A stretch of 64,000 nucleotides of DNA from an uncultured Candidatus Binatia bacterium (GCA_965215605.1 OZ244070.1:288001-352000), one strand, 5' to 3'. Shown: positions 1 through 64,000, counted from the stretch's first letter. The notes: generated by a model not told the origin, from the letters alone. Numbers and translations: made by a program.

Positions 1-31
1 GGTGGCCCCAGGTGCAGGCCGGCGCCGCTCT

Positions 32-1639
32 TCAGGCCGCGCTGCCCACGCGTTCCCGCAGCGCCCGCTTGTCCACCTTGTCGCCCGACGCCACCTTGGG
101 GAACGCGTCCATCAGTTCCAGCCGATCAGGACGCTTGAAGGAGGCTAGTCCCTGGTCAAGGAGGAAGGCGGTCACCTCTTCCAGCGTCAACGCGGCGCCG
201 TTCTCGGTAATCACGCACGCCGCGATGCGCTCGCCCATCTCCGGGTCGTCGTAGCCCACCACGGCAGCCTCGCGCACCTTGGGGTGGCGCGCCAGCAGGT
301 TCTCGATGTCGGCCGGAAAAATGTTCTGTCCGCCGCGGATGATGAGGTCCTGATCCCGGCCCATGAGGTAGATGTTGCCCGCGTCGTCCATGCGGCCCCA
401 CTCCTCCAGGTCCAGGAAGCCGTCGGCGCGCCGGCGCGCATTGAGGTCGGGGTTGTCAAGAAAGCGCGCGTCCGAGGGCAGCCCACGGACCCACAGACGG
501 CCGGTGACGCCGCGTGGAACCTCGTGGCCCCTCGCGTCCAGGATGCGCATCTCGTTGCCTTCGAGAGGGCGACCCACGGAACAGATGCGAACGTCGGCCG
601 GGTCGTCCCACGAGGTGGCGCACAAGCCGCCGCAGTCCACGCTGCCGTAGCCCTGCATGATACGGCAGCCCAGCCGCGCCTCGGCCGCCCTTCCGAGCTC
701 GTGGGGCAGTGGGGAACCGTGGCTCACGACGATGCGCAGGGAATCCAGGTCATGGCCCCCCAGATCGGGCAGCGCCAGCAGGCGGGAGATCATGGTCGGA
801 ACCATGGGCAGGACGTTCACCCGTTCCCGCGCCACGGTCTCGCAGGTGACGCGCGGGTCGAAGTGGTCCAGCAGCACCACCCGCGCCCCGGCTTCGCACA
901 CACCGTTGTACACGAGCCCGTCCGCCACCCCGGAAATGATGGTCGTGACCGCGCACAGGGTGTCGCCGGGTCCGACCCGGAACCGTTGGAGGTGGAGCCA
1001 CGCGGTCAGGAGGCGCGTGTAGAGCGGCACCGCCGCGCACTTGGGAGTGCCGGTGGAGCCGCTGGTGGTGGCGAGTTGGCACACATCCTCCACGCCGTAG
1101 CGTGTGGCGGCAAGGCGCCGCCGGCCCTCGTCCGTCACAGGCTGGGAAAGGGCGTCCTCCAGCGGCAGGCAGCCAGCGGGCGCTTCGTCCCACGCCGCCA
1201 GCACATGGCGCAACTCCGGGACCCGCACCTGATCGAGAAGGTCGGCGTGGTGGAAGCCCCGCCAAGCGGCAGGAATGATGGCGACCTCGGGCCGGGTAAA
1301 GCCCACGATGGCTTCCAACTCCGCGCGTCGCAGGCTCGGCGCCACGGTCACGAGCTTGAGACCCGCCTTCTCGCACGCCAGGCGGGCCAGAAACAGCTCC
1401 GCCGAATTGGGCATCTGGATGAGAACGCGACCGTCCCGCCGAAGGCCCAGGTCCAGCAGCGCCAGCGCCAAGGCGTCGGACCACTCCGCCACCTGGCTCC
1501 AGGTGAGACGCCGCCGAACGTCCACCAGCGCCTCCCTGGAGGCGAAACGGCGGGCGTTGCCGTCGCAAAAGTCGGCCGCGGTCTTGAGCGGCATATGGCG
1601 CGAGACCGCGTCCCGCAGAACCCCGCGCGGGTCCAACAT
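32..1639 (-). CDS. AMP-binding enzyme (acyl/aryl-CoA ligase family)
   Basis: TTSGSTGTPK P-loop, QGYGSVD, GRDQDLIIRGGQN and GDKVDK adenylation motifs; ATG at 1639 preceded by GGAGG. Confidence 0.9.
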   Translation of the reverse strand: MLDPRGVLRDAVSRHMPLKTAADFCDGNARRFASREALVDVRRRLTWSQVAEWSDALALALLDLGLRRDGRVLIQMPNSAELFLARLACEKAGLKLVTVAPSLRRAELEAIVGFTRPEVAIIPAAWRGFHHADLLDQVRVPELRHVLAAWDEAPAGCLPLEDALSQPVTDEGRRRLAATRYGVEDVCQLATTSGSTGTPKCAAVPLYTRLLTAWLHLQRFRVGPGDTLCAVTTIISGVADGLVYNGVCEAGARVVLLDHFDPRVTCETVARERVNVLPMVPTMISRLLALPDLGGHDLDSLRIVVSHGSPLPHELGRAAEARLGCRIMQGYGSVDCGGLCATSWDDPADVRICSVGRPLEGNEMRILDARGHEVPRGVTGRLWVRGLPSDARFLDNPDLNARRRADGFLDLEEWGRMDDAGNIYLMGRDQDLIIRGGQNIFPADIENLLARHPKVREAAVVGYDDPEMGERIAACVITENGAALTLEEVTAFLLDQGLASFKRPDRLELMDAFPKVASGDKVDKRALRERVGSAA

Positions 1640-1739
1640 GGGCTGTCCTCCGGTCCGGCGCGCGGCGGCGCTCCCGTCCACAACGGGGTATGCGCTTCGG
1701 TGTCCGCCCCCGTCCGGGCGCGTGCCTCGCCGCCCCGCG

Positions 1740-2555
1740 TCAAGGGGAATAGGGGCCGAGGAACCGCTTGGCGGCCCTTCGTTCCTCAATGCACTTGCGG
1801 TACTTCCAGCCCTGACTCAGGAACTCGAAGAGACCGCCCTCCTGTTTGGGATTCAGCGTGTCCAGCAATCCGAGAGCATTGGGGGTTGGGGGACTCATGG
1901 CCCAGAGACGTTCGGGGAGCTGCACCCGGGGTCCTGACAGTTCGAGCGTCCGCCCGTTCGTCCGGTTGCGCAGAATGAGCGCCAGCTCGAACTCGTCCCG
2001 CGGCCGCTCCCTGGCCCGATCCGGCACCTCGAAGGCCAGCTCCGGGCCGTGGTGGTAGAAGCGGTCGGCGCCCTTCCGTTCGTCGCCGGGTTCCACGAAC
2101 GTGATCCAGTCCAGGGTTCCAGACCCGCCGGTGCGGAATCCAATCTCGCCCACCCCGTCCTCGACGTACGTGTCGGCTTCCGGTCCTTCCACCGCCGCGC
2201 CAGCACCACGAGCCACGAGACGCATCGTGAACGGCGCATCACGCCAGCCGTGGGGCGCGTCAAGCTTCAGCCGCTGCAGCCGCACGTCGATGCGCACCGT
2301 CCTTCCACCCATCCCCCGGTATCCCGCCCACACCGCCACCACCGCCCGCGCCCGGCCGTCGGTGGACTCCATCCGGGCGTATGCCTTGACCCGGTGCGGT
2401 TCCTCGTCCGCGCACATCCGGCTGAAGACGACGCGCCCGCCGGGCGGATGAAGCATCGGTTCCGGAGCGGTGACGGGTTCGGTGACCTGCGCGCCGCAGG
2501 CCGTGCTTGCCAAAAGAAGCGCCAGCATCGCCGTCTGGCACAGCTTGTTGCTCAT
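1740..2555 (-). CDS. Hypothetical exported protein, probable lipoprotein
   Basis: MSNKLCQTAMLALLLASTAC signal peptide with an imperfect lipobox; purine-rich RBS upstream; no family recognised. Confidence 0.6.
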   Translation of the reverse strand: MSNKLCQTAMLALLLASTACGAQVTEPVTAPEPMLHPPGGRVVFSRMCADEEPHRVKAYARMESTDGRARAVVAVWAGYRGMGGRTVRIDVRLQRLKLDAPHGWRDAPFTMRLVARGAGAAVEGPEADTYVEDGVGEIGFRTGGSGTLDWITFVEPGDERKGADRFYHHGPELAFEVPDRARERPRDEFELALILRNRTNGRTLELSGPRVQLPERLWAMSPPTPNALGLLDTLNPKQEGGLFEFLSQGWKYRKCIEERRAAKRFLGPYSP

Positions 2556-3003
2556 CGGCGAACCTTCCTCGGTCTTCATGCTCGGAGCCTGCGCCCCGAG
2601 ATCCGTGACCCGACGTTCTCCCTCCAGCGCGACCGCCGGTCGCCCTTGCCCTCGACCGGGTGTTGCGTTTCGCTCCGGCTCGCCCTGAATTCCCCGTACC
2701 CGAATATCAAGCGGGGGTTGGACGTGCAACGTTTTGACCGAGGGATAGGTGGTCCCGAAGAACGGGCCAGGTTGGCAGCGCGACTCGCCTGCCTCGCCGC
2801 CGGCTCTGCCGGAACAGCAGAACATGTTAAACAGAACCCTGGCGGCACGATCCATTACCGCGGAATACACATTGTTTTCGCCGCCCAACTGTCCGACGAT
2901 GTGGGACCATCGCATCTGTCCGCCCATGATCCACAAGGGTCATCGGCACGTGAAGCGCAAGTCCGTCGCAGAGAAGCGGCGGGCGAACAAGGAGACGAAT
3001 CGC

Positions 3004-4092
3004 ATGGTGATGATCATCAACGAGGAGGAAGGCAAGGAACTGCTCACCATGGGTGAGTGCATCGACCTCATGGAGGACGTGTTCCGGGAGTTCGGGCGGG
3101 GGAGCGGGGTCAACCCGCCCCGGCTGCGCTACTCCTGTCCGACGCCCGACCCGGACGCGAAGTATTTCGCCAACATCCACGCCGGAGCGCTGGCCAAGTA
3201 CGGGGTGGCGGCGGTGCGGCTGAATTCCCGGCTCGCGGCGGAAAAGGACGACGAGACGAAACGGGTGGAGTTCAAGCACCCCACCCGGCGCTACTGGGGC
3301 CAATTCCTGCTTTACAGCCTGGAGACGGCCGAGCTTCTGGGCATCATCGTGGACGGCACCATATCGCCGCTGCGGGTGGGGGCCACCAGCGGCGCCGCCG
3401 TCCGGCTGCTGGCCCGGCCGGACTCCCGGGTCGCCGGCCTGTTCGGCACCGGCCATCAGGCCGAGTTGCACGCCCAGGCGCTGGCGGCGGCCCTGCCCCT
3501 GCAGCGCATGAAGGTGTACAGCCCATCGCGGGAGCACAGGGAGGAGTTCTGCGCGCGTTTCGGCGACGAGCTGGGCATTCCGGTCACCGCGGCAGCCGAC
3601 CCGGGCGACGTGGTGAAGGGCTCCGACGTGATCTGCTGCGCCACCAGCTCGTCGGCCCCGGTGTTCGACGGCAAGGACCTGGAACCGGGCCAGACGGTGG
3701 TCTCCATCGTCAACAGCGACGTGGTGTTCGAACGCCACGAGGTGGACCGGGAGACCTTCCGCCGCAGCGATCTCATCGTGGTCAACGGGCGCGAGAGCGT
3801 CCATGCCAACCGCCAGAAGGAACTGCTGGACCCCATCGATGCCGGCGAGACCTCCTGGGAGAAAGTGGCGGAGTTGGGAGAGGTGGTGAACCAGACCGCG
3901 CCCGGCCGGCAAGACCCCGCGGACATCATCTACTACAAGAACAACTCCGGCATGGCGATCCAGTTCGCCGCCGTGGGCAAGGCGATGCTGGACAAGGCCC
4001 GGGAGAAGGGCGTGGGCCGGGAGCTGCCGGGCGAGTGGTTCTCCGCGGACCTGGAACCCTGGTTCGCCAGGGGGTATTCGCCGGCGTCGTAG
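3004..4092 (+). CDS. Ornithine cyclodeaminase/mu-crystallin family protein
   Basis: LRVGATSG, GLFGTGHQA Rossmann motif, CCATSS, YYKNNSGMAIQFAA; AGGAG RBS. Confidence 0.9.
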   Translation: MVMIINEEEGKELLTMGECIDLMEDVFREFGRGSGVNPPRLRYSCPTPDPDAKYFANIHAGALAKYGVAAVRLNSRLAAEKDDETKRVEFKHPTRRYWGQFLLYSLETAELLGIIVDGTISPLRVGATSGAAVRLLARPDSRVAGLFGTGHQAELHAQALAAALPLQRMKVYSPSREHREEFCARFGDELGIPVTAAADPGDVVKGSDVICCATSSSAPVFDGKDLEPGQTVVSIVNSDVVFERHEVDRETFRRSDLIVVNGRESVHANRQKELLDPIDAGETSWEKVAELGEVVNQTAPGRQDPADIIYYKNNSGMAIQFAAVGKAMLDKAREKGVGRELPGEWFSADLEPWFARGYSPAS

Positions 4093-4145
4093 GAGCTTGT
4101 GTTGTATTCCCTCGGCGGCACGGGCTCCCCGGAGGACGCCGCGCA

Positions 4146-5219
4146 ATGACCGACACGGATCTCGACGGGTTGGCCCAACGCATCAAGGCGTGGGGCCGGG
4201 AGTTGGGGTTCCAGCAGGTGGGTATAGCCGGCGTGGATCTGACCGAGGACGAGGCGTTGCTGGAGCGCTGGCTAGCCGAGGGGCGGCACGGCGAAATGGC
4301 CTACATGGAACGGCACGGCAGCCGGCGCACTCGGCCCGCGGAGTTGGTGCCGGGTACGGTCCGGGTCATCTCGGCCCGTATGGACTACCTGCCGGAGAGG
4401 GGGGCGGACCCGTGGCAGGTGCTCGACGACCCCGGCCTCGGCTACGTCTCCCGCTACGCGCTGGGACGGGACTACCACCGGCTCCTGCGGAAGCGGCTGC
4501 AGGCCCTGGCGGACCGGGTCGCCGGCTTCGCGGGCCCCTTCGGCTACCGGGTGTTCACGGACAGCGCGCCGGTGCTGGAGAAACCGCTGGCGCGCAACGC
4601 CGGCCTGGGCTGGATCGGCAAGCACACCAACCTCATCAACACCGGCGCCGGCTCGTGGTTCTTCCTGGGCGAGATCTACACCGACCTCGGACTGCCCGTG
4701 GACCGCGCCGCCGAGGACCGCTGCGGCACCTGCCGCGCCTGCATCGACGTGTGTCCCACCGGCGCCATCACCGGCCCGTACCGACTGGATGCCCGCCGCT
4801 GCATCTCCTACCTCACCATCGAGCTCCGCGGCTCCATCCCGGTGGAGTTGCGGCCGCTCATGGGCAACCGCGTCTACGGCTGCGACGATTGCCAGCTCGT
4901 GTGCCCGTGGAACCGCTACGCGCGTTTCACGGCCGAAGCCGGCTTCCTGCCCCGGCACGGCCTCGACGCGCCGGCGTTGCTGGAACTCTTTCGCTGGAGC
5001 GAAGCCGACTTCCTGCGCATCATGAGCGGGAGCGCGATCCGCCGCATCGGCCATGCCTGCTGGCTACGGAACGTGGCGGTGGCGTTGGGCAACGCGCCCT
5101 ACGATCCCTTGATCGTCCAGGGACTGAGGGAGCGGAACGACGATCCGTCGCCGCTGGTGCGGGAACACGTGGCGTGGGCGCTGGAACAGCAGCGCCGCAA
5201 GCAGTCGCGGCCAGTATGA
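4146..5219 (+). CDS. queG: tRNA epoxyqueuosine(34) reductase
   Basis: YALGRDYH, DSAPVLEK, GWIGKHT, CGTCRACIDVCPT, CISYLTIE and YGCDDCQLVCPWN motifs. Confidence 0.96.
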   Translation: MTDTDLDGLAQRIKAWGRELGFQQVGIAGVDLTEDEALLERWLAEGRHGEMAYMERHGSRRTRPAELVPGTVRVISARMDYLPERGADPWQVLDDPGLGYVSRYALGRDYHRLLRKRLQALADRVAGFAGPFGYRVFTDSAPVLEKPLARNAGLGWIGKHTNLINTGAGSWFFLGEIYTDLGLPVDRAAEDRCGTCRACIDVCPTGAITGPYRLDARRCISYLTIELRGSIPVELRPLMGNRVYGCDDCQLVCPWNRYARFTAEAGFLPRHGLDAPALLELFRWSEADFLRIMSGSAIRRIGHACWLRNVAVALGNAPYDPLIVQGLRERNDDPSPLVREHVAWALEQQRRKQSRPV

Positions 5220-5268
5220 AGACGCGGTGACGAAGTAGCGGGCGGGTTGGCAACCCTCCACGCCAAAC

Positions 5269-6084
5269 CTATCGGTGCGCGCGGGGCAAGCCGCTGGGCA
5301 CCTCGAAGACCCGCCCATCGTCCAGTCTCAGCGCGGTCAGCGACCCGCCCCACACGCAGCCGCTGTCCAGGCACACCGTGCCGTTCTCGCGGTGGAACCC
5401 CAGAGTCGCCCAGTGCCCATACAGAACCGTCTCGCCCGCTTCCGCGCGGTGCCAGGTAAACCAGGGACTGTAACCCTGCGGCGCGTCCGCCGGCGCCCCG
5501 GAGAACGACAGCGCCATGCGGCCGCCGGCCGTGCAGCACCGCAGTCGCGTGAACACGCCGACGATGCTGCTCCATCTCTCCGGCCCGGCGAGATCGTCGG
5601 ACCACATGTCCACGGAGTGCTCCATCTGCCGCCGCAGGAACTTCCCGTAGCCGTCGGCCCGCATCCGCGATTCCACCTCGCGCGCCAGGTCCAGGGCCTT
5701 TCCGGTGGTCCACTGGGGCAACAAACCGGCGTGGGACAGGACGTATCCGTCCTCGCGGTGGATCAGCGGAAGACGCCGCAGCCAGTCGATGATCTCGTCG
5801 CGGTCGGCAGCGGCCAGGACCTTGTCCAGGGTATCCCGGCGCTTGGGTGCGGAGATGCCCCCGGCCCGGCAGATGAGGTGAAGGTCGTGGTTGCCGAGCA
5901 CCGCGACGCCAGCCGGTCCGAGCCCCTTCACGAAACGCAGCACCGAGAGGGAGTCCGGGCCGCGGTTCACGAGGTCGCCGGCAAACCAGAGGCGGTCGGC
6001 GGCCGGATCGAAGGCGACGAGATCCAGCAGCCGCCGCAGGGGCTCGTAGCAGCCTTGCACGTCGCCGATGGCGTAGGTGGCCAT
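5269..6084 (-). CDS. apaH: Symmetrical bis(5'-nucleosyl)-tetraphosphatase
   Basis: MATYAIGDVQGC, GDLVNRGPDS, LGNHDLH, GHWA and LDSGCVWGG motifs. Confidence 0.95.
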   Translation of the reverse strand: MATYAIGDVQGCYEPLRRLLDLVAFDPAADRLWFAGDLVNRGPDSLSVLRFVKGLGPAGVAVLGNHDLHLICRAGGISAPKRRDTLDKVLAAADRDEIIDWLRRLPLIHREDGYVLSHAGLLPQWTTGKALDLAREVESRMRADGYGKFLRRQMEHSVDMWSDDLAGPERWSSIVGVFTRLRCCTAGGRMALSFSGAPADAPQGYSPWFTWHRAEAGETVLYGHWATLGFHRENGTVCLDSGCVWGGSLTALRLDDGRVFEVPSGLPRAHR

Positions 6085-6091
6085 GGGCTCG

Positions 6092-6487
6092 CTAGCCGGA
6101 TCTGCCGAGGCTGAACGGTCCGCCGCCCCGGCACGCGATGTACAGGAACACCACACAAAAGAGCACCGCCAGTTCGCCGCCGTTCTCGATGGGCCAGAAA
6201 CTCCTCCCGGCGTGGGCCATGAAGTAGGCCGCGGCCATCTGGCCGCTGCAAACGAATGCCGCGACGCGGGTCAGGAGCCCAACCGCCACCAGCAGGCCGC
6301 CCACGAACTCGATGGCGCCCGCGAGGCCCATGAGCGAGAGCATCTCCACCGACCCGCCGCTGCCATCAGCGCCGCCGAGCAACCCGAACAGCTTCTGCGC
6401 GCCGTGCTGCGCGAACGCGAGTCCAACGACGATTCGCATGAGCGGGTAGGCGTAGCGCGAGGAGCCGCGAGCAAAACCTTCCAACAT
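6092..6487 (-). CDS. DoxX family membrane protein
   Basis: RIVVG..HGAQKLFG, IEFVGGLL, NGGELA, GGGPFSL; four hydrophobic segments. Confidence 0.9.
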   Translation of the reverse strand: MLEGFARGSSRYAYPLMRIVVGLAFAQHGAQKLFGLLGGADGSGGSVEMLSLMGLAGAIEFVGGLLVAVGLLTRVAAFVCSGQMAAAYFMAHAGRSFWPIENGGELAVLFCVVFLYIACRGGGPFSLGRSG

Positions 6488-6517
6488 TGCGTATCCCTCC
6501 CTCGTTCCCTCGGTGCA

Positions 6518-7123
6518 TCAGCGGCCCGGGCGAGCCGTGGCCCGATGCCTGAAACACTGCACCAGGTGATCGTTCACCATCCCCACCGCCTGCATGAAAG
6601 CATAGCAAATGGTCGGCCCGACGAACCGGAATCCACGGCGGCCGAGGTCGCGGCTCATGGCTTCCGACTCCGGCGTGAGAGCCGGGACGTCCTCCTGGGA
6701 GCACCAGCCATTGACCCGCGGCCGTCCTCCGACGAACTGCCAGATGTAACGGTCGAACGTTCCGTGTTCCTCCCTGACCCGAAGGAACGCCTGGGCGTTG
6801 GCGACCGCCGCGGCGATCTTGAGGCGGTTCCGGACCAGGCCGGCGTCCTCCATCAACTCACGCCGCTTCCGTTCATCATAGCGGGCCACGGCGTCGGGGT
6901 CGAAGCCGCTGAAAGCCCGCCGGTAGCCATCCCGCTTCTTGAGGATGGTTTCCCAGCTCAGTCCCGCCTGCGCGCCCTCGAGGATCAGGAACTCGAAGAG
7001 CGTCCGGTCATCATGGCACGGCACGCCCCACTCGGTGTCGTGATACGCCGTCGAAAGCTCCGTCCTGGCCCATGCGCAACGTGCGCGCGAGTCCTCGGTG
7101 GAAGGCGGAAAAGCCGGCGGCAT
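6518..7123 (-). CDS. tag: DNA-3-methyladenine glycosylase I
   Basis: RCAW, YHDTEWG, LEGAQAGLSW, GFRFVGPTICYAFMQAVGMVNDH. Confidence 0.95.
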   Translation of the reverse strand: MPPAFPPSTEDSRARCAWARTELSTAYHDTEWGVPCHDDRTLFEFLILEGAQAGLSWETILKKRDGYRRAFSGFDPDAVARYDERKRRELMEDAGLVRNRLKIAAAVANAQAFLRVREEHGTFDRYIWQFVGGRPRVNGWCSQEDVPALTPESEAMSRDLGRRGFRFVGPTICYAFMQAVGMVNDHLVQCFRHRATARPGR

Positions 7124-7166
7124 CGTGCGGTTCCCTTGCCGGGCGCTGTCACCACCCGGCGGACTC

Positions 7167-7571
7167 CTATTCGTGTCCCGCCAGGTAGGTGATCAGGGTC
7201 AGCACCGCGCCCTGGGGATCCTGAATGACGCAGAAGCGGCCGACGCCCGGTATGTCCTTCAGCGGCACGACGACCTTGCCGCCGAGGTCCCGCACCTTGC
7301 CCGCGGCCGCGTCCACGTCGTCCACGGTCACGTAGGCGCCCCACGACGGGGGCATCCCCAGGGCCTGGGCAGGAACCGCCATGATCCCGCCGATCTCGGT
7401 GCCGTCCGCCTTCACCAGACTGTATTCGAGATCTTCGTCGTTCTCGAAACTCTCGTGGACCACCGTCTCCACGGTCCACCCCAAGAGCTCGGAATAGAAC
7501 TTCTTTGCCCCCTCCACGTCCGTGGTCAACAGCTCACACCAACTGAACATCCCATGCTTCGAAGCACTCAT
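7167..7571 (-). CDS. VOC (glyoxalase/bleomycin resistance) family protein
   Basis: FSWCELLTTD, FYSELLGW, YVTVDDVD, DIPGVGRF..IQDPQGA. Confidence 0.9.
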   Translation of the reverse strand: MSASKHGMFSWCELLTTDVEGAKKFYSELLGWTVETVVHESFENDEDLEYSLVKADGTEIGGIMAVPAQALGMPPSWGAYVTVDDVDAAAGKVRDLGGKVVVPLKDIPGVGRFCVIQDPQGAVLTLITYLAGHE

Positions 7572-7761
7572 GCACGATCCTTTCCGCTCCACGACCCCAA
7601 CAGGATACAGGCACGGCCCGACCCTCCTGATCGATATGCCAGCGCGGGTCCGCGTTGGCAACTCTCCGCCGTCGCCACGCGATGGACGCCCCGGCCGGTT
7701 CGTAGTAGGCTCGTGGCCGGCCCGAAAGCTTTCCCATTTCATGTGTTCCGGAGGTGTCTTC

Positions 7762-8493
7762 ATGCTGAAACTCTACCATTGGTGGAGCTCCACCTGCTCG
7801 CGCCGCGTACGCATCGCCCTGGCGGCGAAGCGGCTCGACTGGGAGAGCGTCTACGTCAACCTGGCGAAGTTCGAGAACCTGGAGCCCTGGTACGTCGAGT
7901 TGAACCCCAACGGCGTGGTGCCCACCCTGGTGCACGACGGCCGCATCGTCATCGAGTCCAACTTCATCCTGGAATACCTGGAGGATGTGTTCCCCGAGGC
8001 GCCGTTGCGGCCCGAGGACTCCTACGAACGCGCGCGGATGCGCGTCTGGATGGACCGGTTCGAGCACGAACTGCACCGCAACGTCAACATCATCTCCTTC
8101 ATCAAGCAGGGCCGCATGAAGCGCTACGAGCACCTGTCCGAGGAAGAGCGCGAGGCCGCGGTCATGCAGCAGCCCACCGAGCCGAAGCGGGCGCTTCTGA
8201 GGGACCGGCTCAGGAACGGCATCTCCGAAGAACAGATGGCCTACGCGGAGGCCCGGCTGGGCGAGATCCTGGACGACGTGGAGGAAACCCTGGCGGACCG
8301 GCCCTGGCTCACCGGCGACCGGATGTCGCTGGCGGACTGCTCCATCGCTCCTTTCATCGAGCGGTTCGAATCCAACAAGCTGGAGCGGCTGGTGGACTGG
8401 AACGCGCGGCCGGCGCTGGGAGCATGGTGGGCGCGGATGCAGGCCACGGAAGCCTTCCGCACCGCCCATTCCTTCAAGGCGCCTGAGACGTAG
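7762..8493 (+). CDS. Glutathione S-transferase family protein
   Basis: STCSRRVR, LNPNGVVPTL, ESNFILEYL, SLAD; GGAGG RBS. Confidence 0.9.
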   Translation: MLKLYHWWSSTCSRRVRIALAAKRLDWESVYVNLAKFENLEPWYVELNPNGVVPTLVHDGRIVIESNFILEYLEDVFPEAPLRPEDSYERARMRVWMDRFEHELHRNVNIISFIKQGRMKRYEHLSEEEREAAVMQQPTEPKRALLRDRLRNGISEEQMAYAEARLGEILDDVEETLADRPWLTGDRMSLADCSIAPFIERFESNKLERLVDWNARPALGAWWARMQATEAFRTAHSFKAPET

Positions 8494-8507
8494 GGTTCCC
8501 GGCCCGC

Positions 8508-10592
<2,085 letters not shown>

Positions 10593-10596
10593 GGCG

Positions 10597-12027
10597 TCAA
10601 AGTCCCCCGAGGATCCGCGAGCGCACCCGGGACGTGGTGTTGGTGACGCGTTTCATCGCCTCCGAGCGAATGCCCACGATGACCTGGTCGCCGGCTTGGA
10701 GACCCGAGACGATCTCCATGTTCCTGGCGTCGGTGGCGCCGAAACGGATACGCTTCCGGGCCGGCTTGCCGTCCTGGTACACCCACACGCCGCCTCGGCC
10801 TTCCAGCATCCACCGGCGCCGCTGCTCGGCGCTGGGACGGCCCCTCCGGCGTCCGCCTCCGCGCCTGGGCTGGTCGGGGTAGAGCTGCCGAATATCCCGG
10901 CCGCTGACCCGCAACGCGGAACCCGGCGCGACGAGCACATCCTGCCTCCTGGCCAGGATGATGGTGACGTTGGCGGTCATGCCGGGCTTGAGGGCGAGAT
11001 CGTGGTTGGGCACCCGGATCTCGGTGTCGTAGGTGACGACGTTGTCCTTGATGAGCGGCGACGGGAAGATGCGCACCACCTTGCCCCTGAAGGTCCGCCC
11101 GGGATACGAGTCCACCTGGAACTCCACCTGCTGATCCACCTTGACCTTGCCGATATCCGCTTCGTCCACGAAGGCCGAGACCTTCATCTCCTCGAGTTCG
11201 GCGATCTTCACCAGCGGCGGCGACGAAAGGCTCGCCGCCACCGTCTGCCCGGCCTCCACGGTCTTCCGGATCACCACGCCCGAGATGGGCGCCCGGATGA
11301 CACTGCGGTTGAGCCGGACCCGCGCCATCTCCAACTCGGCCTCGGCCTGCTGCACATCCGCGCGGATGCCGGCGATGACCGCCTGCTTGACCTTGACCTC
11401 GTCGACCCGGGCGGACTCCTCCCGAAAACGGGCGTCGGCACGCACGTATTCCGACTGGATGGACTCGTACTGGTCGCGTGAGATGAGGTTGCGGCCCACC
11501 AAGTCCTTGTTGCGCCGGTGCTTCTCCTCCAGGTTCTCCATCGCCGCCCGGGTGCCCGCGATGCTCGCCGCCACCCGGGATTCGAGCATCTGGACTCCGG
11601 CCAACTCCTTGGCGAGATTGGCCTTGGCCTTGGCCACCCGGGCCCCCGCCTGGAGCATCTGCGCCCGGAACAAGTCCTGATCCAGGCGGGCGATGAGATC
11701 CCCCTTCTCGACCCTCATCGGCACGTCCACCGGGAGATCCTTGATGGTGCCCGAGACCTGGGTGGAGACCGTAACCGACGAAACCGGATTCACCGTTCCC
11801 GTGGTGGTGATGCGGGAGAAGATCTCGCCCTTCTCGACCTTGGCGAGGCGGAAGGGAAACACTTCCTTCTCTTCGGCGGGAAGGAGCCTGCCGGTCAGCG
11901 CGGACAGCCCCCCTCGGACCGAGCCGACGCTGCTCTCCACCAGCGCCGGATCGTACCAGAAGAGGCCCGCGGCCCCGGCCCCTGCCAGGACCACAGGGAG
12001 AACAAGTATCCAAATAAACCGCTTCAT
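10597..12027 (-). CDS. macA: MacA-like periplasmic adaptor (membrane fusion protein)
   Basis: N-terminal TM, TQVSGTI, IRAPISGVV, VDEADIG, LKPGMTA; directly upstream of macB. Confidence 0.88.
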   Translation of the reverse strand: MKRFIWILVLPVVLAGAGAAGLFWYDPALVESSVGSVRGGLSALTGRLLPAEEKEVFPFRLAKVEKGEIFSRITTTGTVNPVSSVTVSTQVSGTIKDLPVDVPMRVEKGDLIARLDQDLFRAQMLQAGARVAKAKANLAKELAGVQMLESRVAASIAGTRAAMENLEEKHRRNKDLVGRNLISRDQYESIQSEYVRADARFREESARVDEVKVKQAVIAGIRADVQQAEAELEMARVRLNRSVIRAPISGVVIRKTVEAGQTVAASLSSPPLVKIAELEEMKVSAFVDEADIGKVKVDQQVEFQVDSYPGRTFRGKVVRIFPSPLIKDNVVTYDTEIRVPNHDLALKPGMTANVTIILARRQDVLVAPGSALRVSGRDIRQLYPDQPRRGGGRRRGRPSAEQRRRWMLEGRGGVWVYQDGKPARKRIRFGATDARNMEIVSGLQAGDQVIVGIRSEAMKRVTNTTSRVRSRILGGL

Positions 12028-12239
12028 CTTGCTCTATCCGGTTGGCGGCCGCGTTTAGTGTCCCTCAATTAGACGGCCGCCGGTTCCTCGGCAGATGCCG
12101 GCTACTGAAAAGGCTACACCCTGTAGCTGCTGGTGGGCAACTGTGGAGCACCCCTCGAAACTCCGCTCTCGCCACCCGCGGTGGTATCTGGTAGACCGAC
12201 AAACGGACAATCGTGGAACCCGTTACGGAGGCGACGCCC

Positions 12240-13118
12240 ATGTTCAGCACACGTTACGACTACAGTCCGATCATTCACCGGCCACGGCTGGAGTGGCCCG
12301 GAGGAGCCCGCGTGGCGCTCTGGCTGGGCCCCAACATCGAGTGCTTCCACATCGACAAGGCCCTGCCGAGGGTCCCCGAGCCGCTGCCGGACGTGCAGTC
12401 CTATTCGCTCCGTGACTACGGCTCCCGGGTGGGTATTTTCCGCATGATGGAGGTGTTCGACCGCTACGACATGCGCGCCAGCGTGCTGCTCAACGCCGAG
12501 GTCTGCAACCAGCACCCGGCCATCATCGAAGAGGGCAACAAGCGTTCCTGGGAGTGGCTGGGCCACGGCATGAACAACAACACGCGGATGAACTCCTACG
12601 GCGCGAAGAAGCAGCGCAAGGTGATACGCAAGGTGCGCGACATCATCGCCCACGCCACCGGCAAGGCGCCCAAGGGCTGGCTGGGGCCGGGACTCTCGGA
12701 GACCCGCGACACGCCGGACTTCCTGGCCGCGGAGGGGTTCGAGTACTTGTGCGACTGGGGCCACGACGACCAGCCGGTGCCCATGCGGGTGGAGGCCGGC
12801 CGCATGGTCACCGTGCCGTACCAGCAGGGCATCAACGACATCTCCATGTTCGTCCACGCCAACCATACGCCGGCCGACTATTACCGGATCGTGTGCGACC
12901 AGTTCGACACCCTCTACCGGGAAGGCGCGAACGGCGGGCGGGTCATGTGCATCCCGCTGCACCCCTACGTCACCGCCATGCCCTTCCGCATCGGCGCCCT
13001 GGACCGCGCGCTGGACTACATCTGCTCCCACGACGGCGTCTGGAAGACCACCGCCGGCGACATCGCCGACTGGTACTACCAGCGCTACTACAAGGCCCCG
13101 GAGAAGCCGGACGACTAG
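12240..13118 (+). CDS. Polysaccharide deacetylase family (PuuE-like) hydrolase, paralog 1
   Basis: LEWPGGARVA, DYGSRVG, WLGHG, PKGWLGP, DDQP, PLHP. Confidence 0.88.
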   Translation: MFSTRYDYSPIIHRPRLEWPGGARVALWLGPNIECFHIDKALPRVPEPLPDVQSYSLRDYGSRVGIFRMMEVFDRYDMRASVLLNAEVCNQHPAIIEEGNKRSWEWLGHGMNNNTRMNSYGAKKQRKVIRKVRDIIAHATGKAPKGWLGPGLSETRDTPDFLAAEGFEYLCDWGHDDQPVPMRVEAGRMVTVPYQQGINDISMFVHANHTPADYYRIVCDQFDTLYREGANGGRVMCIPLHPYVTAMPFRIGALDRALDYICSHDGVWKTTAGDIADWYYQRYYKAPEKPDD

Positions 13119-13140
13119 ACACAACCGGGAGGTTACGGGA

Positions 13141-13953
13141 ATGGCAAAGGAATGGTCGACCCTGGTGCTGGAGCGGCCGGCCGGCGGCGTGGTGAGGCTC
13201 AACTTCAACCGGCCCGAGAAGCGCAATGCCCTCAACCGGGCGCTGACGGGCGAGATTCTCGAGGCCCTCGAGACCGTCCGATCGGATCCCGACGTCAGGG
13301 TCGTCATCACCCGCGGGAACGGACCGTGCTACTCCGCCGGGGCGGACCTCCATGATCTCCGGGCCATCCATGCCGAGCCGCCGCGGGACTGGGACCGCTC
13401 CCATCCCAACATGATGTTCTACGAAGCCTTCCGGAACTACCCCAAGGTCACCATCGCCCAGGTGCACGGCCACTGCCTGGGCGGCGGCATGGCGCTCATG
13501 ACCGCCCACGACATCGCCATCGCGGCGGACACCGCCAAGATCGGCATGCCCGAGATCCTGCGCGGCAGCTTCGGGCAGATGGCCCTGAGCTCCCTCTACC
13601 ACACCGGAATAACCGCCAAGAAGGCGGCCCTGATGCACTTCAGCGGGCGGAACTTCTCCGGCGCCGAAGCGGACCGGTTCGGCCTGGTATCGGCGTCGGT
13701 GCCCGAGGCCGAGCTCGATGAGGCGACCCTCCAACTCGCCGGGGAGATCGGCACCCGCCACCCCGCGGCCCTGGCCTGCGCCAAGATCGCGGTGCAGGTG
13801 GGCAAGGACCTTCCCCTGTCGCAGGCCCTGCGCACGGACCAACTCGTGGCCGCGCGCCAGCAGTTGATGATGGATTCGTTCTCGGACGTGGAGGAGTATC
13901 TACGGTCCCAGAGCGGCGGCACCAATACGGCCTACCGGCGCTCCGATACCTGA
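13141..13953 (+). CDS. Enoyl-CoA hydratase/isomerase family protein
   Basis: NRPEKRNAL, SAGADL, GHCLGGG, GMPEI. Confidence 0.9.
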   Translation: MAKEWSTLVLERPAGGVVRLNFNRPEKRNALNRALTGEILEALETVRSDPDVRVVITRGNGPCYSAGADLHDLRAIHAEPPRDWDRSHPNMMFYEAFRNYPKVTIAQVHGHCLGGGMALMTAHDIAIAADTAKIGMPEILRGSFGQMALSSLYHTGITAKKAALMHFSGRNFSGAEADRFGLVSASVPEAELDEATLQLAGEIGTRHPAALACAKIAVQVGKDLPLSQALRTDQLVAARQQLMMDSFSDVEEYLRSQSGGTNTAYRRSDT

Positions 13954-13971
13954 CCCGGCGTGAGGCCGGCC

Positions 13972-14067
13972 TCAGGCCTCGCCGATGGCCCACAGCCGGT
14001 GCAGAAAGACTTCATACCTGACGGGATCGATATCCAGAACCTGTCCCCGCGTTGTGTTCGTTGCCAT
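13972..14067 (-). pseudogene. 31-codon N-terminal remnant of a hydantoinase B/oxoprolinase gene
   Basis: IDPVRYEVFLHRLWAIGE resembles IDPITLEILSHRLYQIAR of the intact paralog starting at 57563; ATG overlaps the upstream stop (TGATG). Confidence 0.7.
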
Positions 14068-15194
14068 CAACCCGCGGTGAGCGACGCCGCCGCTTTCAGG
14101 ACCTCCGCGGCCCGGGAGACCATGCCTTCGACGATCTCGGCCGCGGGACGCACATCGTTCTCGCCCAGCAGCCCGGCGATCTGGCCGCCCGGGACGCTCA
14201 TGACGGCCACCCGGCTGCCGCTTTCCGCGGCCACCCGGAACTGGTCGTTGAGCACCCCCTGGAACGGCATCTCCAGCGCCTGCAGGCCCGATTCCTCCCA
14301 CTTGCGAATCACCGGGCTGCGGTAGTGGCGGCTGGGCTTGCCGCTGGGAAAGCGGTCGAGCACGAAGTCCTCGGTCCGGCCCCCGATGAGCTGGCTCTTG
14401 TAATCGGCGTGGATCTCGCTCTCTGCGCTGGCCAGGAACACCGTGCCGCACCACACCCCCACCGCCCCAAGGCTCAGCGCCGCCGCCAGGCCCCGGCCGT
14501 CGGCAATGCCGCCGGCCACCACCACGGGTGTGGGCTTCACGGCGTCCACCACCTGCGGGATCAGCGGGAAATTGGCGATCCTGCCGGTGTGGCCGCCGGC
14601 CTCGTAGCCCTGGGCGATGACCACGTCCACGCCGTTGGCCGCGTGCCCCACGGCCTGCTTGACGTTACCGCACAGCGCCAGCACCTTCATGCCCCGTTCG
14701 TGGGCCAGCGGCACCACCTGGGCGGTATCGCCGAGCCCCACCGCCAGCACCCGGACACCCTCCTCCAGGATCACGTCCAACTGGCGCTGCACCATGTCCG
14801 GGGTCTTGACCTTGGACCACGGATCCGGGCCCTGGGTCTCCAGCCCGAACTCCTCGATGGCGTCGCGCACGAAGCTTACGTGGTCGGGATGGGTCTGCTC
14901 CAGGAACTCCCGGACATTGCCGACGTCCGCGTAGGGCGTCTGCGCCAGCCGCGGCAGCGTGATGTCCACGCCGAAGGGCCGGTCGGTCAACTCCCGGGTG
15001 GCGCGGATGCGCTCCCGGATGAACTCCGGCTGAAGCGGGCTGCCGCCGATGACCCCCAGGCCGCCCGCGTTGGACACCGCCGCCACCAACCTGGGCGGGG
15101 TCGTGGAGCCGCGGCTGTCCCAGCCCATGCCCGCCTGGATGATCGGGTGCTCGATGCCGAGCACTTCGCACAAAGCAGTCTTCAGTTTCACCAT
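14067..15194 (-). CDS. Nitronate monooxygenase/FabK-like FMN oxidoreductase
   Basis: IEHPIIQAGM, AVSNAGGLG, QGYEAGGHTG, AGGIADGRG, GQIAGL. Confidence 0.9.
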   Translation of the reverse strand: MVKLKTALCEVLGIEHPIIQAGMGWDSRGSTTPPRLVAAVSNAGGLGVIGGSPLQPEFIRERIRATRELTDRPFGVDITLPRLAQTPYADVGNVREFLEQTHPDHVSFVRDAIEEFGLETQGPDPWSKVKTPDMVQRQLDVILEEGVRVLAVGLGDTAQVVPLAHERGMKVLALCGNVKQAVGHAANGVDVVIAQGYEAGGHTGRIANFPLIPQVVDAVKPTPVVVAGGIADGRGLAAALSLGAVGVWCGTVFLASAESEIHADYKSQLIGGRTEDFVLDRFPSGKPSRHYRSPVIRKWEESGLQALEMPFQGVLNDQFRVAAESGSRVAVMSVPGGQIAGLLGENDVRPAAEIVEGMVSRAAEVLKAAASLTAG

Positions 15195-15369
15195 GCCGCC
15201 TCCACTACATGTCTTGAGGTCCCTGATCCTCTAACCCGAACCGGCATGCATTGCCAACGGGCGCGAGGACCCCGCTCGTGGACAGCCGCGACCGAACCGT
15301 GCTAGGGCCTGTCCCAACGGACGCGACCCGATTGCTCCGAACGGAACACCCAACTCACGAGGGCATGAC

Positions 15370-16251
15370 ATGGAGAACCGCCGCTACGACTATCAGCCCA
15401 TCACCGCACGGCCCGGGCTCAAGTGGCCCAACGACGCCAGGGTGGCTGTCTGGGTGAGCCCCAACATCGAGTACTTCCACATCGACCAGCCGATCCCCAA
15501 TTTCGGCATGTCCCAGGTCCCGGACGTGCGCGGCTACTCCCAGCGCGACTACGGCGCCCGGGTGGGCGTCTTCAGGATGATGGAGGTGCTGGACAAGTAC
15601 GGCATCCGCGCCAGCGCCCAGTTGAACTCCGAGGTCTGCAAGCATCACCGGGAAATCGTCGAGGAGGGCATCAAGCGGGACTGGGAGTGGCTGGGCCACG
15701 GCGTCACCAACAACCTTCCCCTGACCGCCTATCCCGCCGACGACGAGTCCTCCGTCATACGGCAGGTACGCGACGAGATCGCCGCCGCCACCGGCAAGGC
15801 GCCCCGGGGTTGGCTCGGACCCGCTTTGGCCGAAACCTTCGACACCCCGGACCACCTGGCGGCGGCGGGCTTCGACTACCTGTGCGACTGGGGCTTCGAC
15901 GACCAGCCCGTGGCCATGCGAGTCGAGACCGGCCGCATGATCGTCATCCCCTACGAGCAGGGCCTCAACGACATCAACTTCTTCCTGCGCTCCAACTACA
16001 CCCCCAGGGAATATCTGCGGCAGGTCTGCGACCAGTTCGACGTGCTTTACCGGGACGGCGAGCGCAGCGGCACGGTGTTGTGCATCCCGTTGCACCCCTT
16101 CATTATCGGCGTCCCCCTCCGCATCAAGTACCTCGACCTCGCGCTGGAGTACATCTGCTCACACGACGGCGTGTGGCTGACCACCGGGGGAGAGATCGCG
16201 GACTGGTACTACCAGCGCTACTACGAGGATCCGGGGAAGCCGGACTCTTGA
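15370..16251 (+). CDS. Polysaccharide deacetylase family (PuuE-like) hydrolase, paralog 2
   Basis: Same motifs as 12240-13118, colinear along the whole length. Confidence 0.88.
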   Translation: MENRRYDYQPITARPGLKWPNDARVAVWVSPNIEYFHIDQPIPNFGMSQVPDVRGYSQRDYGARVGVFRMMEVLDKYGIRASAQLNSEVCKHHREIVEEGIKRDWEWLGHGVTNNLPLTAYPADDESSVIRQVRDEIAAATGKAPRGWLGPALAETFDTPDHLAAAGFDYLCDWGFDDQPVAMRVETGRMIVIPYEQGLNDINFFLRSNYTPREYLRQVCDQFDVLYRDGERSGTVLCIPLHPFIIGVPLRIKYLDLALEYICSHDGVWLTTGGEIADWYYQRYYEDPGKPDS

Positions 16252-16313
16252 ATGCGCTTGGGTAAGGATGCCGCGGCATTGTAATCACATATTCAACCAC
16301 GCCAAGACCCTTC

Positions 16314-17252
16314 ATGGCCCACTCGTTCGAGATCATCCCGCGGGCTCCGTATTCGTTCGACTTCACCGTGGCGCGCTTCATGCGCTTCACGAGCGAGAAC
16401 GTCGACCTCGTGGAGGGCGGGCGGTACCGGCGCCTGCTGGCCGCCGGCCGCCAACTCGCGCTGGCCACCGTGACCAACGCCGGGACGGTGGCCAGGCCGC
16501 AGCTGGCGGTGGCGCTGCACAGCCCCTCCAGAGTCCCGCTCAAGCTCGCCGAGTTCGAGAGGCAGCTTCGGCACATCCTGTGTACGGACCTCGATCTCCA
16601 GCCGTTCTACCGCATGGCGCGCGCGGACGGAATGCTGGCGCCGATGGCGGGCCGGTTCCGCGGGCTACGCATCACCGCGAGCCCGACGCTTTTCGAGGCG
16701 CTGGTCACCGCCGTCCTCTCCCAGCAGGTCAACCTGACCTTCGCGTACTCCATCAAGCAGGCGCTGGTCGAAAGCTTCGGCCGCCGGTGGCGCCGGCAAG
16801 GGACCGTCTACCACGCGTTTCCCGAGCCGCGCCGGTTCGCCGCACAGACGCTGGAAGCCATGCGCGGCTTCCGGCTGAGCAACGCCAAGGCTGCCACGCT
16901 GATCCGCCTCGGCGAGGCCTTCGCCTTCGATCCCACGCTCCGCGGGTTGACCGCATTGTCCGATGAACAGATCGTGGAGCGGCTGACCGCCATCAAGGGC
17001 ATCGGCCGCTGGTCCGCCGAGATCGCGCTGATGCGCGGACTGGCACGCCCGGACACGTTCCCGGCCGGCGACCTGGGCGTGGTCAAGTATGTGGCCCAGG
17101 GCCTGCTGGGCAGGACCGGCAAGGCCACCGAGGACGAGATGCGCGCCTTTGCCGAACGCTGGCGGCCCTACCGCGCCCTGGCCTTGGCCTATTGCTACGC
17201 CGAGCTGGCGGTACGCCGGGGCGCCTCCACACCGGGGATCGCCGCCGATTAG
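16314..17252 (+). CDS. alkA: AlkA-family DNA-3-methyladenine glycosylase II (HhH-GPD)
   Basis: VLSQQV, LTAIKGIGRWSA helix-hairpin-helix, FPAGDLG, WRPYR. Confidence 0.88.
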   Translation: MAHSFEIIPRAPYSFDFTVARFMRFTSENVDLVEGGRYRRLLAAGRQLALATVTNAGTVARPQLAVALHSPSRVPLKLAEFERQLRHILCTDLDLQPFYRMARADGMLAPMAGRFRGLRITASPTLFEALVTAVLSQQVNLTFAYSIKQALVESFGRRWRRQGTVYHAFPEPRRFAAQTLEAMRGFRLSNAKAATLIRLGEAFAFDPTLRGLTALSDEQIVERLTAIKGIGRWSAEIALMRGLARPDTFPAGDLGVVKYVAQGLLGRTGKATEDEMRAFAERWRPYRALALAYCYAELAVRRGASTPGIAAD

Positions 17253-17381
17253 GGAGAGTCCAAGCCTGCGCTCCCGGGCAACGGCCCCTTTCTCCACGCT
17301 CCACTGTTGTCATTGGCGCCGATCTGTTGAATGCTGGACGGAACGAGAAGCGAACTCCCCGGCCCTACCCACGCGAACGAC

Positions 17382-18509
17382 ATGTCGAATACGTCCGACG
17401 ATCCCGGAAACACAGACCAGACACTGTCCATCATCGTGCCGACGTTCCGCGAAGCAGCCAACATTGCCCCGCTGGCCGGGCGCATCGCCGGGGCGCTGTC
17501 CGGCACGGGCATCGAGTGGGAGCTGTTGCTGGTGGACGACGACTCCGGCGACGGCAGCGAGGCCGTGGCCGCCGAGCTTGCCCGGCGCCTGCCCGTGCGC
17601 ATGATCGTCCGCCGCGAGCCGCCCCGGGACCTGTCCCTGGCGGTGATCGAGGGCATCCGGCAGTGCCGCTTCGACCGCCTGGTGGTGATGGACGCGGACC
17701 TGTCGCATCCCCCCGAGAGCATCGTGGACCTGCTGGCGGCGCTGGACGCGGGCTGCGACATGGTCATCGGCAGCCGCTATGTGCCCGGCGGCGTGATCGA
17801 CCGCTCATGGGGTCTCTACCGCGCGCTGAACTCACGGCTTGCGACCTGGCTGACGCGACCTCTGGTGAAATGCGCCGACCCCATGTCGGGGTTCTTCGCC
17901 ACGCGGCGCGGCGCCCTGCCCGATCTCCCGACCGTGCGGCCCATGGGGTACAAGATCGCCCTGGACCTCATGGTGCGCGGACGGCTGCGGGTGCGGGAGG
18001 TCCCCATCGAGTTCCGCGACCGGAGCCAGGGTTTCAGCAAGATGAACTGGCGGCAGCAGGTCCGGTTCCTGCGCCACCTGTCGGGGCTGTACAATCACAG
18101 GTTCGGCAGCATGGCGCGCGTCCCGTTCTTCAGCGCGGTGGGGCTCAGCGGCCTTGCCATCGACCTTGCCTGCTATCTCGGCCTCCAGTGGGCCGGGGTC
18201 GAGCACCGGCTGGCGCGCCTGCTGTCCTTCGGGCCGGCGGCCGGTTGGAACTGGGCCCTGAACCGCGGCCTGACCTTCAGCGAGCGGGCGCGACAGCCCC
18301 ACCTCGGGCAGTTGGCCAGATCCATGGCGAGCAGTCTCGCCGGACTCGGGGTGAATGTCGGCAGCTACGCGCTGGCAACGAGCTACGTGGATATGTTCGA
18401 CCGCCACCGGCTGCTGGCCTTCTTTTGCGGCGTCGGCCTCGGCAGCATCGTCAACTTCGTGGTGGCCGATCTTTACGTCTACAAGCGTCGCGCCCAACCC
18501 GGACGCTGA
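17382..18509 (+). CDS. GT2 polyprenol-phosphate glycosyltransferase fused to a GtrA domain
   Basis: SIIVPTFREA, VDDDSGDGS, VMDADLSHPP, GSRY, DPMSGFF; four C-terminal TM segments; start uncertain. Confidence 0.88.
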   Translation: MSNTSDDPGNTDQTLSIIVPTFREAANIAPLAGRIAGALSGTGIEWELLLVDDDSGDGSEAVAAELARRLPVRMIVRREPPRDLSLAVIEGIRQCRFDRLVVMDADLSHPPESIVDLLAALDAGCDMVIGSRYVPGGVIDRSWGLYRALNSRLATWLTRPLVKCADPMSGFFATRRGALPDLPTVRPMGYKIALDLMVRGRLRVREVPIEFRDRSQGFSKMNWRQQVRFLRHLSGLYNHRFGSMARVPFFSAVGLSGLAIDLACYLGLQWAGVEHRLARLLSFGPAAGWNWALNRGLTFSERARQPHLGQLARSMASSLAGLGVNVGSYALATSYVDMFDRHRLLAFFCGVGLGSIVNFVVADLYVYKRRAQPGR

Positions 18510-18586
18510 ACGGCGCCGGCGAGCCAGTGTCGTGTCCCGCGTAAACGTTGACAAAGAACCGCAGGATTTTTGCGTGGGACAGGACG

Positions 18587-20047
18587 CTATTCCTCCCGCT
18601 CCGGACCGCCCGGGTCCGCGCGTCCGTAGGCATCCTCGTAGCGGACGATGTCGTCCTCTTCCAGGTAAGCGCCCAGTTGCACCTCCACCAGCTCCAGGGA
18701 CACCTTGCCGGGGTTTTCGATCCGGTGCTTCGTTCCCTTGGGGATATCGGTGAACTGATTCTCCGACAACGTGAACGTTTCGTCCCCGCGGGTGACCCGC
18801 GCGGTGCCGCGCACGACGACCCAGTGCTCGGCGCGGTGGCGATGGGACTGCAGGGACAGGGCGTGGCCGGCATGGACGGTGATGTGCTTCACCTTGAAAC
18901 CGTCGCCGCGGTACACGTCGTCGAAGGCGCCCCAGGGTCGATGGACCTTGCGGTGGAGCCGGTGCTCGGTCCCGCCCGCCGAGCTGAGCCTTGCCACCAC
19001 CTTTCCGATATCCTGAATTCCGTTCCTGTCCGCCACCAGCACCGCGTCCGCGGTGTCGACGATGACGAGGCCGGACACCCCGACCGCGGCCACCGGGCGC
19101 TTTTCGGCGCGGATGTAGGTGTCACGCACCCCTTCCAGGAGGGTGTTTCCGCGGGCCACGTTGCCGGCGGCATCGCTTTCACCGAGATCGGCCAGCGCCG
19201 CCCAGGAACCCACGTCCGACCAATCGGCCGCGAGCGGCACCATCGCCGCGCCGGACGTGTGTTCCATGACCGCGTGGTCCGCCGACAGCGCCGGCGACCG
19301 GCCGAGTGACTCCGCCTCCAGCCGCAGGCAGCCGGCGTCCGCCGCCGCCCTCCCGTGGGCCCGTTCCACGGCTTCGCGGACGGCCGGCGCGTGAACGCCC
19401 AGCTCCCGCAGGTATCCCGAGGCCGGAAACACGAACATGCCGCTGTTCCAGTAGTAGCCGCCCTCTTCGAGATAGCGCGCGGCCGCCGCGGCATCCGGCT
19501 TCTCGACGAACCGCTCCACCCGGCGGCCGTGCTCGCTGACGCCGGTGGGGCCGCCGGCCTTGATGTAGCCGTACCCGGTCTCCGCACGGGCCGGAGCGAC
19601 GCCGAAGGTGACGAGATGGCCGGCGGCGGCTTCCCGGACGGCGGCCCTCACCGCGCCGGCGAACCGACTCTCGTCACCGATCACATGATCCGCCGGCAGC
19701 ACCAGCAGGAGGGGGTCTTCGCCGTCGTGGTCCAGGGCCAGCGCTTCCAGGGCCGCGGCGGCGATGGCCGGGGCGGTGTTTCGTCCCGACGGCTCCAACA
19801 GCACGGCGGATGGCGTGACATCGATGGCGCGGAGCTGCTCGGCCACGATGAAGCGGTGAGCCTCGTTGCACACCACGATGGGTCCGCGAGCCTCGCCGAG
19901 TGCGGCCAGGCGGCGGGCGGTGGCCTGCAACAGGCTGCGCTCCTCCACCAGCGGGAGAAACTGCTTGGGATGAAGCTCACGGGAAAGGGGCCAGAGCCGG
20001 GTACCGGCGCCGCCCGAGAGAATCACGGGGAAGAGGACTTGGCTCAT
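18587..20047 (-). CDS. manC: Mannose-1-phosphate guanylyltransferase/mannose-6-phosphate isomerase
   Basis: PVILSGGAGTRLWPLSR..PKQF, GRNTAPA, FVEKP, WSDVGSW; C-terminal cupin SLQSHRHRAEHW. Confidence 0.93.
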   Translation of the reverse strand: MSQVLFPVILSGGAGTRLWPLSRELHPKQFLPLVEERSLLQATARRLAALGEARGPIVVCNEAHRFIVAEQLRAIDVTPSAVLLEPSGRNTAPAIAAAALEALALDHDGEDPLLLVLPADHVIGDESRFAGAVRAAVREAAAGHLVTFGVAPARAETGYGYIKAGGPTGVSEHGRRVERFVEKPDAAAAARYLEEGGYYWNSGMFVFPASGYLRELGVHAPAVREAVERAHGRAAADAGCLRLEAESLGRSPALSADHAVMEHTSGAAMVPLAADWSDVGSWAALADLGESDAAGNVARGNTLLEGVRDTYIRAEKRPVAAVGVSGLVIVDTADAVLVADRNGIQDIGKVVARLSSAGGTEHRLHRKVHRPWGAFDDVYRGDGFKVKHITVHAGHALSLQSHRHRAEHWVVVRGTARVTRGDETFTLSENQFTDIPKGTKHRIENPGKVSLELVEVQLGAYLEEDDIVRYEDAYGRADPGGPEREE

Positions 20048-20170
20048 GGAAGTGGACTCGAAAGCAAAGGCCTGAAACGCCTGTGGTCGACTATACCAGA
20101 GACACGGCGCCCACAAACAGGCTCACGGGCGCGCCGTGATCGGCGGGACGGCGTGCTCCGGAAGCCGGCA

Positions 20171-20824
20171 TCATTCGCGCGTGGCGCCCCGAAGCGAAAC
20201 CGCACCCCGTATGACCCGCCGGTTCCACCAGACGATCAAGGGCGTGATGAGGAGGGTGGGCAGAATCCATGCCAGCCATGCCGGGTCGCTTTCCACGTTG
20301 ACCACCACCACGGCGGTGACGGTGGCGATGGTGCCCGCCAGCATGTTGGTGAGGTGCCGGGCGATGCGTTGCCGGCCGGAGCGAAGCGGCCCCCGGTGAT
20401 GCCGCAGGTCGGCGGCGCTCAGGGCCAGTGCGATGAAACCGAACAGCGCCATGGTGATCCACTGGGAGCTGCCCCGCAGGAGAAGCGTGGCGCCGTAGCC
20501 CCACATGCCCAACCCGGTGAGCCCCATGACCGCGACGGCGGCCCAGTCCACTGCCCGCGGGCGTCCGCTCGCGTTCCGGGCGAAGCGCCAGCCGGCGAAC
20601 ACGAGATAGAAACTGAAAACGGCCACCAGCAGCAGCACGACATCGGACCCGAGCACGGCCAGCGGCAGCGCGCTCACGCACACCACCGCCATGGACGCGG
20701 CATAGACCCGCCCCGCCCTTATGTGAGGCGACCCTCCCTTTGCCGTGACGAGCGCAATGGCCGCGGCGGCCATCGCCGCCGAACCGGCGGCGATGTGAAT
20801 CACCAGGAGAAGGCTGCCGGGCAT
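20171..20824 (-). CDS. DUF2306-like membrane protein
   Basis: IHIAAG, KGGSPHIRAGRVY, RHLTNMLAGTIA; multiple TM segments. Confidence 0.7.
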   Translation of the reverse strand: MPGSLLLVIHIAAGSAAMAAAAIALVTAKGGSPHIRAGRVYAASMAVVCVSALPLAVLGSDVVLLLVAVFSFYLVFAGWRFARNASGRPRAVDWAAVAVMGLTGLGMWGYGATLLLRGSSQWITMALFGFIALALSAADLRHHRGPLRSGRQRIARHLTNMLAGTIATVTAVVVVNVESDPAWLAWILPTLLITPLIVWWNRRVIRGAVSLRGATRE

Positions 20825-20874
20825 GTCACATGCTCCACAGGGGCCGAGGGTCCCTGACTCCTGACCGGTTGCCG

Positions 20875-21699
20875 TCAACGCCAGATGTCGAACCGGCGGA
20901 CAAGGGCCAGCCGGATGATCACCAGGTGGTTCTCGATCTTGTAGGGACAGGCCGTTCGAGGCCCTCCGGGTCCGCACGGATTGTTCCCGGACCGGTTGAC
21001 GTAGCGGGTGGTGCGGCCGAAACCCAGATACGAACCGTCCAGCCGCCACCTCCAGGAGTCCAGCGCCGGGGTCTCGATACCGAGGCCGAGGACCCACCCG
21101 ACTCGCGTCGCGCCGTGGTAAAAGGAGTCGTCGGGATCCTTGTGCCGCGGTATGTTCCGGGTGGAATCGAAGTCGATGTCGGTCAGGGAGTTCGTGATCC
21201 TCGCCACGGCCGCTCCGCCGTTGATGAAGATCGTCACCGGGCCTTCCTGGTGCTCCAGCCCCAGACGCGCCGTGGCCGCCCATCGGACGGCTGTTTTCGC
21301 GGTCTCGTCCCGGCCGGCGGGGTCGACCCGGTCGGTGCTCGCCGACATCTTGCCGAAGATGCCGTCGACCTCGATCCTGAACCGCGCGCCGTTCAGTTCG
21401 AACTTCCTTCCCAGCAACAGACCTCCGACCAGGTCGGCGCCGTCGTAGTCGGTGGACCAACCGGGCCGGCCAAAGTTACCGAAACCAGACGGGTCGATGA
21501 TGCGATTTTCGGACCGGCCGCCGCCGAGGAAGATGCCTCCATAACCTTCCCCCCAGGACACCTCCCCGCGCGCGCCGCCGGCGCCGGCAAGGAGCAGGAG
21601 GGCCGACGCCATGAGCACCGCGAGGAGACGGGAAGTTCCGTTTCCTCGTTCCCGACCGACGGCTGGGGTGGGGCAGACCATGTCGAGCAATGTTATCAT
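20875..21699 (-). CDS. Outer-membrane beta-barrel protein (Omp25/31-like)
   Basis: Signal-like segment, WGEGYGGIFLGGG, ATARLG, GWVLGLGIE, aromatic C-terminal strand; start uncertain. Confidence 0.75.
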   Translation of the reverse strand: MITLLDMVCPTPAVGRERGNGTSRLLAVLMASALLLLAGAGGARGEVSWGEGYGGIFLGGGRSENRIIDPSGFGNFGRPGWSTDYDGADLVGGLLLGRKFELNGARFRIEVDGIFGKMSASTDRVDPAGRDETAKTAVRWAATARLGLEHQEGPVTIFINGGAAVARITNSLTDIDFDSTRNIPRHKDPDDSFYHGATRVGWVLGLGIETPALDSWRWRLDGSYLGFGRTTRYVNRSGNNPCGPGGPRTACPYKIENHLVIIRLALVRRFDIWR

Positions 21700-21751
21700 G
21701 AACGTCCATCAATGCAGAAACCGGCGCCTCGGCGGACAGGACACGGGTGCG

Positions 21752-21780
21752 TTGACGGACGGCAGCGCCCTGAATATAAT
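21752..21780 (+). promoter_or_regulatory. Near-consensus sigma70 promoter
   Basis: TTGACG-17 nt-TATAAT upstream of the MOSC gene. Confidence 0.75.
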
Positions 21781-21782
21781 CC

Positions 21783-21830
21783 CACAAACGAGCAAGCCCG
21801 CTGGAAGTCCAGGGGGCTTGCTCGTTTGTG
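21783..21830. repeat. 48-bp palindrome/hairpin
   Basis: CACAAACGAGCAAGCCC ... GGGCTTGCTCGTTTGTG perfect 17-bp arms plus inner CTGG/CCAG. Confidence 0.9.
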
Positions 21831-21872
21831 ACCAAGGCGCCGCACAGACCCGCGGGGGCACCGGGGAGCACG

Positions 21873-22325
21873 ATGGGTACCGTCCACGAGATCTACGTCA
21901 CACCGGAAGGCAGCGCCCGCATGCGGCGGGTCGATGAGGCCGAGGCCGTGGCCAGCATGGGACTCAAGGGCGACCGTTACTGCGAGCGGACCGGCTACTA
22001 CAGCGGCTGGGACGAGTGTCAGGTGACTCTCATCGAAGCCGAGGAGCTTGAGGCCATCGCGGCCGACTCGGGCCTCCAGGTGCTCAACGGGGAGCACCGG
22101 CGCAACATCGTCACCCGGGGCATCCACTTGGCCGAGCTGGCGGGAAACGCGTTTCGCGCCGGAGAAGCGGTCCTGGCGTTCGATCGGCCGCGCCCGCCGT
22201 GCGCCTATATCCAGTCCATCACCGAACCGGGCATGACCCGGGCCCTGGCCGGCAAGAGCGGCATCTGCGCGCTGGTGGTCAAGGGCGGCGTCATCCGGCC
22301 CGGCGACGAAATCGCCGTGCTCTGA
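21873..22325 (+). CDS. MOSC domain protein
   Basis: GLKGDRY, QVTLIE, RRNIVTRG, RPPC, GVIRPGD. Confidence 0.9.
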   Translation: MGTVHEIYVTPEGSARMRRVDEAEAVASMGLKGDRYCERTGYYSGWDECQVTLIEAEELEAIAADSGLQVLNGEHRRNIVTRGIHLAELAGNAFRAGEAVLAFDRPRPPCAYIQSITEPGMTRALAGKSGICALVVKGGVIRPGDEIAVL

Positions 22326-22333
22326 CCACGGCA

Positions 22334-23626
22334 GTGCAAGCCCCGCCACCCCATCCAGCCCGGGCCGGCTCACCGTCCACGTTCTTCTACGGCTGGATCA
22401 TCCTGCTGGGAGGCTTTCTCATCCTGGTGGTGGACGGCGGCGTGCGCTTCTCCTTCGGCGTCCTGGTGAAGCCGCTGGCGGCCGAGTTCGGGTGGGACCG
22501 CGGCGCCATCACGTTCGCCTACACGCTGAACATGCTGGTTTTCGGCTTCGGGCAGATGATGGCCGGACGCCTGTTGGACCGCTACGGGCCGCGGCTGCTG
22601 TTTTCGGTCTCGGCGCTGGTGGCTTCCGCCGGTCTTTTCCTGACCTCCCGCACCAGCTCCATCCCCGAGCTCTACCTCTATTACGGCGTCGTCACCGCGG
22701 TGGGAGTCTCGGGAATCACTATCGGCGTGGTCTCCTCCACCGTCTCCCGGTGGTTCAAGAGCCTCCGCGGCCTCATCGGCGGCATCGCCGTCACCGGCAC
22801 CTCCTTCGGTCACTTCGCGATCATCCCGGTGCTGGCTTGGTCCCTGGAACGCTTCGGCTGGCGCGGGTCGTGGATGGGGCTGGGCGTCCTGGTCTCCGCG
22901 GTGGTGGTCCCGGTGGCGCTGGGGCTCATGAAGAAAGAGCCCGCGGACATGGGCCTGGAGCCCTACGAAACCGCCGGCGCGTCCTCAGTTCGGCGAACCT
23001 CCCCTGCGCCGGACTTCTCACCCAGGGAGGCATTCCTGTCCCGCAGCTTCCTGTTCGTGGCCCTGGCCTACGGCCTTTGCGGCTTCCAGGATTTCTTTTT
23101 CGTGACCCAGTTCATCCCCTTTGCCACCGACGCCGGCCTCACCAGCCAGCACGCCTCGAACATCCAGGGCCTGGCCGGCTTGGTAAGCCTGGCCGGCGTC
23201 CTGGTCTTTCCGGCGCTGACGGAAAAGGCAGGCCACGGCATTCCCCTGTCGTTCATGTTTCTCTTGCGCGCCGTCTGCTACGGATTGCTCGTTTTCTCGT
23301 CCGCGCAACCGGCCATATTCGCGGCGGCCCTGTTGATGGGGTTCACGCTCATGGCCACCGCGCCCCTTGCCGCCGCCATGACCGGCGACTACTTCGGGGT
23401 CAGGAACATCGGCCTGATCACCGGCGCCATCCTCTGGGTCCACCACACCGGCGGAGCCCTCGGCGCACTGCTGGGAGGGGTGGCGCACGCGGCCACCGGA
23501 TCCTACGCCGGGATGTTCATGGCCTGCCTCGTCATGGCCTTCACCGGCGCGGCCGTATGCCTGGGGATCCGGCCGCCCGGGGGACCGCTGGTGCCGCGGG
23601 CCGGCAGATCTCCATCTGATCCCTGA
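22334..23626 (+). CDS. MFS transporter (MCT/OFA-like)
   Basis: FFYGWII, GRLLDRYGPR motif A, about 12 TM segments; start (GTG) uncertain. Confidence 0.88.
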   Translation: MQAPPPHPARAGSPSTFFYGWIILLGGFLILVVDGGVRFSFGVLVKPLAAEFGWDRGAITFAYTLNMLVFGFGQMMAGRLLDRYGPRLLFSVSALVASAGLFLTSRTSSIPELYLYYGVVTAVGVSGITIGVVSSTVSRWFKSLRGLIGGIAVTGTSFGHFAIIPVLAWSLERFGWRGSWMGLGVLVSAVVVPVALGLMKKEPADMGLEPYETAGASSVRRTSPAPDFSPREAFLSRSFLFVALAYGLCGFQDFFFVTQFIPFATDAGLTSQHASNIQGLAGLVSLAGVLVFPALTEKAGHGIPLSFMFLLRAVCYGLLVFSSAQPAIFAAALLMGFTLMATAPLAAAMTGDYFGVRNIGLITGAILWVHHTGGALGALLGGVAHAATGSYAGMFMACLVMAFTGAAVCLGIRPPGGPLVPRAGRSPSDP

Positions 23627-23696
23627 CCGCTACACGGTTGACTCGCCGCTTGCGGGCGAGTAAGCCGCTCAGGACCGCGACACTATCGGAGGAAAC

Positions 23697-24383
23697 ATGA
23701 TCGACGCATATTCCTGGCGCACCAGCAACGGCCGCAAGCTGCACATCGGGCTGGAGGAGTTGGGCCTCGAATACCGCATCCATCCCATCGACATCCGCAA
23801 GGGGCAACAGTTCGAGGCCGACTTTCTCAAGATCAGCCCCAACAACAAGATCCCGGCCATCGTCGACCAGGACGGCCCCGGCGGAAAGCCCTACGCGGTG
23901 TTCGAGTCGGGAGCCATCCTCATGTATCTCGCCGAGAAGACCGGCAAGCTCATGCCCCAGGACACGGAGCGGCGCTACGTGGTGATCCAGTGGCTCATGT
24001 TCCAGATGGGCGGCATCGGTCCGATGCTCGGGCAGGCCAACCACTTCCGCGGCCAAGCCCCGGACAACGAGTACGGCGTCAGGCGCTACACCAACGAAGC
24101 CGGACGCCTCTACGGCGTCATGGACACGCGCCTGCGGGACCACGAGTACCTGGCCGACGAATACTCCATCGCCGACATCGCCTGCTATCCCTGGCTCCAG
24201 GGCCACGAGAAGCAGGGACAGGACCTGAACGACTTACCCCACGTCAAACGCTGGTTCGAAGCCGTCACCGCCCGTCCCGGCGTGCAACGCGGCCTCCAGG
24301 TCATGGCCGACGTACCCGTCACCCCCATGGACGACAAGGCCCGGGAGATCATGTACGGGGCGAAGCAGTACGAAAGGCGCTGA
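23697..24383 (+). CDS. GST, YfcG/YghU-like disulfide oxidoreductase
   Basis: TSNGRK, ISPNNKIPAIVD, FESGAIL, WLMFQMGGIGPMLGQANHF. Confidence 0.9.
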   Translation: MIDAYSWRTSNGRKLHIGLEELGLEYRIHPIDIRKGQQFEADFLKISPNNKIPAIVDQDGPGGKPYAVFESGAILMYLAEKTGKLMPQDTERRYVVIQWLMFQMGGIGPMLGQANHFRGQAPDNEYGVRRYTNEAGRLYGVMDTRLRDHEYLADEYSIADIACYPWLQGHEKQGQDLNDLPHVKRWFEAVTARPGVQRGLQVMADVPVTPMDDKAREIMYGAKQYERR

Positions 24384-24405
24384 CGGCGTTTAACACGGGC
24401 CCCGT

Positions 24406-25434
24406 TCAATCCTCCGCGCTCAGCTCCTTCCGGTACTTGCGCCAGCGGCCGCGGAACTGGTGATAGGTCAACCCCAGCGTGTCGGCCGCTTCACGCTGGT
24501 TGTATCGCGCGGCCGCCAGGCTTTCCCGTATCATGCGCACCTCGAGGTCTCGCACCGCTGCTTCCAGTGAACGGCTGTTCCCGTCGGGCGGACCTTCCGG
24601 ACTGGCCGGCGGGGGCGCCTGAGCCGGCGCCGCGGCATCGTGCCCGGGGCCCGCGGCCGCACCGAAGGGCGAGACGAAGGGATCGAACGCGATCTCGTCG
24701 ACGTCGGGGCCGGCGGATCGATACACGGCCCGCTCCACCAGGTTCCTGAGCTCGCGCACGTTACCGGGCCAGGGATAGCGTTCCATCCGCGCGACCACCC
24801 CGGGGCTGAACCGGGGCAGCTCCGTCCAGCACAACTCGTGGGCCATCCTCGCGGCGAAGTGGACGGCCAGCAGCAGGACATCGCCCCGGCGCGCCCGAAG
24901 CGGCGGGATGAACAGGACATCGAACGAGAGCCGGTCGAGCAGGTCGCGCTTGAAACGGCCCTCACGGGCCAGTGAAGGCAGATCCGCGTTGGTGGCGCCG
25001 ATGATTCGGGCCTCCACGTGTACAGGCGTGGACGACCCCACCCGTTCGAAGCTGCCGTACTCCACCACCCGGAGGATCTTCTCCTGCACTTCCATGGGGA
25101 TGAGGGCGATCTCGTCCAGGAAGAGCGTTCCGCCGGCGGCCGTCTCGAACCGTCCGGTGCGCCGCCGGTGCGCGCCAGTGAAGGCGCCTTCTTCGTGTCC
25201 GAACAACTCGGACTCCAGCAGCGCAGGCGCCAGCGCCGCGCAGTTCAGCGTGACCAGAGGCCCGCGCCAACGCGAGGACAGGTAGTGGAGCTTGGCTGCG
25301 GCCAGTTCCTTGCCGGTCCCCCGCTCGCCTATCAGCAGGACCGGACGGTCAACCTTGGCCGCGCGGGACAGCGTTTCCTGAAAGTCGAGGAAGGCGTCCG
25401 ACTGTCCGATGGGCTCCGTGTATGACTCGGGCAT
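24406..25434 (-). CDS. pspF: Sigma54-dependent phage shock operon activator
   Basis: GERGTGKE, GAFTGA, FLDEI, DLLDRLSF, C-terminal HTH GLTYHQFR; no receiver domain; divergent from pspA. Confidence 0.95.
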   Translation of the reverse strand: MPESYTEPIGQSDAFLDFQETLSRAAKVDRPVLLIGERGTGKELAAAKLHYLSSRWRGPLVTLNCAALAPALLESELFGHEEGAFTGAHRRRTGRFETAAGGTLFLDEIALIPMEVQEKILRVVEYGSFERVGSSTPVHVEARIIGATNADLPSLAREGRFKRDLLDRLSFDVLFIPPLRARRGDVLLLAVHFAARMAHELCWTELPRFSPGVVARMERYPWPGNVRELRNLVERAVYRSAGPDVDEIAFDPFVSPFGAAAGPGHDAAAPAQAPPPASPEGPPDGNSRSLEAAVRDLEVRMIRESLAAARYNQREAADTLGLTYHQFRGRWRKYRKELSAED

Positions 25435-25569
25435 CTACGTCCCCGTATGGTGTAAAATACTATTTTACGGTTTTTTTAACTTAAATCTAGTTTTATTGAC
25501 GATAATATCGAAACGCTGTGACACTTGCAAACCCAACGAAAACAGAAGGTTGCACGTGGCAGGTCATTG

Positions 25570-25585
25570 CGGCACGGTCCGTGCT
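25570..25585 (+). promoter_or_regulatory. Sigma54 -24/-12 promoter of pspABC
   Basis: CGGCACGGTCCGTGCT fits GG-N10-GC; the AT-rich tract at about 25445-25510 likely holds PspF enhancer/IHF sites. Confidence 0.75.
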
Positions 25586-25634
25586 TTATCCATGCGTGTA
25601 ACCGTTTCCGCAAACCTGCCGAGGGAGGAGTCAA

Positions 25635-26303
25635 ATGGGGATCTTTACACGCCTGAGCGACATCGTCAGCTCGAACATCAGCTCCATGCTGGACAAGGCC
25701 GAGGATCCGGAAAAGCTCATCCGGTTGATGATCCAGGAGATGGAGGACACGCTGGTGGAGATCAAGGTCGCCTGCGCCCAGGCGATGGCGGCGCGCAAGA
25801 AGGTCGAGCGCGAACTGGATGAGGCGCGGCGGCGCGGCGACCAGTGGGAAGAGAAGGCGAAGCTCGCCGTCGCCAAGGGACGGGAGGACTTGGCGCGGGA
25901 GGCGCTGGTGGAGAAGCGGCGTTACCGTGAGCGAGCCGAGGTCCTGGAGGACGAGGCCGTCCAGTGCGCCGGCATCATCGAGCAGTACCAGTCGGACATG
26001 GTCCAATTGGAGGACAAGCTGGCGAAAGCGCGCGAGAACCAACGGATTCTGGTACAACGCCACATCCAGGCGCACAAGCGCAAGCGGGCGCAAACCGGGA
26101 TCCGGAAGATGACCAGCGCCGACACCATGCTGCGGTTCGAGCAGTTCGAGAACCGCATCGAGCGCATGGAAGCGGAGGCCGACCTAGTGAATTTCGCGCA
26201 CAAGCCGGACCTCGATGACGTGTTCGCCCGCCTGGAGCAGGACGAGGAGATCGAAGCCGAACTGCGCAGGCTCAAGGACGGCGCCGGGCGGTCCGAGACC
26301 TGA
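25635..26303 (+). CDS. pspA: Phage shock protein A
   Basis: MGIFTRLSDIVSSNI..LDKAEDPEKLIRLMIQEMEDTLVE; coiled coil. Confidence 0.96.
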   Translation: MGIFTRLSDIVSSNISSMLDKAEDPEKLIRLMIQEMEDTLVEIKVACAQAMAARKKVERELDEARRRGDQWEEKAKLAVAKGREDLAREALVEKRRYRERAEVLEDEAVQCAGIIEQYQSDMVQLEDKLAKARENQRILVQRHIQAHKRKRAQTGIRKMTSADTMLRFEQFENRIERMEAEADLVNFAHKPDLDDVFARLEQDEEIEAELRRLKDGAGRSET

Positions 26304-26362
26304 GGCGCGGCCGCGGTCCCAGCGCATGATCCCCACGCGCGGGGACCGTGCCGGAAGGCGTC

Positions 26363-26587
26363 ATGGAAGTCATGGGAATCATAATGGGAGTGCTCGGGAT
26401 CCTCTTGATCCTGGGAGCGATACTGATCGTCATGGTGGTGTGGGCCATCCGGGCGCTGCGCAGGAACGGAGCCGGCAGTGACGAGGCCCGCCTGATGCAG
26501 GAGATATACCAAGGCCTCAGCAAACTCGAGGACCGGGTGGAATCCCTGGAGACCATTCTACTCGACAGAAAGGAAAGACAGCCATGA
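26363..26587 (+). CDS. pspB: Phage shock protein B
   Basis: Single TM then LEDRVESLETILLD; lies between pspA and pspC. Confidence 0.85.
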   Translation: MEVMGIIMGVLGILLILGAILIVMVVWAIRALRRNGAGSDEARLMQEIYQGLSKLEDRVESLETILLDRKERQP

Positions 26588-26979
26588 CTCAAGGCAGTTC
26601 CCGCATCTATCGCTCGCGTCGCGGGGTCATCCTCGGCGTATGCCGCGGTCTTGCGGAACACCTGGACCTGTCGGTTTTCTGGGTCCGGGTGATCGCCGTG
26701 GTGATTCTGATCAGCACCGGATTCTGGCCGGTGGCCGGCCTCTACCTGCTGGCCGCCCTGATCCTGAAGCCGGAGCCCGTGCTGCCGTTGCAGACGGCGA
26801 GAGAACAGGACTTCTACAACAGCTACGCGCACTCGCGCGCCCACGCGTTGGACCGGCTGCGCCACACCTTCGGTCAACTCGACCGCCGTATCCGCCGCAT
26901 GGAGAGCGTGGTCACCAATCGCGAGTACGATTGGGAGCGGCGGCTGCGGACCGGAGAACGGAAACCCGAGCGGGATTGA
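26584..26979 (+). CDS. pspC: Phage shock protein C
   Basis: YRSRRGVILGVCRGLAEH PspC domain, RIRRMESVVT; ATGA overlap with pspB. Confidence 0.93.
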   Translation: MTQGSSRIYRSRRGVILGVCRGLAEHLDLSVFWVRVIAVVILISTGFWPVAGLYLLAALILKPEPVLPLQTAREQDFYNSYAHSRAHALDRLRHTFGQLDRRIRRMESVVTNREYDWERRLRTGERKPERD

Positions 26980-26996
26980 CAGTGGCGTCGGGCGCG

Positions 26997-28139
26997 TCAA
27001 CTGCGGGTCACGCGGAACCGCGCCATGAAACGGCCGTCCACCCGGTCCTTCAGCAGCCAGCACCAGCGGGCGTGGGCGGCCCACCCCTTGTAGTCCATCA
27101 GCGCCTTGCCGTCGCCGGTGTTAAGGAGCCGCAGGAAATCATGCTGCGGCTCGTAGCGGGCCGGCGGCTCGCCGCGCACCAGCGCGTCGATGTTGCGCCA
27201 CAGGACCGGCCCCTGGCGGACGGCGTACACTCCCGCCTTGGGCGCGGCGGCGCCCGTCATGGTGCCGCTATCCCCCACTGCAAAGACGTTGTCCGAGCCG
27301 GTGGACTGGAGCGTGTCGCGGGTGAGCAGGAAGCCCCTGGGGTCTTTCGGCAGGGTGGTGTTCTCCAGCACCGGCGGCGGCGCCGCGCCCGCGGCCAGGA
27401 TGACCAAGTCCGCGGGAATGCGCCGTCCGTCGGCGCACGCCGTTTCCCGGGCGTCCACGCGGGTGACGCGCGCCCCCGCGACCACCTCCACGCCGCGTGC
27501 AGCCAGCAGCGCCTCCGCCTTGCGCAGGGCCCGGGGAGACAGTCCCCCGCCGATGTGCTTTCCCGCGTCAACGATGGTGACGGTGTGGCGTGCCGCTCCC
27601 GCAACCCGGTGCAGGTAGGCGGGCAGGCACAGGCCGATCTCGATGCCGCCCACGCCGCCGCCGATGACCAATATCCGCAGTTCCTCGCGACCCTGCCGCT
27701 CCAGTTCCTGCAACCGTTCGTAGAGGCGCATGAGAAACGTCTGCATGGGCTTGATGGGAACCCAGGCGTCGTCAGGCGCGTCGATGCCGGCGCGGTAGGG
27801 CACCGAGCCCGCGCCCACGGACAGGACGTCGAAGGGGACCGGCGCGTGTTGCTCGAAGCGGACGGTCCGGCTCTCCATGTCCACGCTCAGGGCGGGCTCC
27901 ACCACCAACTCGGCCCGGGCCGCGTGGACGAGGCTCCGCAGGTCGATCTCCAGCCTGCCGGGCGGGTACTGGCCCGACAGGGTGCCGGGCAGCATGCCGG
28001 AATAGGTGGCGGCGGCGAAGCTCGACACGCACACGAGGCGGGCGCCCGGAAGGGGTTCGCGCCGCCACCTGTCCAGGACATGGGCGTTGGTGTGGCCGAT
28101 GCCGAGGAGGACGATCCGCGCGGAGTCAGCCAAGGGCAC
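26997..28139 (-). CDS. FAD-dependent pyridine nucleotide oxidoreductase (like the N-terminal domain of SelD fusions)
   Basis: YSGMLPG, IGGGVGGIE, FAVGD, PKAGVYAVRQGP, KDRVDGRFM. Confidence 0.85.
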   Translation of the reverse strand: MPLADSARIVLLGIGHTNAHVLDRWRREPLPGARLVCVSSFAAATYSGMLPGTLSGQYPPGRLEIDLRSLVHAARAELVVEPALSVDMESRTVRFEQHAPVPFDVLSVGAGSVPYRAGIDAPDDAWVPIKPMQTFLMRLYERLQELERQGREELRILVIGGGVGGIEIGLCLPAYLHRVAGAARHTVTIVDAGKHIGGGLSPRALRKAEALLAARGVEVVAGARVTRVDARETACADGRRIPADLVILAAGAAPPPVLENTTLPKDPRGFLLTRDTLQSTGSDNVFAVGDSGTMTGAAAPKAGVYAVRQGPVLWRNIDALVRGEPPARYEPQHDFLRLLNTGDGKALMDYKGWAAHARWCWLLKDRVDGRFMARFRVTRS

Positions 28140-28737
28140 GGACGGACGGACGCGCGGTCATGCGTTCATACCACGCCTGCAGCAGCGGCAGGCTCGGGTC
28201 CGGCAGGATGCCCCACTGGACGTGGCGCATGATCCGGGGCAGGTGGGCCGCGTCGAGAAGCGAGAAGTCGCCGGCCATGTAGTGACGCCCTTCGAGCTCC
28301 TGCTCCAGCGGTTGCAGATCCTGGATGAACCGGGCCTTGGCCGCGGCCAGCGCGCCGGCGTCGCGCTCGTCCTCGGGCTTCATCATCTCCGTGCGGATGG
28401 CCTGGTGGCTGTCGTTGGTGTGGGTGACGCCATAGTCGATGAGGATGCGTATCCGGGCGCGCGCCGAGGCGTCGGCGGGCAGCAGCGGCGGATCCGGGTA
28501 CTTCTCTTCCAGGTACTCGTTGATGATACACGACTCGTAGAGCACCGTGTCGCCGTCCACCAGCACCGGCACCTTGCCGTGGGGATTCATGGCGAGGTAC
28601 TCCGGATCCTTCTGCTCCCGCTTGCGCAGGTCCACGGGAACCGTCTCGTAGGCCAGCCCCTTCTCTTCCAGCACCACCTTCACCCGCTGACAATTGGGCG
28701 AGGTCGCGAAATCGTACAGCTTGATGGCGTCGCTCAT
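28126..28737 (-). CDS. Glutathione S-transferase family protein
   Basis: SPNCQRV, MNPHGKVPVL, YESCIINEYL. Confidence 0.9.
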   Translation of the reverse strand: MSDAIKLYDFATSPNCQRVKVVLEEKGLAYETVPVDLRKREQKDPEYLAMNPHGKVPVLVDGDTVLYESCIINEYLEEKYPDPPLLPADASARARIRILIDYGVTHTNDSHQAIRTEMMKPEDERDAGALAAAKARFIQDLQPLEQELEGRHYMAGDFSLLDAAHLPRIMRHVQWGILPDPSLPLLQAWYERMTARPSVRALG

Positions 28738-28801
28738 TTTCGTGCTCCCTTTCGGCGGGACCTCGGCACGCGCCGTCATGGCGCGGGCAGGAGCCCAACC
28801 C

Positions 28802-30280
28802 CTATTGCCGGTGTCCCCGCACCACCCGGTCCAGCTCGTCTTTCCACTTGCCGGCCACGCTGTCGTGGGTCTCCTTGTCGATCTGGCTCACCGCCGGGAA
28901 CTGGTCCTTCCACTCGAAGGGCCGGGTGGCGTCGATGATGGCGCGGGAGTTGAGGCCCTTCTTGTCACGGGGAATGATGGGGTCCAGCGGCCCGCTCCAG
29001 GTGCGCCGGATGATGTCGATGGAATCCACGGGGTTGGAGCGGGTGCACATGGCCCACACCACCTCGTTCAGGTTGGTGATGTCCACGTCGTCGTCCACCA
29101 CCACCACGTAGCGGCCGAGGTAGGCGCCCGCGTGGCACTGGGCGGCCATGAGTGCCGCCTGCTTGGCATGGCCGGGATAGCGCTGGCGGATGGAGACGAC
29201 GATCATGAAGCGCTGGGCCGGCGGCGGCACGTACACGCCGACGACGTCCGGCACCCCGCCCCTCTCGACGCCGTTCCAGATCATCGCCGAACGCAGCATG
29301 GAACGGTACATGCCGTGGATGGTGGGCCGGAACGGCGGCGCGCTGGTGAGGATCGGATCGTCCCGGTGGTAGAGGGCCTTCAACTGCACCACCGGCTCGG
29401 CCCGGCGGGCGCTGGCGTAGTAGCCGGTCCACTCGCCGAAGGGGCCCTCGGGACGGGTGTCGCCCGGGATAATCTCCCCTTCCACCACGATCTCGGCCGC
29501 GGCTGGCACCCGGAGGCCGGTGAGCGGGGCCTCGATGACGCTCAGGGGCTGATCCACCAGGCCGCCGGCCCAGGCGTACTCGCTCACCCCCGGCGGCACC
29601 GCCTGGGACGCGGCCACGAACATCAGCGGGTGCTGGCCGAAGGCCATGGCCACCTGCACCGGCTTGCCCGCCTTGAGCGACTTCTCCATGTGCATGCGCC
29701 CGTGCTTGCCCGGGGAGATGTAGAGCGCGAGCTTGTCGGCCTCGTGGACCATGACCCGGTAGCAGCCGACGTTCTCCTCGCCGGTTTCCGGGTCCCGGGT
29801 CACCACCAGATGCGCGGTGCCGAGGTAGCGGCCGCCGTCGCCCGAGTGCCAGCGCGGAACCGGGATGTCGAGGATGTTGATGTCCTTGCCCGTATGGCGG
29901 TTCTCCATCACCGGGCCGGTGGGCACCACCCGGGGCTCGAGAGGCGTGAGATCGGCCAGCCGGGTACGCAAGCGGTCGATGACCTCGATGGTGCTGAGGT
30001 CCAGCGGCAGGCCGAGGGTCAGCGCCGTCCGCTCCATGGTCTCCATCATATTGGCGAGGACCCGCCCCTGGCCCTTGTGGCCAGCGACGTTCTCGAACAG
30101 AAGCGCCGGCGGCGCCGGCGACCGCTCGCAGACGATCTCGTTCAGGGCGCCCACCTCAAGGTCCCAGTGGGCGCCGGAGATGCGCTCCAACTGGCCGATT
30201 TCCTCCACCTGCCGGAGCCACACCCGAAGATCGTCAAAGGTCGTCGGCTCCTGGTCGTGCTTGCGTTCTGGTCTTGCCAT
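28802..30280 (-). CDS. UbiD family prFMN-dependent (de)carboxylase, paralog 1
   Basis: DLRVWL, DGGRYLGT, GCYRVM, EGPFGEWTGYY, VVVVDDDVD, IIDATRP. Confidence 0.92.
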   Translation of the reverse strand: MARPERKHDQEPTTFDDLRVWLRQVEEIGQLERISGAHWDLEVGALNEIVCERSPAPPALLFENVAGHKGQGRVLANMMETMERTALTLGLPLDLSTIEVIDRLRTRLADLTPLEPRVVPTGPVMENRHTGKDINILDIPVPRWHSGDGGRYLGTAHLVVTRDPETGEENVGCYRVMVHEADKLALYISPGKHGRMHMEKSLKAGKPVQVAMAFGQHPLMFVAASQAVPPGVSEYAWAGGLVDQPLSVIEAPLTGLRVPAAAEIVVEGEIIPGDTRPEGPFGEWTGYYASARRAEPVVQLKALYHRDDPILTSAPPFRPTIHGMYRSMLRSAMIWNGVERGGVPDVVGVYVPPPAQRFMIVVSIRQRYPGHAKQAALMAAQCHAGAYLGRYVVVVDDDVDITNLNEVVWAMCTRSNPVDSIDIIRRTWSGPLDPIIPRDKKGLNSRAIIDATRPFEWKDQFPAVSQIDKETHDSVAGKWKDELDRVVRGHRQ

Positions 30281-30300
30281 TTTCCACCTCTCGGTAGCCG

Positions 30301-31308
30301 CTATTCCGGTTCCTTCAACTCCCAGGTCTCCGGCGCGAACAACTCCTCGGGCGAGAGGTTGCGCTCGCAGATGCCCTGGGCCTCGCAGTATTCGATGAAG
30401 GTATTGAGGACGTCTCGGTTGGCGTCCAGGCCGTAGGGACACGGATCGCCTCCGAACACCGCGCTTTCTTCATCCAGCGCGTGCTGCCGCCACGCCATCA
30501 CCATGCTCGGGATGTTGGCGTACCAGTGCCGCGCCTGCCGCTTCGCCTGGCTGAACAGCTCGAAGAGGGCGGCCGCGACCTCGGGTTTTTGCTCCAGCAC
30601 CGATTTCCGGACGGCCAGCACGTGCATGATGGGAAAGATCCGGGTCTTCCTGAAGTACTCCGCCTCGACGTCCCGGTAGTCCCCGAACAACCGCTTCAGT
30701 CCCGGGTCGGCCAGGAGCGGCGGAAGCTGCGTCTCGGTGACGCCCAGCATGTCCAGGCGCCCTTCCCGGATCGCCGCCATGGCGCGGTCGGCGGCGCTCC
30801 CTTCTCCCTGCAGCACCTCGATGACGGCCCCGCCGGGCAGCTTCACCAAGGTCTCGGGACTGCCGTCGTCCCAGTGGTGCAGGGAAGCCGCGTGCCATTG
30901 GGAATTGGACGGCGTCACGCCGTACTCGTTCATCAGAGTGCCGCGGATCCACACCGCCGCGGTCTGGACCCAACGCAGGAAGCCGAGCCGCTTGCCCACG
31001 AGATCCTCCGGCGTGTCGATGCCGGCGTCCCGCCGGACGACGATGAAGCCGTGGCGGAACATACGGGACGGAAAGACCGGAATGCCGATGAAGTCGCTCT
31101 GGTTCCGCGACGTGTAGTAGATGAGCTCGGCCAGCGACATCTCCGAGACGTCGAACTCGCCCCGGTACATGGCGGCGAACATGCCCTGCACGCTCACCTG
31201 CTCTACGGCCTCCAGCTCGATTCCGGGAGCGCCGAGGACGCCCCGGAGAATGGCGTTGGTGCCGTCGTAGTTGCGGCAGGCAAGACGGAGTTGGCAGGGG
31301 TCGGCCAT
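30301..31308 (-). CDS. 4,5-dihydroxyphthalate decarboxylase (PhtD/OphC)-like protein, SBP fold
   Basis: FDVSEMSL, PVFPSRMFRH, QTAAVWIRG, IFPIMH, PYGLDANR; TGATG coupled to the upstream UbiD. Confidence 0.85.
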   Translation of the reverse strand: MADPCQLRLACRNYDGTNAILRGVLGAPGIELEAVEQVSVQGMFAAMYRGEFDVSEMSLAELIYYTSRNQSDFIGIPVFPSRMFRHGFIVVRRDAGIDTPEDLVGKRLGFLRWVQTAAVWIRGTLMNEYGVTPSNSQWHAASLHHWDDGSPETLVKLPGGAVIEVLQGEGSAADRAMAAIREGRLDMLGVTETQLPPLLADPGLKRLFGDYRDVEAEYFRKTRIFPIMHVLAVRKSVLEQKPEVAAALFELFSQAKRQARHWYANIPSMVMAWRQHALDEESAVFGGDPCPYGLDANRDVLNTFIEYCEAQGICERNLSPEELFAPETWELKEPE

Positions 31309-32912
31309 CAGCCCGGCTTCACCCGGCGCTTCGCCAGCTTGGCGCCGGTCTGGAGATAGTCGCTCTTCACCGCGAGCCGGGCCTCCTCCTCCCACTCGTC
31401 GTCCCATTGCCCCAGCGAATAGCCGTACCACGGCGCCTGGGGCGTCAGCGGCGGCAGCTCCAGCCGGTTCCACAGCTCCCGGGCGTGCTCCATGAACTCG
31501 CGCTTGGGCAGCGAAATCGGCGGAAAAGGCTCCTTCAGGATGGCGTTGATGAGCATGCCCGAGTCCGTGGCCGGCTGGTAGAACATCTCCTTGGCGGTGA
31601 CCAGGTGGCCCTCGTCCTCGAACGGCGGCGAGTGGCCCTTGACCCGCCCCGGCAGGATCAGCACGTCCTGGTGCGGCTTGGAGCGGTAACAGATGGCCCA
31701 CCACACGGCGTCGAGATTATGGGGATCGATGTCGTCGTCCACGGCGATGGCGATCTTGCCGACGCCGTGCTGGTAGTTGGCGATGCTGTTCAAGGCGCGC
31801 CAGACGTCCCCTTCCGCGGGCTTGCTCATCTGCACGATGACGAGCTTGCGCAGGTTGGTGAGAGGCTCGTGCATGGCCACCTGGGTGACGCTCTTGATGC
31901 CGACGGTGTCGCGCAGGTAGCGGCGCAGCAACGGCTCGTAGCCCACCTTCTTGATGACGCTGGACTCGCTGGGAGTCACTTGGCTGATGAACGAGCACAG
32001 CAACGGCTTGCGTTTCATGGTGATGGCGGTCACCTCCATGAACGGCGACACCGTGCGCGGGTGCAGGTAGCCGTGGGACTCGCCGAAGGGGCCCTCGGGT
32101 TCCACGAAATCCGTGCTGATGAGCCCCTCGATGACGATCTCGGCGTTGGCCGGCACCTCGATGTCCACGGTCTTGCAGCGGACCAGTTGGACGGGCTCTC
32201 CCGCCAGGCCGCCGGCGATGCCCATCTCGTCCACTCCCGGCGGCACCTTCTGCACCGTGCCGTAGGAGACCACCGGCGGCGCGCCCACCACCAGCGCGGC
32301 GTGCAACGGCCGGCCCTGCTCCCGGCACTTGTCCCAGTGCGGGAAGATGTGCTGGTGCATGCCCGCGTACATACCCACGCGCTTCTGGCTCTTGATCTGC
32401 CCGCGGTAATTGCCCTGGTTGCGGACACCCGTTTCCGGGTCCTTGGTGAACCAGTGGGAACAGGTGGTGTAAGGCGCGTTGTCGAACCCCGGCGTGGAGA
32501 TGGGAACGGGAAGCTGCAGTAGCCCGCCGCCCTCGATGTCCAGGTCCGCCCCTTGCAGGACCACGTCGTGAACCGGTCCGGACTCGACGATGGCGGGTTC
32601 GATGGGGTTCGCCAGCGCATGCGCCCAGAGGTCCGGGATCTCGTCCACCGGTCGCTGCAAGCCGACCGAGTACACTTGCGGCGAGGCCGCCAGCGCGGCT
32701 ACCGCCACCGGCATGTCGTAGGTCCGGCCGTGGCTGTCCGTCACGTTCTCGAACAGGAAGGCCTTGCGTTCCGCCTCCGGCAAGCCGCCGCGGAATTGCC
32801 AGCGCACCAGCGGATGCATCTCCGTGTCCTTGTTGATGGGGTGGCGGATGCGCAGCAGGAGGCCCGCGGACTCCAGGTTGGACAGGTGCTCTTGAAGGTC
32901 GGGATAGGACAT
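31308..32912 (-). CDS. UbiD family prFMN-dependent (de)carboxylase, paralog 2
   Basis: AFLFENV, GNYRGQ, EIVIEG, EGPFGESHGY, AVDDDIDP. Confidence 0.92.
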   Translation of the reverse strand: MSYPDLQEHLSNLESAGLLLRIRHPINKDTEMHPLVRWQFRGGLPEAERKAFLFENVTDSHGRTYDMPVAVAALAASPQVYSVGLQRPVDEIPDLWAHALANPIEPAIVESGPVHDVVLQGADLDIEGGGLLQLPVPISTPGFDNAPYTTCSHWFTKDPETGVRNQGNYRGQIKSQKRVGMYAGMHQHIFPHWDKCREQGRPLHAALVVGAPPVVSYGTVQKVPPGVDEMGIAGGLAGEPVQLVRCKTVDIEVPANAEIVIEGLISTDFVEPEGPFGESHGYLHPRTVSPFMEVTAITMKRKPLLCSFISQVTPSESSVIKKVGYEPLLRRYLRDTVGIKSVTQVAMHEPLTNLRKLVIVQMSKPAEGDVWRALNSIANYQHGVGKIAIAVDDDIDPHNLDAVWWAICYRSKPHQDVLILPGRVKGHSPPFEDEGHLVTAKEMFYQPATDSGMLINAILKEPFPPISLPKREFMEHARELWNRLELPPLTPQAPWYGYSLGQWDDEWEEEARLAVKSDYLQTGAKLAKRRVKPG

Positions 32913-32942
32913 GTCGGGCTCGCGTGGTCCGTGGATTCGCGC

Positions 32943-33968
32943 CTACCGGCGCCCGCCGTTGCCGCCGGGACGCTGCTCTTCACGGTAGAGCTCCAGCGCT
33001 TCCAGCACCGGCCGGTCGTTCATGGAGAAGACCACCGCCTCCTCGTCGAAAGGGTTCTCGTGGCGGTGCCATTGCCAGTTGGGGATCATGAACGAGTCGC
33101 CCTTCTCCCACTCCAGGAAGCCCTCGCCAACCGCCGTGCGGCCGCGGCCGCGGAACACGTGGTAAAGCGCGGTGCTGGTGTGGCGGTGGGTGCCCGTGGC
33201 CCAGCCCGGTTTCAGCAGTTGCGCCTCACAGGACAGGGTCGCCATGGTATAGCCGCCGGTGACCGGATTGGTGTAGCGGACCAGGTGGCCGTCGAAGGGA
33301 TCGGCCTCGACGTCGGCGATGTTGTGGAGCGAGGCGTCGGTATCCTCCCAGCGGTAGCAGAACGGCAGGCCCCGGCCGGGGGATTCCGCGCGGGCCGGCG
33401 GGCGGGCGAAGCCGTAGCGCATCTGCGCGTCGCCGTCGGCGCGGGTGACACCCTGGGTGTCCTTGTCGTAGTTCTCGAAGAACAGCACGTTCAGCGCGTT
33501 GATGAGCGGGCCGTCGAGGCCGTCGAGCCAGACGATGGGCTCGCTCGATTCGTTGTGATGCTCGTGCCAGGTCCAGTTGGGGGTGAGGATCAGGTCGCCC
33601 TCGTGCATGGGGAAACGCTCCCCCTCCACCAGCGTGAAGGCGCCGCTCCCCTTCACCACGAAACGGATGGCGGCCATGTTGTGCCGGTGCGGCCGGGCGA
33701 TCTCGCCGGGGTTCACCACCGAGAAGGTGAAGAGCAACGTCCGGGAGGTGGCGCGGGTGGGGTTCTGCGGGTTCACCAGCCGTATGGCCCGGCGCTCCGC
33801 CAACTCGAGGCCGACGGATTCCCTGGCGTCCATGAGGCACGGGTGGACTTCCCGCCACTTCCACAGGTAGGGCGCCTCGTCCTGGTGTTCCGGCGTGCGG
33901 GTGTTCCAGAAGCCCGAGAGGTCGTGCTCGGCCAGCGAGTCATTGAGGTCCTTGATCTCCATCTTCAT
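32943..33968 (-). CDS. Gentisate 1,2-dioxygenase-like bicupin, paralog 1
   Basis: AERRAIRLVNP, PHRHNMAAIRF, TPNWTWHEH, LDGLDGP, YTNPVTGG, HRHTS. Confidence 0.9.
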   Translation of the reverse strand: MKMEIKDLNDSLAEHDLSGFWNTRTPEHQDEAPYLWKWREVHPCLMDARESVGLELAERRAIRLVNPQNPTRATSRTLLFTFSVVNPGEIARPHRHNMAAIRFVVKGSGAFTLVEGERFPMHEGDLILTPNWTWHEHHNESSEPIVWLDGLDGPLINALNVLFFENYDKDTQGVTRADGDAQMRYGFARPPARAESPGRGLPFCYRWEDTDASLHNIADVEADPFDGHLVRYTNPVTGGYTMATLSCEAQLLKPGWATGTHRHTSTALYHVFRGRGRTAVGEGFLEWEKGDSFMIPNWQWHRHENPFDEEAVVFSMNDRPVLEALELYREEQRPGGNGGRR

Positions 33969-34011
33969 GAGAGGTCCCTCGGGATGCTTGCAGGGGCCGG
34001 GGCGCCGGTAC

Positions 34012-34719
34012 CTATGGCAGCCGCGCCATGGCCGCGGCCATGCCGCCGAAATAGGCCCGGTGAAGGTCCATGGACTCCCGGGCGGTGCTCAGCACGCCTT
34101 CCTCGGCGCCTTCGGGCACGAACCGCTCGAAGATGTCCAGGAACATTTCGGAGTGCTTCTCGTCCGCGGCGCGATGGGCGGTGAAGTTGGGCATCTGGTC
34201 GTCGGTGAACTTGAGGTCCCGGCTCCAGCGTTCGTACAGCCGGCCGCAGTTGCCCCCGCCCAGGTCCCCCAGCAGGCGGTCGTCGTTGGTCCACTCCGCG
34301 ATGGTGGAGGCGGCCAGCGCCTCCTGCCACGGCTTGGTCCGAGCAATCCACCACCAGCCGTAGACGGCCGCCCGGGTGGCGGGCAGCGGCTCGGCGTCCA
34401 GCACTTCCTCCTCGCTGAGTCCTACTTCCCTGCCCTGCCGGAAGATCAGGTCCAGGTGGCCGCGGTCCGAATAGTCGTCCTCCACCAGTTCCTCGTACTC
34501 GTGGGACATGATGCGCTGCTTCACCAGGTGCACGGGACAGTTGGCGGCCACCTGGGGCCAGTAGTGCCGCCGCTGGCGGACGTAGATGCCGAGCTGCGAC
34601 AGGTAGAGCCGCGCGCGCTCCAGGCTGACGGGGGTTTCGTAGAACTGTCCCAACTCCGGAGACCGGAAATAGTCCCTGACGATCTCACCAAGCTCGTTGC
34701 GCCATTCCTTCGGGTTCAT
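34012..34719 (-). CDS. Heme-oxygenase-like diiron (PqqC/TenA/CADD-fold) redox enzyme
   Basis: HEYEE..RGH, AEW and FTAHRAADEKH match the E/H/E/H/D/H diiron ligand pattern. Confidence 0.8.
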   Translation of the reverse strand: MNPKEWRNELGEIVRDYFRSPELGQFYETPVSLERARLYLSQLGIYVRQRRHYWPQVAANCPVHLVKQRIMSHEYEELVEDDYSDRGHLDLIFRQGREVGLSEEEVLDAEPLPATRAAVYGWWWIARTKPWQEALAASTIAEWTNDDRLLGDLGGGNCGRLYERWSRDLKFTDDQMPNFTAHRAADEKHSEMFLDIFERFVPEGAEEGVLSTARESMDLHRAYFGGMAAAMARLP

Positions 34720-34750
34720 GACTCTTCTCCTTACGTGCTGGTTCAGGAAA

Positions 34751-35644
34751 TCAGTCCCGCGCCACGGCCAGCGCGTTCTTGAGCCGCGTGGCCTGCTCGC
34801 TGTTGAGGTCCTTGGTGGGCCACCTCGGGAAATCCACCACCGGGAGATCCCGCAGCTTGAGAGACTCCCGCAGGACCGAGCGGCCCGCGGCCCGCTGGAG
34901 GTCGCTGACGACCGCGGTGAATTCGATCACCCGCCGCTGCAGTTCAACCGCCTCCTCCAGCTTGCCCGTCGTGGTCGCGACCCACAGATTCACCAGCAGC
35001 TCGGGGATGGCCACCGTCAGCGGATGAATGGAGCCGGCGAGACCCCACAACACCCCCGGCATGATCAGCGTGGCGGAGCCGGAGAACACGGCGCAACTCG
35101 CGGGCAGCGCCCGCACGAAGGCGAGCTGCTGCTCCAGGGGAATGAACGACATCTTGATGCCGCAGGCCTCCGGGACTTCCGACACCAGCTTCGCGGTCCA
35201 CGGCGCGGTCATGCGATAACCGCTGTTCACCGCGTTGTTGTAGATGAACATCGGATACTGAATGGCCTCGTAGACCTTGACGTAGTGCTGCAGAACCTCG
35301 TCGTCGAGGTGGTCGAAGTAATACGGCGGCACCACGCCGACCACGTCCGCGCCCTTGTCCCTGGCGTCCCTGGCCAGATCGATGGTGGTGGGGGTGTCGG
35401 CCGTGCCCGCGTGAATCACCACCGGGATGCGGCCCGCCACCCGGTCGATGACGATCTTCGCGGTGCGCTTGCGCTCATCCGGCGTCATCGCCGGACCCTG
35501 GCCGAAGGTGCCGAGCACGAACAGGCCGTGCACCCCGGCTTCCACGTAGAAGTCCGTCAGCGCCAGCACCGCGTCCTCGTCCACCGCGCCGGTGCCGGTA
35601 AACGGCGTCGGCAACGGAATGTACATACCCTTCAAGCGTTCCAT
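34751..35644 (-). CDS. DapA/DHDPS-family class I aldolase
   Basis: PLPTPF, GTFGQG, VVPPYY, IYNN, GIKMS Schiff-base Lys. Confidence 0.88.
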   Translation of the reverse strand: MERLKGMYIPLPTPFTGTGAVDEDAVLALTDFYVEAGVHGLFVLGTFGQGPAMTPDERKRTAKIVIDRVAGRIPVVIHAGTADTPTTIDLARDARDKGADVVGVVPPYYFDHLDDEVLQHYVKVYEAIQYPMFIYNNAVNSGYRMTAPWTAKLVSEVPEACGIKMSFIPLEQQLAFVRALPASCAVFSGSATLIMPGVLWGLAGSIHPLTVAIPELLVNLWVATTTGKLEEAVELQRRVIEFTAVVSDLQRAAGRSVLRESLKLRDLPVVDFPRWPTKDLNSEQATRLKNALAVARD

Positions 35645-35727
35645 AAGCTCGCTCCGTAGTATTGGTTTCAGTTTTCGGACCCACCACGGGTCATAGGGCA
35701 ACGGCGGATGGCTGTCAACGGACGCGG

Positions 35728-36399
35728 CTAGCGTTGCGCGGTGACCTCGATTTCGATGAGCTTGCCCTGGGCGGAATAGCCGTCCACGAACGACCACTCG
35801 ACGCGCCCCGGACGGGGCGCCACGGCGCGTTCGAACGCGTCCTTCAGCGCGGCCGGGTCTTCCGCCCGCTGGAGGAAGAACGACACCAGCACCGCCTGCT
35901 CCCAGGATACTCCGGCGTGTTCCAGGGACTCGCCGATGAGGCCGCAAACCTCCGTCACCTGCTCGGCAAGGTCGCCCGATGTGGAGGTGACGCCCGACAG
36001 GAAAACCAGGCCTTCGAGACCGAGATAGCGTAGCGGCACGATGGGCGGATCGTACTCCACCAGCTTCTTGCTGCCGCCGGAGCGCATGGCGATGAAGTCC
36101 AGCGAGACGGAGGCGCCGGAGTCGAGGTGACCGGGCGCGATGTAGCTCGAACTGGAGGAGCGCGCGCTCCCGCGCATGCGTTTGGAGCGGGCCTGACTGC
36201 CGAGGTTCCGGCTCTCCCGGTCCCGAGCCCACAGCCGCGTCCGCACCGTGTCGGCCAGGGACAGGCCCAGTGCGCCGATGCGTTCCTCGATGCGGTCGAG
36301 GATCCCGTCCATGCCCTGGTCGGCGGCAACGCCGTCGGCGCCCTCGCACGAGACCGCGACGAATTCGCGGCCGAGCCAGTCAAAGGATTTCATGCGCAT
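35728..36399 (-). CDS. Tandem-domain RidA (YjgF/YER057c) family protein
   Basis: Two RidA-like halves: GLSLADTVRTRLW, then LVFLSG..AGVSWEQAV..LIEIEVTA. Confidence 0.72.
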   Translation of the reverse strand: MRMKSFDWLGREFVAVSCEGADGVAADQGMDGILDRIEERIGALGLSLADTVRTRLWARDRESRNLGSQARSKRMRGSARSSSSSYIAPGHLDSGASVSLDFIAMRSGGSKKLVEYDPPIVPLRYLGLEGLVFLSGVTSTSGDLAEQVTEVCGLIGESLEHAGVSWEQAVLVSFFLQRAEDPAALKDAFERAVAPRPGRVEWSFVDGYSAQGKLIEIEVTAQR

Positions 36400-37304
36400 G
36401 GGTTGGATCCCTCGTCATGCGGATCAACCGGACAAGACGTGGACGTCTCATCGCAACACACCGGAGCGTCGAAGAACGCCAGCGTCCGGATCTCGATGCT
36501 CTCCCGGCCCGGCGCGCCGGCTGGGCTCGTGGGGTCGTCGAAGGAGGAATGGGCGGTAAAGCGCGCCCTTCCGTCCCGGGCGGAGTCGAACGTCTTGAAG
36601 ACGATGGCCTCGTTCCGTGTCATGGCCGGGAAATAGAACCAGCGGTGGTCCGGCCCGTACTTGATCTGGTAGGTCTCGCCGATACGGCCGGGGTAGCTGC
36701 GCTGGGACGCGATCAGCTCCTCCGCTCGCAGCGAGCGGGCATCCGCGATGGCCAGCGGGTTGGTGCGCACCGGGTTGCGAGTGGGCTGCCACACCTGGAT
36801 GATGGCGAACCGGCCCTGGAGCAGCCGTTCCGCCTCGTCCGCCGGCAGGATGTCCCGGACCCGCTTGGGCCCGGACCAGTCGGTGTAGTCGTTGTGCACC
36901 GAGCGGTTGGGCTCCCGGACCTTCCGCTCCGCCCGGATGCCTTCGTCCTGGGCTCGGAGCGTGTGATCGAAGATGACCACCCGGGAAGCGCCGCTCTCGC
37001 GCTTCACCAGCGCCTCCACCTCGGGGTAGTAGACGGACCGGAGCTCGTCCTCGTCGTAGAAGTCCTTGACGCGGGTGTCGTGCCGAACGAACACGAAACC
37101 TTCGCGCTCCAGCGAGAACTCGCTCGCCATCGGACGGCCGTTGTGGATGGCGGCGCGGCGGGCCTCGTGCCTGCCGGTGCGCAACACCGGCGTGCTGTTG
37201 AGCACGGCGGTATGCGTCACCGGTTTCTCGCCGGTGTCCAACGCATAGTTCAGAACGGCTTCCACGGCATCCGGTGCGGTCTCGACCGACTCGAGTCCAC
37301 TCAT
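36390..37304 (-). CDS. CmcJ/NvfI/AsaB-family putative Fe(II)/2-oxoglutarate oxygenase
   Basis: FSLEREGF, YYPE, FDHTLR, VHNDYT (HxD), PLAIADARS, AHSSFDDP, RESIEIR. Confidence 0.85.
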   Translation of the reverse strand: MSGLESVETAPDAVEAVLNYALDTGEKPVTHTAVLNSTPVLRTGRHEARRAAIHNGRPMASEFSLEREGFVFVRHDTRVKDFYDEDELRSVYYPEVEALVKRESGASRVVIFDHTLRAQDEGIRAERKVREPNRSVHNDYTDWSGPKRVRDILPADEAERLLQGRFAIIQVWQPTRNPVRTNPLAIADARSLRAEELIASQRSYPGRIGETYQIKYGPDHRWFYFPAMTRNEAIVFKTFDSARDGRARFTAHSSFDDPTSPAGAPGRESIEIRTLAFFDAPVCCDETSTSCPVDPHDEGSNPCA

Positions 37305-37426
37305 GTGCATACCTCCCGCGAATGACTTCTACTCTCACCGCGGATGGTATCAGCCCAAGGCCTGTTCAACAATAACGAACGGCGGATCGCGGCACGGACC
37401 GACGCCTTCCTGGCCGGCGCTGCGCA

Positions 37427-37456
37427 TTGACACGACCGCGGGCCATTGGCTAACGT
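37427..37456 (+). promoter_or_regulatory. Putative sigma70 promoter of the plus-strand catabolic operon
   Basis: TTGACA-18 nt-TAACGT in the divergent intergenic region. Confidence 0.45.
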
Positions 37457-37513
37457 GCCAGTCAGGTTCTTCCCGCGCGACGGGTCCCGAAGATTCCCTG
37501 GAAGGAGCCCGAA

Positions 37514-38668
37514 ATGGGACGTGACTACAACGTCATATCGGCCGACGGCCATATCGACCTGAACCCCGACATCTGGCGCGGCCGGGTGGCAACATCCATG
37601 CGCGAGCGCGCGCCCAAACGGGTCAAAATGCCCAACGGGTCGGATGCGGTGGTGGTGGACGGCGGCAAGCCCAACACCATCGGGGTGACCCGGAGCGTGC
37701 GGGTGAACAAGGAGGACATGGCCAGGCAGGTGCCCACCTTCGAAACCTGCGCGGGCACCGGCCCGCCGGAACAGCGGCTGGAGGAACAGGCCAGAGACGG
37801 CATCGACGCGGAGGTGGTGTTCTCGCAGATCTCCTTCGTGCTGGAGCAGGCCAGGGACCGCGAACTCTATTGCGAACTGGTGCGGGCGTACAACGAGTTC
37901 CTGGCCGAGGAGTACATGGCGCCGGCCCCGGACCGCATCATCCCCATGGGCGTCATCCCCGTCAGCGGCGTCGACGACGCGGTGCGGGAGATGGAACACT
38001 GCGCCCGCCTGGGCCTCAAGGGCGTCAAGCTCGACAGGTTCCCGAGCGGCCGGGGCTACCCCACGGCCGAGGACGACCGTTTCTGGGCCGCCGCCCTGGA
38101 CCTCGGCGTCGCCCTCACCAACCACAACACCGGCAACATGGGCTCGGGCAAGGACGAGGCCGCGTTCACGTACCAGCGCAAACCCGGGCCCGACGTGCAC
38201 GTCAAGGAGCCCATGAACTACTTCTTCCGCTTCACCAACCCCGCCATGGTGGGCGCCGTGCAGATGGCCTTCGCCGGCGTGTGGGACCGCTTTCCGACGC
38301 TCAAGATGTACTGGGCCGAGACCATGATCGGCTGGTTCGAGTACGGCCTGTGGCAGATCGACGACCACTACCAGCGCTACATGCCCATGATCCACGAGTT
38401 CTGGGGGCTCCACTACCTGGAGAAGAAGCCTAGCGAGTACCTGACGGAGCACAACTACTGGGGCTTCCTGCACGACCCCATCGGCATCAAGCGGCGGGAG
38501 TGCATCGGCTACGACAAGCTCATGTGGGGAACGGACTTCGCCCACGCGGCCAGCGAGTACCCCAACTCAATCCCGATAATGGAGCAGGACTTCGAGGGAG
38601 TGCCCGCCAACGAGCGGCGGGCCATGCTGGTGGACAACTGTGTGAAGTATTTCGGGCTGGATGCATGA
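37514..38668 (+). CDS. Amidohydrolase_2 family metal-dependent hydrolase/decarboxylase
   Basis: ISADGH, DGIDAEV, RAYNEFLAE, DRFPTLK, MWGTDFAH. Confidence 0.9.
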   Translation: MGRDYNVISADGHIDLNPDIWRGRVATSMRERAPKRVKMPNGSDAVVVDGGKPNTIGVTRSVRVNKEDMARQVPTFETCAGTGPPEQRLEEQARDGIDAEVVFSQISFVLEQARDRELYCELVRAYNEFLAEEYMAPAPDRIIPMGVIPVSGVDDAVREMEHCARLGLKGVKLDRFPSGRGYPTAEDDRFWAAALDLGVALTNHNTGNMGSGKDEAAFTYQRKPGPDVHVKEPMNYFFRFTNPAMVGAVQMAFAGVWDRFPTLKMYWAETMIGWFEYGLWQIDDHYQRYMPMIHEFWGLHYLEKKPSEYLTEHNYWGFLHDPIGIKRRECIGYDKLMWGTDFAHAASEYPNSIPIMEQDFEGVPANERRAMLVDNCVKYFGLDA

Positions 38669-38696
38669 ACGTGGCGCCCCGCACCGAGGACTTGTC

Positions 38697-39731
38697 GTGA
38701 GCGATGTCGGCACCACCCACGAGGACCTTGAGCAGTACCTCGCCACCCACCACCTGGTAGGGGCCGGGCTCCGGCGTGAAGGCATGGCGGCGCCACGCAC
38801 CGGGCCCGCCGGCGCCCACTGGCGCTGGGAAGGAATCTACAAGGGACTCATGCGGTCCGGCGAGATCGTCACCGTGGGCCCCGGCGGCATGACCGGCATG
38901 CGCTCGGTCACCGGCATCGAGGCGCGCCGTTTCCCCATCTGGATGAACGTGCAGATCCTCATGCCCGGCGAGCGCACCCAGGGACACCGGAACATGCGGA
39001 ACGAGACCCGCCTGGTGTGCCAGGCGCCGAAGGAAGCCGCGTTCGTGTGCGAGTTCGAAGCGTTTCCCATGGAGCGGGGCGACGTCGTCATCAGCCCGTC
39101 CTGGACCTTCCACGACCACTGGAACCAGGGCACGGTCCCGGCCCTGTACGTGGACGGCTATGACAACGGCTACAACGGCGGAGTGAACCTGAACGAGCGG
39201 CTGCCCGACGATCTCCCCTACCAGGAGATCCGCAAGCCCGACGGCTACGGCGGCCGCACCCGCGGCCTCGCGCGCCCCACGGCCGCCGGCCGGCCCTTCC
39301 CGCTGCCGCCCATGCGCTATCCTTGGGCCGAGACTCTGGCGGGACTCCGGGCACTCCAGGAGGCCGGCGAGGAGGACCCTTGCGAGGGCGTCCATCTGAT
39401 GCTGGCGAGTCCAGTGGACGGCGGCCCCACCCTGCCCACCCTTGCCTGGCATGCGCAACTCCTGCGCGCCGGGCAGGCCACCCTGAGCCACCGGCACAAC
39501 AGCAACACTTTCTACCACGCGTTCGAGGGCGCCGGCGCCGTGGTCATCGAGGGGGAGCGGCTCGAGTGGCGTCAGGGAGACATCTTCGCGGTGCCGGCCT
39601 GGGCGTGGCACCATCACGAGAACGGTCACGAAAGCGACTCCATCCTGTTCTCCATCGACGACTGGCCGGCGCAGACCAAGCTCGGCTTCTACATCAAGGA
39701 GACCGCGGCGGCAGACCCCCAGGACGGGTAG
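38697..39731 (+). CDS. Gentisate 1,2-dioxygenase-like bicupin, paralog 2 (HRN variant)
   Basis: QILMPGERTQGHRN, SPSWTFHDH, PVDGGPTLPT, HRHNS; GTG start after GAGGA. Confidence 0.85.
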   Translation: MSDVGTTHEDLEQYLATHHLVGAGLRREGMAAPRTGPAGAHWRWEGIYKGLMRSGEIVTVGPGGMTGMRSVTGIEARRFPIWMNVQILMPGERTQGHRNMRNETRLVCQAPKEAAFVCEFEAFPMERGDVVISPSWTFHDHWNQGTVPALYVDGYDNGYNGGVNLNERLPDDLPYQEIRKPDGYGGRTRGLARPTAAGRPFPLPPMRYPWAETLAGLRALQEAGEEDPCEGVHLMLASPVDGGPTLPTLAWHAQLLRAGQATLSHRHNSNTFYHAFEGAGAVVIEGERLEWRQGDIFAVPAWAWHHHENGHESDSILFSIDDWPAQTKLGFYIKETAAADPQDG

Positions 39732-39764
39732 CAGGCCCGCGCCATACCGAAGGGAGACGAACCC

Positions 39765-40721
39765 ATGGCGAACCCCAAGCTCCGGCTCGGCTTCCGTGAG
39801 CCCGAGGTGGACACCAACCGGCCCTTCCTGGACGGCACCGTCCAGGTGGAGGGTTTCGACCTCGAGATGAGCGACTTTCACGGACCCGAGACCATCGACG
39901 CGTGGGACGCCAGCTTCGGCGGCCTCATGCGCACCAAGGGCAGGGGCGCGCACCCGTACGTGTCGATCCCGGCCTACCCCAACCGCAAGTTCCGCCTGGC
40001 TTACATCTTCGTGAACGTTGCCTCGGGCATCGAGGCTCCGAAGGACCTGGAGGGGAAGCGCGTGTTCGTGAGCAGCACCGCCGGGGTGTGGTCCCGGGCC
40101 GCGCTCCAGAACCATTACGGCGTGGACCTCGCGCGTATCCGTTGGTGCATGCCCGGGCCCGAGGCCGAGAGCTGGGCCGCGGACGTCGAGGTGGAGGCGC
40201 TGCCGCATATCCTGGGACCGCAACCCGGCGAGCCCCTGGACGAAATGCTGCTCGCGGGAGAAGTCGATGCGGTCATCGAGCCCAACGTGCTGCCTTCCAT
40301 CAGCCGCAAGGACCCGCGGGTGCGCCGGCTGTTCCGCGACTACAAGACCGAGGAGATCGACTACTACAAGGCCACGGGCATCTTCCCCATCAGCCACATG
40401 GTCACCCTCAAACAGGATTTCGTGGACAAGCACCCGGACGCCCCGGTGGCGCTGTTGAAAGCGTACCGCCAAGCCCGGGACGTGGCGCTGGACCGGCTGT
40501 ACGGTTCGGACCCCGAGATCCTCATCACCTCGTGGGTGGCCGCGGCCATCGACGAGCAGCGGGCAGTCATGGGAGAGAACTACTGGTCCTACAACGTCGC
40601 CGACAACGTCCGTTCGCTGGAAGCCATGATGACCTTCGCGCACCAGTTCGGGCTGACGTCCGAGAGGCTTAACTACGAGGACTTCTTTCATCCGGAGGCC
40701 GCGGCGTTGGAAGGGGTTTAG
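39765..40721 (+). CDS. PhtD/OphC-like protein, paralog 2
   Basis: PAYPNRKFR, PKDLEGKR, YYKATGIFPISH, WSYNV..N. Confidence 0.82.
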   Translation: MANPKLRLGFREPEVDTNRPFLDGTVQVEGFDLEMSDFHGPETIDAWDASFGGLMRTKGRGAHPYVSIPAYPNRKFRLAYIFVNVASGIEAPKDLEGKRVFVSSTAGVWSRAALQNHYGVDLARIRWCMPGPEAESWAADVEVEALPHILGPQPGEPLDEMLLAGEVDAVIEPNVLPSISRKDPRVRRLFRDYKTEEIDYYKATGIFPISHMVTLKQDFVDKHPDAPVALLKAYRQARDVALDRLYGSDPEILITSWVAAAIDEQRAVMGENYWSYNVADNVRSLEAMMTFAHQFGLTSERLNYEDFFHPEAAALEGV

Positions 40722-40743
40722 GCGACGGGAACAGGAGACGATC

Positions 40744-41802
40744 ATGAGTGAAGCTGTCAACACCGACGATCCGCGGCTCGCGGAACTGCACCGCATCATG
40801 GCCGAGAACTCCCTCGCGGGCCACTGGCAGCCGCGCCAGCCCGCGCCGGAGCTGCGCCCCCACCTGTGGAGCTGGCCGGTGGTCTATTCCTGCCTGATGG
40901 AGTCCGGCGAGGTGGTGAAGCTCGGGCACATCGACGAAGCCGCCAAGCGCCGCACGGTGCAACTGGTGAATCCGGGGCTTACCGCGTTCAAGTCCACCAC
41001 CCGCACCATCCAGATGTCCGTCCAGCTCGTCAGGCCGGGAGAACGGGCCGAGTGCCACCGGCACACGGCCGCGGCCCTGCGCTTTGTGGTGGAGGGCGAC
41101 GGCAGCGGCTACACCACGGTGGAGGGAGAAGAGATGCACATGGAGCCCGGCGACCTGGTGCTGACGCCGAGCTGGACCTGGCACGACCACTACAACCAGG
41201 GCGAGAACAACATCGTATGGCTGGACGTGCTCGACGTCCATCTCATGAACCACCTGGACGCCAACTTCCACGAGAACTACGGCGAGGGGCCGGCCCAGCC
41301 CGTCACCAAGTCCGAGGGCCACAGCCGCCACCGCATGGGCGCCGTGCGGCCGCTCACCGCCAGTCCGGGCAACCGCGCCCTCCCCTACACCTACAAGTGG
41401 AGCGACACCCTGCCCGTGCTGGAACAACTGGCCGCGTCCGCCGACGGCGACCCCCACGACGGCATCCTCCTGCAGTACGCCAACCCCGTCACCGGCGGCC
41501 CCACCATGCCCACCATCGACTGCCGAGTGCAGTGGCTGCGCCCGGGCGAGGACACCCGCCCCCACCGCCACACCAGCAGCACCATCTACCACGTGATGCA
41601 AGGAGCCGGCAGCACCGTGGCGAGCCGCGACAAGGACAACGGCACCCCCATGGCCTGGACCGAGCAGGACTGCTTCGTGATCCCTTCGTGGCACTGGCAC
41701 CAATTCAAAAACGACTCCCAAACCGAGCCCGCGATCCTGTTCTCCGTCACCGACCGCCCGGTCCTGGAAAGCCTGAACCTCTACAGCGAGGAGGACGCGT
41801 AA
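40744..41802 (+). CDS. Gentisate 1,2-dioxygenase-like bicupin, paralog 3
   Basis: RRTVQLVNPG, HRHTAAALRF, TPSWTWHDH, YANPVTGGPTMPTI, HRHTSS. Confidence 0.9.
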   Translation: MSEAVNTDDPRLAELHRIMAENSLAGHWQPRQPAPELRPHLWSWPVVYSCLMESGEVVKLGHIDEAAKRRTVQLVNPGLTAFKSTTRTIQMSVQLVRPGERAECHRHTAAALRFVVEGDGSGYTTVEGEEMHMEPGDLVLTPSWTWHDHYNQGENNIVWLDVLDVHLMNHLDANFHENYGEGPAQPVTKSEGHSRHRMGAVRPLTASPGNRALPYTYKWSDTLPVLEQLAASADGDPHDGILLQYANPVTGGPTMPTIDCRVQWLRPGEDTRPHRHTSSTIYHVMQGAGSTVASRDKDNGTPMAWTEQDCFVIPSWHWHQFKNDSQTEPAILFSVTDRPVLESLNLYSEEDA

Positions 41803-41820
41803 CGCGAACTGCAACGCGGA

Positions 41821-41960
41821 GAGCCGGGCGGGCGCGTCCCTGAAATCTGTAGACGGCGGGCGGACGTGGCAACGATCCACGACGCCACCCGGGCGAGGCA
41901 GTTCGTCACGAACCCGGCACCCACCGTCTCCGGATTTCAGGGACGCCCCCCGCCCGGCTC
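41821..41960. repeat. 140-bp long inverted-repeat (REP/MITE-like) element
   Basis: GAGCCGGGCGGGCGCGTCCCTGAAATCTGTAGACGGCGGGCG pairs imperfectly with CACCCACCGTCTCCGGATTTCAGGGACGCCCCCCGCCCGGCTC. Confidence 0.85.
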
Positions 41961-42031
41961 GGGAACAAGCGGTACGAGACGAAGTCAACCCATTCGGCCC
42001 CGGACGCCCCCCGCCTGGCTCGGGAACAAGC
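41941..42031. repeat. Two 30-bp direct repeats with a 61-bp period
   Basis: GGACGCCCCCCGCC(C/T)GGCTCGGGAACAAGC at 41941 and 42002, separated by 31 unique bp. Confidence 0.9.
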
Positions 42032-42101
42032 ACCCCGTAAAGCAAACCCATAAGACCAACCACCCCGAAATCCGCCCATGGCAACTCCACGGTAACCCCT
42101 C

Positions 42102-43589
42102 ATGCTTGACGCGATAGCGCAGGCCAGCCTCCAGATCCTCGACCCGGTCCACCTCTTCATGCTGTTCGCCGGGACCTTCCTCGGGCTCATGCTCGGGGTC
42201 ATCCCAGGCATCGGCGGCGTCACCGGACTGGCGCTGCTGCTCCCCTTCACCTTCGACATGGACGCCGTCTCCGCCTTCGCCTTCATCATCGGCATGCTGG
42301 CGGTGACCACCACCTCGGACACCATCCCCTCGGTGCTCTTCGCCGTGCCCGGCACGGTGGGCTCCCAGGCCACCATCATCGACGGCCACGCCATGGCCAA
42401 GCGCGGCGAGGCCGGACGCGCCTTCGGGGCCGCGTTCACCGTATCCGCCATGGGCGGCATCTTCGGCGCCTTGCTGCTCACCCTGTCCATCCCCGTCCTG
42501 AGCCCGCTGGTGCTGACCTTCGGCTCTCCGGAATTCTTCATGATGGTGGTGCTGGGGGTGTGCATGGTGGCGAGCCTCAGCGGCGCGGCGTTGATGAAGG
42601 GCGTGGTGGCGGGAGGCGCGGGCCTGCTCCTCGCCACCGTGGGCACCGACCCCATCCTCAGCGTGGAGCGCTGGACCTTCGACCAGATCTATCTGTGGGA
42701 CGGCTTCCACGTGGTGCCCATCTCCCTGGGCCTGTTCGGCCTGGCCGAGGCCACCGACCTGCTGGTTTCCGGCAAGAGCATCGACGCGGGCGCCCTGGGC
42801 CGGCTCAAGGGCCGCTGGGAAGGTGTCCGGGACGCCTTCCGCCACTGGTGGCTGGTGATCCGCTCCGCCACCCTGGGGGTGTGGATCGGCATCATTCCGG
42901 GGCTCGGCACCCTGGTGGTGGACTGGTTCGCCTACGGCCACGCCCTGCATACCGAGAAGAATCCGGAGAGCTTCGGCACCGGCGACGTCCGCGGCGTCAT
43001 CGCGCCCGAGAGCGCCAACAACGCCAAGGACGGCGGCGGCCTGATCCCGACCCTGGCCTTCGGCATCCCCGGCAGCACCAGCATGGCGCTGTTCCTCGGC
43101 GCCATGGAGATCCAGGGGCTCACGCCGGGGCCCGAAATGCTGAACCAGCACCTCGACGTGATCTTCACCATTGCCTGGAGCCTGGCCCTGGCCAACATCA
43201 TCGGCACCGGCACCTGTTTCCTGTTCACCGACCACCTGGCGCGCCTCGCTACCATCCGCGCCCAGCTCCTGGCCCCGGTGCTGCTGGTGATCATGTTCCT
43301 GGGCGCGTTCATGGCTCGGCGCCACATCGCCGACATCTTCCTGTTCCTCTTCTTCGGACTGCTGGGCTGGACCATGAAGCGCCAGGGATGGCCGCGGCCG
43401 CCGCTTATCATCGGCTTCGTGCTCGGCTCCACCGTGGAGAAGTACCTCTACATCTCGATCCTGACCTACGGCTGGAGCTGGCTGTCGCGCCCCTGGGTCA
43501 TCGTGTTGTTTTTCCTGATCGTCGCTGCGCTGGCCGGTCCGGCCATCCAGCAGTACCGGAACCGGGCCGCCGCGGCCGCGAACCCCTGA
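42102..43589 (+). CDS. tctA: Tripartite tricarboxylate transporter large permease
   Basis: GVIPGIGG, VPGT, FGSPEFF, GVIAPESANNA, GIPGS. Confidence 0.92.
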   Translation: MLDAIAQASLQILDPVHLFMLFAGTFLGLMLGVIPGIGGVTGLALLLPFTFDMDAVSAFAFIIGMLAVTTTSDTIPSVLFAVPGTVGSQATIIDGHAMAKRGEAGRAFGAAFTVSAMGGIFGALLLTLSIPVLSPLVLTFGSPEFFMMVVLGVCMVASLSGAALMKGVVAGGAGLLLATVGTDPILSVERWTFDQIYLWDGFHVVPISLGLFGLAEATDLLVSGKSIDAGALGRLKGRWEGVRDAFRHWWLVIRSATLGVWIGIIPGLGTLVVDWFAYGHALHTEKNPESFGTGDVRGVIAPESANNAKDGGGLIPTLAFGIPGSTSMALFLGAMEIQGLTPGPEMLNQHLDVIFTIAWSLALANIIGTGTCFLFTDHLARLATIRAQLLAPVLLVIMFLGAFMARRHIADIFLFLFFGLLGWTMKRQGWPRPPLIIGFVLGSTVEKYLYISILTYGWSWLSRPWVIVLFFLIVAALAGPAIQQYRNRAAAAANP

Positions 43590-43593
43590 GGTC

Positions 43594-44103
43594 ATGCAAA
43601 AGGCCGTTGCATTGTTGTTCGACGGGTTCTTCCTGGCGCTGCTGGCCGGGGCCGTGGCCACGGCCTGGCAGTGGCCCTTCGCCACCGGGCTCTTTCCGCT
43701 GACCATCGGCATCCCCGTGCTGCTGGTGGCTGCCACGCAGTTCTGCAAGGACGCGTTCCTCAAGGGCGGCGCCAACGAGGTCGAGAGCCATGCGCCGCGC
43801 CAACGCATCCGCGACATCGAGGTGGACCGCTCGGTGCCCGCCCGCCTGGTGGCGCAACGGGCCGGCGCCTTCTACCTGTGCGCCCTGGGCTTTCTGGCCG
43901 CGATCCTGCTCATCGGGTTCAAGCTGTCCGTCCCCCTGTTCCTGGTGTTCTATTTCAGGCGCTTCAGCCGGGCGGGATGGGTCGTGACGGCGATCCTCAC
44001 GGGGCTGTTGACGGGGCTGGTGCTGGGCGTGTTCGACGCCATCCTCTACGTGGTGTGGCCGGACAACCTGCTCGGCTATTTCATCGGCCGATGGACGGCG
44101 TAA
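43594..44103 (+). CDS. tctB: Tripartite tricarboxylate transporter small permease
   Basis: About 5 TM segments, LFPL motif, lies between tctA and tctC. Confidence 0.82.
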   Translation: MQKAVALLFDGFFLALLAGAVATAWQWPFATGLFPLTIGIPVLLVAATQFCKDAFLKGGANEVESHAPRQRIRDIEVDRSVPARLVAQRAGAFYLCALGFLAAILLIGFKLSVPLFLVFYFRRFSRAGWVVTAILTGLLTGLVLGVFDAILYVVWPDNLLGYFIGRWTA

Positions 44104-44236
44104 CGGCAATACGCCATCCGTCGACGTCGCTCCGCCGCGCCGGTCCGTTCGTTGACATGGCGCGCGACGGACGTATAGGAAGGAACGAACCACGACACCC
44201 ATGAAACCACCGACGGTACGGACCAGGAGGGTTCCC

Positions 44237-45226
44237 ATGAAAATACGAATGACCTGCCTGTCGCTGATCTCGGCATGCGTCGCGATCTTCGCGGCCCACG
44301 CGAGCGCGGCGGAAGACGCCGCGAAATTCTACAAGGGCAAGCGCATCACGATGCTGGTGCAGTACTCCCCCGGCGGCACCTTCGACATCCGCGCCCGCTG
44401 GATGGCGCGGCACATGCCCGGCGTCACCGGCGCCAAGGCCATCGTACGAAACCTGCCGGGCGGCGGCGGGGTCGCCGGCTACAACCGGCTGTTCCGGCTC
44501 CCGTCCGACGGCCTGACGCTGCTCACCGCGCATACCAAGCTGGTGGCCTTCGACCTCTTCAAGCAGAAGGGTGTGAAATACGACTTCGACAAGTTTGGTT
44601 ACCTGGGACGGGTAATCCGCACCAACACCGCGTTGCTGGTGCGCAAGGATTTGCCGTCGGACATCGAAGGACTGCGCAAGCTCAAACGTATCCGCATCGG
44701 CGCATCCTCCCCCTTCAACGAGGGAATGATCGCGGAGATGTTCGACCTGCCCATCACCATCGTGCCCGGTTACGGCGGCTCCGCGGAACGCATGGCGGCC
44801 ATCGCCCGCGGAGAGCTGGACGCCACCACCGCGGCGGTGGCCACGGGTCTGAGGTTCAAGGACAGGGTCAACATCGCGTTTGCCTTCGTCAAGGACAAGC
44901 GCGTGCCGGACGTGCCGTCGCTGGCGGAGCTGGACGCCAAGGAGCCGTGGCGCAGCTACGCCCTTTCGTTCTCCGACATCTTCGGTACGGTCGTCACCTC
45001 CCCCGGCGTGTCGGAGGCCAGACGGCAATACCTGAGCGCCTCGCTCAAGAAGATCACAGGGATGGAGAAGGCGCAGCAGGAAGCCGCCAAAATGAAGCTC
45101 GTGGTCCAATGGACCGGTCCGGAAGAGCTCAGGAAGACCCTGAAGCCGTTCCTGGATCTCAATGCCGAGACCACCAAGCAGCTCAAGCACGTCATAGAGC
45201 GCAAGTACGTCGGCAAGCTGCGGTAG
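44237..45226 (+). CDS. tctC: TctC/Bug-family substrate-binding protein
   Basis: Signal peptide, FYKGKRIT, SPGGTFD, NLPGGGG, GYGGS, DVPSLAE; AGGAGG RBS. Confidence 0.88.
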   Translation: MKIRMTCLSLISACVAIFAAHASAAEDAAKFYKGKRITMLVQYSPGGTFDIRARWMARHMPGVTGAKAIVRNLPGGGGVAGYNRLFRLPSDGLTLLTAHTKLVAFDLFKQKGVKYDFDKFGYLGRVIRTNTALLVRKDLPSDIEGLRKLKRIRIGASSPFNEGMIAEMFDLPITIVPGYGGSAERMAAIARGELDATTAAVATGLRFKDRVNIAFAFVKDKRVPDVPSLAELDAKEPWRSYALSFSDIFGTVVTSPGVSEARRQYLSASLKKITGMEKAQQEAAKMKLVVQWTGPEELRKTLKPFLDLNAETTKQLKHVIERKYVGKLR

Positions 45227-45250
45227 GAGCCGGCTGGACGGAGCAGACCC

Positions 45251-46423
45251 ATGGAAATCAAGTTCGGGTTGATCAGCGCGGATTCCCACAGCGGGTTCGA
45301 CCGCGACGCGTTCACCTCGCGCATGTCCGTGGCCAAGTGGGGCGAGCGCATTCCACAGGTGAGGGAAGTGGAGGAGGACGGCCGGAAGGTGGACCGCTGG
45401 TGCGTCTACGGCAAGCCCCGTGGCGACAACGTGGGCAACTGTCCGGCGCTCATGGGCGACCCGTTCCCCACCTACCCGCAACACTGGGAGGACGTGCCGG
45501 CGCTGGGGTATGACCCGGCGCAACGACTCAAGGCGCTGGACGCCGACGGCGTCGACGCCGAGGTGCTGTTTCCCAACCCGCCGGGCGGCACCTTCTTCGA
45601 GTTCGACGACCCGGACTTCGAACTGGACGTCGTGCGGGCCTACAACGACTCCCTGGCGGAGTGGACCACGGTGAGCGACCGCTACTTCCCGGTCACCATC
45701 ATTCCGTTCCTGAGCGACCCGGCGACCATCCGGCGCGAGATCGAACGGGCCACCGCGGCCGGTCACCGGGGAATCAACCTGCAAGGCGAAACGCCCGGTT
45801 CGTTGCCCCACCTCACCGATCCCTACTGGGACCCGGTGTGGGACGCGTGCCAGAGCCTGGAGGTGCCGGTGCACTTCCATGGCTCCTGCGGCGTCATGGC
45901 GGGCCGGTCCACCCGGTTCTGGAGCGGCTACTCCCCGCGGCAGGCCCATTCGGCCATGACCAGCACCTCCGCCACGACGCCGGCCCAGATCATCCCGCAA
46001 CTGGTCTTCGGCGGCATCACCGAGCGCTTCCCGCGGCTCAAGTTCGTATTCGCGGAAGCCGGCATCGGCGGCCTGAACTACATCCTCGCCGCATGCGACC
46101 ACGAGTGGGAGTGCCGCCACCTCTGGACCGAGGGGTTGAGCACCCGTCCCAGCGAGGCCGTGCGGCGGCAGATGTTCACCAACTTCTGGTTCGAGACCGA
46201 GGGCATCAAGCTGCGTCACGACATCGGCATGGACAACCTCATGTGGGAATCGGACTTCCCGCACGTGGCTTCCTTCTACCCTCGTTCGTGGCAAGCGGTG
46301 GAGCACGTGCTGGAAGGGGTCTCCGCGGAAGACCGCCGAAAGCTGCTCTACCAGAACGCCATGCGGGTGTACCGGATGGATGCCGTGGCAACCGAGGCGG
46401 CGCCGATGGAAGCACGGGCATGA
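45251..46423 (+). CDS. Amidohydrolase_2 family protein
   Basis: ISADSH, DADGVDAEVLFP, VHFH, RFPRLK, MWESDFPH. Confidence 0.9.
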   Translation: MEIKFGLISADSHSGFDRDAFTSRMSVAKWGERIPQVREVEEDGRKVDRWCVYGKPRGDNVGNCPALMGDPFPTYPQHWEDVPALGYDPAQRLKALDADGVDAEVLFPNPPGGTFFEFDDPDFELDVVRAYNDSLAEWTTVSDRYFPVTIIPFLSDPATIRREIERATAAGHRGINLQGETPGSLPHLTDPYWDPVWDACQSLEVPVHFHGSCGVMAGRSTRFWSGYSPRQAHSAMTSTSATTPAQIIPQLVFGGITERFPRLKFVFAEAGIGGLNYILAACDHEWECRHLWTEGLSTRPSEAVRRQMFTNFWFETEGIKLRHDIGMDNLMWESDFPHVASFYPRSWQAVEHVLEGVSAEDRRKLLYQNAMRVYRMDAVATEAAPMEARA

Positions 46424-47562
46424 GCGTTGCCCAAGGGTTGGTGAGCGCCGACGACCACGTCCAGGAACCCCCCGACCTGTGGACCGGGCGGCTCTCCCGG
46501 AGCCGCTTCGGCGACCGCATCCCGCATCTCGAATGCGACGCCGACGGCGCCGAGCGCTGGGTGGTGGACGGACAGCCGCTGCTCGGCGGCAAGGTGGCGT
46601 CCGCCGGGGCGCTCTTGCCCGACCGGAACCGGGAGCCCCGGTGCTGGGAAGAAGTGCCCGCCACGGCCTGGTCGCCCGCGGAGCGGTTGAAGGCCATGGA
46701 CGCCGCCGGCATCGCGTTTTCGGTGCTCTTTCCCACCGTCGCCGGCATGGCCGGCGAGGCCTTCGGGCGGCTCGATGACCCGGAGCTCGAGACCGCCTGC
46801 GTACAGGCCTACAACGACTGGCTGCTGGAAGAGTGGGCCGCCGCCAGCCCGCGCTTCATCCCCCAGTGCATCGCGCCCATCTGGCCGCCCGAGGCAGCCG
46901 CCGCGGAGATGCAGCGGGCCGTGGCCAAGGGTCACCGGGGCATCGTCTTCCCGGCCCTGCCCATGCACCTCCGGGACGTGCCCCACGTGAGCGGCCCCGA
47001 ATACGATCCGGTGTGGAGCGCGTGCGAAGAGCTGGGCGTGCCGGTATCGCTGCACGCCGGAGCCTCGCCGCAGTTGCTGTACCCGGCGTTCTCCGGACTC
47101 GCCCCGGCCCTGTCGGAAGCCGTGGACGCGGTGACGCGGCCCATGTCCAGCGTCTACGTGCTCTCGCTCCTGTCCTTCTCGCGGGTGCTGCTGCGCCATC
47201 CGCGCCTGCGGCTGGTGCTGGCGGAGAGCGCCGTGAGCTGGGCCATGCTGTACCTGGAATGGGCCGACCACCAGTTCGAGCACGACGGCCTTGCGCGCGA
47301 AGGCTACGACCTCAAGCCCTCGGAGATGTTTCACCGCCAGTGCTACCTGACCGCGTGGTTCGACCCGATCGCGCCCTTCGTGGGCTACCTGGGCGAAGAC
47401 CACATCCTCTGGTCCACGAACCTGCCCCTGGCTACCTCCACGTGGCCGCGCACGCGGGAAACCGTGGAGCGGTGCTTCAAGGGCGTCAGTGACGGAACCC
47501 GCGAGAAGATCCTGTGGAACAACGCAGCCGGGCTTTACGCCATCGAGCCGGCGGGGACGTAA
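46420..47562 (+). CDS. Amidohydrolase_2 family protein (WSTNLP variant)
   Basis: VSADDHVQEP, AYNDWL, VSLHAG, RHPRLR, ILWSTNLP; ATGA overlap with the upstream paralog. Confidence 0.88.
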   Translation: MSVAQGLVSADDHVQEPPDLWTGRLSRSRFGDRIPHLECDADGAERWVVDGQPLLGGKVASAGALLPDRNREPRCWEEVPATAWSPAERLKAMDAAGIAFSVLFPTVAGMAGEAFGRLDDPELETACVQAYNDWLLEEWAAASPRFIPQCIAPIWPPEAAAAEMQRAVAKGHRGIVFPALPMHLRDVPHVSGPEYDPVWSACEELGVPVSLHAGASPQLLYPAFSGLAPALSEAVDAVTRPMSSVYVLSLLSFSRVLLRHPRLRLVLAESAVSWAMLYLEWADHQFEHDGLAREGYDLKPSEMFHRQCYLTAWFDPIAPFVGYLGEDHILWSTNLPLATSTWPRTRETVERCFKGVSDGTREKILWNNAAGLYAIEPAGT

Positions 47563-47696
47563 CCGGCGTTTCAAACCCCTTCGCGGCTCGCCTCGAGCCA
47601 CTGTCTACACGATTGATGGATGAATCTGATTGTGAGTATAGTGGATTCCACCAACGCAGGATTCGACACAACCAGCTTCAGTCAAGGAGGTGACTC

Positions 47697-48656
47697 ATGT
47701 TGACCCCGAAGGACATCGGCGGAGCCATGGGCATGATGCCCGCTTTCGCCACCGACGACGCCGTGGACATCCAGGCGACCCAGACCATCGCCGTGGACAA
47801 CCTGGCCGCGGGGGTGGACCGGATCATCAAGGACGGCATCGACGTCATCTCCACCACCGGCACCTACGGCGAGTGCTACAACCTGCTCTGGGAAGAGTTC
47901 CAGACCATCACCACGGCGGCCGTGGACACGGTGAAGAAGCGCGTGCCGCTGTTCATCGGCGTCACCAGCCCCAACTCGCGGGAGGTGGTGCGGAAGATGA
48001 ACTTCGTCAAGGACACGGGCGCGGACGGAGTGCTCCTCGGCGTCCCCTACTACGAGACGCTCCCCCTGTCCGATGCCGTCCGTTTCTTCCATGACATCGC
48101 CGACCTGTTCCCGACGCTGAACATCCTGATCTACCACAACCCCGGGAACCACAAGTTCACGCTGCCGGTGGGGGCGTTCAAGGAGCTGGTGAAGAAACCC
48201 TCCATCATCGGCATGAAGGACAGCCACCGCACCACCAGCCAGTTCATGAACATGCAGCGGATCACCCAGGGCAGGATCAGCGTGTTCGTGAACCAGACCC
48301 AGCTCGTCCCCTACTACAGCCTGGGCGCCGCCGGCTGCTGGTCCACCGAGGTCTGGATGGGCCCCTGGCCGGTCCTCCATCTCCGGAACCTGGTGCGGCG
48401 CGGCGAGGACGACAAGGCGGCCGAGGTCATCGCCGACATCATGACCGCCAGCCAGGGCAAGCCCGTCCCCGGCGAGGGCTTCAAGCGGCCCGCCGAGTAC
48501 GCGGACTACTGCAAGGTGGGACCCACGCGCGTTCCGTTCCTCAACTTCCCGGACAACCAGATCGAACGCGCCAAGAAGCGCGCCGCCCACTGGATGGAAA
48601 TGAACGAGCGCTATCGCCCGCTGGTGGAAGCCGAGAACGGCCGCAGCGCCGCCTAG
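47697..48656 (+). CDS. NahE/PhdJ-like hydratase-aldolase (DHDPS family), paralog 1
   Basis: LTPKDIGGAMGMMPAFAT, TGTYGEC.NLLWEE, LLGVPYY, IYHNP..HKF, MGPWP resemble NahE as I recall it. Confidence 0.8.
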   Translation: MLTPKDIGGAMGMMPAFATDDAVDIQATQTIAVDNLAAGVDRIIKDGIDVISTTGTYGECYNLLWEEFQTITTAAVDTVKKRVPLFIGVTSPNSREVVRKMNFVKDTGADGVLLGVPYYETLPLSDAVRFFHDIADLFPTLNILIYHNPGNHKFTLPVGAFKELVKKPSIIGMKDSHRTTSQFMNMQRITQGRISVFVNQTQLVPYYSLGAAGCWSTEVWMGPWPVLHLRNLVRRGEDDKAAEVIADIMTASQGKPVPGEGFKRPAEYADYCKVGPTRVPFLNFPDNQIERAKKRAAHWMEMNERYRPLVEAENGRSAA

Positions 48657-48749
48657 CCGTCCCATGTGTTGCCGGGGGGCGGCTTGGCCGCCGCCCCGGC
48701 AAACCCCCACACCGCCGCAACGAAGCAGGAAGCACGGAGGACCACGAGA

Positions 48750-49952
48750 CTGAAGCCATCCCCAGGCGCATTGGTCCATCGTGGCTTCAGCTTCCTGTGT
48801 GTGGCCATCCTGGCCACGTCCTTCGGTTTCTACATCCAGCGGACCCTGGAGCTGTGGCTCATCTACGAGCTGACGGGCTCCGCCTTCCACCTGGGGCTCA
48901 CCGGACTGGTGCGGGGAATTCCCGTCTTCATCCTCTCGCCGTTCGGCGGCGTCCTCGCCGACCGCATCGACCGCCGCCGGTTCGTGATACTGGTGCAGGC
49001 ATGCAACGGGGCCGTGAACGCCGGGCTGGCGTTCCTGGCGCTGACGGGGCTCCTGGAGGTCTGGCACATCTATGTCTCGGGCTTCATGAACGCGTCGTTG
49101 AACGCCCTCGGCGCGCCCGCCCGCAACGCCATGGTGCCGGGGCTGGTGCCGCGGGAGATGCTGCTCAACGCCCTCTCGTTCACGGCCATGAGCCGGAAGC
49201 TGTCCCAGCTCACGGCGCCGGTCCTGACCGGCTTGCTCATCGTCTGGCTCGGCTCCGGTCCGGCCTATGCCCTCAACGGCGGCGTCTACTTTGCGGCGGC
49301 CTTCCTGGTGGCGGCGATCCACTACGTGTCGGACGTGTCCAGCGTCCGCGAGTCTCCCTTCCGGAGCCTCAAGGACGGCTTCGGGTTCGTCCGCCGGGAG
49401 GCCGTGGTGTGGGTCTTTCTCTCCATGGAACTCGTCACCGTCTACCTCGGGAGCTACCGGGCCTTGCTGCCGATCTTCGTGGCCGGCCTGGGCACCGGCG
49501 CCGAAGGCTTCGGCCTGCTTCTGTCCGCCGCCGCCGGCGGCGCCATCCTAGGCGTCGCCGTGATCATGTCCGTGGGCAACCTCCGCTACAAGGGACTTTG
49601 GACCGCGTTCGTGCTCTTCGCCTATTCCTTCTCCCTGGTGGTGCTGGCGCTGTCGGACTGGTTCTTGCTGGCCATGGCCGCGGTGTTCCTGCTGGGCGTC
49701 TTCGAAGCCGTCCAGATGGTGCTGTGCAACGCCATCGTCCAGATCATCACTCCCGACAGGCTGAGAGGACGGGTCCTGAGCTTCCAGCGGATGATGGGCG
49801 TGGGCGGCACGAGTCTGGGAGAGGCGCAGTCGGGCTTCGTCGCCGCCTTTCTGGGCGCCCCCTTGACCCTGATCGCGGCCGCCGCCGTCTGCTTCGGCGC
49901 CACCCTGGGACTCACGACCTTCAAGAGGGAGGTGCGCAAGGCGGATCTGTGA
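48750..49952 (+). CDS. MFS transporter (MFS_3/EntS-like)
   Basis: WLIYELTGS, GGVLADRIDRRR, PARNAMVP, LRGRVLS; probable CTG start after GGAGG. Confidence 0.85.
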   Translation: MKPSPGALVHRGFSFLCVAILATSFGFYIQRTLELWLIYELTGSAFHLGLTGLVRGIPVFILSPFGGVLADRIDRRRFVILVQACNGAVNAGLAFLALTGLLEVWHIYVSGFMNASLNALGAPARNAMVPGLVPREMLLNALSFTAMSRKLSQLTAPVLTGLLIVWLGSGPAYALNGGVYFAAAFLVAAIHYVSDVSSVRESPFRSLKDGFGFVRREAVVWVFLSMELVTVYLGSYRALLPIFVAGLGTGAEGFGLLLSAAAGGAILGVAVIMSVGNLRYKGLWTAFVLFAYSFSLVVLALSDWFLLAMAAVFLLGVFEAVQMVLCNAIVQIITPDRLRGRVLSFQRMMGVGGTSLGEAQSGFVAAFLGAPLTLIAAAAVCFGATLGLTTFKREVRKADL

Positions 49953-50133
49953 AGTAAACCACGCCGGCTACCCTGCGACCAAGGCCGCCTTGTGGCTGAC
50001 CATCCCGGACAGACGATGGCGCCGCATCGCCTCGCCAATCGTTCTTGTCGCGGCCGCGTTTCCTGTGGCACAGTGCCGGGGAAAGAGCCCTCGGCTACAC
50101 GAACGAACCCTCCTCCGTCGTGAGGAAGGAGAC

Positions 50134-50982
50134 ATGGCCATGATGGTTTGTCCCTATGACGACGAGCGCCTACTGCTGATTCTCCAGGTGGACCACTCCC
50201 GGGTGACCGGGTGGCTGGCGGCCCATTGGGGCAACGACGAGTTCGCGCGTCCCTCGCCCTACGCAGCCATGGTGTTGGCCGCTCAGGAACATGATACCGG
50301 ATGGTGGGACTGGGAGATCAAGCCGCAACTCAACGACGAAGGGCGCCCGTCGGACTACATCGGCAGCATCAGGCACCTGGGGCTCGGCGTCTGGCTCGCG
50401 TTCTATCGGAATGGCATCACGCGGCTGGCCGAGCAGGATGCGTACGCGGGTTATATCGTCTCCCTGCACGCCGAAGCGTTGTTGAGCCAGGGGAAGGGGC
50501 TGTTGTCGTACATGCCCGACTATACGGTGCACTCGGAGGTCCGCGAGTTCCTGGCCGAGCAGGAGTCCTGCCGCGGGAAGTTGATGGAGCGACTGCGGGA
50601 ATCGCTCGTTTACCGCGACCACGTATCGGACCAACAGCTTTGGACGAACTTCAAGCTGATGGAGATCTACGACCAGATGGGCCAGTTCGTCTGCAACCGC
50701 TATCCGTTCAACGCCACCGACCGCAAGAACGGCCCCAGCCCCACGCTGAGCGGCATCGCCGCGCCGGTGAGTCCCGGCCGGGAGGATACGGTGCTGACCT
50801 TCGACATCCGGGATGAACGGAACGCCGTCGTCACCCCCTACCCTTTCGACATCGATCCGTTGCCGGTGTCGTTCCAGGCGAGGCTGGTTCCGGACCGTCG
50901 CTACGAGAGCCAGGAGGAGTTCCTGGGCGAGTACTACGGAGCCGAGCGTCTACCGGTGCGTTACACGCTGCACTCGCGCTAG
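50134..50982 (+). CDS. DUF3891-like HD-motif protein
   Basis: QVDHSRVTG.LAAHWGN, EHDTGW.DWE, YAGYIVSLH, PYPF. Confidence 0.75.
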   Translation: MAMMVCPYDDERLLLILQVDHSRVTGWLAAHWGNDEFARPSPYAAMVLAAQEHDTGWWDWEIKPQLNDEGRPSDYIGSIRHLGLGVWLAFYRNGITRLAEQDAYAGYIVSLHAEALLSQGKGLLSYMPDYTVHSEVREFLAEQESCRGKLMERLRESLVYRDHVSDQQLWTNFKLMEIYDQMGQFVCNRYPFNATDRKNGPSPTLSGIAAPVSPGREDTVLTFDIRDERNAVVTPYPFDIDPLPVSFQARLVPDRRYESQEEFLGEYYGAERLPVRYTLHSR

Positions 50983-51015
50983 TGTCGTGTCTCACAAGCT
51001 CACGACCGCGGCAAC

Positions 51016-51249
51016 TTACACGGATGGCCGGCGGGGCTTCCTCTTGCGCGGAGCCTTCTTCACGGCAGGCTTCTTCACGGCGGCCTTCTTCCCGCCCCCG
51101 CGGCGCGGAGGCGACGCCACGGGCGCCTCTCTCGAAGCCCCGGTCATGTCGATGTCAACGCCGAAGACCGCTGACAGATCCCCGGGCGCCAGCAGCGCCA
51201 GCAGCTTGTCCCGGTTGCGGGCCCCGGCGTATTCCTTGTTTCGCGTCAA
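51016..51249 (-). pseudogene. Short ORF with a basic tail, possible C-terminal remnant of a SWIM zinc-finger family gene
   Basis: DLSAVFGVD followed by a KKAAVKK-type basic tail; no N-terminal domain present. Confidence 0.35.
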
Positions 51250-51401
51250 TCACGGGCTCCTCCCCAGCCGGACACCCCGTGAACCGGCAAGGGACGTGAA
51301 CCTTGTCGTTGGTGCGCGCCCCATGGCACATTGGCGGTGGATGACACGCCGCATTGCAGCCAATGCCGAAAGATCTCTCTTGCTTCGAAGGAGACCGGAC
51401 C

Positions 51402-51743
51402 ATGTGGTATCTCGTGCTTTCCCGTTCGCTGCCAGAAAAGGAAGAGGCGAAGCAACGCAACTACGATGACCATCGAGACTGGCTGGAGGAACAGCACCGG
51501 GCGGGGCGGCTGCTCTTTTCGGGCCCGACATCGGACCGCGCCTACGGCATCTATGTCATGCTCGCGTCAAGCCTGAGCGAGGCCAAGGCCCTCGCCGCCC
51601 AGGACCCGCATCACGCCAGGGACATTCGGACCATGGAAGTCCTGGAATGGAACCCGCACCGGGCCTTTCGAATGGACGGCGCCACCATCGACGATGTCGC
51701 GGGGATGGCGACCGGGAGTGAACCTTCCCGGAGCCGGCCGTAA
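51402..51743 (+). CDS. YciI family protein
   Basis: HRDWL, GRLLFSGP, AAQDPH; AGGAG RBS. Confidence 0.85.
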   Translation: MWYLVLSRSLPEKEEAKQRNYDDHRDWLEEQHRAGRLLFSGPTSDRAYGIYVMLASSLSEAKALAAQDPHHARDIRTMEVLEWNPHRAFRMDGATIDDVAGMATGSEPSRSRP

Positions 51744-51979
51744 CGGGCCGTGACTGTTCTTCAGGCCGCGTCCAGCCGGAAGAAACGCACTGCCGTCCGA
51801 GGCGTAAATCCTTTAAAATCGGGGGCATACATCCACGCCACCAGTCTTGTACCCATGTTGACAGCCCACCAGGGACTTGCTAGGGTCGCGACCGGTCGGG
51901 GTGGTTTGCCCCCGCGGCGACAGCGACCATGCCGGTTACCCGGAACCCAGCTACTACGTGCCCGAAGAAGGGAGAAACC

Positions 51980-52930
51980 ATGATCCAGGCCAGCGATATC
52001 CACGGCGTGATGGCCATGATGCCCGCGTTTGCCACGGACGACGCCAACTCGCCGCGGGCGAAGAACACGGTCAACGTCCCGGAGCTCGAACGGAGCGTGG
52101 ACCAGGCGGTGCGGGACGGCATCGGCGTCATCACCACCACCGGCACCTTCGGCGAGTGCCACACCCTGCTGTGGGAGGAGTTCACGACTCTGGCGGACGC
52201 CACCGTGGCGACGGTGGACAAACGCATCCCCGTGGTCATCGGCTGCACCAGCCTGCACACGCGGGAGGTGCTGCTGAAAATGGACCATGCCGCCAAGGCT
52301 GGCGCCGACGCCGTGCTCGTGGGCGTGCCCTTCTACTTCAAGTCGAGCGTCGCCAACGCCGTACAATTCTACTTCGATCTGGCGGACGAGCACCCGGAGC
52401 TGGGCATCTTCATCTACCACAACCCGCGCAACCACCACATCCAGATCCCGGTGTCGGCGTTCAAGGAGCTCGTCACCAGCCCCAACATCGTGGGCATGAA
52501 GGACAGCCACCGGACGCCCATGCAATTCATGCAACTGATGGATGTCGTCCGGGGCCGGATCAGCGTCATGACCAACCAGAACCAGATGTATCCCTACATG
52601 ATGATGGGGGCCGCCGGCTGCTGGTCCATCAACGCGTGGATGGGGCCGTCACCGGTGGTCCGTGCCTATCGGGCCGGGCGCGAGGGACGTTGGGACGAGG
52701 TCAAGGAAATCTGCATGGCCATCGCGCGGGTGGGCGGACGTGATCCGAGCCTCACCGATCCCGTGGAGAGCAAGATCTCCATCAACGAGGCGGGCTACTG
52801 CTACGCCGGCCCCGGCAGGCCGCCTTTCCGGGTGACCACGGACGAGACTCGGGCGGAGGCCAGGGCCATCGCGCAAAGGTGGCGCAAGCTGTGCGAGGCC
52901 TACCCGCTGCCGGAGGAGGCCGCGGCCTGA
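51980..52930 (+). CDS. NahE/PhdJ-like hydratase-aldolase, paralog 2
   Basis: DIHGVMAMMPAFAT, TGTFGECHTLLWEE, GVPFY, YHNP, MKDSH, AGYCYAGP.RPPF. Confidence 0.8.
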   Translation: MIQASDIHGVMAMMPAFATDDANSPRAKNTVNVPELERSVDQAVRDGIGVITTTGTFGECHTLLWEEFTTLADATVATVDKRIPVVIGCTSLHTREVLLKMDHAAKAGADAVLVGVPFYFKSSVANAVQFYFDLADEHPELGIFIYHNPRNHHIQIPVSAFKELVTSPNIVGMKDSHRTPMQFMQLMDVVRGRISVMTNQNQMYPYMMMGAAGCWSINAWMGPSPVVRAYRAGREGRWDEVKEICMAIARVGGRDPSLTDPVESKISINEAGYCYAGPGRPPFRVTTDETRAEARAIAQRWRKLCEAYPLPEEAAA

Positions 52931-52994
52931 CGCGCGCAACCCATCCTCAACCCCGGACAGACCCGCGGATCGGACCGAAAGAAGGAACACGAAC

Positions 52995-54014
52995 ATGGCA
53001 AAGGTCGAACCCGATCATCAACGGAAGCGGGACGAGCTGCATGAGAAATTCGCCGCCCTCGGGCTGGTGGGCTACTGGCAGCGCCAGCGGGAACACCACA
53101 ACGTGGAGCCACGCCTGTGGCGCTGGGACGACGTCCACCCCGCGCTGATGCAGGCCGCCGACGTGATCAGCCTCGGGCCGGAGGCCTTCCGCCGGAACGT
53201 CGGCCTCGAGACCGAGAGCCGCACCATCATCATGGGCTACCAGATCGTCATGCCGGGAGAGGCCGCGCCGGCGCACCGGCACACCAACACCGCGCTGCGT
53301 TTCGTGGTCCAGGGGGGCGGCGCCTACACCACCTCCAACGGCGAGCCCATGACCATGGAGCCCGGGGACCTGCTGATCCAGCCCAACTGGGTGTGGCACG
53401 ACCACGTGAACGATTCCAGGGAACCCATCATCTGGATCGACGCCCTCGACGTCGGCGTGGTCAACTTCCTGGGCGCTTCCCGATTCCGCGAAGAGTGGTC
53501 GGAGGGCGTCCAGCAGCCGCTGACGCGGAAGTCCGGCGCGTCACGCCGCCTCTACGGCGCCATCCGGGAGCCGAAGGTACGGTTCGAGGGCGCCGGCGTG
53601 CCCTACCACTACAAGTGGAGCGAAACCCTGGAGGCCCTGAACGAGGTGGCGGAAGCGGGCGGCGGTGACCCCTACGACGGCGTGCTGCTCGAATACAAGA
53701 ACCCCGTCACCGGCGGCCACACCTTCCTGACCATGACCTGCCACATCCAGATGCTGTTGCCCGGCCAGGCCACCCTGCCCCACCGCCACACGGGTACCAC
53801 GCACTATCACGTGGTCCAGGGACAAGGCGCCACCATCGTGGACCGTGACGAGCCCATCGAGCTCGAATGGGACGTGAACGACGCTTTCACCCTGCCGCCG
53901 TGGCGCTGGCACCGGTTCCGCAACGCGTCCGAAACGGAGCCCGCGATCCTCTTCTCGGTGACCGACCGGCCGATGTTGGAGATGACCGGGCTCGACCGGG
54001 CAGAACCGGGATAG
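52995..54014 (+). CDS. Gentisate/1-hydroxy-2-naphthoate dioxygenase-like bicupin, paralog 4
   Basis: PGEAAPAHRHTNTALRF, PNWVWHDH, YKNPVTGG, HRHT. Confidence 0.9.
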   Translation: MAKVEPDHQRKRDELHEKFAALGLVGYWQRQREHHNVEPRLWRWDDVHPALMQAADVISLGPEAFRRNVGLETESRTIIMGYQIVMPGEAAPAHRHTNTALRFVVQGGGAYTTSNGEPMTMEPGDLLIQPNWVWHDHVNDSREPIIWIDALDVGVVNFLGASRFREEWSEGVQQPLTRKSGASRRLYGAIREPKVRFEGAGVPYHYKWSETLEALNEVAEAGGGDPYDGVLLEYKNPVTGGHTFLTMTCHIQMLLPGQATLPHRHTGTTHYHVVQGQGATIVDRDEPIELEWDVNDAFTLPPWRWHRFRNASETEPAILFSVTDRPMLEMTGLDRAEPG

Positions 54015-54158
54015 ACCTCAATCGACGCAACCGACGGCGGACGGCATTTCCGATTCAGAAGGCGATCCGGCTTACGCCCTCAACAGCGGCGAGATGCCGG
54101 TCGTTGCTACGTCGGGCAACTCGATTGTCGTCTTCGTGGACCCATATTCCCGCAAAAA

Positions 54159-55202
54159 TCAACCGCGCGCGGCGCTTCGCTGAAGCTCCGAGGCGGAGGC
54201 CATGATCCCGGCCACCAGCTCGAAGGACCGTAGCCGCTTGGCGTGATCGTGGATGTTCGCCGTGATCATGACCTCGTCGGCGCCGGTCCGCTCGATGAAG
54301 GCGGCGATCTCGCGTTCGACCGTGTCGGGGGCGCCGACGGCTGCGCAGGACTGGGCCTCCGCCAGCATCGCGCGCTCGCGCGGAGTTATCTGATCCTCAA
54401 AGTCGGCGGCCGGCGGCGGCAGCTCGCCCCGCATGCCGCGGCGCCGGTTGACGAAGGACTGCTGGATCGAGGTTCTGAGAAAGCGGGCCTCCTCTTCGGT
54501 ATCGGCGGCGACGACGGTCATGCCCACCATGACATAGGGCTTGTCGAGTTGCGCCGACGGTTCGAAGCGTTGGCGGTAGACGGCGATGGCCTGCATCAGG
54601 GCCGCCGGCGCGAAGTGCGAGGCAAAGGCATAAGGAAGCCCAAGGGCGGCAGCGAGCTGGGCGCCGTAGAGGCTGGAGCCCAGGATCCAGATCGGCACGT
54701 TCAGGCCGGCGCCCGGCACGGCGCGCACGAACTGGTCCGGCGCCGGTTCCTTGAAGTAATGCTGCAGCTCCAGCACGTCCTGCGGGAAGTCATCGATGTT
54801 GCCGTTCAGGGTGCGGCGCAGGGCACGCTCGGTGTGCCGGTCGGTGCCGGGCGCGCGGCCCACGCCCAGTTCGATCCGGCCTGAAAACAGCGCCGCCAGG
54901 GTACCGAACTGTTCGGCGATGACGAGCGGCGCATGGTTGGCCAGCATGACGCCGCCGGCGCCGACCCGGATGGTCGCCGTTGCCTGGGCGACCTGGCCGA
55001 TCACCACCGCCGTCGCCGCACTGGCGATGCCGGCCATGTTGTGATGCTCGGCCAGCCAATAGCGCGTATAGCCCCATGCATCGGCATGGCGCGCGAGGTC
55101 GATGGTATTGAGCAACGCCTGGCGGGCGTCGCCGCCCTCGACGATCGGCGACAGGTCAAGAACGGAGAGCGGTGTGTCTAGCATCGGAACACTATAGGCC
55201 AT
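54159..55202 (-). CDS. LLM-class (luciferase-like) flavin oxidoreductase, YhbW-like
   Basis: [42 protein letters not shown]. Confidence 0.92.
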
Positions 55203-55215
55203 CGGCGGCGAGTTT

Positions 55216-55406
55216 TCAGTCCCGGCGCTGGCCCTTTCCGAAAGCCTCTCGGTAGGCCGCCTCGACCCGCTCCACCTCTTCGTCGCTCAGCGCGGCGAAC
55301 TCGTCCTCCCGGCGCGCGCGGGCAGGTCCATGCCGGCGTAGCGTTCCAGCGGCTCGGTGCGAAACACCAGCGGACAGAAGTCCGGAGTTCCCGGCAGGTT
55401 GTTCGC
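55216..55406 (-). pseudogene. Internally deleted Fic-family gene remnant
   Basis: NNLPGTPDFCPLVFRTEPLERYAGMDLPAR joined out of frame to [26 protein letters not shown]...stop. Confidence 0.65.
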
Positions 55407-55474
55407 AAGCGGTCCGAACGCCCCACCTTACTTTGTTGGGGGTGATGACGGATGCTGTGGCGGAGGAGGGTGCG

Positions 55475-55726
55475 TCAGCCCGACGCCTCCACGATCTCCG
55501 AATCGAGCAGCGTCTTGCAGGAGGGACAGAAGAGTTGCTCCAGGAGGAACTGGCCTTCCAGGTCCTTCATGAGCGGACCGGCCGCGGTGGGGGGCGACAG
55601 CTTCCGGTGGCTGCGCTGCTTCCAGTCGGCCTCTCCCCCGAACACGAAGCCGCACCGGGCGCACAGGACCCGCGGCGGCGCCGCATCCGGGTCCAGCTCG
55701 AGGTTCTCTCTGAACGGTCGCTTCAT
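55475..55726 (-). CDS. Acetone carboxylase gamma-subunit-like Zn-binding protein
   Basis: CARCG ... FCPSCKTLLDSE, 83 aa, downstream of hydantoinase A/B. Confidence 0.8.
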   Translation of the reverse strand: MKRPFRENLELDPDAAPPRVLCARCGFVFGGEADWKQRSHRKLSPPTAAGPLMKDLEGQFLLEQLFCPSCKTLLDSEIVEASG

Positions 55727-55745
55727 CGGACTGTCATCCTCCTCG

Positions 55746-57563
55746 CTAACGCTGCTCCCGGATCCGGGCGCGGAGCGCTTCGGTGGCGGCATCGTCCACC
55801 TGTGTTTCCGAATCGCCGAGGGCGACCCCGTAGATGTCGCGGGCCGACTCGGCCGAGACGATGCCGTTGACCACATCCCGCAGCACTGCCTCGCGGTCCC
55901 GGTCCAGCGGGTCTCCGTACCCTCCGCCGCTGGCCATGCGCATGTACAGGACGCCGCCGTCGCGCAGGTCGAAGTCGCAATACGGCAGCATCTCCGAGGT
56001 GCCTCCCATGGCCTCCACGTCCTCCGGGTGGCGGTTCTCCCGGATCGCATCCCAGATGGCGGTGTCCTCCTTCAGCACCAGCAGGCTGGGGGCGGCGGAG
56101 AGGCCGCCGAAGATCCCCTGCCCGGAGTTTCGCAACCCCGAGACTCCCAGCGCCACGCCCTTGATGCCGCCCTCCGGGGCGTCGTAAACCGTCAGCGCGG
56201 TCTCCGCCCCCGCGCCGCCCCGGAACCGGCCGGCCCCGGCTCCGTCCATCAAGTGGCGGCGGAACAGGTAGAGGATGGGGAAGTTCTGCTCCACCCACTC
56301 GACGTTCTGGCACGAATGCCAGCCGCGGCCGCCGGAGTCCACCCCGTCCTTGCCGGCGCGGGCGCCGTATCCGTCGATGGCCCCTTCGGAAAGGCTCGAC
56401 ACGTAGTACCGGCCGTACTGGTTGACGCCGGCGTGGCGGGCGAAACGATGGCCCGCGTTGGACGCCATCACCTCGTGCCGCCAGCTCTCGCTGGTGGCCA
56501 GCATCTGCATGAGCACCGCGGGGGCCAGGTAACGGCAGGTGGCCGCGCCCGAGGTGGTGTTCAGGGACACCGGGGCGGGGTACTGCGCGTTGACCACTGT
56601 CCCCGGTGGAGCCACGATCTCGATGGGGGCGAAGGCGCCGTGGTTCCGGGGGATATCGAATCCGAGGGTCTCCAGGACCGCGGCGAAGCAGGTCCCGAAG
56701 GTGGCGTGGTACGGCATGTTGATGCCGGTCCTGGCCTGGGGGTCGCTGCCGGTGAAGTCGAAGATCAGGCGATCATCCTGCTTGTTCAGGGTGAGCTGCA
56801 TCTTCCAGGTGTCGTCTCCCTGGATGAGCGCCGTGTCGCTCCAGGAACCGTCGGCGAACTCGCGGATCCGCTCTCGCAGCACCGACTCGGTGTAGCGGAT
56901 GATCTCCGCCGCCACTTGTTCCAGGAGGTCCGGACCGTACTGGCCGGCGATCTCCTGTATCCGAGCCTTGGCGATGTTGTTGGCGGCGATCTCGCACTTG
57001 AGGTCCAGCCCCACCATCACCGGCTGCCGGGTCATGTTCAGGAGGGTGTCGAAGACGTCATGGCGGAGCTTGCCGCGCTCCACCAGCTTGAGGCCCGGCA
57101 CCCGCAACCCCTCGTGACAAATTTCCGTGGCCCCGGGAGAGTTGCCGCCCGGCGACATGGCGCCGATGTCCATGACGTGGACGAAGGTGGCGCTCCAGGC
57201 GATGCGGCGGCCCTCGAAGTGGATCGGCGCGATGACGTAGACGTCGGACTGGTGGATGGCCGCCACGTAGGGATCGTTCAGCAGAAAGACGTCGTCGGGA
57301 TCGATGCCCTCGCCGTCCTCGAACCGCTCGATGATCTTCTTCACGGCGACGCCGGCGCAGGCGACGTGCTGGCCCAGGGACTCGCCCGCCGACAGCACGT
57401 CTCCGTCCGCGGTGTAGAGCGACGCCATGTAGTCGTGCTGCTGGGTGGTGTTCACCGTGCCGCCCACCCGCTCCAGGGTGATGCCCATCTCCCGGGCGAT
57501 CTGGTACAGCCGGTGCGACAGGATCTCGAGGGTGATGGGATCGATGTTGCCGGTTGCGGTCAT
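55746..57563 (-). CDS. Hydantoinase B/oxoprolinase family protein
   Basis: IDPITLEIL, LLNDPY..IHQSD, HVMDIG, HEGLRVP, FDFTGSD, GAGRFRGG, GGGYGDP. Confidence 0.92.
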   Translation of the reverse strand: MTATGNIDPITLEILSHRLYQIAREMGITLERVGGTVNTTQQHDYMASLYTADGDVLSAGESLGQHVACAGVAVKKIIERFEDGEGIDPDDVFLLNDPYVAAIHQSDVYVIAPIHFEGRRIAWSATFVHVMDIGAMSPGGNSPGATEICHEGLRVPGLKLVERGKLRHDVFDTLLNMTRQPVMVGLDLKCEIAANNIAKARIQEIAGQYGPDLLEQVAAEIIRYTESVLRERIREFADGSWSDTALIQGDDTWKMQLTLNKQDDRLIFDFTGSDPQARTGINMPYHATFGTCFAAVLETLGFDIPRNHGAFAPIEIVAPPGTVVNAQYPAPVSLNTTSGAATCRYLAPAVLMQMLATSESWRHEVMASNAGHRFARHAGVNQYGRYYVSSLSEGAIDGYGARAGKDGVDSGGRGWHSCQNVEWVEQNFPILYLFRRHLMDGAGAGRFRGGAGAETALTVYDAPEGGIKGVALGVSGLRNSGQGIFGGLSAAPSLLVLKEDTAIWDAIRENRHPEDVEAMGGTSEMLPYCDFDLRDGGVLYMRMASGGGYGDPLDRDREAVLRDVVNGIVSAESARDIYGVALGDSETQVDDAATEALRARIREQR

Positions 57564-59668
57564 GTTGCCTCCTGGCCGACGTGGATCACGATGTTCCGGA
57601 ACGCGTCCATCTCCGCCCGGTCGTTGGGGTTCACCACGATGGTGGTGACCGGCGTCTCGATGACGGCCGGGCCGGCAATGGTGGCCCCCGGCGCCAGGCG
57701 CCCGAAATCGTAGACGTCGGTGGGCACGAAGTCTCCATACTCCTCGAAGTACGCCTGCCGTGTCCCCTTCAGGGCCTCCCGCGCATCGCCCGGCGCCACG
57801 CCGCTCCTCTGCACGGACGGCCGGGCCAGCTTGCCCACGGCCGTGACCCGCAGGGACAGCATCTCCCTGCCCGCCTCCGGATAGCCGGCCCCCTGCCCGA
57901 ATGACTGTTCGTAGAGATCGTCGAAGCGGGCGTAGAGTCGCTCCAGATCGTCGTCCCCCACCGGCTCCCGCCCCGGCACCGGCACGTTGATCTCGTTGAC
58001 CTGGTAACGGTAGCGCATGTCCACGCTCCGCAGGATCTCGGTGCCGCCGTCCTGAAAACCGGCGCCGGCCAGGTCCGCCGCGGCGCGGGTGCGCAACGTC
58101 TCGAACCCGGCGTTGAGACGGACGGGGTCCAGCGGCGCCACCACGTGGTCCGACATGCCGTACTCGTAGGTCACGTCCGCGGAGATCAACCCGGTGGCCG
58201 CGTGGACGGAAGCCGTCAAGGGAACCACCACCTTGCCCACGCCGAGCTGGAGCGCGCAACGCGCCGCGTGCGCGGGCGCGGACCCGCCCATGGCCACCAT
58301 GGTGAACTCCCGGGGATCGTGCCCGCGCTCCACCGTGCAGCGGCGGATGAGGTCGCTCATGTGGGCGTTGATGATCCGGAAGATCCCGCCCGCGGCCTCC
58401 ACCACGCTCATGCCCAGGGGCCTGGCGATCCGCTCCTCGATGGCGGCCATGGCGCCTTCCTTGTTGAGGGAGAGACGGCCGCCCAGGAAGTAGTCCGGAT
58501 TCAGATACCCCAGGGCCACGTCCGCGTCGCACACCGTGGGCTCGGTGCCGCCGAGCCCGTAGGCCACCGGGCCCGGAGCGGCGCCCGCCCCCTGGGGACC
58601 GACCTTCAGCAGACCCGCCGTGGGGTCGATCCAGGCGATGCTGCCGCCGCCCGCGCCGATGGACGCCACCCAGATCTTGGGCGCCAGGATGCGGTAGCGC
58701 TCGAACACCGGCTGGTAGTCGCGCTCGATGACCCCCTGCCGGACCAAGCTCACCTTGAAGGTGGTACCGCCCATGTCCGCGGCCAGGACATTGGGCTCGC
58801 CGATCAGGTCGCCGATGAATTTGCTGCCCACCACCCCTGCCGCGGGCCCGGATTCCAGGGCTCCGATGGCCCGTTGGGAGGTCGCTTCGATGCTGAGCAT
58901 GCCGCCGTACGCCTGCATCACCAGCGGGTCGCTTCCAAGCCCCCTGTCCGCCAGGCTTTGCCGAAGGTTGCGCAGGTACGAAGCAATCCGGGGGCCGATA
59001 TAGGCGTTGAAGATGGTGGTAGCCGTGCGCTCGTACTCGCCCAGGAACGGCGCCACGTCGCTGGAGCAGCTCACATGGACCCCGGGGTACAGCCGCCGGA
59101 CGACGGCCGCCACGGCCTTCTCGTGGGCGTCGTTGGCGATGGACCACAAGAGGCACACGGCCACCGACTCGACCCCCTTGGCCACCAGCCTGCCCACCAC
59201 ATCCTCAATCTGCCGGTCATCGGCCTCGATCAGCACCGACCCCTTGTAGTCGATGCGTCCCTGCACCTCCTCGGTCAGGCTTCGCGGCGCCAACGGCTCG
59301 GGCTTCTCCAGCGCCGCAATGTGCGAGCCCTCGGCCTCCGTGAGACCGGGGGTCACATCGCCCCGCATCATCAGGAAGGTGTCCGGAAAACCGCGCGTCA
59401 CCACCAGCCCGGTACGCGCCCCGCTCCGGGTGATGAGGGTATTGTCGGCCACCGTGCAGGCGTGGAAGAAAAGGCGGGTGGAGCGCAGCAGGTCGTCCAC
59501 GGACGGAAGACCGAGATTGGCGGCCCCGTCCTGGAGGGAGTCGACGACGCCCCGGGAGAAGTCGTCCGGCGTCGACAGCGCCTTGCCGATGGTCAGCTTG
59601 CCGTTGCTGTCCAGGATGACGCAGTCGGTGAAGGTGCCGCCGATGTCGACACCGATGATGTAGTCCAT
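57560..59668 (-). CDS. Hydantoinase A/oxoprolinase family ATPase subunit
   Basis: GVDIGGTFTD, EYER, SGPAAG, DMGGTT, IGAGGGS, TVCDAD, DMRY, GPAVIE. Confidence 0.93.
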   Translation of the reverse strand: MDYIIGVDIGGTFTDCVILDSNGKLTIGKALSTPDDFSRGVVDSLQDGAANLGLPSVDDLLRSTRLFFHACTVADNTLITRSGARTGLVVTRGFPDTFLMMRGDVTPGLTEAEGSHIAALEKPEPLAPRSLTEEVQGRIDYKGSVLIEADDRQIEDVVGRLVAKGVESVAVCLLWSIANDAHEKAVAAVVRRLYPGVHVSCSSDVAPFLGEYERTATTIFNAYIGPRIASYLRNLRQSLADRGLGSDPLVMQAYGGMLSIEATSQRAIGALESGPAAGVVGSKFIGDLIGEPNVLAADMGGTTFKVSLVRQGVIERDYQPVFERYRILAPKIWVASIGAGGGSIAWIDPTAGLLKVGPQGAGAAPGPVAYGLGGTEPTVCDADVALGYLNPDYFLGGRLSLNKEGAMAAIEERIARPLGMSVVEAAGGIFRIINAHMSDLIRRCTVERGHDPREFTMVAMGGSAPAHAARCALQLGVGKVVVPLTASVHAATGLISADVTYEYGMSDHVVAPLDPVRLNAGFETLRTRAAADLAGAGFQDGGTEILRSVDMRYRYQVNEINVPVPGREPVGDDDLERLYARFDDLYEQSFGQGAGYPEAGREMLSLRVTAVGKLARPSVQRSGVAPGDAREALKGTRQAYFEEYGDFVPTDVYDFGRLAPGATIAGPAVIETPVTTIVVNPNDRAEMDAFRNIVIHVGQEAT

Positions 59669-59798
59669 ATGCCAAGTCCCGCCAGCCGAAGGGGCTATGC
59701 GTCCCGGGCAAATGGCCAGCCCTCAAAGGGTGTTCACACTTAGCTCTGTGTGTCAAGTAACCGTTTACATCCATTCAGTCACATGGCATATATTGTGT

Positions 59799-60447
59799 AT
59801 GGGTCAAGGACAACCACCACTGCTTGGGCCTATCGCCAACACCGAGGGTATGCGGAAGGCGGAGTACGCTAAGCGGCGAAGAGCCTATAATGAAGAAACC
59901 TTCCCCTACGCGTTGCAAGCAGAAAAGGAACAAGCGGGGTGGACGGTCGCGCGTGAGAACAAAACCTCGGTGCGGATGCGAATTCCCAAGAAAGCGGACG
60001 AGATCCTCGAGAACCGCTTTTGGAATGTATTGTATGGGTTCGGTTACGATGAGTTAAATGCTGGCCGTCAATTCAAGGTTTCGGTTTCGAAAACGGAACC
60101 GTCGCTATCTAAACAGATCGACGTGTTCGGAAAGGACCTTGAGACCGTCGTCGTCGCCGAGTGCAAGACCTCTCTAGAGCGTGGGAAAAAGAGCCTTCAG
60201 TTAGAACTCAGTGAATTTGCCGGTTTGCAGAAGGCGATCGCCGATTCTGTACGCAAGCACTACGGCGGGAAGTTCAACCCGAAGATCATTTGGTTCTTCG
60301 TCACTGACAAAATCCAATGGATTGACAACGACCTGAAGCGTGCACGTGAATTCAACATCCACGTCGTTCAGGCACGTGAACTTTTGTACTTGGAAGAGGT
60401 CTCAAAAAAGCTCGGCGCCGCGGCTCGATACCAATTCCAAGCAGAGT
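59799..60447 (+). pseudogene. 5' part of a DGQHR-domain protein gene (N-terminal PD-(D/E)xK nuclease-like domain), truncated by an IS
   Basis: ENRFWNVLY..GY..LN, KQIDVFGKD..TVVVAECK, LGAAARYQFQAE, then the IS terminus at 60448; AT-richer than the backbone. Confidence 0.65.
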
Positions 60448-60557
60448 TGAGGTGGTCCTGGTTTGTAGGACAGGAAGGCGGCGGAGATAAGGTGTATTCC
60501 AGACGTTCGATCATGCCGCCAAGGTGCCGTTTATCACGTCATCGTGTTCCGATGGAA
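60448..60557 (-). mobile_element. 110-bp terminal fragment of a sibling IS3 copy
   Basis: Near-identical to 60558-60667 (two substitutions seen); starts with the IR TGAGGTGGTCCTGG. Confidence 0.9.
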
Positions 60558-60620
60558 TGAGGTGGTCCTGGTTTGTAGGACAGGAAGGCGGCGGAGATAA
60601 GGTGTATTCCAGACGTTCGA

Positions 60621-61544
60621 TCATGCCGCCAAGGTCCCGTTTATCACGTCTTCGTGTTCCGATGGAACTGACAGAGGGGCGGGCGGGGTGTGAGGTCCGG
60701 CCTGCCTCTTGAGTCCTCGTTCGTAGGCCTCGGCCGGGGTGGAGCCGGCGAGGGCGGAATGAGGCCTTTGGGTGTTGTAGAAGTGGAGCCAGTTGGCGAT
60801 GGTCCTTTGGGCGGCGAAGCCGTCCGAGAGCTCGTGCAGGTAGACGGCCTCGTACTTGAGGGAGCGCCACAGGCGCTCGATGAAGATGTTGTCCATGCAC
60901 CGGCCCCTGCCGTCCATGGAGATGGCGACGCCGGCGTCCTTGAGCACGGAGGTGAACTCCAGGCTGGTGAACTGGCTGCCCTGGTCGGTGTTGAAGATCT
61001 CGGGAGGGCCGTAGCGTTCCAGAGCCTCTGAGAGGGCCTCGACACAGAAGCGGGCATCGAGGGTGTTCGACAGCCTCCAGGAGAGCACCCGGCGGGTGGC
61101 CCAGTCCATCACCGCCACCAGGTACAGGAAGCCCTTCTGGACAGGGATATAGGTGATGTCGGAGGTCCACGCGTGATTGGGCCGTTCGATGGCGACCCCC
61201 TTGAGCCGATAGGGGTAGACCCGGTGCTCGGGATGCGGTCGGGTGGTCCGCGGCGCCTGGTAGATGGCCTGGAGACCCATCAGGCGCATCAGACGCCGCA
61301 CCCGGTGACGACCCACACGGTCGCCCTCCCGCCACAGATGGCGGACCATCTGGCGGCTGCCGTAGAAGGGGTACTCCAGGAACAGCTTGTCGATCCGGCG
61401 CATCAGCGCCAGATTCTCCGCGCTCTCGCCCTTGGGCCTGTGGTACACGGAGGATCGACTCACTCGAAGCAGATGGCATTGACGGCTCAAGCTGAGCTTG
61501 GGATGGCCGGGCTCGATCATCCCCCGGCGCTTCTCCCGGCTCAC
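60621..61544 (-). CDS. IS3 transposase OrfB (DDE)
   Basis: WTSDITY, NTDQGSQF, DNIFIERLWRSLKYE, YNTQRPHS; GTGA overlap with orfA and a T-TTT-TTG slippery site near 61563-61568. Confidence 0.93.
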   Translation of the reverse strand: MSREKRRGMIEPGHPKLSLSRQCHLLRVSRSSVYHRPKGESAENLALMRRIDKLFLEYPFYGSRQMVRHLWREGDRVGRHRVRRLMRLMGLQAIYQAPRTTRPHPEHRVYPYRLKGVAIERPNHAWTSDITYIPVQKGFLYLVAVMDWATRRVLSWRLSNTLDARFCVEALSEALERYGPPEIFNTDQGSQFTSLEFTSVLKDAGVAISMDGRGRCMDNIFIERLWRSLKYEAVYLHELSDGFAAQRTIANWLHFYNTQRPHSALAGSTPAEAYERGLKRQAGPHTPPAPLSVPSEHEDVINGTLAA

Positions 61545-61822
61545 CACTTGAGCCCTTTGGCCAAAAAATCCCGCTCCACCGTCAACTCCCCGATCTTCGC
61601 GTGCAGGTCCCGAACCTCCCCCTCGTGGTCGCCCCTCGTCCGCTCCGCACCCTTCGTGAAAACCTCCTTCATCCCCTCCACCGCACGCTGCTTCCACGTG
61701 CTCACCTGGTTCGGATGAACCTTGTGCCGCACAGCGATCTCCTGGATCGTCTTGTCCCCCCGCAGCGCCTCCAGCGCCACCTTCGCCTTGAACTCTCCGC
61801 TGAACCTTCGTCGTGTGCTCAT
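61541..61822 (-). CDS. IS3 transposase OrfA (HTH)
   Basis: RRFSGEFKAKVALEAL, VHPNQVSTWK, KIGELTVERDFL. Confidence 0.93.
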   Translation of the reverse strand: MSTRRRFSGEFKAKVALEALRGDKTIQEIAVRHKVHPNQVSTWKQRAVEGMKEVFTKGAERTRGDHEGEVRDLHAKIGELTVERDFLAKGLKW

Positions 61823-61889
61823 TGCGTATCCCTCCCTAAGTCGGTGGAATACACCTTAGTAACCTGTCCGATTTTCCAGGACCACCTCA

Positions 61890-62504
61890 GACGAGGACGA
61901 CGACGGCGCTACCTATGCCAGCCAAACCAGCAATACGAACACCGACACGGGAACATCAACGGATGAAGACAGTGGTTGGAGTCACCATGATCAGCAAGAT
62001 CAGGACTTCTTTCCGGATGAGGACGCTCCGACTACGGACCCGCCAGTCCCGATAGAAGACGAGGACGACCCACTGCCTGAGCAAGTACTCAGGAACGCCG
62101 GATTTGACATAAAACCTGACTACCCATCCACGCCTAAAGATGAGACTGCCGTGGTCTCCTACTTGTCCTCGGAGATTCTGGAGGTTGTCCCCATCGTCAA
62201 GGAAGTCTTCGAAAGACACGAAGTACCGGTCACAATAACGTCAGGTACAGACGGCGCCCACGGAGCTACTTCGTGGCATTACAGTGGCGATGCAATCGAC
62301 ATAAGAGCGAATCACATTAGTGACGGGAAGGCAACGGAAGTGGCAGCGGACCTAAAAGCAGCACTGGCAGAACGTCTGGGGAGCCAATACTATGCGGAAT
62401 TCGAGAAGTACCCTGAGGCCAAGGAAGCCAACGATCACTTCCACATCGAATATGATATCACCGAAAGCCGGGACGCTCCCAGTCGTGACCAGCGCATTGA
62501 CTAG
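61890..62504 (+). pseudogene. 3' remnant of a gene ending in a peptidase M15-like (LAS) domain
   Basis: Frame is open from the IS end: acidic linker DEDDDG.., then ITSG.DG.H...SWHYSGDAIDIR and DHFHIEY Zn motifs. Confidence 0.75.
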
Positions 62505-62979
62505 AGCGATTCTCCTGTTCTTCCTTGTGCTGGGGGTTCTGACGCCGTCCACCCTGTTGGCGGAGAGCTGTGCCGAGTACGCCGCCGGCCGGGTGCGCGA
62601 CACCCCGCACGATCGCAAGGCACATTGGTTGTTCTCGAACGAGTCCATATACGCAGCCGGCGATTTCGACGGCGACGGCCGCAGGGACGAAGCCTTCTTC
62701 AGCAAACGCGCCGGAGAATACCATCTGGTAGCTTGCCTGAACGACGGCAAGGAGGCGTTCAAGCTGTATAAAGTCCCTTATGTGACTGAAAGGTTCCTGT
62801 ATGCGATTCCGCCCGACATCTACCTTTCCGCCTGCGCCAAGGGATATGCGTCGGGTTGCAATGAGGACGACCTGGCTGAAGTCGAGTTGGAACACGACGC
62901 CATCATGCTCATCCTAAACGCCGGGGTGATCTTCTACTGGGCGAATGGAGACTTCAGGAAGGTTTGGATATCTGGCTAG
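62497..62979 (+). CDS. Exported hypothetical protein with a GDFDGDG (FG-GAP/Ca-binding-like) motif; candidate immunity protein
   Basis: TTG start overlaps the upstream stop; signal peptide RAILLFFLVLGVLTPSTLLA; several Cys. Confidence 0.7.
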   Translation: MTRAILLFFLVLGVLTPSTLLAESCAEYAAGRVRDTPHDRKAHWLFSNESIYAAGDFDGDGRRDEAFFSKRAGEYHLVACLNDGKEAFKLYKVPYVTERFLYAIPPDIYLSACAKGYASGCNEDDLAEVELEHDAIMLILNAGVIFYWANGDFRKVWISG

Positions 62980-63103
62980 AACGTTCGCACATGTCGAACA
63001 GCAGACCGCCGGTATAGACGCTTGACAGCCGTTGGCGGCAAGCCGTTTTCGGGTTCGCGGCACGACCGATTTCCTTGCCATCGTTCCGGACCAGGAGGGG
63101 CCA

Positions 63104-64000
63104 ATGCCTAACCTTTTTTGTCGTTCCAAGACTGTTCTCTTCGCCGCCCTCTTGTGCCTGGGCGTAGGCAACGTCGCTGTGGCCAGCGACGCCTCGCTGC
63201 CGTTCCGGGGCGTTGCCGCAGCCGCCGCCGCGGTTCAGCCGGGAGTGAAGGCGCCTGCCTCGTTCTTCGTCGACTGTCCTCTGTGTCCCCAAATGGCGAT
63301 AGTGCCAGCGGGCGCGTTCATCATGGGAGAAGCCGATGGGAAGACCAAGCGGCTCGGCCCTCGACGCCGGGTGCGCATTGCGCGACCCTTTGCGGTGGGC
63401 CGGCTGGAAGTGACCTTCACCCAGTGGAAGGCATGCGTCGAGGCCGGCGGCTGTAGCTCGCTTACTTACAGGGAATCGGTCCGCAACTATCGGCTGAAAA
63501 AGGAAGACCCGGCCCTGTACCGCGCCCCCGTCATGACCGTGAACTGGAAGCAGGCCAAGTCGTATGTCCGGTGGCTCAGCCGTCTGACCGGGCAACACTA
63601 CCGGCTCCTGAGCGAGGCGGAGTGGGAATACGCGGCCCGCGCAGGGACCACCACACGCTGGTTCTGCGGCGACAGTCCTTCGTGTCTGGACAGGGTGGCC
63701 TGGTATGCGGCCAACAGCGGCAACTGGGCGCAGCCTGTCGGCAGCAAGGAGGCCAACCCGTGGGGGCTTCATGACGTTCACGGGAACGCCTGGGAATGGG
63801 TGGAGGACTGCTGGCGCCCGGACTATCGCGGCGCACCGTCGGACGGCAGGGCAGCGACAGCTACGGGGAACTGTGATTGGCGTGTGCTGCGCGGGGGCTC
63901 GTGGGGAAGCACGGCCTGGACGCTGCGTATCGCCAACCGCTTCGGTATCAGTACCCACAGGGGAGCCCTCACGTTCGGATTCCGTGTGGCCCGCACGCTG
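63104..64000 (+). CDS. Formylglycine-generating enzyme (SUMF1/FGE-sulfatase) domain protein, runs to the window end
   Basis: AGGAGG RBS, signal peptide, DCPLCPQM, YRLLSEAEWEYAARAG, NPWGLHDVHGNAWEW, VLRGGSW, GFRVARTL; missing from the ORF track because no stop lies in the window. Confidence 0.92.
   Translation, partial: MPNLFCRSKTVLFAALLCLGVGNVAVASDASLPFRGVAAAAAAVQPGVKAPASFFVDCPLCPQMAIVPAGAFIMGEADGKTKRLGPRRRVRIARPFAVGRLEVTFTQWKACVEAGGCSSLTYRESVRNYRLKKEDPALYRAPVMTVNWKQAKSYVRWLSRLTGQHYRLLSEAEWEYAARAGTTTRWFCGDSPSCLDRVAWYAANSGNWAQPVGSKEANPWGLHDVHGNAWEWVEDCWRPDYRGAPSDGRAATATGNCDWRVLRGGSWGSTAWTLRIANRFGISTHRGALTFGFRVARTL

Follow-up and report, generated by a model that had tools for sequence, protein, structure and literature searches.

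A modular gene cluster of Candidatus Binatia with a possible role in the catabolism of phthalate-type aromatic acids

Ten co-oriented genes at positions 26997–37304 on the minus strand of the window, i.e., of the whole 64,000-nucleotide stretch analyzed here, from an uncultured bacterium of soil, form a modular cluster, in which a core encoding an HO-like dimetal oxygenase (HDO), a gentisate-dioxygenase-like bicupin, a UbiD-family decarboxylase (UbiD1), and in many loci a PhtD-like decarboxylase is accompanied by clade-restricted accessory genes. The proteins belong to recognized families with intact catalytic motifs, and the gene order is conserved. In our preferred but tentative reading, the cluster may encode a Rieske-free catabolic route for hydroxylated benzene di- or tricarboxylates, leading via a gentisate-like intermediate to ring cleavage. 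If so, a type of HDO known so far only from biosynthesis would serve the breakdown of aromatic acids.

All ten genes were recovered by GC3 frame analysis and family searches, in agreement with the families and the common orientation named in the original prediction. In the 5' to 3' order they encode the CmcJ/NvfI-family oxygenase (CmcJ), a RidA-like protein, a DapA-like protein, HDO, the bicupin, UbiD2, the PhtD-like decarboxylase, UbiD1, a GST, and a flavoprotein (Table 1). The successive intergenic spacings are −10, +83, +31, +43, +30, −1, +20, +64, and −14 nt, so that the tight or overlapping packing claimed for the cluster holds (−14 to +83 nt). Position 37304, the end coordinate of the original prediction, is the better start for CmcJ, with a ribosome-binding site, GGGAGG, located 7 nt upstream and with relatives aligning there. 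The "tandem RidA" proved to be a single protein with two RidA-like halves, of which only the C-terminal one (residues 129–221, 29.6–32.7 bits) passes the Pfam Ribonuc_L-PSP threshold; the N-terminal half is RidA-like only in its weak match to 3i7t (E 0.0034) and in the duplicated pattern of the structural model described below.

Table 1. Location of the genes, promoter-like motifs, and neighboring cluster
Feature	Position	Strand	Basis or remark
CmcJ/NvfI-family Fe(II)/2-oxoglutarate-type oxygenase	36390..37304	-	NF041278; alternative start at 37310
223-aa protein with two RidA/YjgF-like halves	35728..36399	-	Pfam Ribonuc_L-PSP; 10-nt overlap with CmcJ stop
DapA-like protein of the class I aldolase family, distinct from DapA	34751..35644	-	Pfam DHDPS; ATG start at 35644
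HO-like dimetal (diiron) oxygenase, HDO	34012..34719	-	Pfam Haem_oxygenas_2 and TENA_THI-4
Gentisate-1,2-dioxygenase-like bicupin (Cupin1)	32943..33968	-	Two Cupin_2 domains
UbiD-family decarboxylase 2, UbiD2 (accessory)	31308..32912	-	Three UbiD Pfam domains; stop overlaps PhtD-like start by 1 nt
PhtD-like decarboxylase, periplasmic-binding-protein fold	30301..31308	-	Full-length match to 9jp7
UbiD-family decarboxylase 1, UbiD1 (core)	28802..30280	-	TIGR00148; nearest solved structure 7pda
Glutathione S-transferase, weakly MaiA-like	28126..28737	-	GST_N and GST_C Pfam domains
FAD/NAD(P)H pyridine-nucleotide-disulfide oxidoreductase, TIGR03169	26997..28139	-	Pyr_redox_2; 14-nt overlap with GST stop
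Promoter-like motif P1, upstream of CmcJ	37344..37372	-	TTGTTG, 17 nt, TACCAT; TG at extended -10
Promoter-like motif P2, between RidA-like and DapA-like	35690..35718	-	TTGACA, 17 nt, TATGAC
Promoter-like motif P3, for divergent plus-strand cluster	37427..37456	+	TTGACA, 18 nt, TAACGT
Divergent companion cluster	37514..45226	+	Amh1, bicupin, second PhtD-like paralog PBP2, bicupin, TctA, TctB, weak TctC-like (Pfam, NCBIfam)

The cluster was compared with the 19 closest Candidatus Binatia MAG loci and with a wider set of 80 loci, 68 of which, having at least 3.7 kb downstream of HDO, were evaluable for the core genes. Every relative comes from a MAG, a point against the catabolic reading proposed below. 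The complete ten-gene set, co-oriented and with its order unchanged, is present in 13 of the 19 close loci, and this retention of order means that the cluster is not a random pile-up of paralogs, an outcome named beforehand as refuting the original prediction. The flanks vary, with psp genes following the operon in only six of the 13 loci. The notion of one indivisible ten-gene system, however, was not borne out, since a widely conserved core is joined by accessories of one clade. Downstream of HDO, the 68 evaluable loci contain the bicupin in 56 cases, UbiD1 in 53, and the PhtD-like gene in 45; HDO, the bicupin, and the PhdA-like UbiD1 occur together in 53 loci, and in 43 of the 68 the PhtD-like gene is present as well. 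The bicupin is the gene most tightly linked to HDO, being present in 60 of the 76 loci that extend 1.1 kb or more downstream of it. HDOs of distant core loci are 65–72% identical, whereas the HDOs of the full operons form a single clade with 100/100 support (20 of the 79 rows of the HDO tree). CmcJ and the tandem RidA-like protein, UbiD2, the GST, and the flavoprotein are confined to one Binatia clade; of the "twin" UbiDs, both are indeed present, but UbiD2 is an accessory found only in the full-operon clade (15 loci). Another 14 of the 79 HDO rows (65–68% identical) come from loci with no bicupin or UbiD, where HDO lies beside housekeeping-type genes, so that it can work without the other enzymes of the cluster. 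The four-gene cores scanned also sit among housekeeping genes, with no lower-pathway enzymes close by; this setting and the HDOs on their own count against the catabolic reading. In one locus (L025), a fumarylacetoacetate-hydrolase (FAH)-family gene and a DapA-like gene lie directly upstream of the core.

Wherever the CmcJ and RidA-like genes occur together (16 loci), they overlap, and the two-half architecture of the RidA-like protein is kept in 16 loci. Insertions are concentrated at a hot spot, the junction of the RidA-like gene with the DapA-like gene, with a gap ranging among relatives from 80 nt to ~7 kb and containing in L001 other genes, including those of a 2OG-FeII_Oxy_5 protein and a TctC-like protein. 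The promoter-like motif P2, located in this gap in the window and in six of the 19 loci (L002, L007, L008, L011, L014, and L015), suggests two transcription units, the second starting at the DapA-like gene. P1, the columns of which are conserved in an alignment of the window with 11 loci, and P2 are both absent from the consensus-scan list; P3 lies within a conserved block of the upstream alignment. Individual relatives are without UbiD2 (L008), the PhtD-like gene (L019), or four genes at once (L016 and L017). The window is, in addition, rich in paralogs, with four gentisate-dioxygenase-like bicupins, two PhtD-like, three DapA-like, and three amidohydrolase-fold proteins. The constant CmcJ/RidA-like overlap, the hot spot with P2, the missing genes, and the paralogs would fit two or more independent funnel modules placed side by side in an aromatic-acid island. 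One module would consist of CmcJ and the RidA-like protein and another would run from the DapA-like protein to the flavoprotein, while UbiD2 and the PhtD-like protein might make up a third. Such a division strikes us as unlikely, given that the ten-gene order persists despite differing flanks and that CmcJ is directly joined to the DapA-like/HDO block in L016 and L017 (−8 and −6 nt). Given the hot spot and P2, CmcJ and its RidA-like neighbor may nevertheless take part in another process, which argues against the reading as a single catabolic route, for which the cluster is presumed to be co-transcribed.

The AF2 model of HDO (pLDDT 94.5) resembles CtCADD (TM 0.78/0.85) and PqqC (TM 0.81/0.75) in Foldseek searches, although the sequence identity to CADD is only 15–17%. 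Its metal ligands coincide in an alignment with their counterparts in the 4-aminobenzoate synthase 9pj4, and all 81 sequences compared share E80/D81, H88, E142, H182, D186, and H189, with a mean column identity of 81% for the HDOs. Asn or Cys is matched with the CADD-type lysine region, in an alignment that is uncertain at this point. The putative reaction assigned to HDO below is that suggested by its family membership. CmcJ scores 307.9 bits on NF041278 (cut-off 80), its solved matches being the 2OG dioxygenase 7eus (E 5e-34) and NvfI (E 2e-26), and all 18 sequences compared have H139, D141, and H254. The AF2 model of the RidA-like protein, of moderate quality (pLDDT 68), displays a duplicated beta-alpha pattern, with Foldseek matches to chorismatases, Toblerone-fold hydrolases, and single-domain RidA proteins.

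These relationships could also be taken to mean that the cluster is biosynthetic, yielding a small aromatic metabolite or a cofactor-like compound via HDO and Fe/2OG tailoring and UbiD (de)carboxylation. The CmcJ/NvfI family is known from the biosynthesis of cephamycin and novofumigatonin, a pABA synthase, CADD, is structurally nearest to HDO, HDO itself is strongly conserved, and many core loci are embedded in housekeeping genes. Moreover, the validated HDOs covered in the accessible text of a review, about a dozen, are all biosynthetic and act mainly on amino or fatty acids (PMC13108848), a point against the catabolic reading as well. We nonetheless regard biosynthesis as quite improbable, as neither the operon nor any core locus scanned encodes an NRPS, PKS, terpene synthase, or ligase, the partner most tightly linked to HDO is a ring-cleaving-type bicupin with intact His ligands, the GST, the FAH-family gene (in L025), and uptake-type transporters lie alongside, and the position of the CADD-type lysine, with the above uncertainty of alignment, is not occupied by Lys.

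The bicupin matches the solved gentisate dioxygenase 2d40 (E 3.6e-77) with its His ligands aligned, and none of the 61 sequences compared departs from H94, H96, H135, and H137. The best NCBIfam model for the GST is maiA (89.9 bits, under the cut-off of 171), whereas the flavoprotein exceeds the cut-off of TIGR03169 (337.7 vs 310 bits). The DapA-like protein matches Pfam DHDPS (E 1.3e-42), with DHDPS and YagE as its best solved relatives (about 1e-29 to 1e-26). Its assignment as a true DapA was rejected (114.5 bits on the dapA model, cut-off 206); on the HpaI-NOT-DapA model it reaches 122.8 bits against a cut-off of 396.7. Four proteins, namely the bicupin, UbiD2, the GST, and the DapA-like protein, stay under the curated cut-offs of specific NCBIfam models, which counts against the catabolic reading. 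The logic of ring cleavage in that reading would follow from the match of the bicupin to 2d40, the GST in the operon, and the FAH-family and DapA-like genes of L025.

On TIGR00148 (cut-off 244.85), UbiD1 scores 308.9 bits and UbiD2 227.2 bits. The catalytic residues N170, R175, E278, and E283 of UbiD1 are invariant in 55 of 55 sequences, as are N165, R170, E273, and E278 of UbiD2 in 16 of 16. Judging from such invariant residues in HDO, the bicupin, both UbiDs, and CmcJ, these enzymes are probably active. Among plasmid-encoded proteins, UbiD1 is most closely related (45% identity, E 1e-113) to a UbiD from the UbiD/UbiX/CoA-transferase cluster on plasmid 2 of Aromatoleum aromaticum EbN1, which we take to be the anaerobic phthalate cluster. 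The solved structure nearest to UbiD2 is 6h6x (E 1.4e-48), presumably HmfF, a furandicarboxylate decarboxylase, and that nearest by far to UbiD1 is 7pda (E 3.6e-103; 349 bits vs 190 for the next). The latter is PhdA, a phenazine-1-carboxylate decarboxylase (PMC10850782, accessible text), and the E(D)RE motif has been named as essential in UbiD enzymes (PMC8379154, likewise). No UbiX gene is present in the window or within 10 kb of any of the 80 loci, a point against the catabolic reading.

The match between the PhtD-like protein and a solved 4,5-dihydroxyphthalate decarboxylase, 9jp7, extends over the full length (E 5e-45), and the protein is 38% identical to an annotated PhtD from a Novosphingobium KA1 plasmid; its matches to Pfam Phosphonate-bd and NMT1 are weak. 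In the divergent cluster, two gentisate-dioxygenase-like bicupins flank PBP2, which shares 28% identity with the PhtD-like protein (E 1.5e-35), and TctA and TctB lie next to this group. Amh1, a PtmU3/DitZ-like amidohydrolase-fold protein (PtmU3 E 4.4e-25, DitZ E 9.5e-20), has a homologue upstream of CmcJ on the opposite strand in 15 of the 19 close loci. Tripartite tricarboxylate transporter (TTT) systems are listed among known phthalate transporters in the available part of a review (PMC13040137). The matches of the PhtD-like protein, its paralog PBP2, the TTT-type neighbors, and the EbN1 relative of UbiD1 together hint at a phthalate-type substrate.

Heteroaromatic acids are the substrates of the solved enzymes nearest to UbiD1 and UbiD2, which fits equally well the degradation, suggested in the original prediction, of an amino- or N-heteroaromatic carboxylate (of the aminosalicylate or aminophthalate type, or a phenazine, quinoline, or pyridine carboxylate), in which the UbiDs would decarboxylate, the bicupin would cleave a 5-aminosalicylate-like intermediate, and the RidA-like protein would deaminate an enamine. 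The presence of the latter protein in the operon and of aminobenzoate-forming CADD proteins among the nearest structures to HDO would also agree with it, as would the slightly higher score of the bicupin on the 5-aminosalicylate dioxygenase model (NF049978, 291.8 bits, cut-off 650) than on the gentisate model (TIGR02272, 284.1 bits, cut-off 442), although the gap is small and both scores are under cut-off. CmcJ and the RidA-like protein, however, are a separable module, missing in the 43 core-only loci as well as in L016 and L017, and the Pfam and NCBIfam searches of the operon revealed no gene for an amidase, a deaminase, a molybdenum hydroxylase, or nitrogen handling. The two PhtD-like paralogs and the EbN1 context favor carbocyclic dicarboxylates, and the Mycobacterium phenazine locus, as far as its description is accessible, is built differently, with Rieske and extradiol dioxygenases (PMC4626857). 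A nitrogen-containing substrate is thus possible but no better supported than a carbocyclic phthalate-type one, and we rate this route as rather doubtful.

In the preferred phthalate-type reading, both the substrate class and the order of steps would be those suggested by family membership. Since no CoA ligase or transferase was found in the operon with Pfam and NCBIfam, the free acids are the likely substrates, taken up possibly via the neighboring TctABC-type transporter. Oxygenation without a Rieske dioxygenase would follow, with the core HDO as the candidate enzyme and with the CmcJ-type Fe/2OG enzyme perhaps assisting in the full-operon clade. The PhtD-like protein and one or two prFMN-dependent UbiDs would then strip surplus carboxyls non-oxidatively, leaving a gentisate-like o-hydroxy-carboxylate with a para hydroxyl or amino group, the ring of which would be cleaved by the bicupin. 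In the extended operon, the GST might isomerize the maleyl-type product, the DapA-like enzyme cleave a 2-oxo-acid intermediate with release of pyruvate, the tandem RidA-like protein handle an enamine, imine, or enol intermediate, and the flavoprotein either feed electrons to the dimetal center or keep hydroquinone intermediates reduced.

As the original prediction had held, no described pathway with this combination of genes was found in the literature searched, including the accessible text of reviews on phthalates (PMC13040137) and HDOs (PMC13108848). The aerobic o-phthalate pathway (Rieske phthalate dioxygenase, dihydrodiol dehydrogenase, PhtD) shares a full-length PhtD homologue with the cluster, which has in addition the second PhtD-like paralog and the TTT-type transporter next door. 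Neither a Rieske dioxygenase nor a dihydrodiol dehydrogenase is found among the ORFs scanned here, and the cleavage in that pathway is of the protocatechuate type, in contrast to the gentisate type proposed here. In the available part of the 2026 phthalate review, all aerobic routes are Rieske-based and the word "gentisate" does not occur (PMC13040137).

The gentisate pathway (gentisate 1,2-dioxygenase, glutathione-dependent maleylpyruvate isomerase, fumarylpyruvate hydrolase) has a homologue of the bicupin, with the His ligands kept, and its isomerase finds a counterpart in the GST downstream in the same operon, but both proteins are here below equivalog cut-offs. The hydrolase step has no equivalent in the operon of the window, which counts against the preferred reading, whereas an FAH-family gene adjoins the core in L025. 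In place of a feeding flavin hydroxylase, the cluster contains HDO, the UbiDs, and the PhtD-like decarboxylase. The 1-hydroxy-2-naphthoate branch of phenanthrene degradation uses a bicupin dioxygenase and a DapA-family hydratase-aldolase, and then proceeds through phthalate and PhtD. It thus shares with the cluster three families, the gentisate-dioxygenase-type bicupin, a DHDPS-family pyruvate-releasing enzyme, and a PhtD-type decarboxylase, yet it lacks HDO, UbiD, GST, and RidA-like components, and the DapA-like protein described here is closest to DHDPS and YagE among solved structures.

In the EbN1 cluster (UbiD/UbiX phthaloyl-CoA decarboxylase, CoA transferases), the relative of UbiD1 is the third, uncharacterized UbiD. 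That cluster contains no HDO, bicupin, or PhtD-like gene and, in turn, the window contains no UbiX, CoA transferase, or ABC transporter of the EbN1 type. Compared with PhdA/PhdB of Mycobacterium fortuitum, UbiD1 keeps the E(D)RE residues of PhdA, but no UbiX adjoins it. The self-sacrificing 4-aminobenzoate synthases CADD and NePabS have the HO-like fold and the identical 3-His/3-carboxylate ligand set of HDO, although their lysine region is apparently not conserved in it, the alignment being uncertain. In SznF, where an HDO is fused to a cupin domain, the two can act in succession according to the accessible review text (PMC13108848), whereas the cluster has a separate gentisate-dioxygenase-type bicupin. 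The context of the present cluster looks catabolic rather than biosynthetic.

The ten minus-strand genes that run from a CmcJ/NvfI-family oxygenase to a flavoprotein (26997–37304) constitute a real, conserved, and modular cluster, which we tentatively read as a catabolic funnel for hydroxylated phthalate-type benzene di-/tricarboxylates. Since the G+C content of the window is 67%, raw lists of open reading frames are full of spurious frames; genes were called with a third-position G+C filter as well as with Pfam and NCBIfam scans. These approaches agree on ten genes (see the table), bearing out both the families and the coordinates of the original prediction. Successive genes overlap by at most 14 nt or are separated by at most 83 nt. 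The 3' end of the operon abuts a convergent pspF/pspA/pspC group, and its 5' end is a divergent intergenic region of ~200 nt. The DapA-like protein, the glutathione S-transferase-type protein (GST), the bicupin, and UbiD2 are filed under superfamilies rather than named enzymes, because all four score below the specific NCBIfam cut-offs.

Genes, promoter-like sites, and neighboring features of the cluster (positions in the window, or in a relative's locus where an L number is given)
Feature	Position	Strand	Basis or remark
CmcJ/NvfI-family oxygenase	36390–37304	minus	NF041278, 307.9 bits (cut-off 80)
RidA-like protein, 223 aa	35728–36399	minus	Pfam RidA, C-terminal half only
DHDPS-family (DapA-like) protein	34751–35644	minus	Pfam DHDPS, E 1.3e-42
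Haem_oxygenas_2/TenA protein (HDO)	34012–34719	minus	Pfam; fold and ligands
Bicupin	32943–33968	minus	284–292 bits, gentisate and 5-aminosalicylate dioxygenase models
UbiD2 (accessory UbiD)	31308–32912	minus	Three UbiD Pfam domains
PhtD-like protein	30301–31308	minus	Periplasmic-binding-protein fold; 9jp7, E 5e-45
UbiD1 (core UbiD)	28802–30280	minus	TIGR00148, 308.9 bits
GST	28126–28737	minus	GST_N and GST_C domains
Flavoprotein	26997–28139	minus	TIGR03169, 337.7 bits (cut-off 310)
Promoter-like P1, TTGTTG-17-TACCAT	37372–37344	minus	TG at extended -10; upstream of CmcJ; conserved blocks in window and 11 loci
Promoter-like P2, TTGACA-17-TATGAC	35718–35690	minus	83-nt gap before DapA-like gene; window and 6 of 19 loci
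Promoter-like P3, TTGACA-18-TAACGT	37427–37456	plus	Divergent cluster; conserved block
Near-palindrome GGCCATTGGCT	37436–37452		Between -35 and -10 of P3
Divergent cluster: Amh1, bicupin, second PhtD-like paralog, bicupin, TctA, TctB, weak TctC-like protein	37427–45226	plus	In this order
Three Amidohydro_2 paralogs	37514–38668; 45251–46423; ~46600–47562		Pfam
Phage-shock group pspF, pspA, pspC	24406–26979		Convergent; pspF TIGR02974, 453.9 bits
Luciferase-like monooxygenase, hydantoinase/oxoprolinase A/B pair	54159–59668	minus	Just past aromatic-acid island
Low-G+C stretch	60000–64000		G+C falls from ~0.67 to 0.59–0.61
rve-type integrase (IS element)	60621–61697	minus	
FGE-sulfatase-domain gene	from 63032		
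Response regulator near core	L022 9385–9777; L036 9120–9512; L046 9304–9780; L078 9328–9720		Single-domain, ~130 aa
Insert between RidA-like and DapA-like genes	L001 3800–9000		~5.3 kb
Third UbiD-family gene, EbN1 plasmid 2	L081 8914–10428		45% identical to UbiD1

Relatives of the predicted heme-oxygenase-like dimetal oxygenase (HDO) of the cluster number 330 at E ≤ 1e-3; the best 120 of the 330 are 64–93% identical to it and come nearly all from metagenomes or MAGs. A 23-sequence HDO profile yielded 102 relatives in one-genome-per-species contigs, and 80 of these 102 loci, almost all labelled Candidatus Binatia or with older 'delta-proteobacterial' names, were kept and examined by tblastn comparison with the 28 proteins of the window. 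Thirteen of the 19 closest loci (HDO 87–97% identical) carry the complete set of ten genes with order and strand unchanged, so that the gene-neighborhood comparison proposed with the original prediction came out in its favor. Elsewhere among the close loci, UbiD2 is absent from L008 and the PhtD-like gene from L019, the flavoprotein has no tblastn match in L011, the operon of L007 is cut by the contig end, and L016 and L017 have a compact form of six genes (CmcJ, DapA-like, HDO, bicupin, UbiD1, and flavoprotein). A fusion of UbiD1 with the flavoprotein in the latter two was rejected, since tblastn finds separate full-length genes. The flanks vary, with psp genes following the operon in only six of the 13 ten-gene loci.

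Distant loci (HDO 65–72% identical) keep only a core of HDO, bicupin, PhtD-like protein, and UbiD1, in that order. In 68 loci the contig extends 3.7 kb or more past HDO; of these, the bicupin is present in 56, UbiD1 in 53, the PhtD-like gene in 45, and all three in 43. In a 79-row HDO tree, the HDOs of full operons form one clade (20 rows, support 100/100); in 14 of the 79 rows, belonging to at least three groups, HDO lies beside housekeeping-type genes with no bicupin, PhtD-like protein, or UbiD. These paralogs lacking partner enzymes, as well as the location of some cores among housekeeping genes, count against the phthalate-type reading. Near-identical HDOs, with branch lengths of 0–0.015, bear different labels (L036 Verrucomicrobiia and L044 Binatia; L035 Limnocylindrales, Chloroflexota, and L042 Binatia). 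Mis-binned contigs, or inconsistent labels or label history, are a likelier explanation than gene transfer, and because of such pairs a wide phylum range of the cassette is not claimed. Several distant loci (L022, L036, L046, and L078) also carry a gene for a response regulator 200–500 nt upstream of the four-gene core and one for an unassigned protein of ~175 residues ~600 nt downstream of it.

The modularity of the cluster is also visible in its spacing. Wherever both are present (16 loci), the CmcJ and RidA-like genes overlap; the RidA-like and DapA-like genes lie 80 nt to ~7 kb apart, depending on the relative. This spacing would also suit several independent modules rather than one pathway, a reading that we consider unlikely. 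In the closest relative, L001, the insert at this point encodes a 2OG-FeII_Oxy_5 protein, a TctC-like binding protein, and open reading frames with no Pfam family. We infer two transcription units, one of CmcJ and the RidA-like gene and another extending from the DapA-like gene through the flavoprotein, with read-through between them possible. The promoter-like sites P1, P2, and P3 were taken solely from conservation; a consensus scan listed no promoters, so none of P1–P3, and five terminator-like sites against 4.3 expected, and gives support neither way. The near-palindrome within P3, conserved among relatives, is a possible operator; adjacent to the operon, no gene for a regulator was seen.

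The AF2 model of HDO (pLDDT 94.5) is all-helical and has the seven-helix heme-oxygenase-like fold. Its best Foldseek superpositions are with CtCADD (TM 0.78/0.85) and PqqC (TM 0.81/0.75), and BesC, UndA, and FlcD are also among the matches. In an alignment with the 4-aminobenzoate synthase 9pj4, residues E80/D81, H88, E142, H182, D186, and H189 fall on E, H, E, H, D, and H of that enzyme, and none of them varies among the 81 sequences compared. By this alignment the predicted HDO has the primary set of three histidine and three carboxylate ligands that is the defining motif of the family, according to a recent review (PMC13108848). The same source gives Tyr27 and Lys152 as the protein-derived synthons of CtCADD, one of the CADD/NePabS self-sacrificing pABA synthases (PMC13108848). 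Identity to CADD is only 15–17%. In the 9pj4 alignment, the Lys-bearing stretch falls opposite an invariant G-G-G-N-C of HDO; an invariant Tyr27 is present in HDO, and the N-terminal part of the alignment stops short of it. Identity with PqqC, the cofactor-less PQQ synthase, was rejected on the score (TIGR02111, 18.3 bits where the cut-off is 240), as well as on the metal ligands, which are kept in HDO and missing in PqqC, with Gly opposite H88 in an alignment limited to HDO residues 56–139. Many HDO relatives carry the name PqqC in JGI. A 512-residue HDO–cupin fusion, P0121, the only longer form found in the public set, was likewise rejected as Rosetta-stone evidence, because its similarity ends past HDO residue 204 and garbled stretches lie where the cupin His ligands are expected; P0121 appears to be a gene call that joins two neighboring genes by a frameshift. 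A tblastn search of PLSDB found no plasmid relatives of HDO, and searches of the ESM Atlas returned only the same uncharacterized families.

HDOs with a known reaction number about a dozen, all of them biosynthetic and acting mostly on amino or fatty acids, according to the review (PMC13108848). This record counts against the phthalate-type reading. It would accord with a biosynthetic role for the cluster, which we consider improbable for an HDO with these partners. A strongly conserved HDO tied to a ring-cleaving dioxygenase and decarboxylases would extend the family to aromatic catabolism.

The bicupin consists of two Cupin_2 domains and matches the gentisate dioxygenase of E. coli (2d40, E 3.6e-77), with the His ligands of the HRH and WHxH motifs aligned; the Fe(II)-binding histidines show no variation across the 61 sequences. 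It scores below the equivalog cut-offs on both TIGR02272 (284.1 bits against 442.1) and the 5-aminosalicylate model NF049978 (291.8 against 650). The CmcJ-like protein belongs to the CmcJ/NvfI family by its model score and by its H-x-D...H triad; it matches NvfI and the 2OG dioxygenase 7eus (E 5e-34), with which H139, D141, and H254, invariant in 18 of 18 sequences, are aligned. The RidA-like gene encodes a single protein, described in the original prediction as a tandem RidA. The C-terminal half of this assignment stands, with 29.6–32.7 bits on Pfam Ribonuc_L-PSP (cut-off 27.3). Pfam gives no match to the N-terminal half, even with the threshold relaxed to E ≤ 1; this half is related to the family only by a weak match to the YjgF-family structure 3i7t (E 0.0034) and by a model of moderate quality (pLDDT 68) in which the same β–α pattern occurs twice. 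This model resembles chorismatases, Toblerone-fold hydrolases, and single-domain RidA proteins, and 'tandem RidA-like' is a reasonable but weakly supported label. The DapA-like protein lies within the wider DHDPS superfamily and is not DapA by equivalog score (TIGR00674, 114.5 bits against 206.15). In turn, the top-scoring model of GST is that of MaiA-type isomerases, TIGR01262, with 89.9 bits against a cut-off of 171.05; FzlA and SspA scores are close behind.

The divergent companion cluster on the plus strand begins with Amh1, a protein of the amidohydrolase fold. Among solved structures, Amh1 is most similar to the diiron monooxygenase PtmU3 (E 4.4e-25) and to DitZ (E 9.5e-20); a homologue of Amh1 faces CmcJ in 15 of the 19 close loci. 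The PhtD-like paralog of this cluster is 28% identical to that of the operon. Downstream of this cluster, the amidohydrolase-fold and DapA-like proteins each have two additional paralogs, accompanied by an MFS transporter and a fourth bicupin. Thus, a candidate dimetal oxygenase, a gentisate-dioxygenase-like bicupin, and a PhtD-like protein occur twice, side by side. An Amidohydro_2 assignment usually suggests decarboxylases or hydratases. Because of the solved relatives of the first of them, all three Amidohydro_2 paralogs may be oxygenases. The stretch of lower G+C content at the end of the window, which contains the integrase, may mark a boundary of acquired DNA.

UbiD1 and UbiD2, which are 30% identical, both have the N-terminal, Rift-related, and C-terminal UbiD domains of Pfam. 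On TIGR00148 (cut-off 244.85) UbiD1 is above and UbiD2, with 227.2 bits, just below. The nearest solved relatives of UbiD2 are 6h6x and 6h6v, which we take to be the furandicarboxylate decarboxylase HmfF. Both UbiDs carry N-x-G-x-Y-R and E-G-P-F-G-E, corresponding by motif spacing to the E(D)RE residues in the Fdc1 numbering; these residues are invariant in UbiD1 (55 of 55 sequences) and UbiD2 (16 of 16). E(D)RE is described as the catalytic motif of UbiD enzymes (E277, R173, and E282 in Fdc1; PMC8379154). By a wide margin, the nearest solved relative of UbiD1 is 7pda (E 3.6e-103), the phenazine-1-carboxylate decarboxylase PhdA of Mycobacterium fortuitum (PMC10850782). This resemblance of both UbiDs to heteroaromatic-acid decarboxylases counts against the phthalate-type reading. 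It speaks for an amino- or N-heteroaromatic acid, the substrate envisaged in the original prediction, which is doubtful in view of the two PhtD-like paralogs. The PhtD-like protein has a full-length match (residues 6–330) to the solved 4,5-dihydroxyphthalate decarboxylase 9jp7 and is 38% identical to the annotated PhtD of a Novosphingobium KA1 plasmid. The genomic company of a PhtD, namely a Rieske dioxygenase and a dihydrodiol dehydrogenase, is absent among the scanned open reading frames of the window. No publication on 9JP7 or 7EUS was found in the literature searched. The best plasmid relative of UbiD1 is encoded on plasmid 2 of Aromatoleum aromaticum EbN1 by a third UbiD-family gene, which lies between an ABC transporter and a porin in a cluster that also comprises CoA transferases and two pairs of UbiX and UbiD genes. 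We take this cluster to be the anaerobic phthalate cluster. Phthalate-type substrates are favored by this plasmid relative, by the two PhtD-like paralogs, and by the tripartite tricarboxylate transporter (TctABC) adjoining the operon, since such systems are known phthalate transporters (PMC13040137).

In the proposed phthalate funnel, HDO, and in the full-operon clade perhaps also CmcJ, would oxygenate a carboxyl-rich hydroxyaromatic acid. The PhtD-like and UbiD enzymes would decarboxylate the product to a gentisate-like o-hydroxy acid, the ring of which would be cleaved by the bicupin; GST would then act as an isomerase on the maleyl-type product, with pyruvate freed by the DapA-like enzyme. 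The flavoprotein may supply electrons or keep hydroquinones reduced. To our knowledge, all known substrates of the gentisate dioxygenase family keep a carboxylate, and for this reason the starting acid must carry at least two carboxylates if UbiD acts before cleavage. The surroundings of the core in L025, consisting of an FAH-family gene, a DapA-like gene, an esterase, and a second bicupin, fit a gentisate-type lower pathway and favor phthalate-type substrates. On the other side of the balance, the operon of the window includes no hydrolase, and no UbiX is nearby: neither the window nor any of the 80 loci, within 10 kb of HDO, gave a match at E ≤ 1e-3 in tblastn with two UbiX proteins (from L081 and L083). 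UbiX genes are often unlinked.

We can speculate further that the HDO–bicupin–UbiD(–PhtD-like) cassette might constitute an aerobic route for benzene polycarboxylates needing neither a Rieske oxygenase nor CoA activation, with the first arene-directed catabolic HDO; in this stronger form the proposal is a long shot. HDO would hydroxylate or oxidatively decarboxylate the arene, which the PhtD-like and prFMN decarboxylases would trim to gentisate, and the substrates would be of phthalate type, including those from plasticizers, lignin or humic matter, and pyrogenic carbon. If so, uncultured Binatia of soils would commonly possess this route.

Judged from its sequence, the cluster represents a predicted new form of aromatic-acid catabolism centered on a putative HDO whose context is without precedent. 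New substrates would be gained for two UbiD enzymes and one PhtD-like enzyme, and both families attract interest as catalysts of reversible (de)carboxylation. The cluster also points to how Binatia, a soil lineage that is abundant and uncultured, may use aromatic matter rich in carboxyl groups, and the four-gene core is small enough for direct expression and screening. No described cluster with this combination was found in the literature, of which few subscription journals were covered, so that absence from print is unproven. The available text of a 2026 review on phthalate presents only Rieske-based aerobic and CoA-dependent anaerobic routes, with no mention of gentisate (PMC13040137), and the words 'aromatic' and 'degradation' do not occur in the main text, as available, of the 2026 HDO review (PMC13108848). 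A mapping to the mycobacterial phenazine pathway was rejected, UbiD alone being in common. The nearest systems are the gentisate pathway, the Rieske-based aerobic and the CoA- and UbiD-based anaerobic phthalate pathways, PhdA/PhdB, and the HDOs CADD and SznF; each has one to three families in common with the cluster, which differs from all of them in combining these families.
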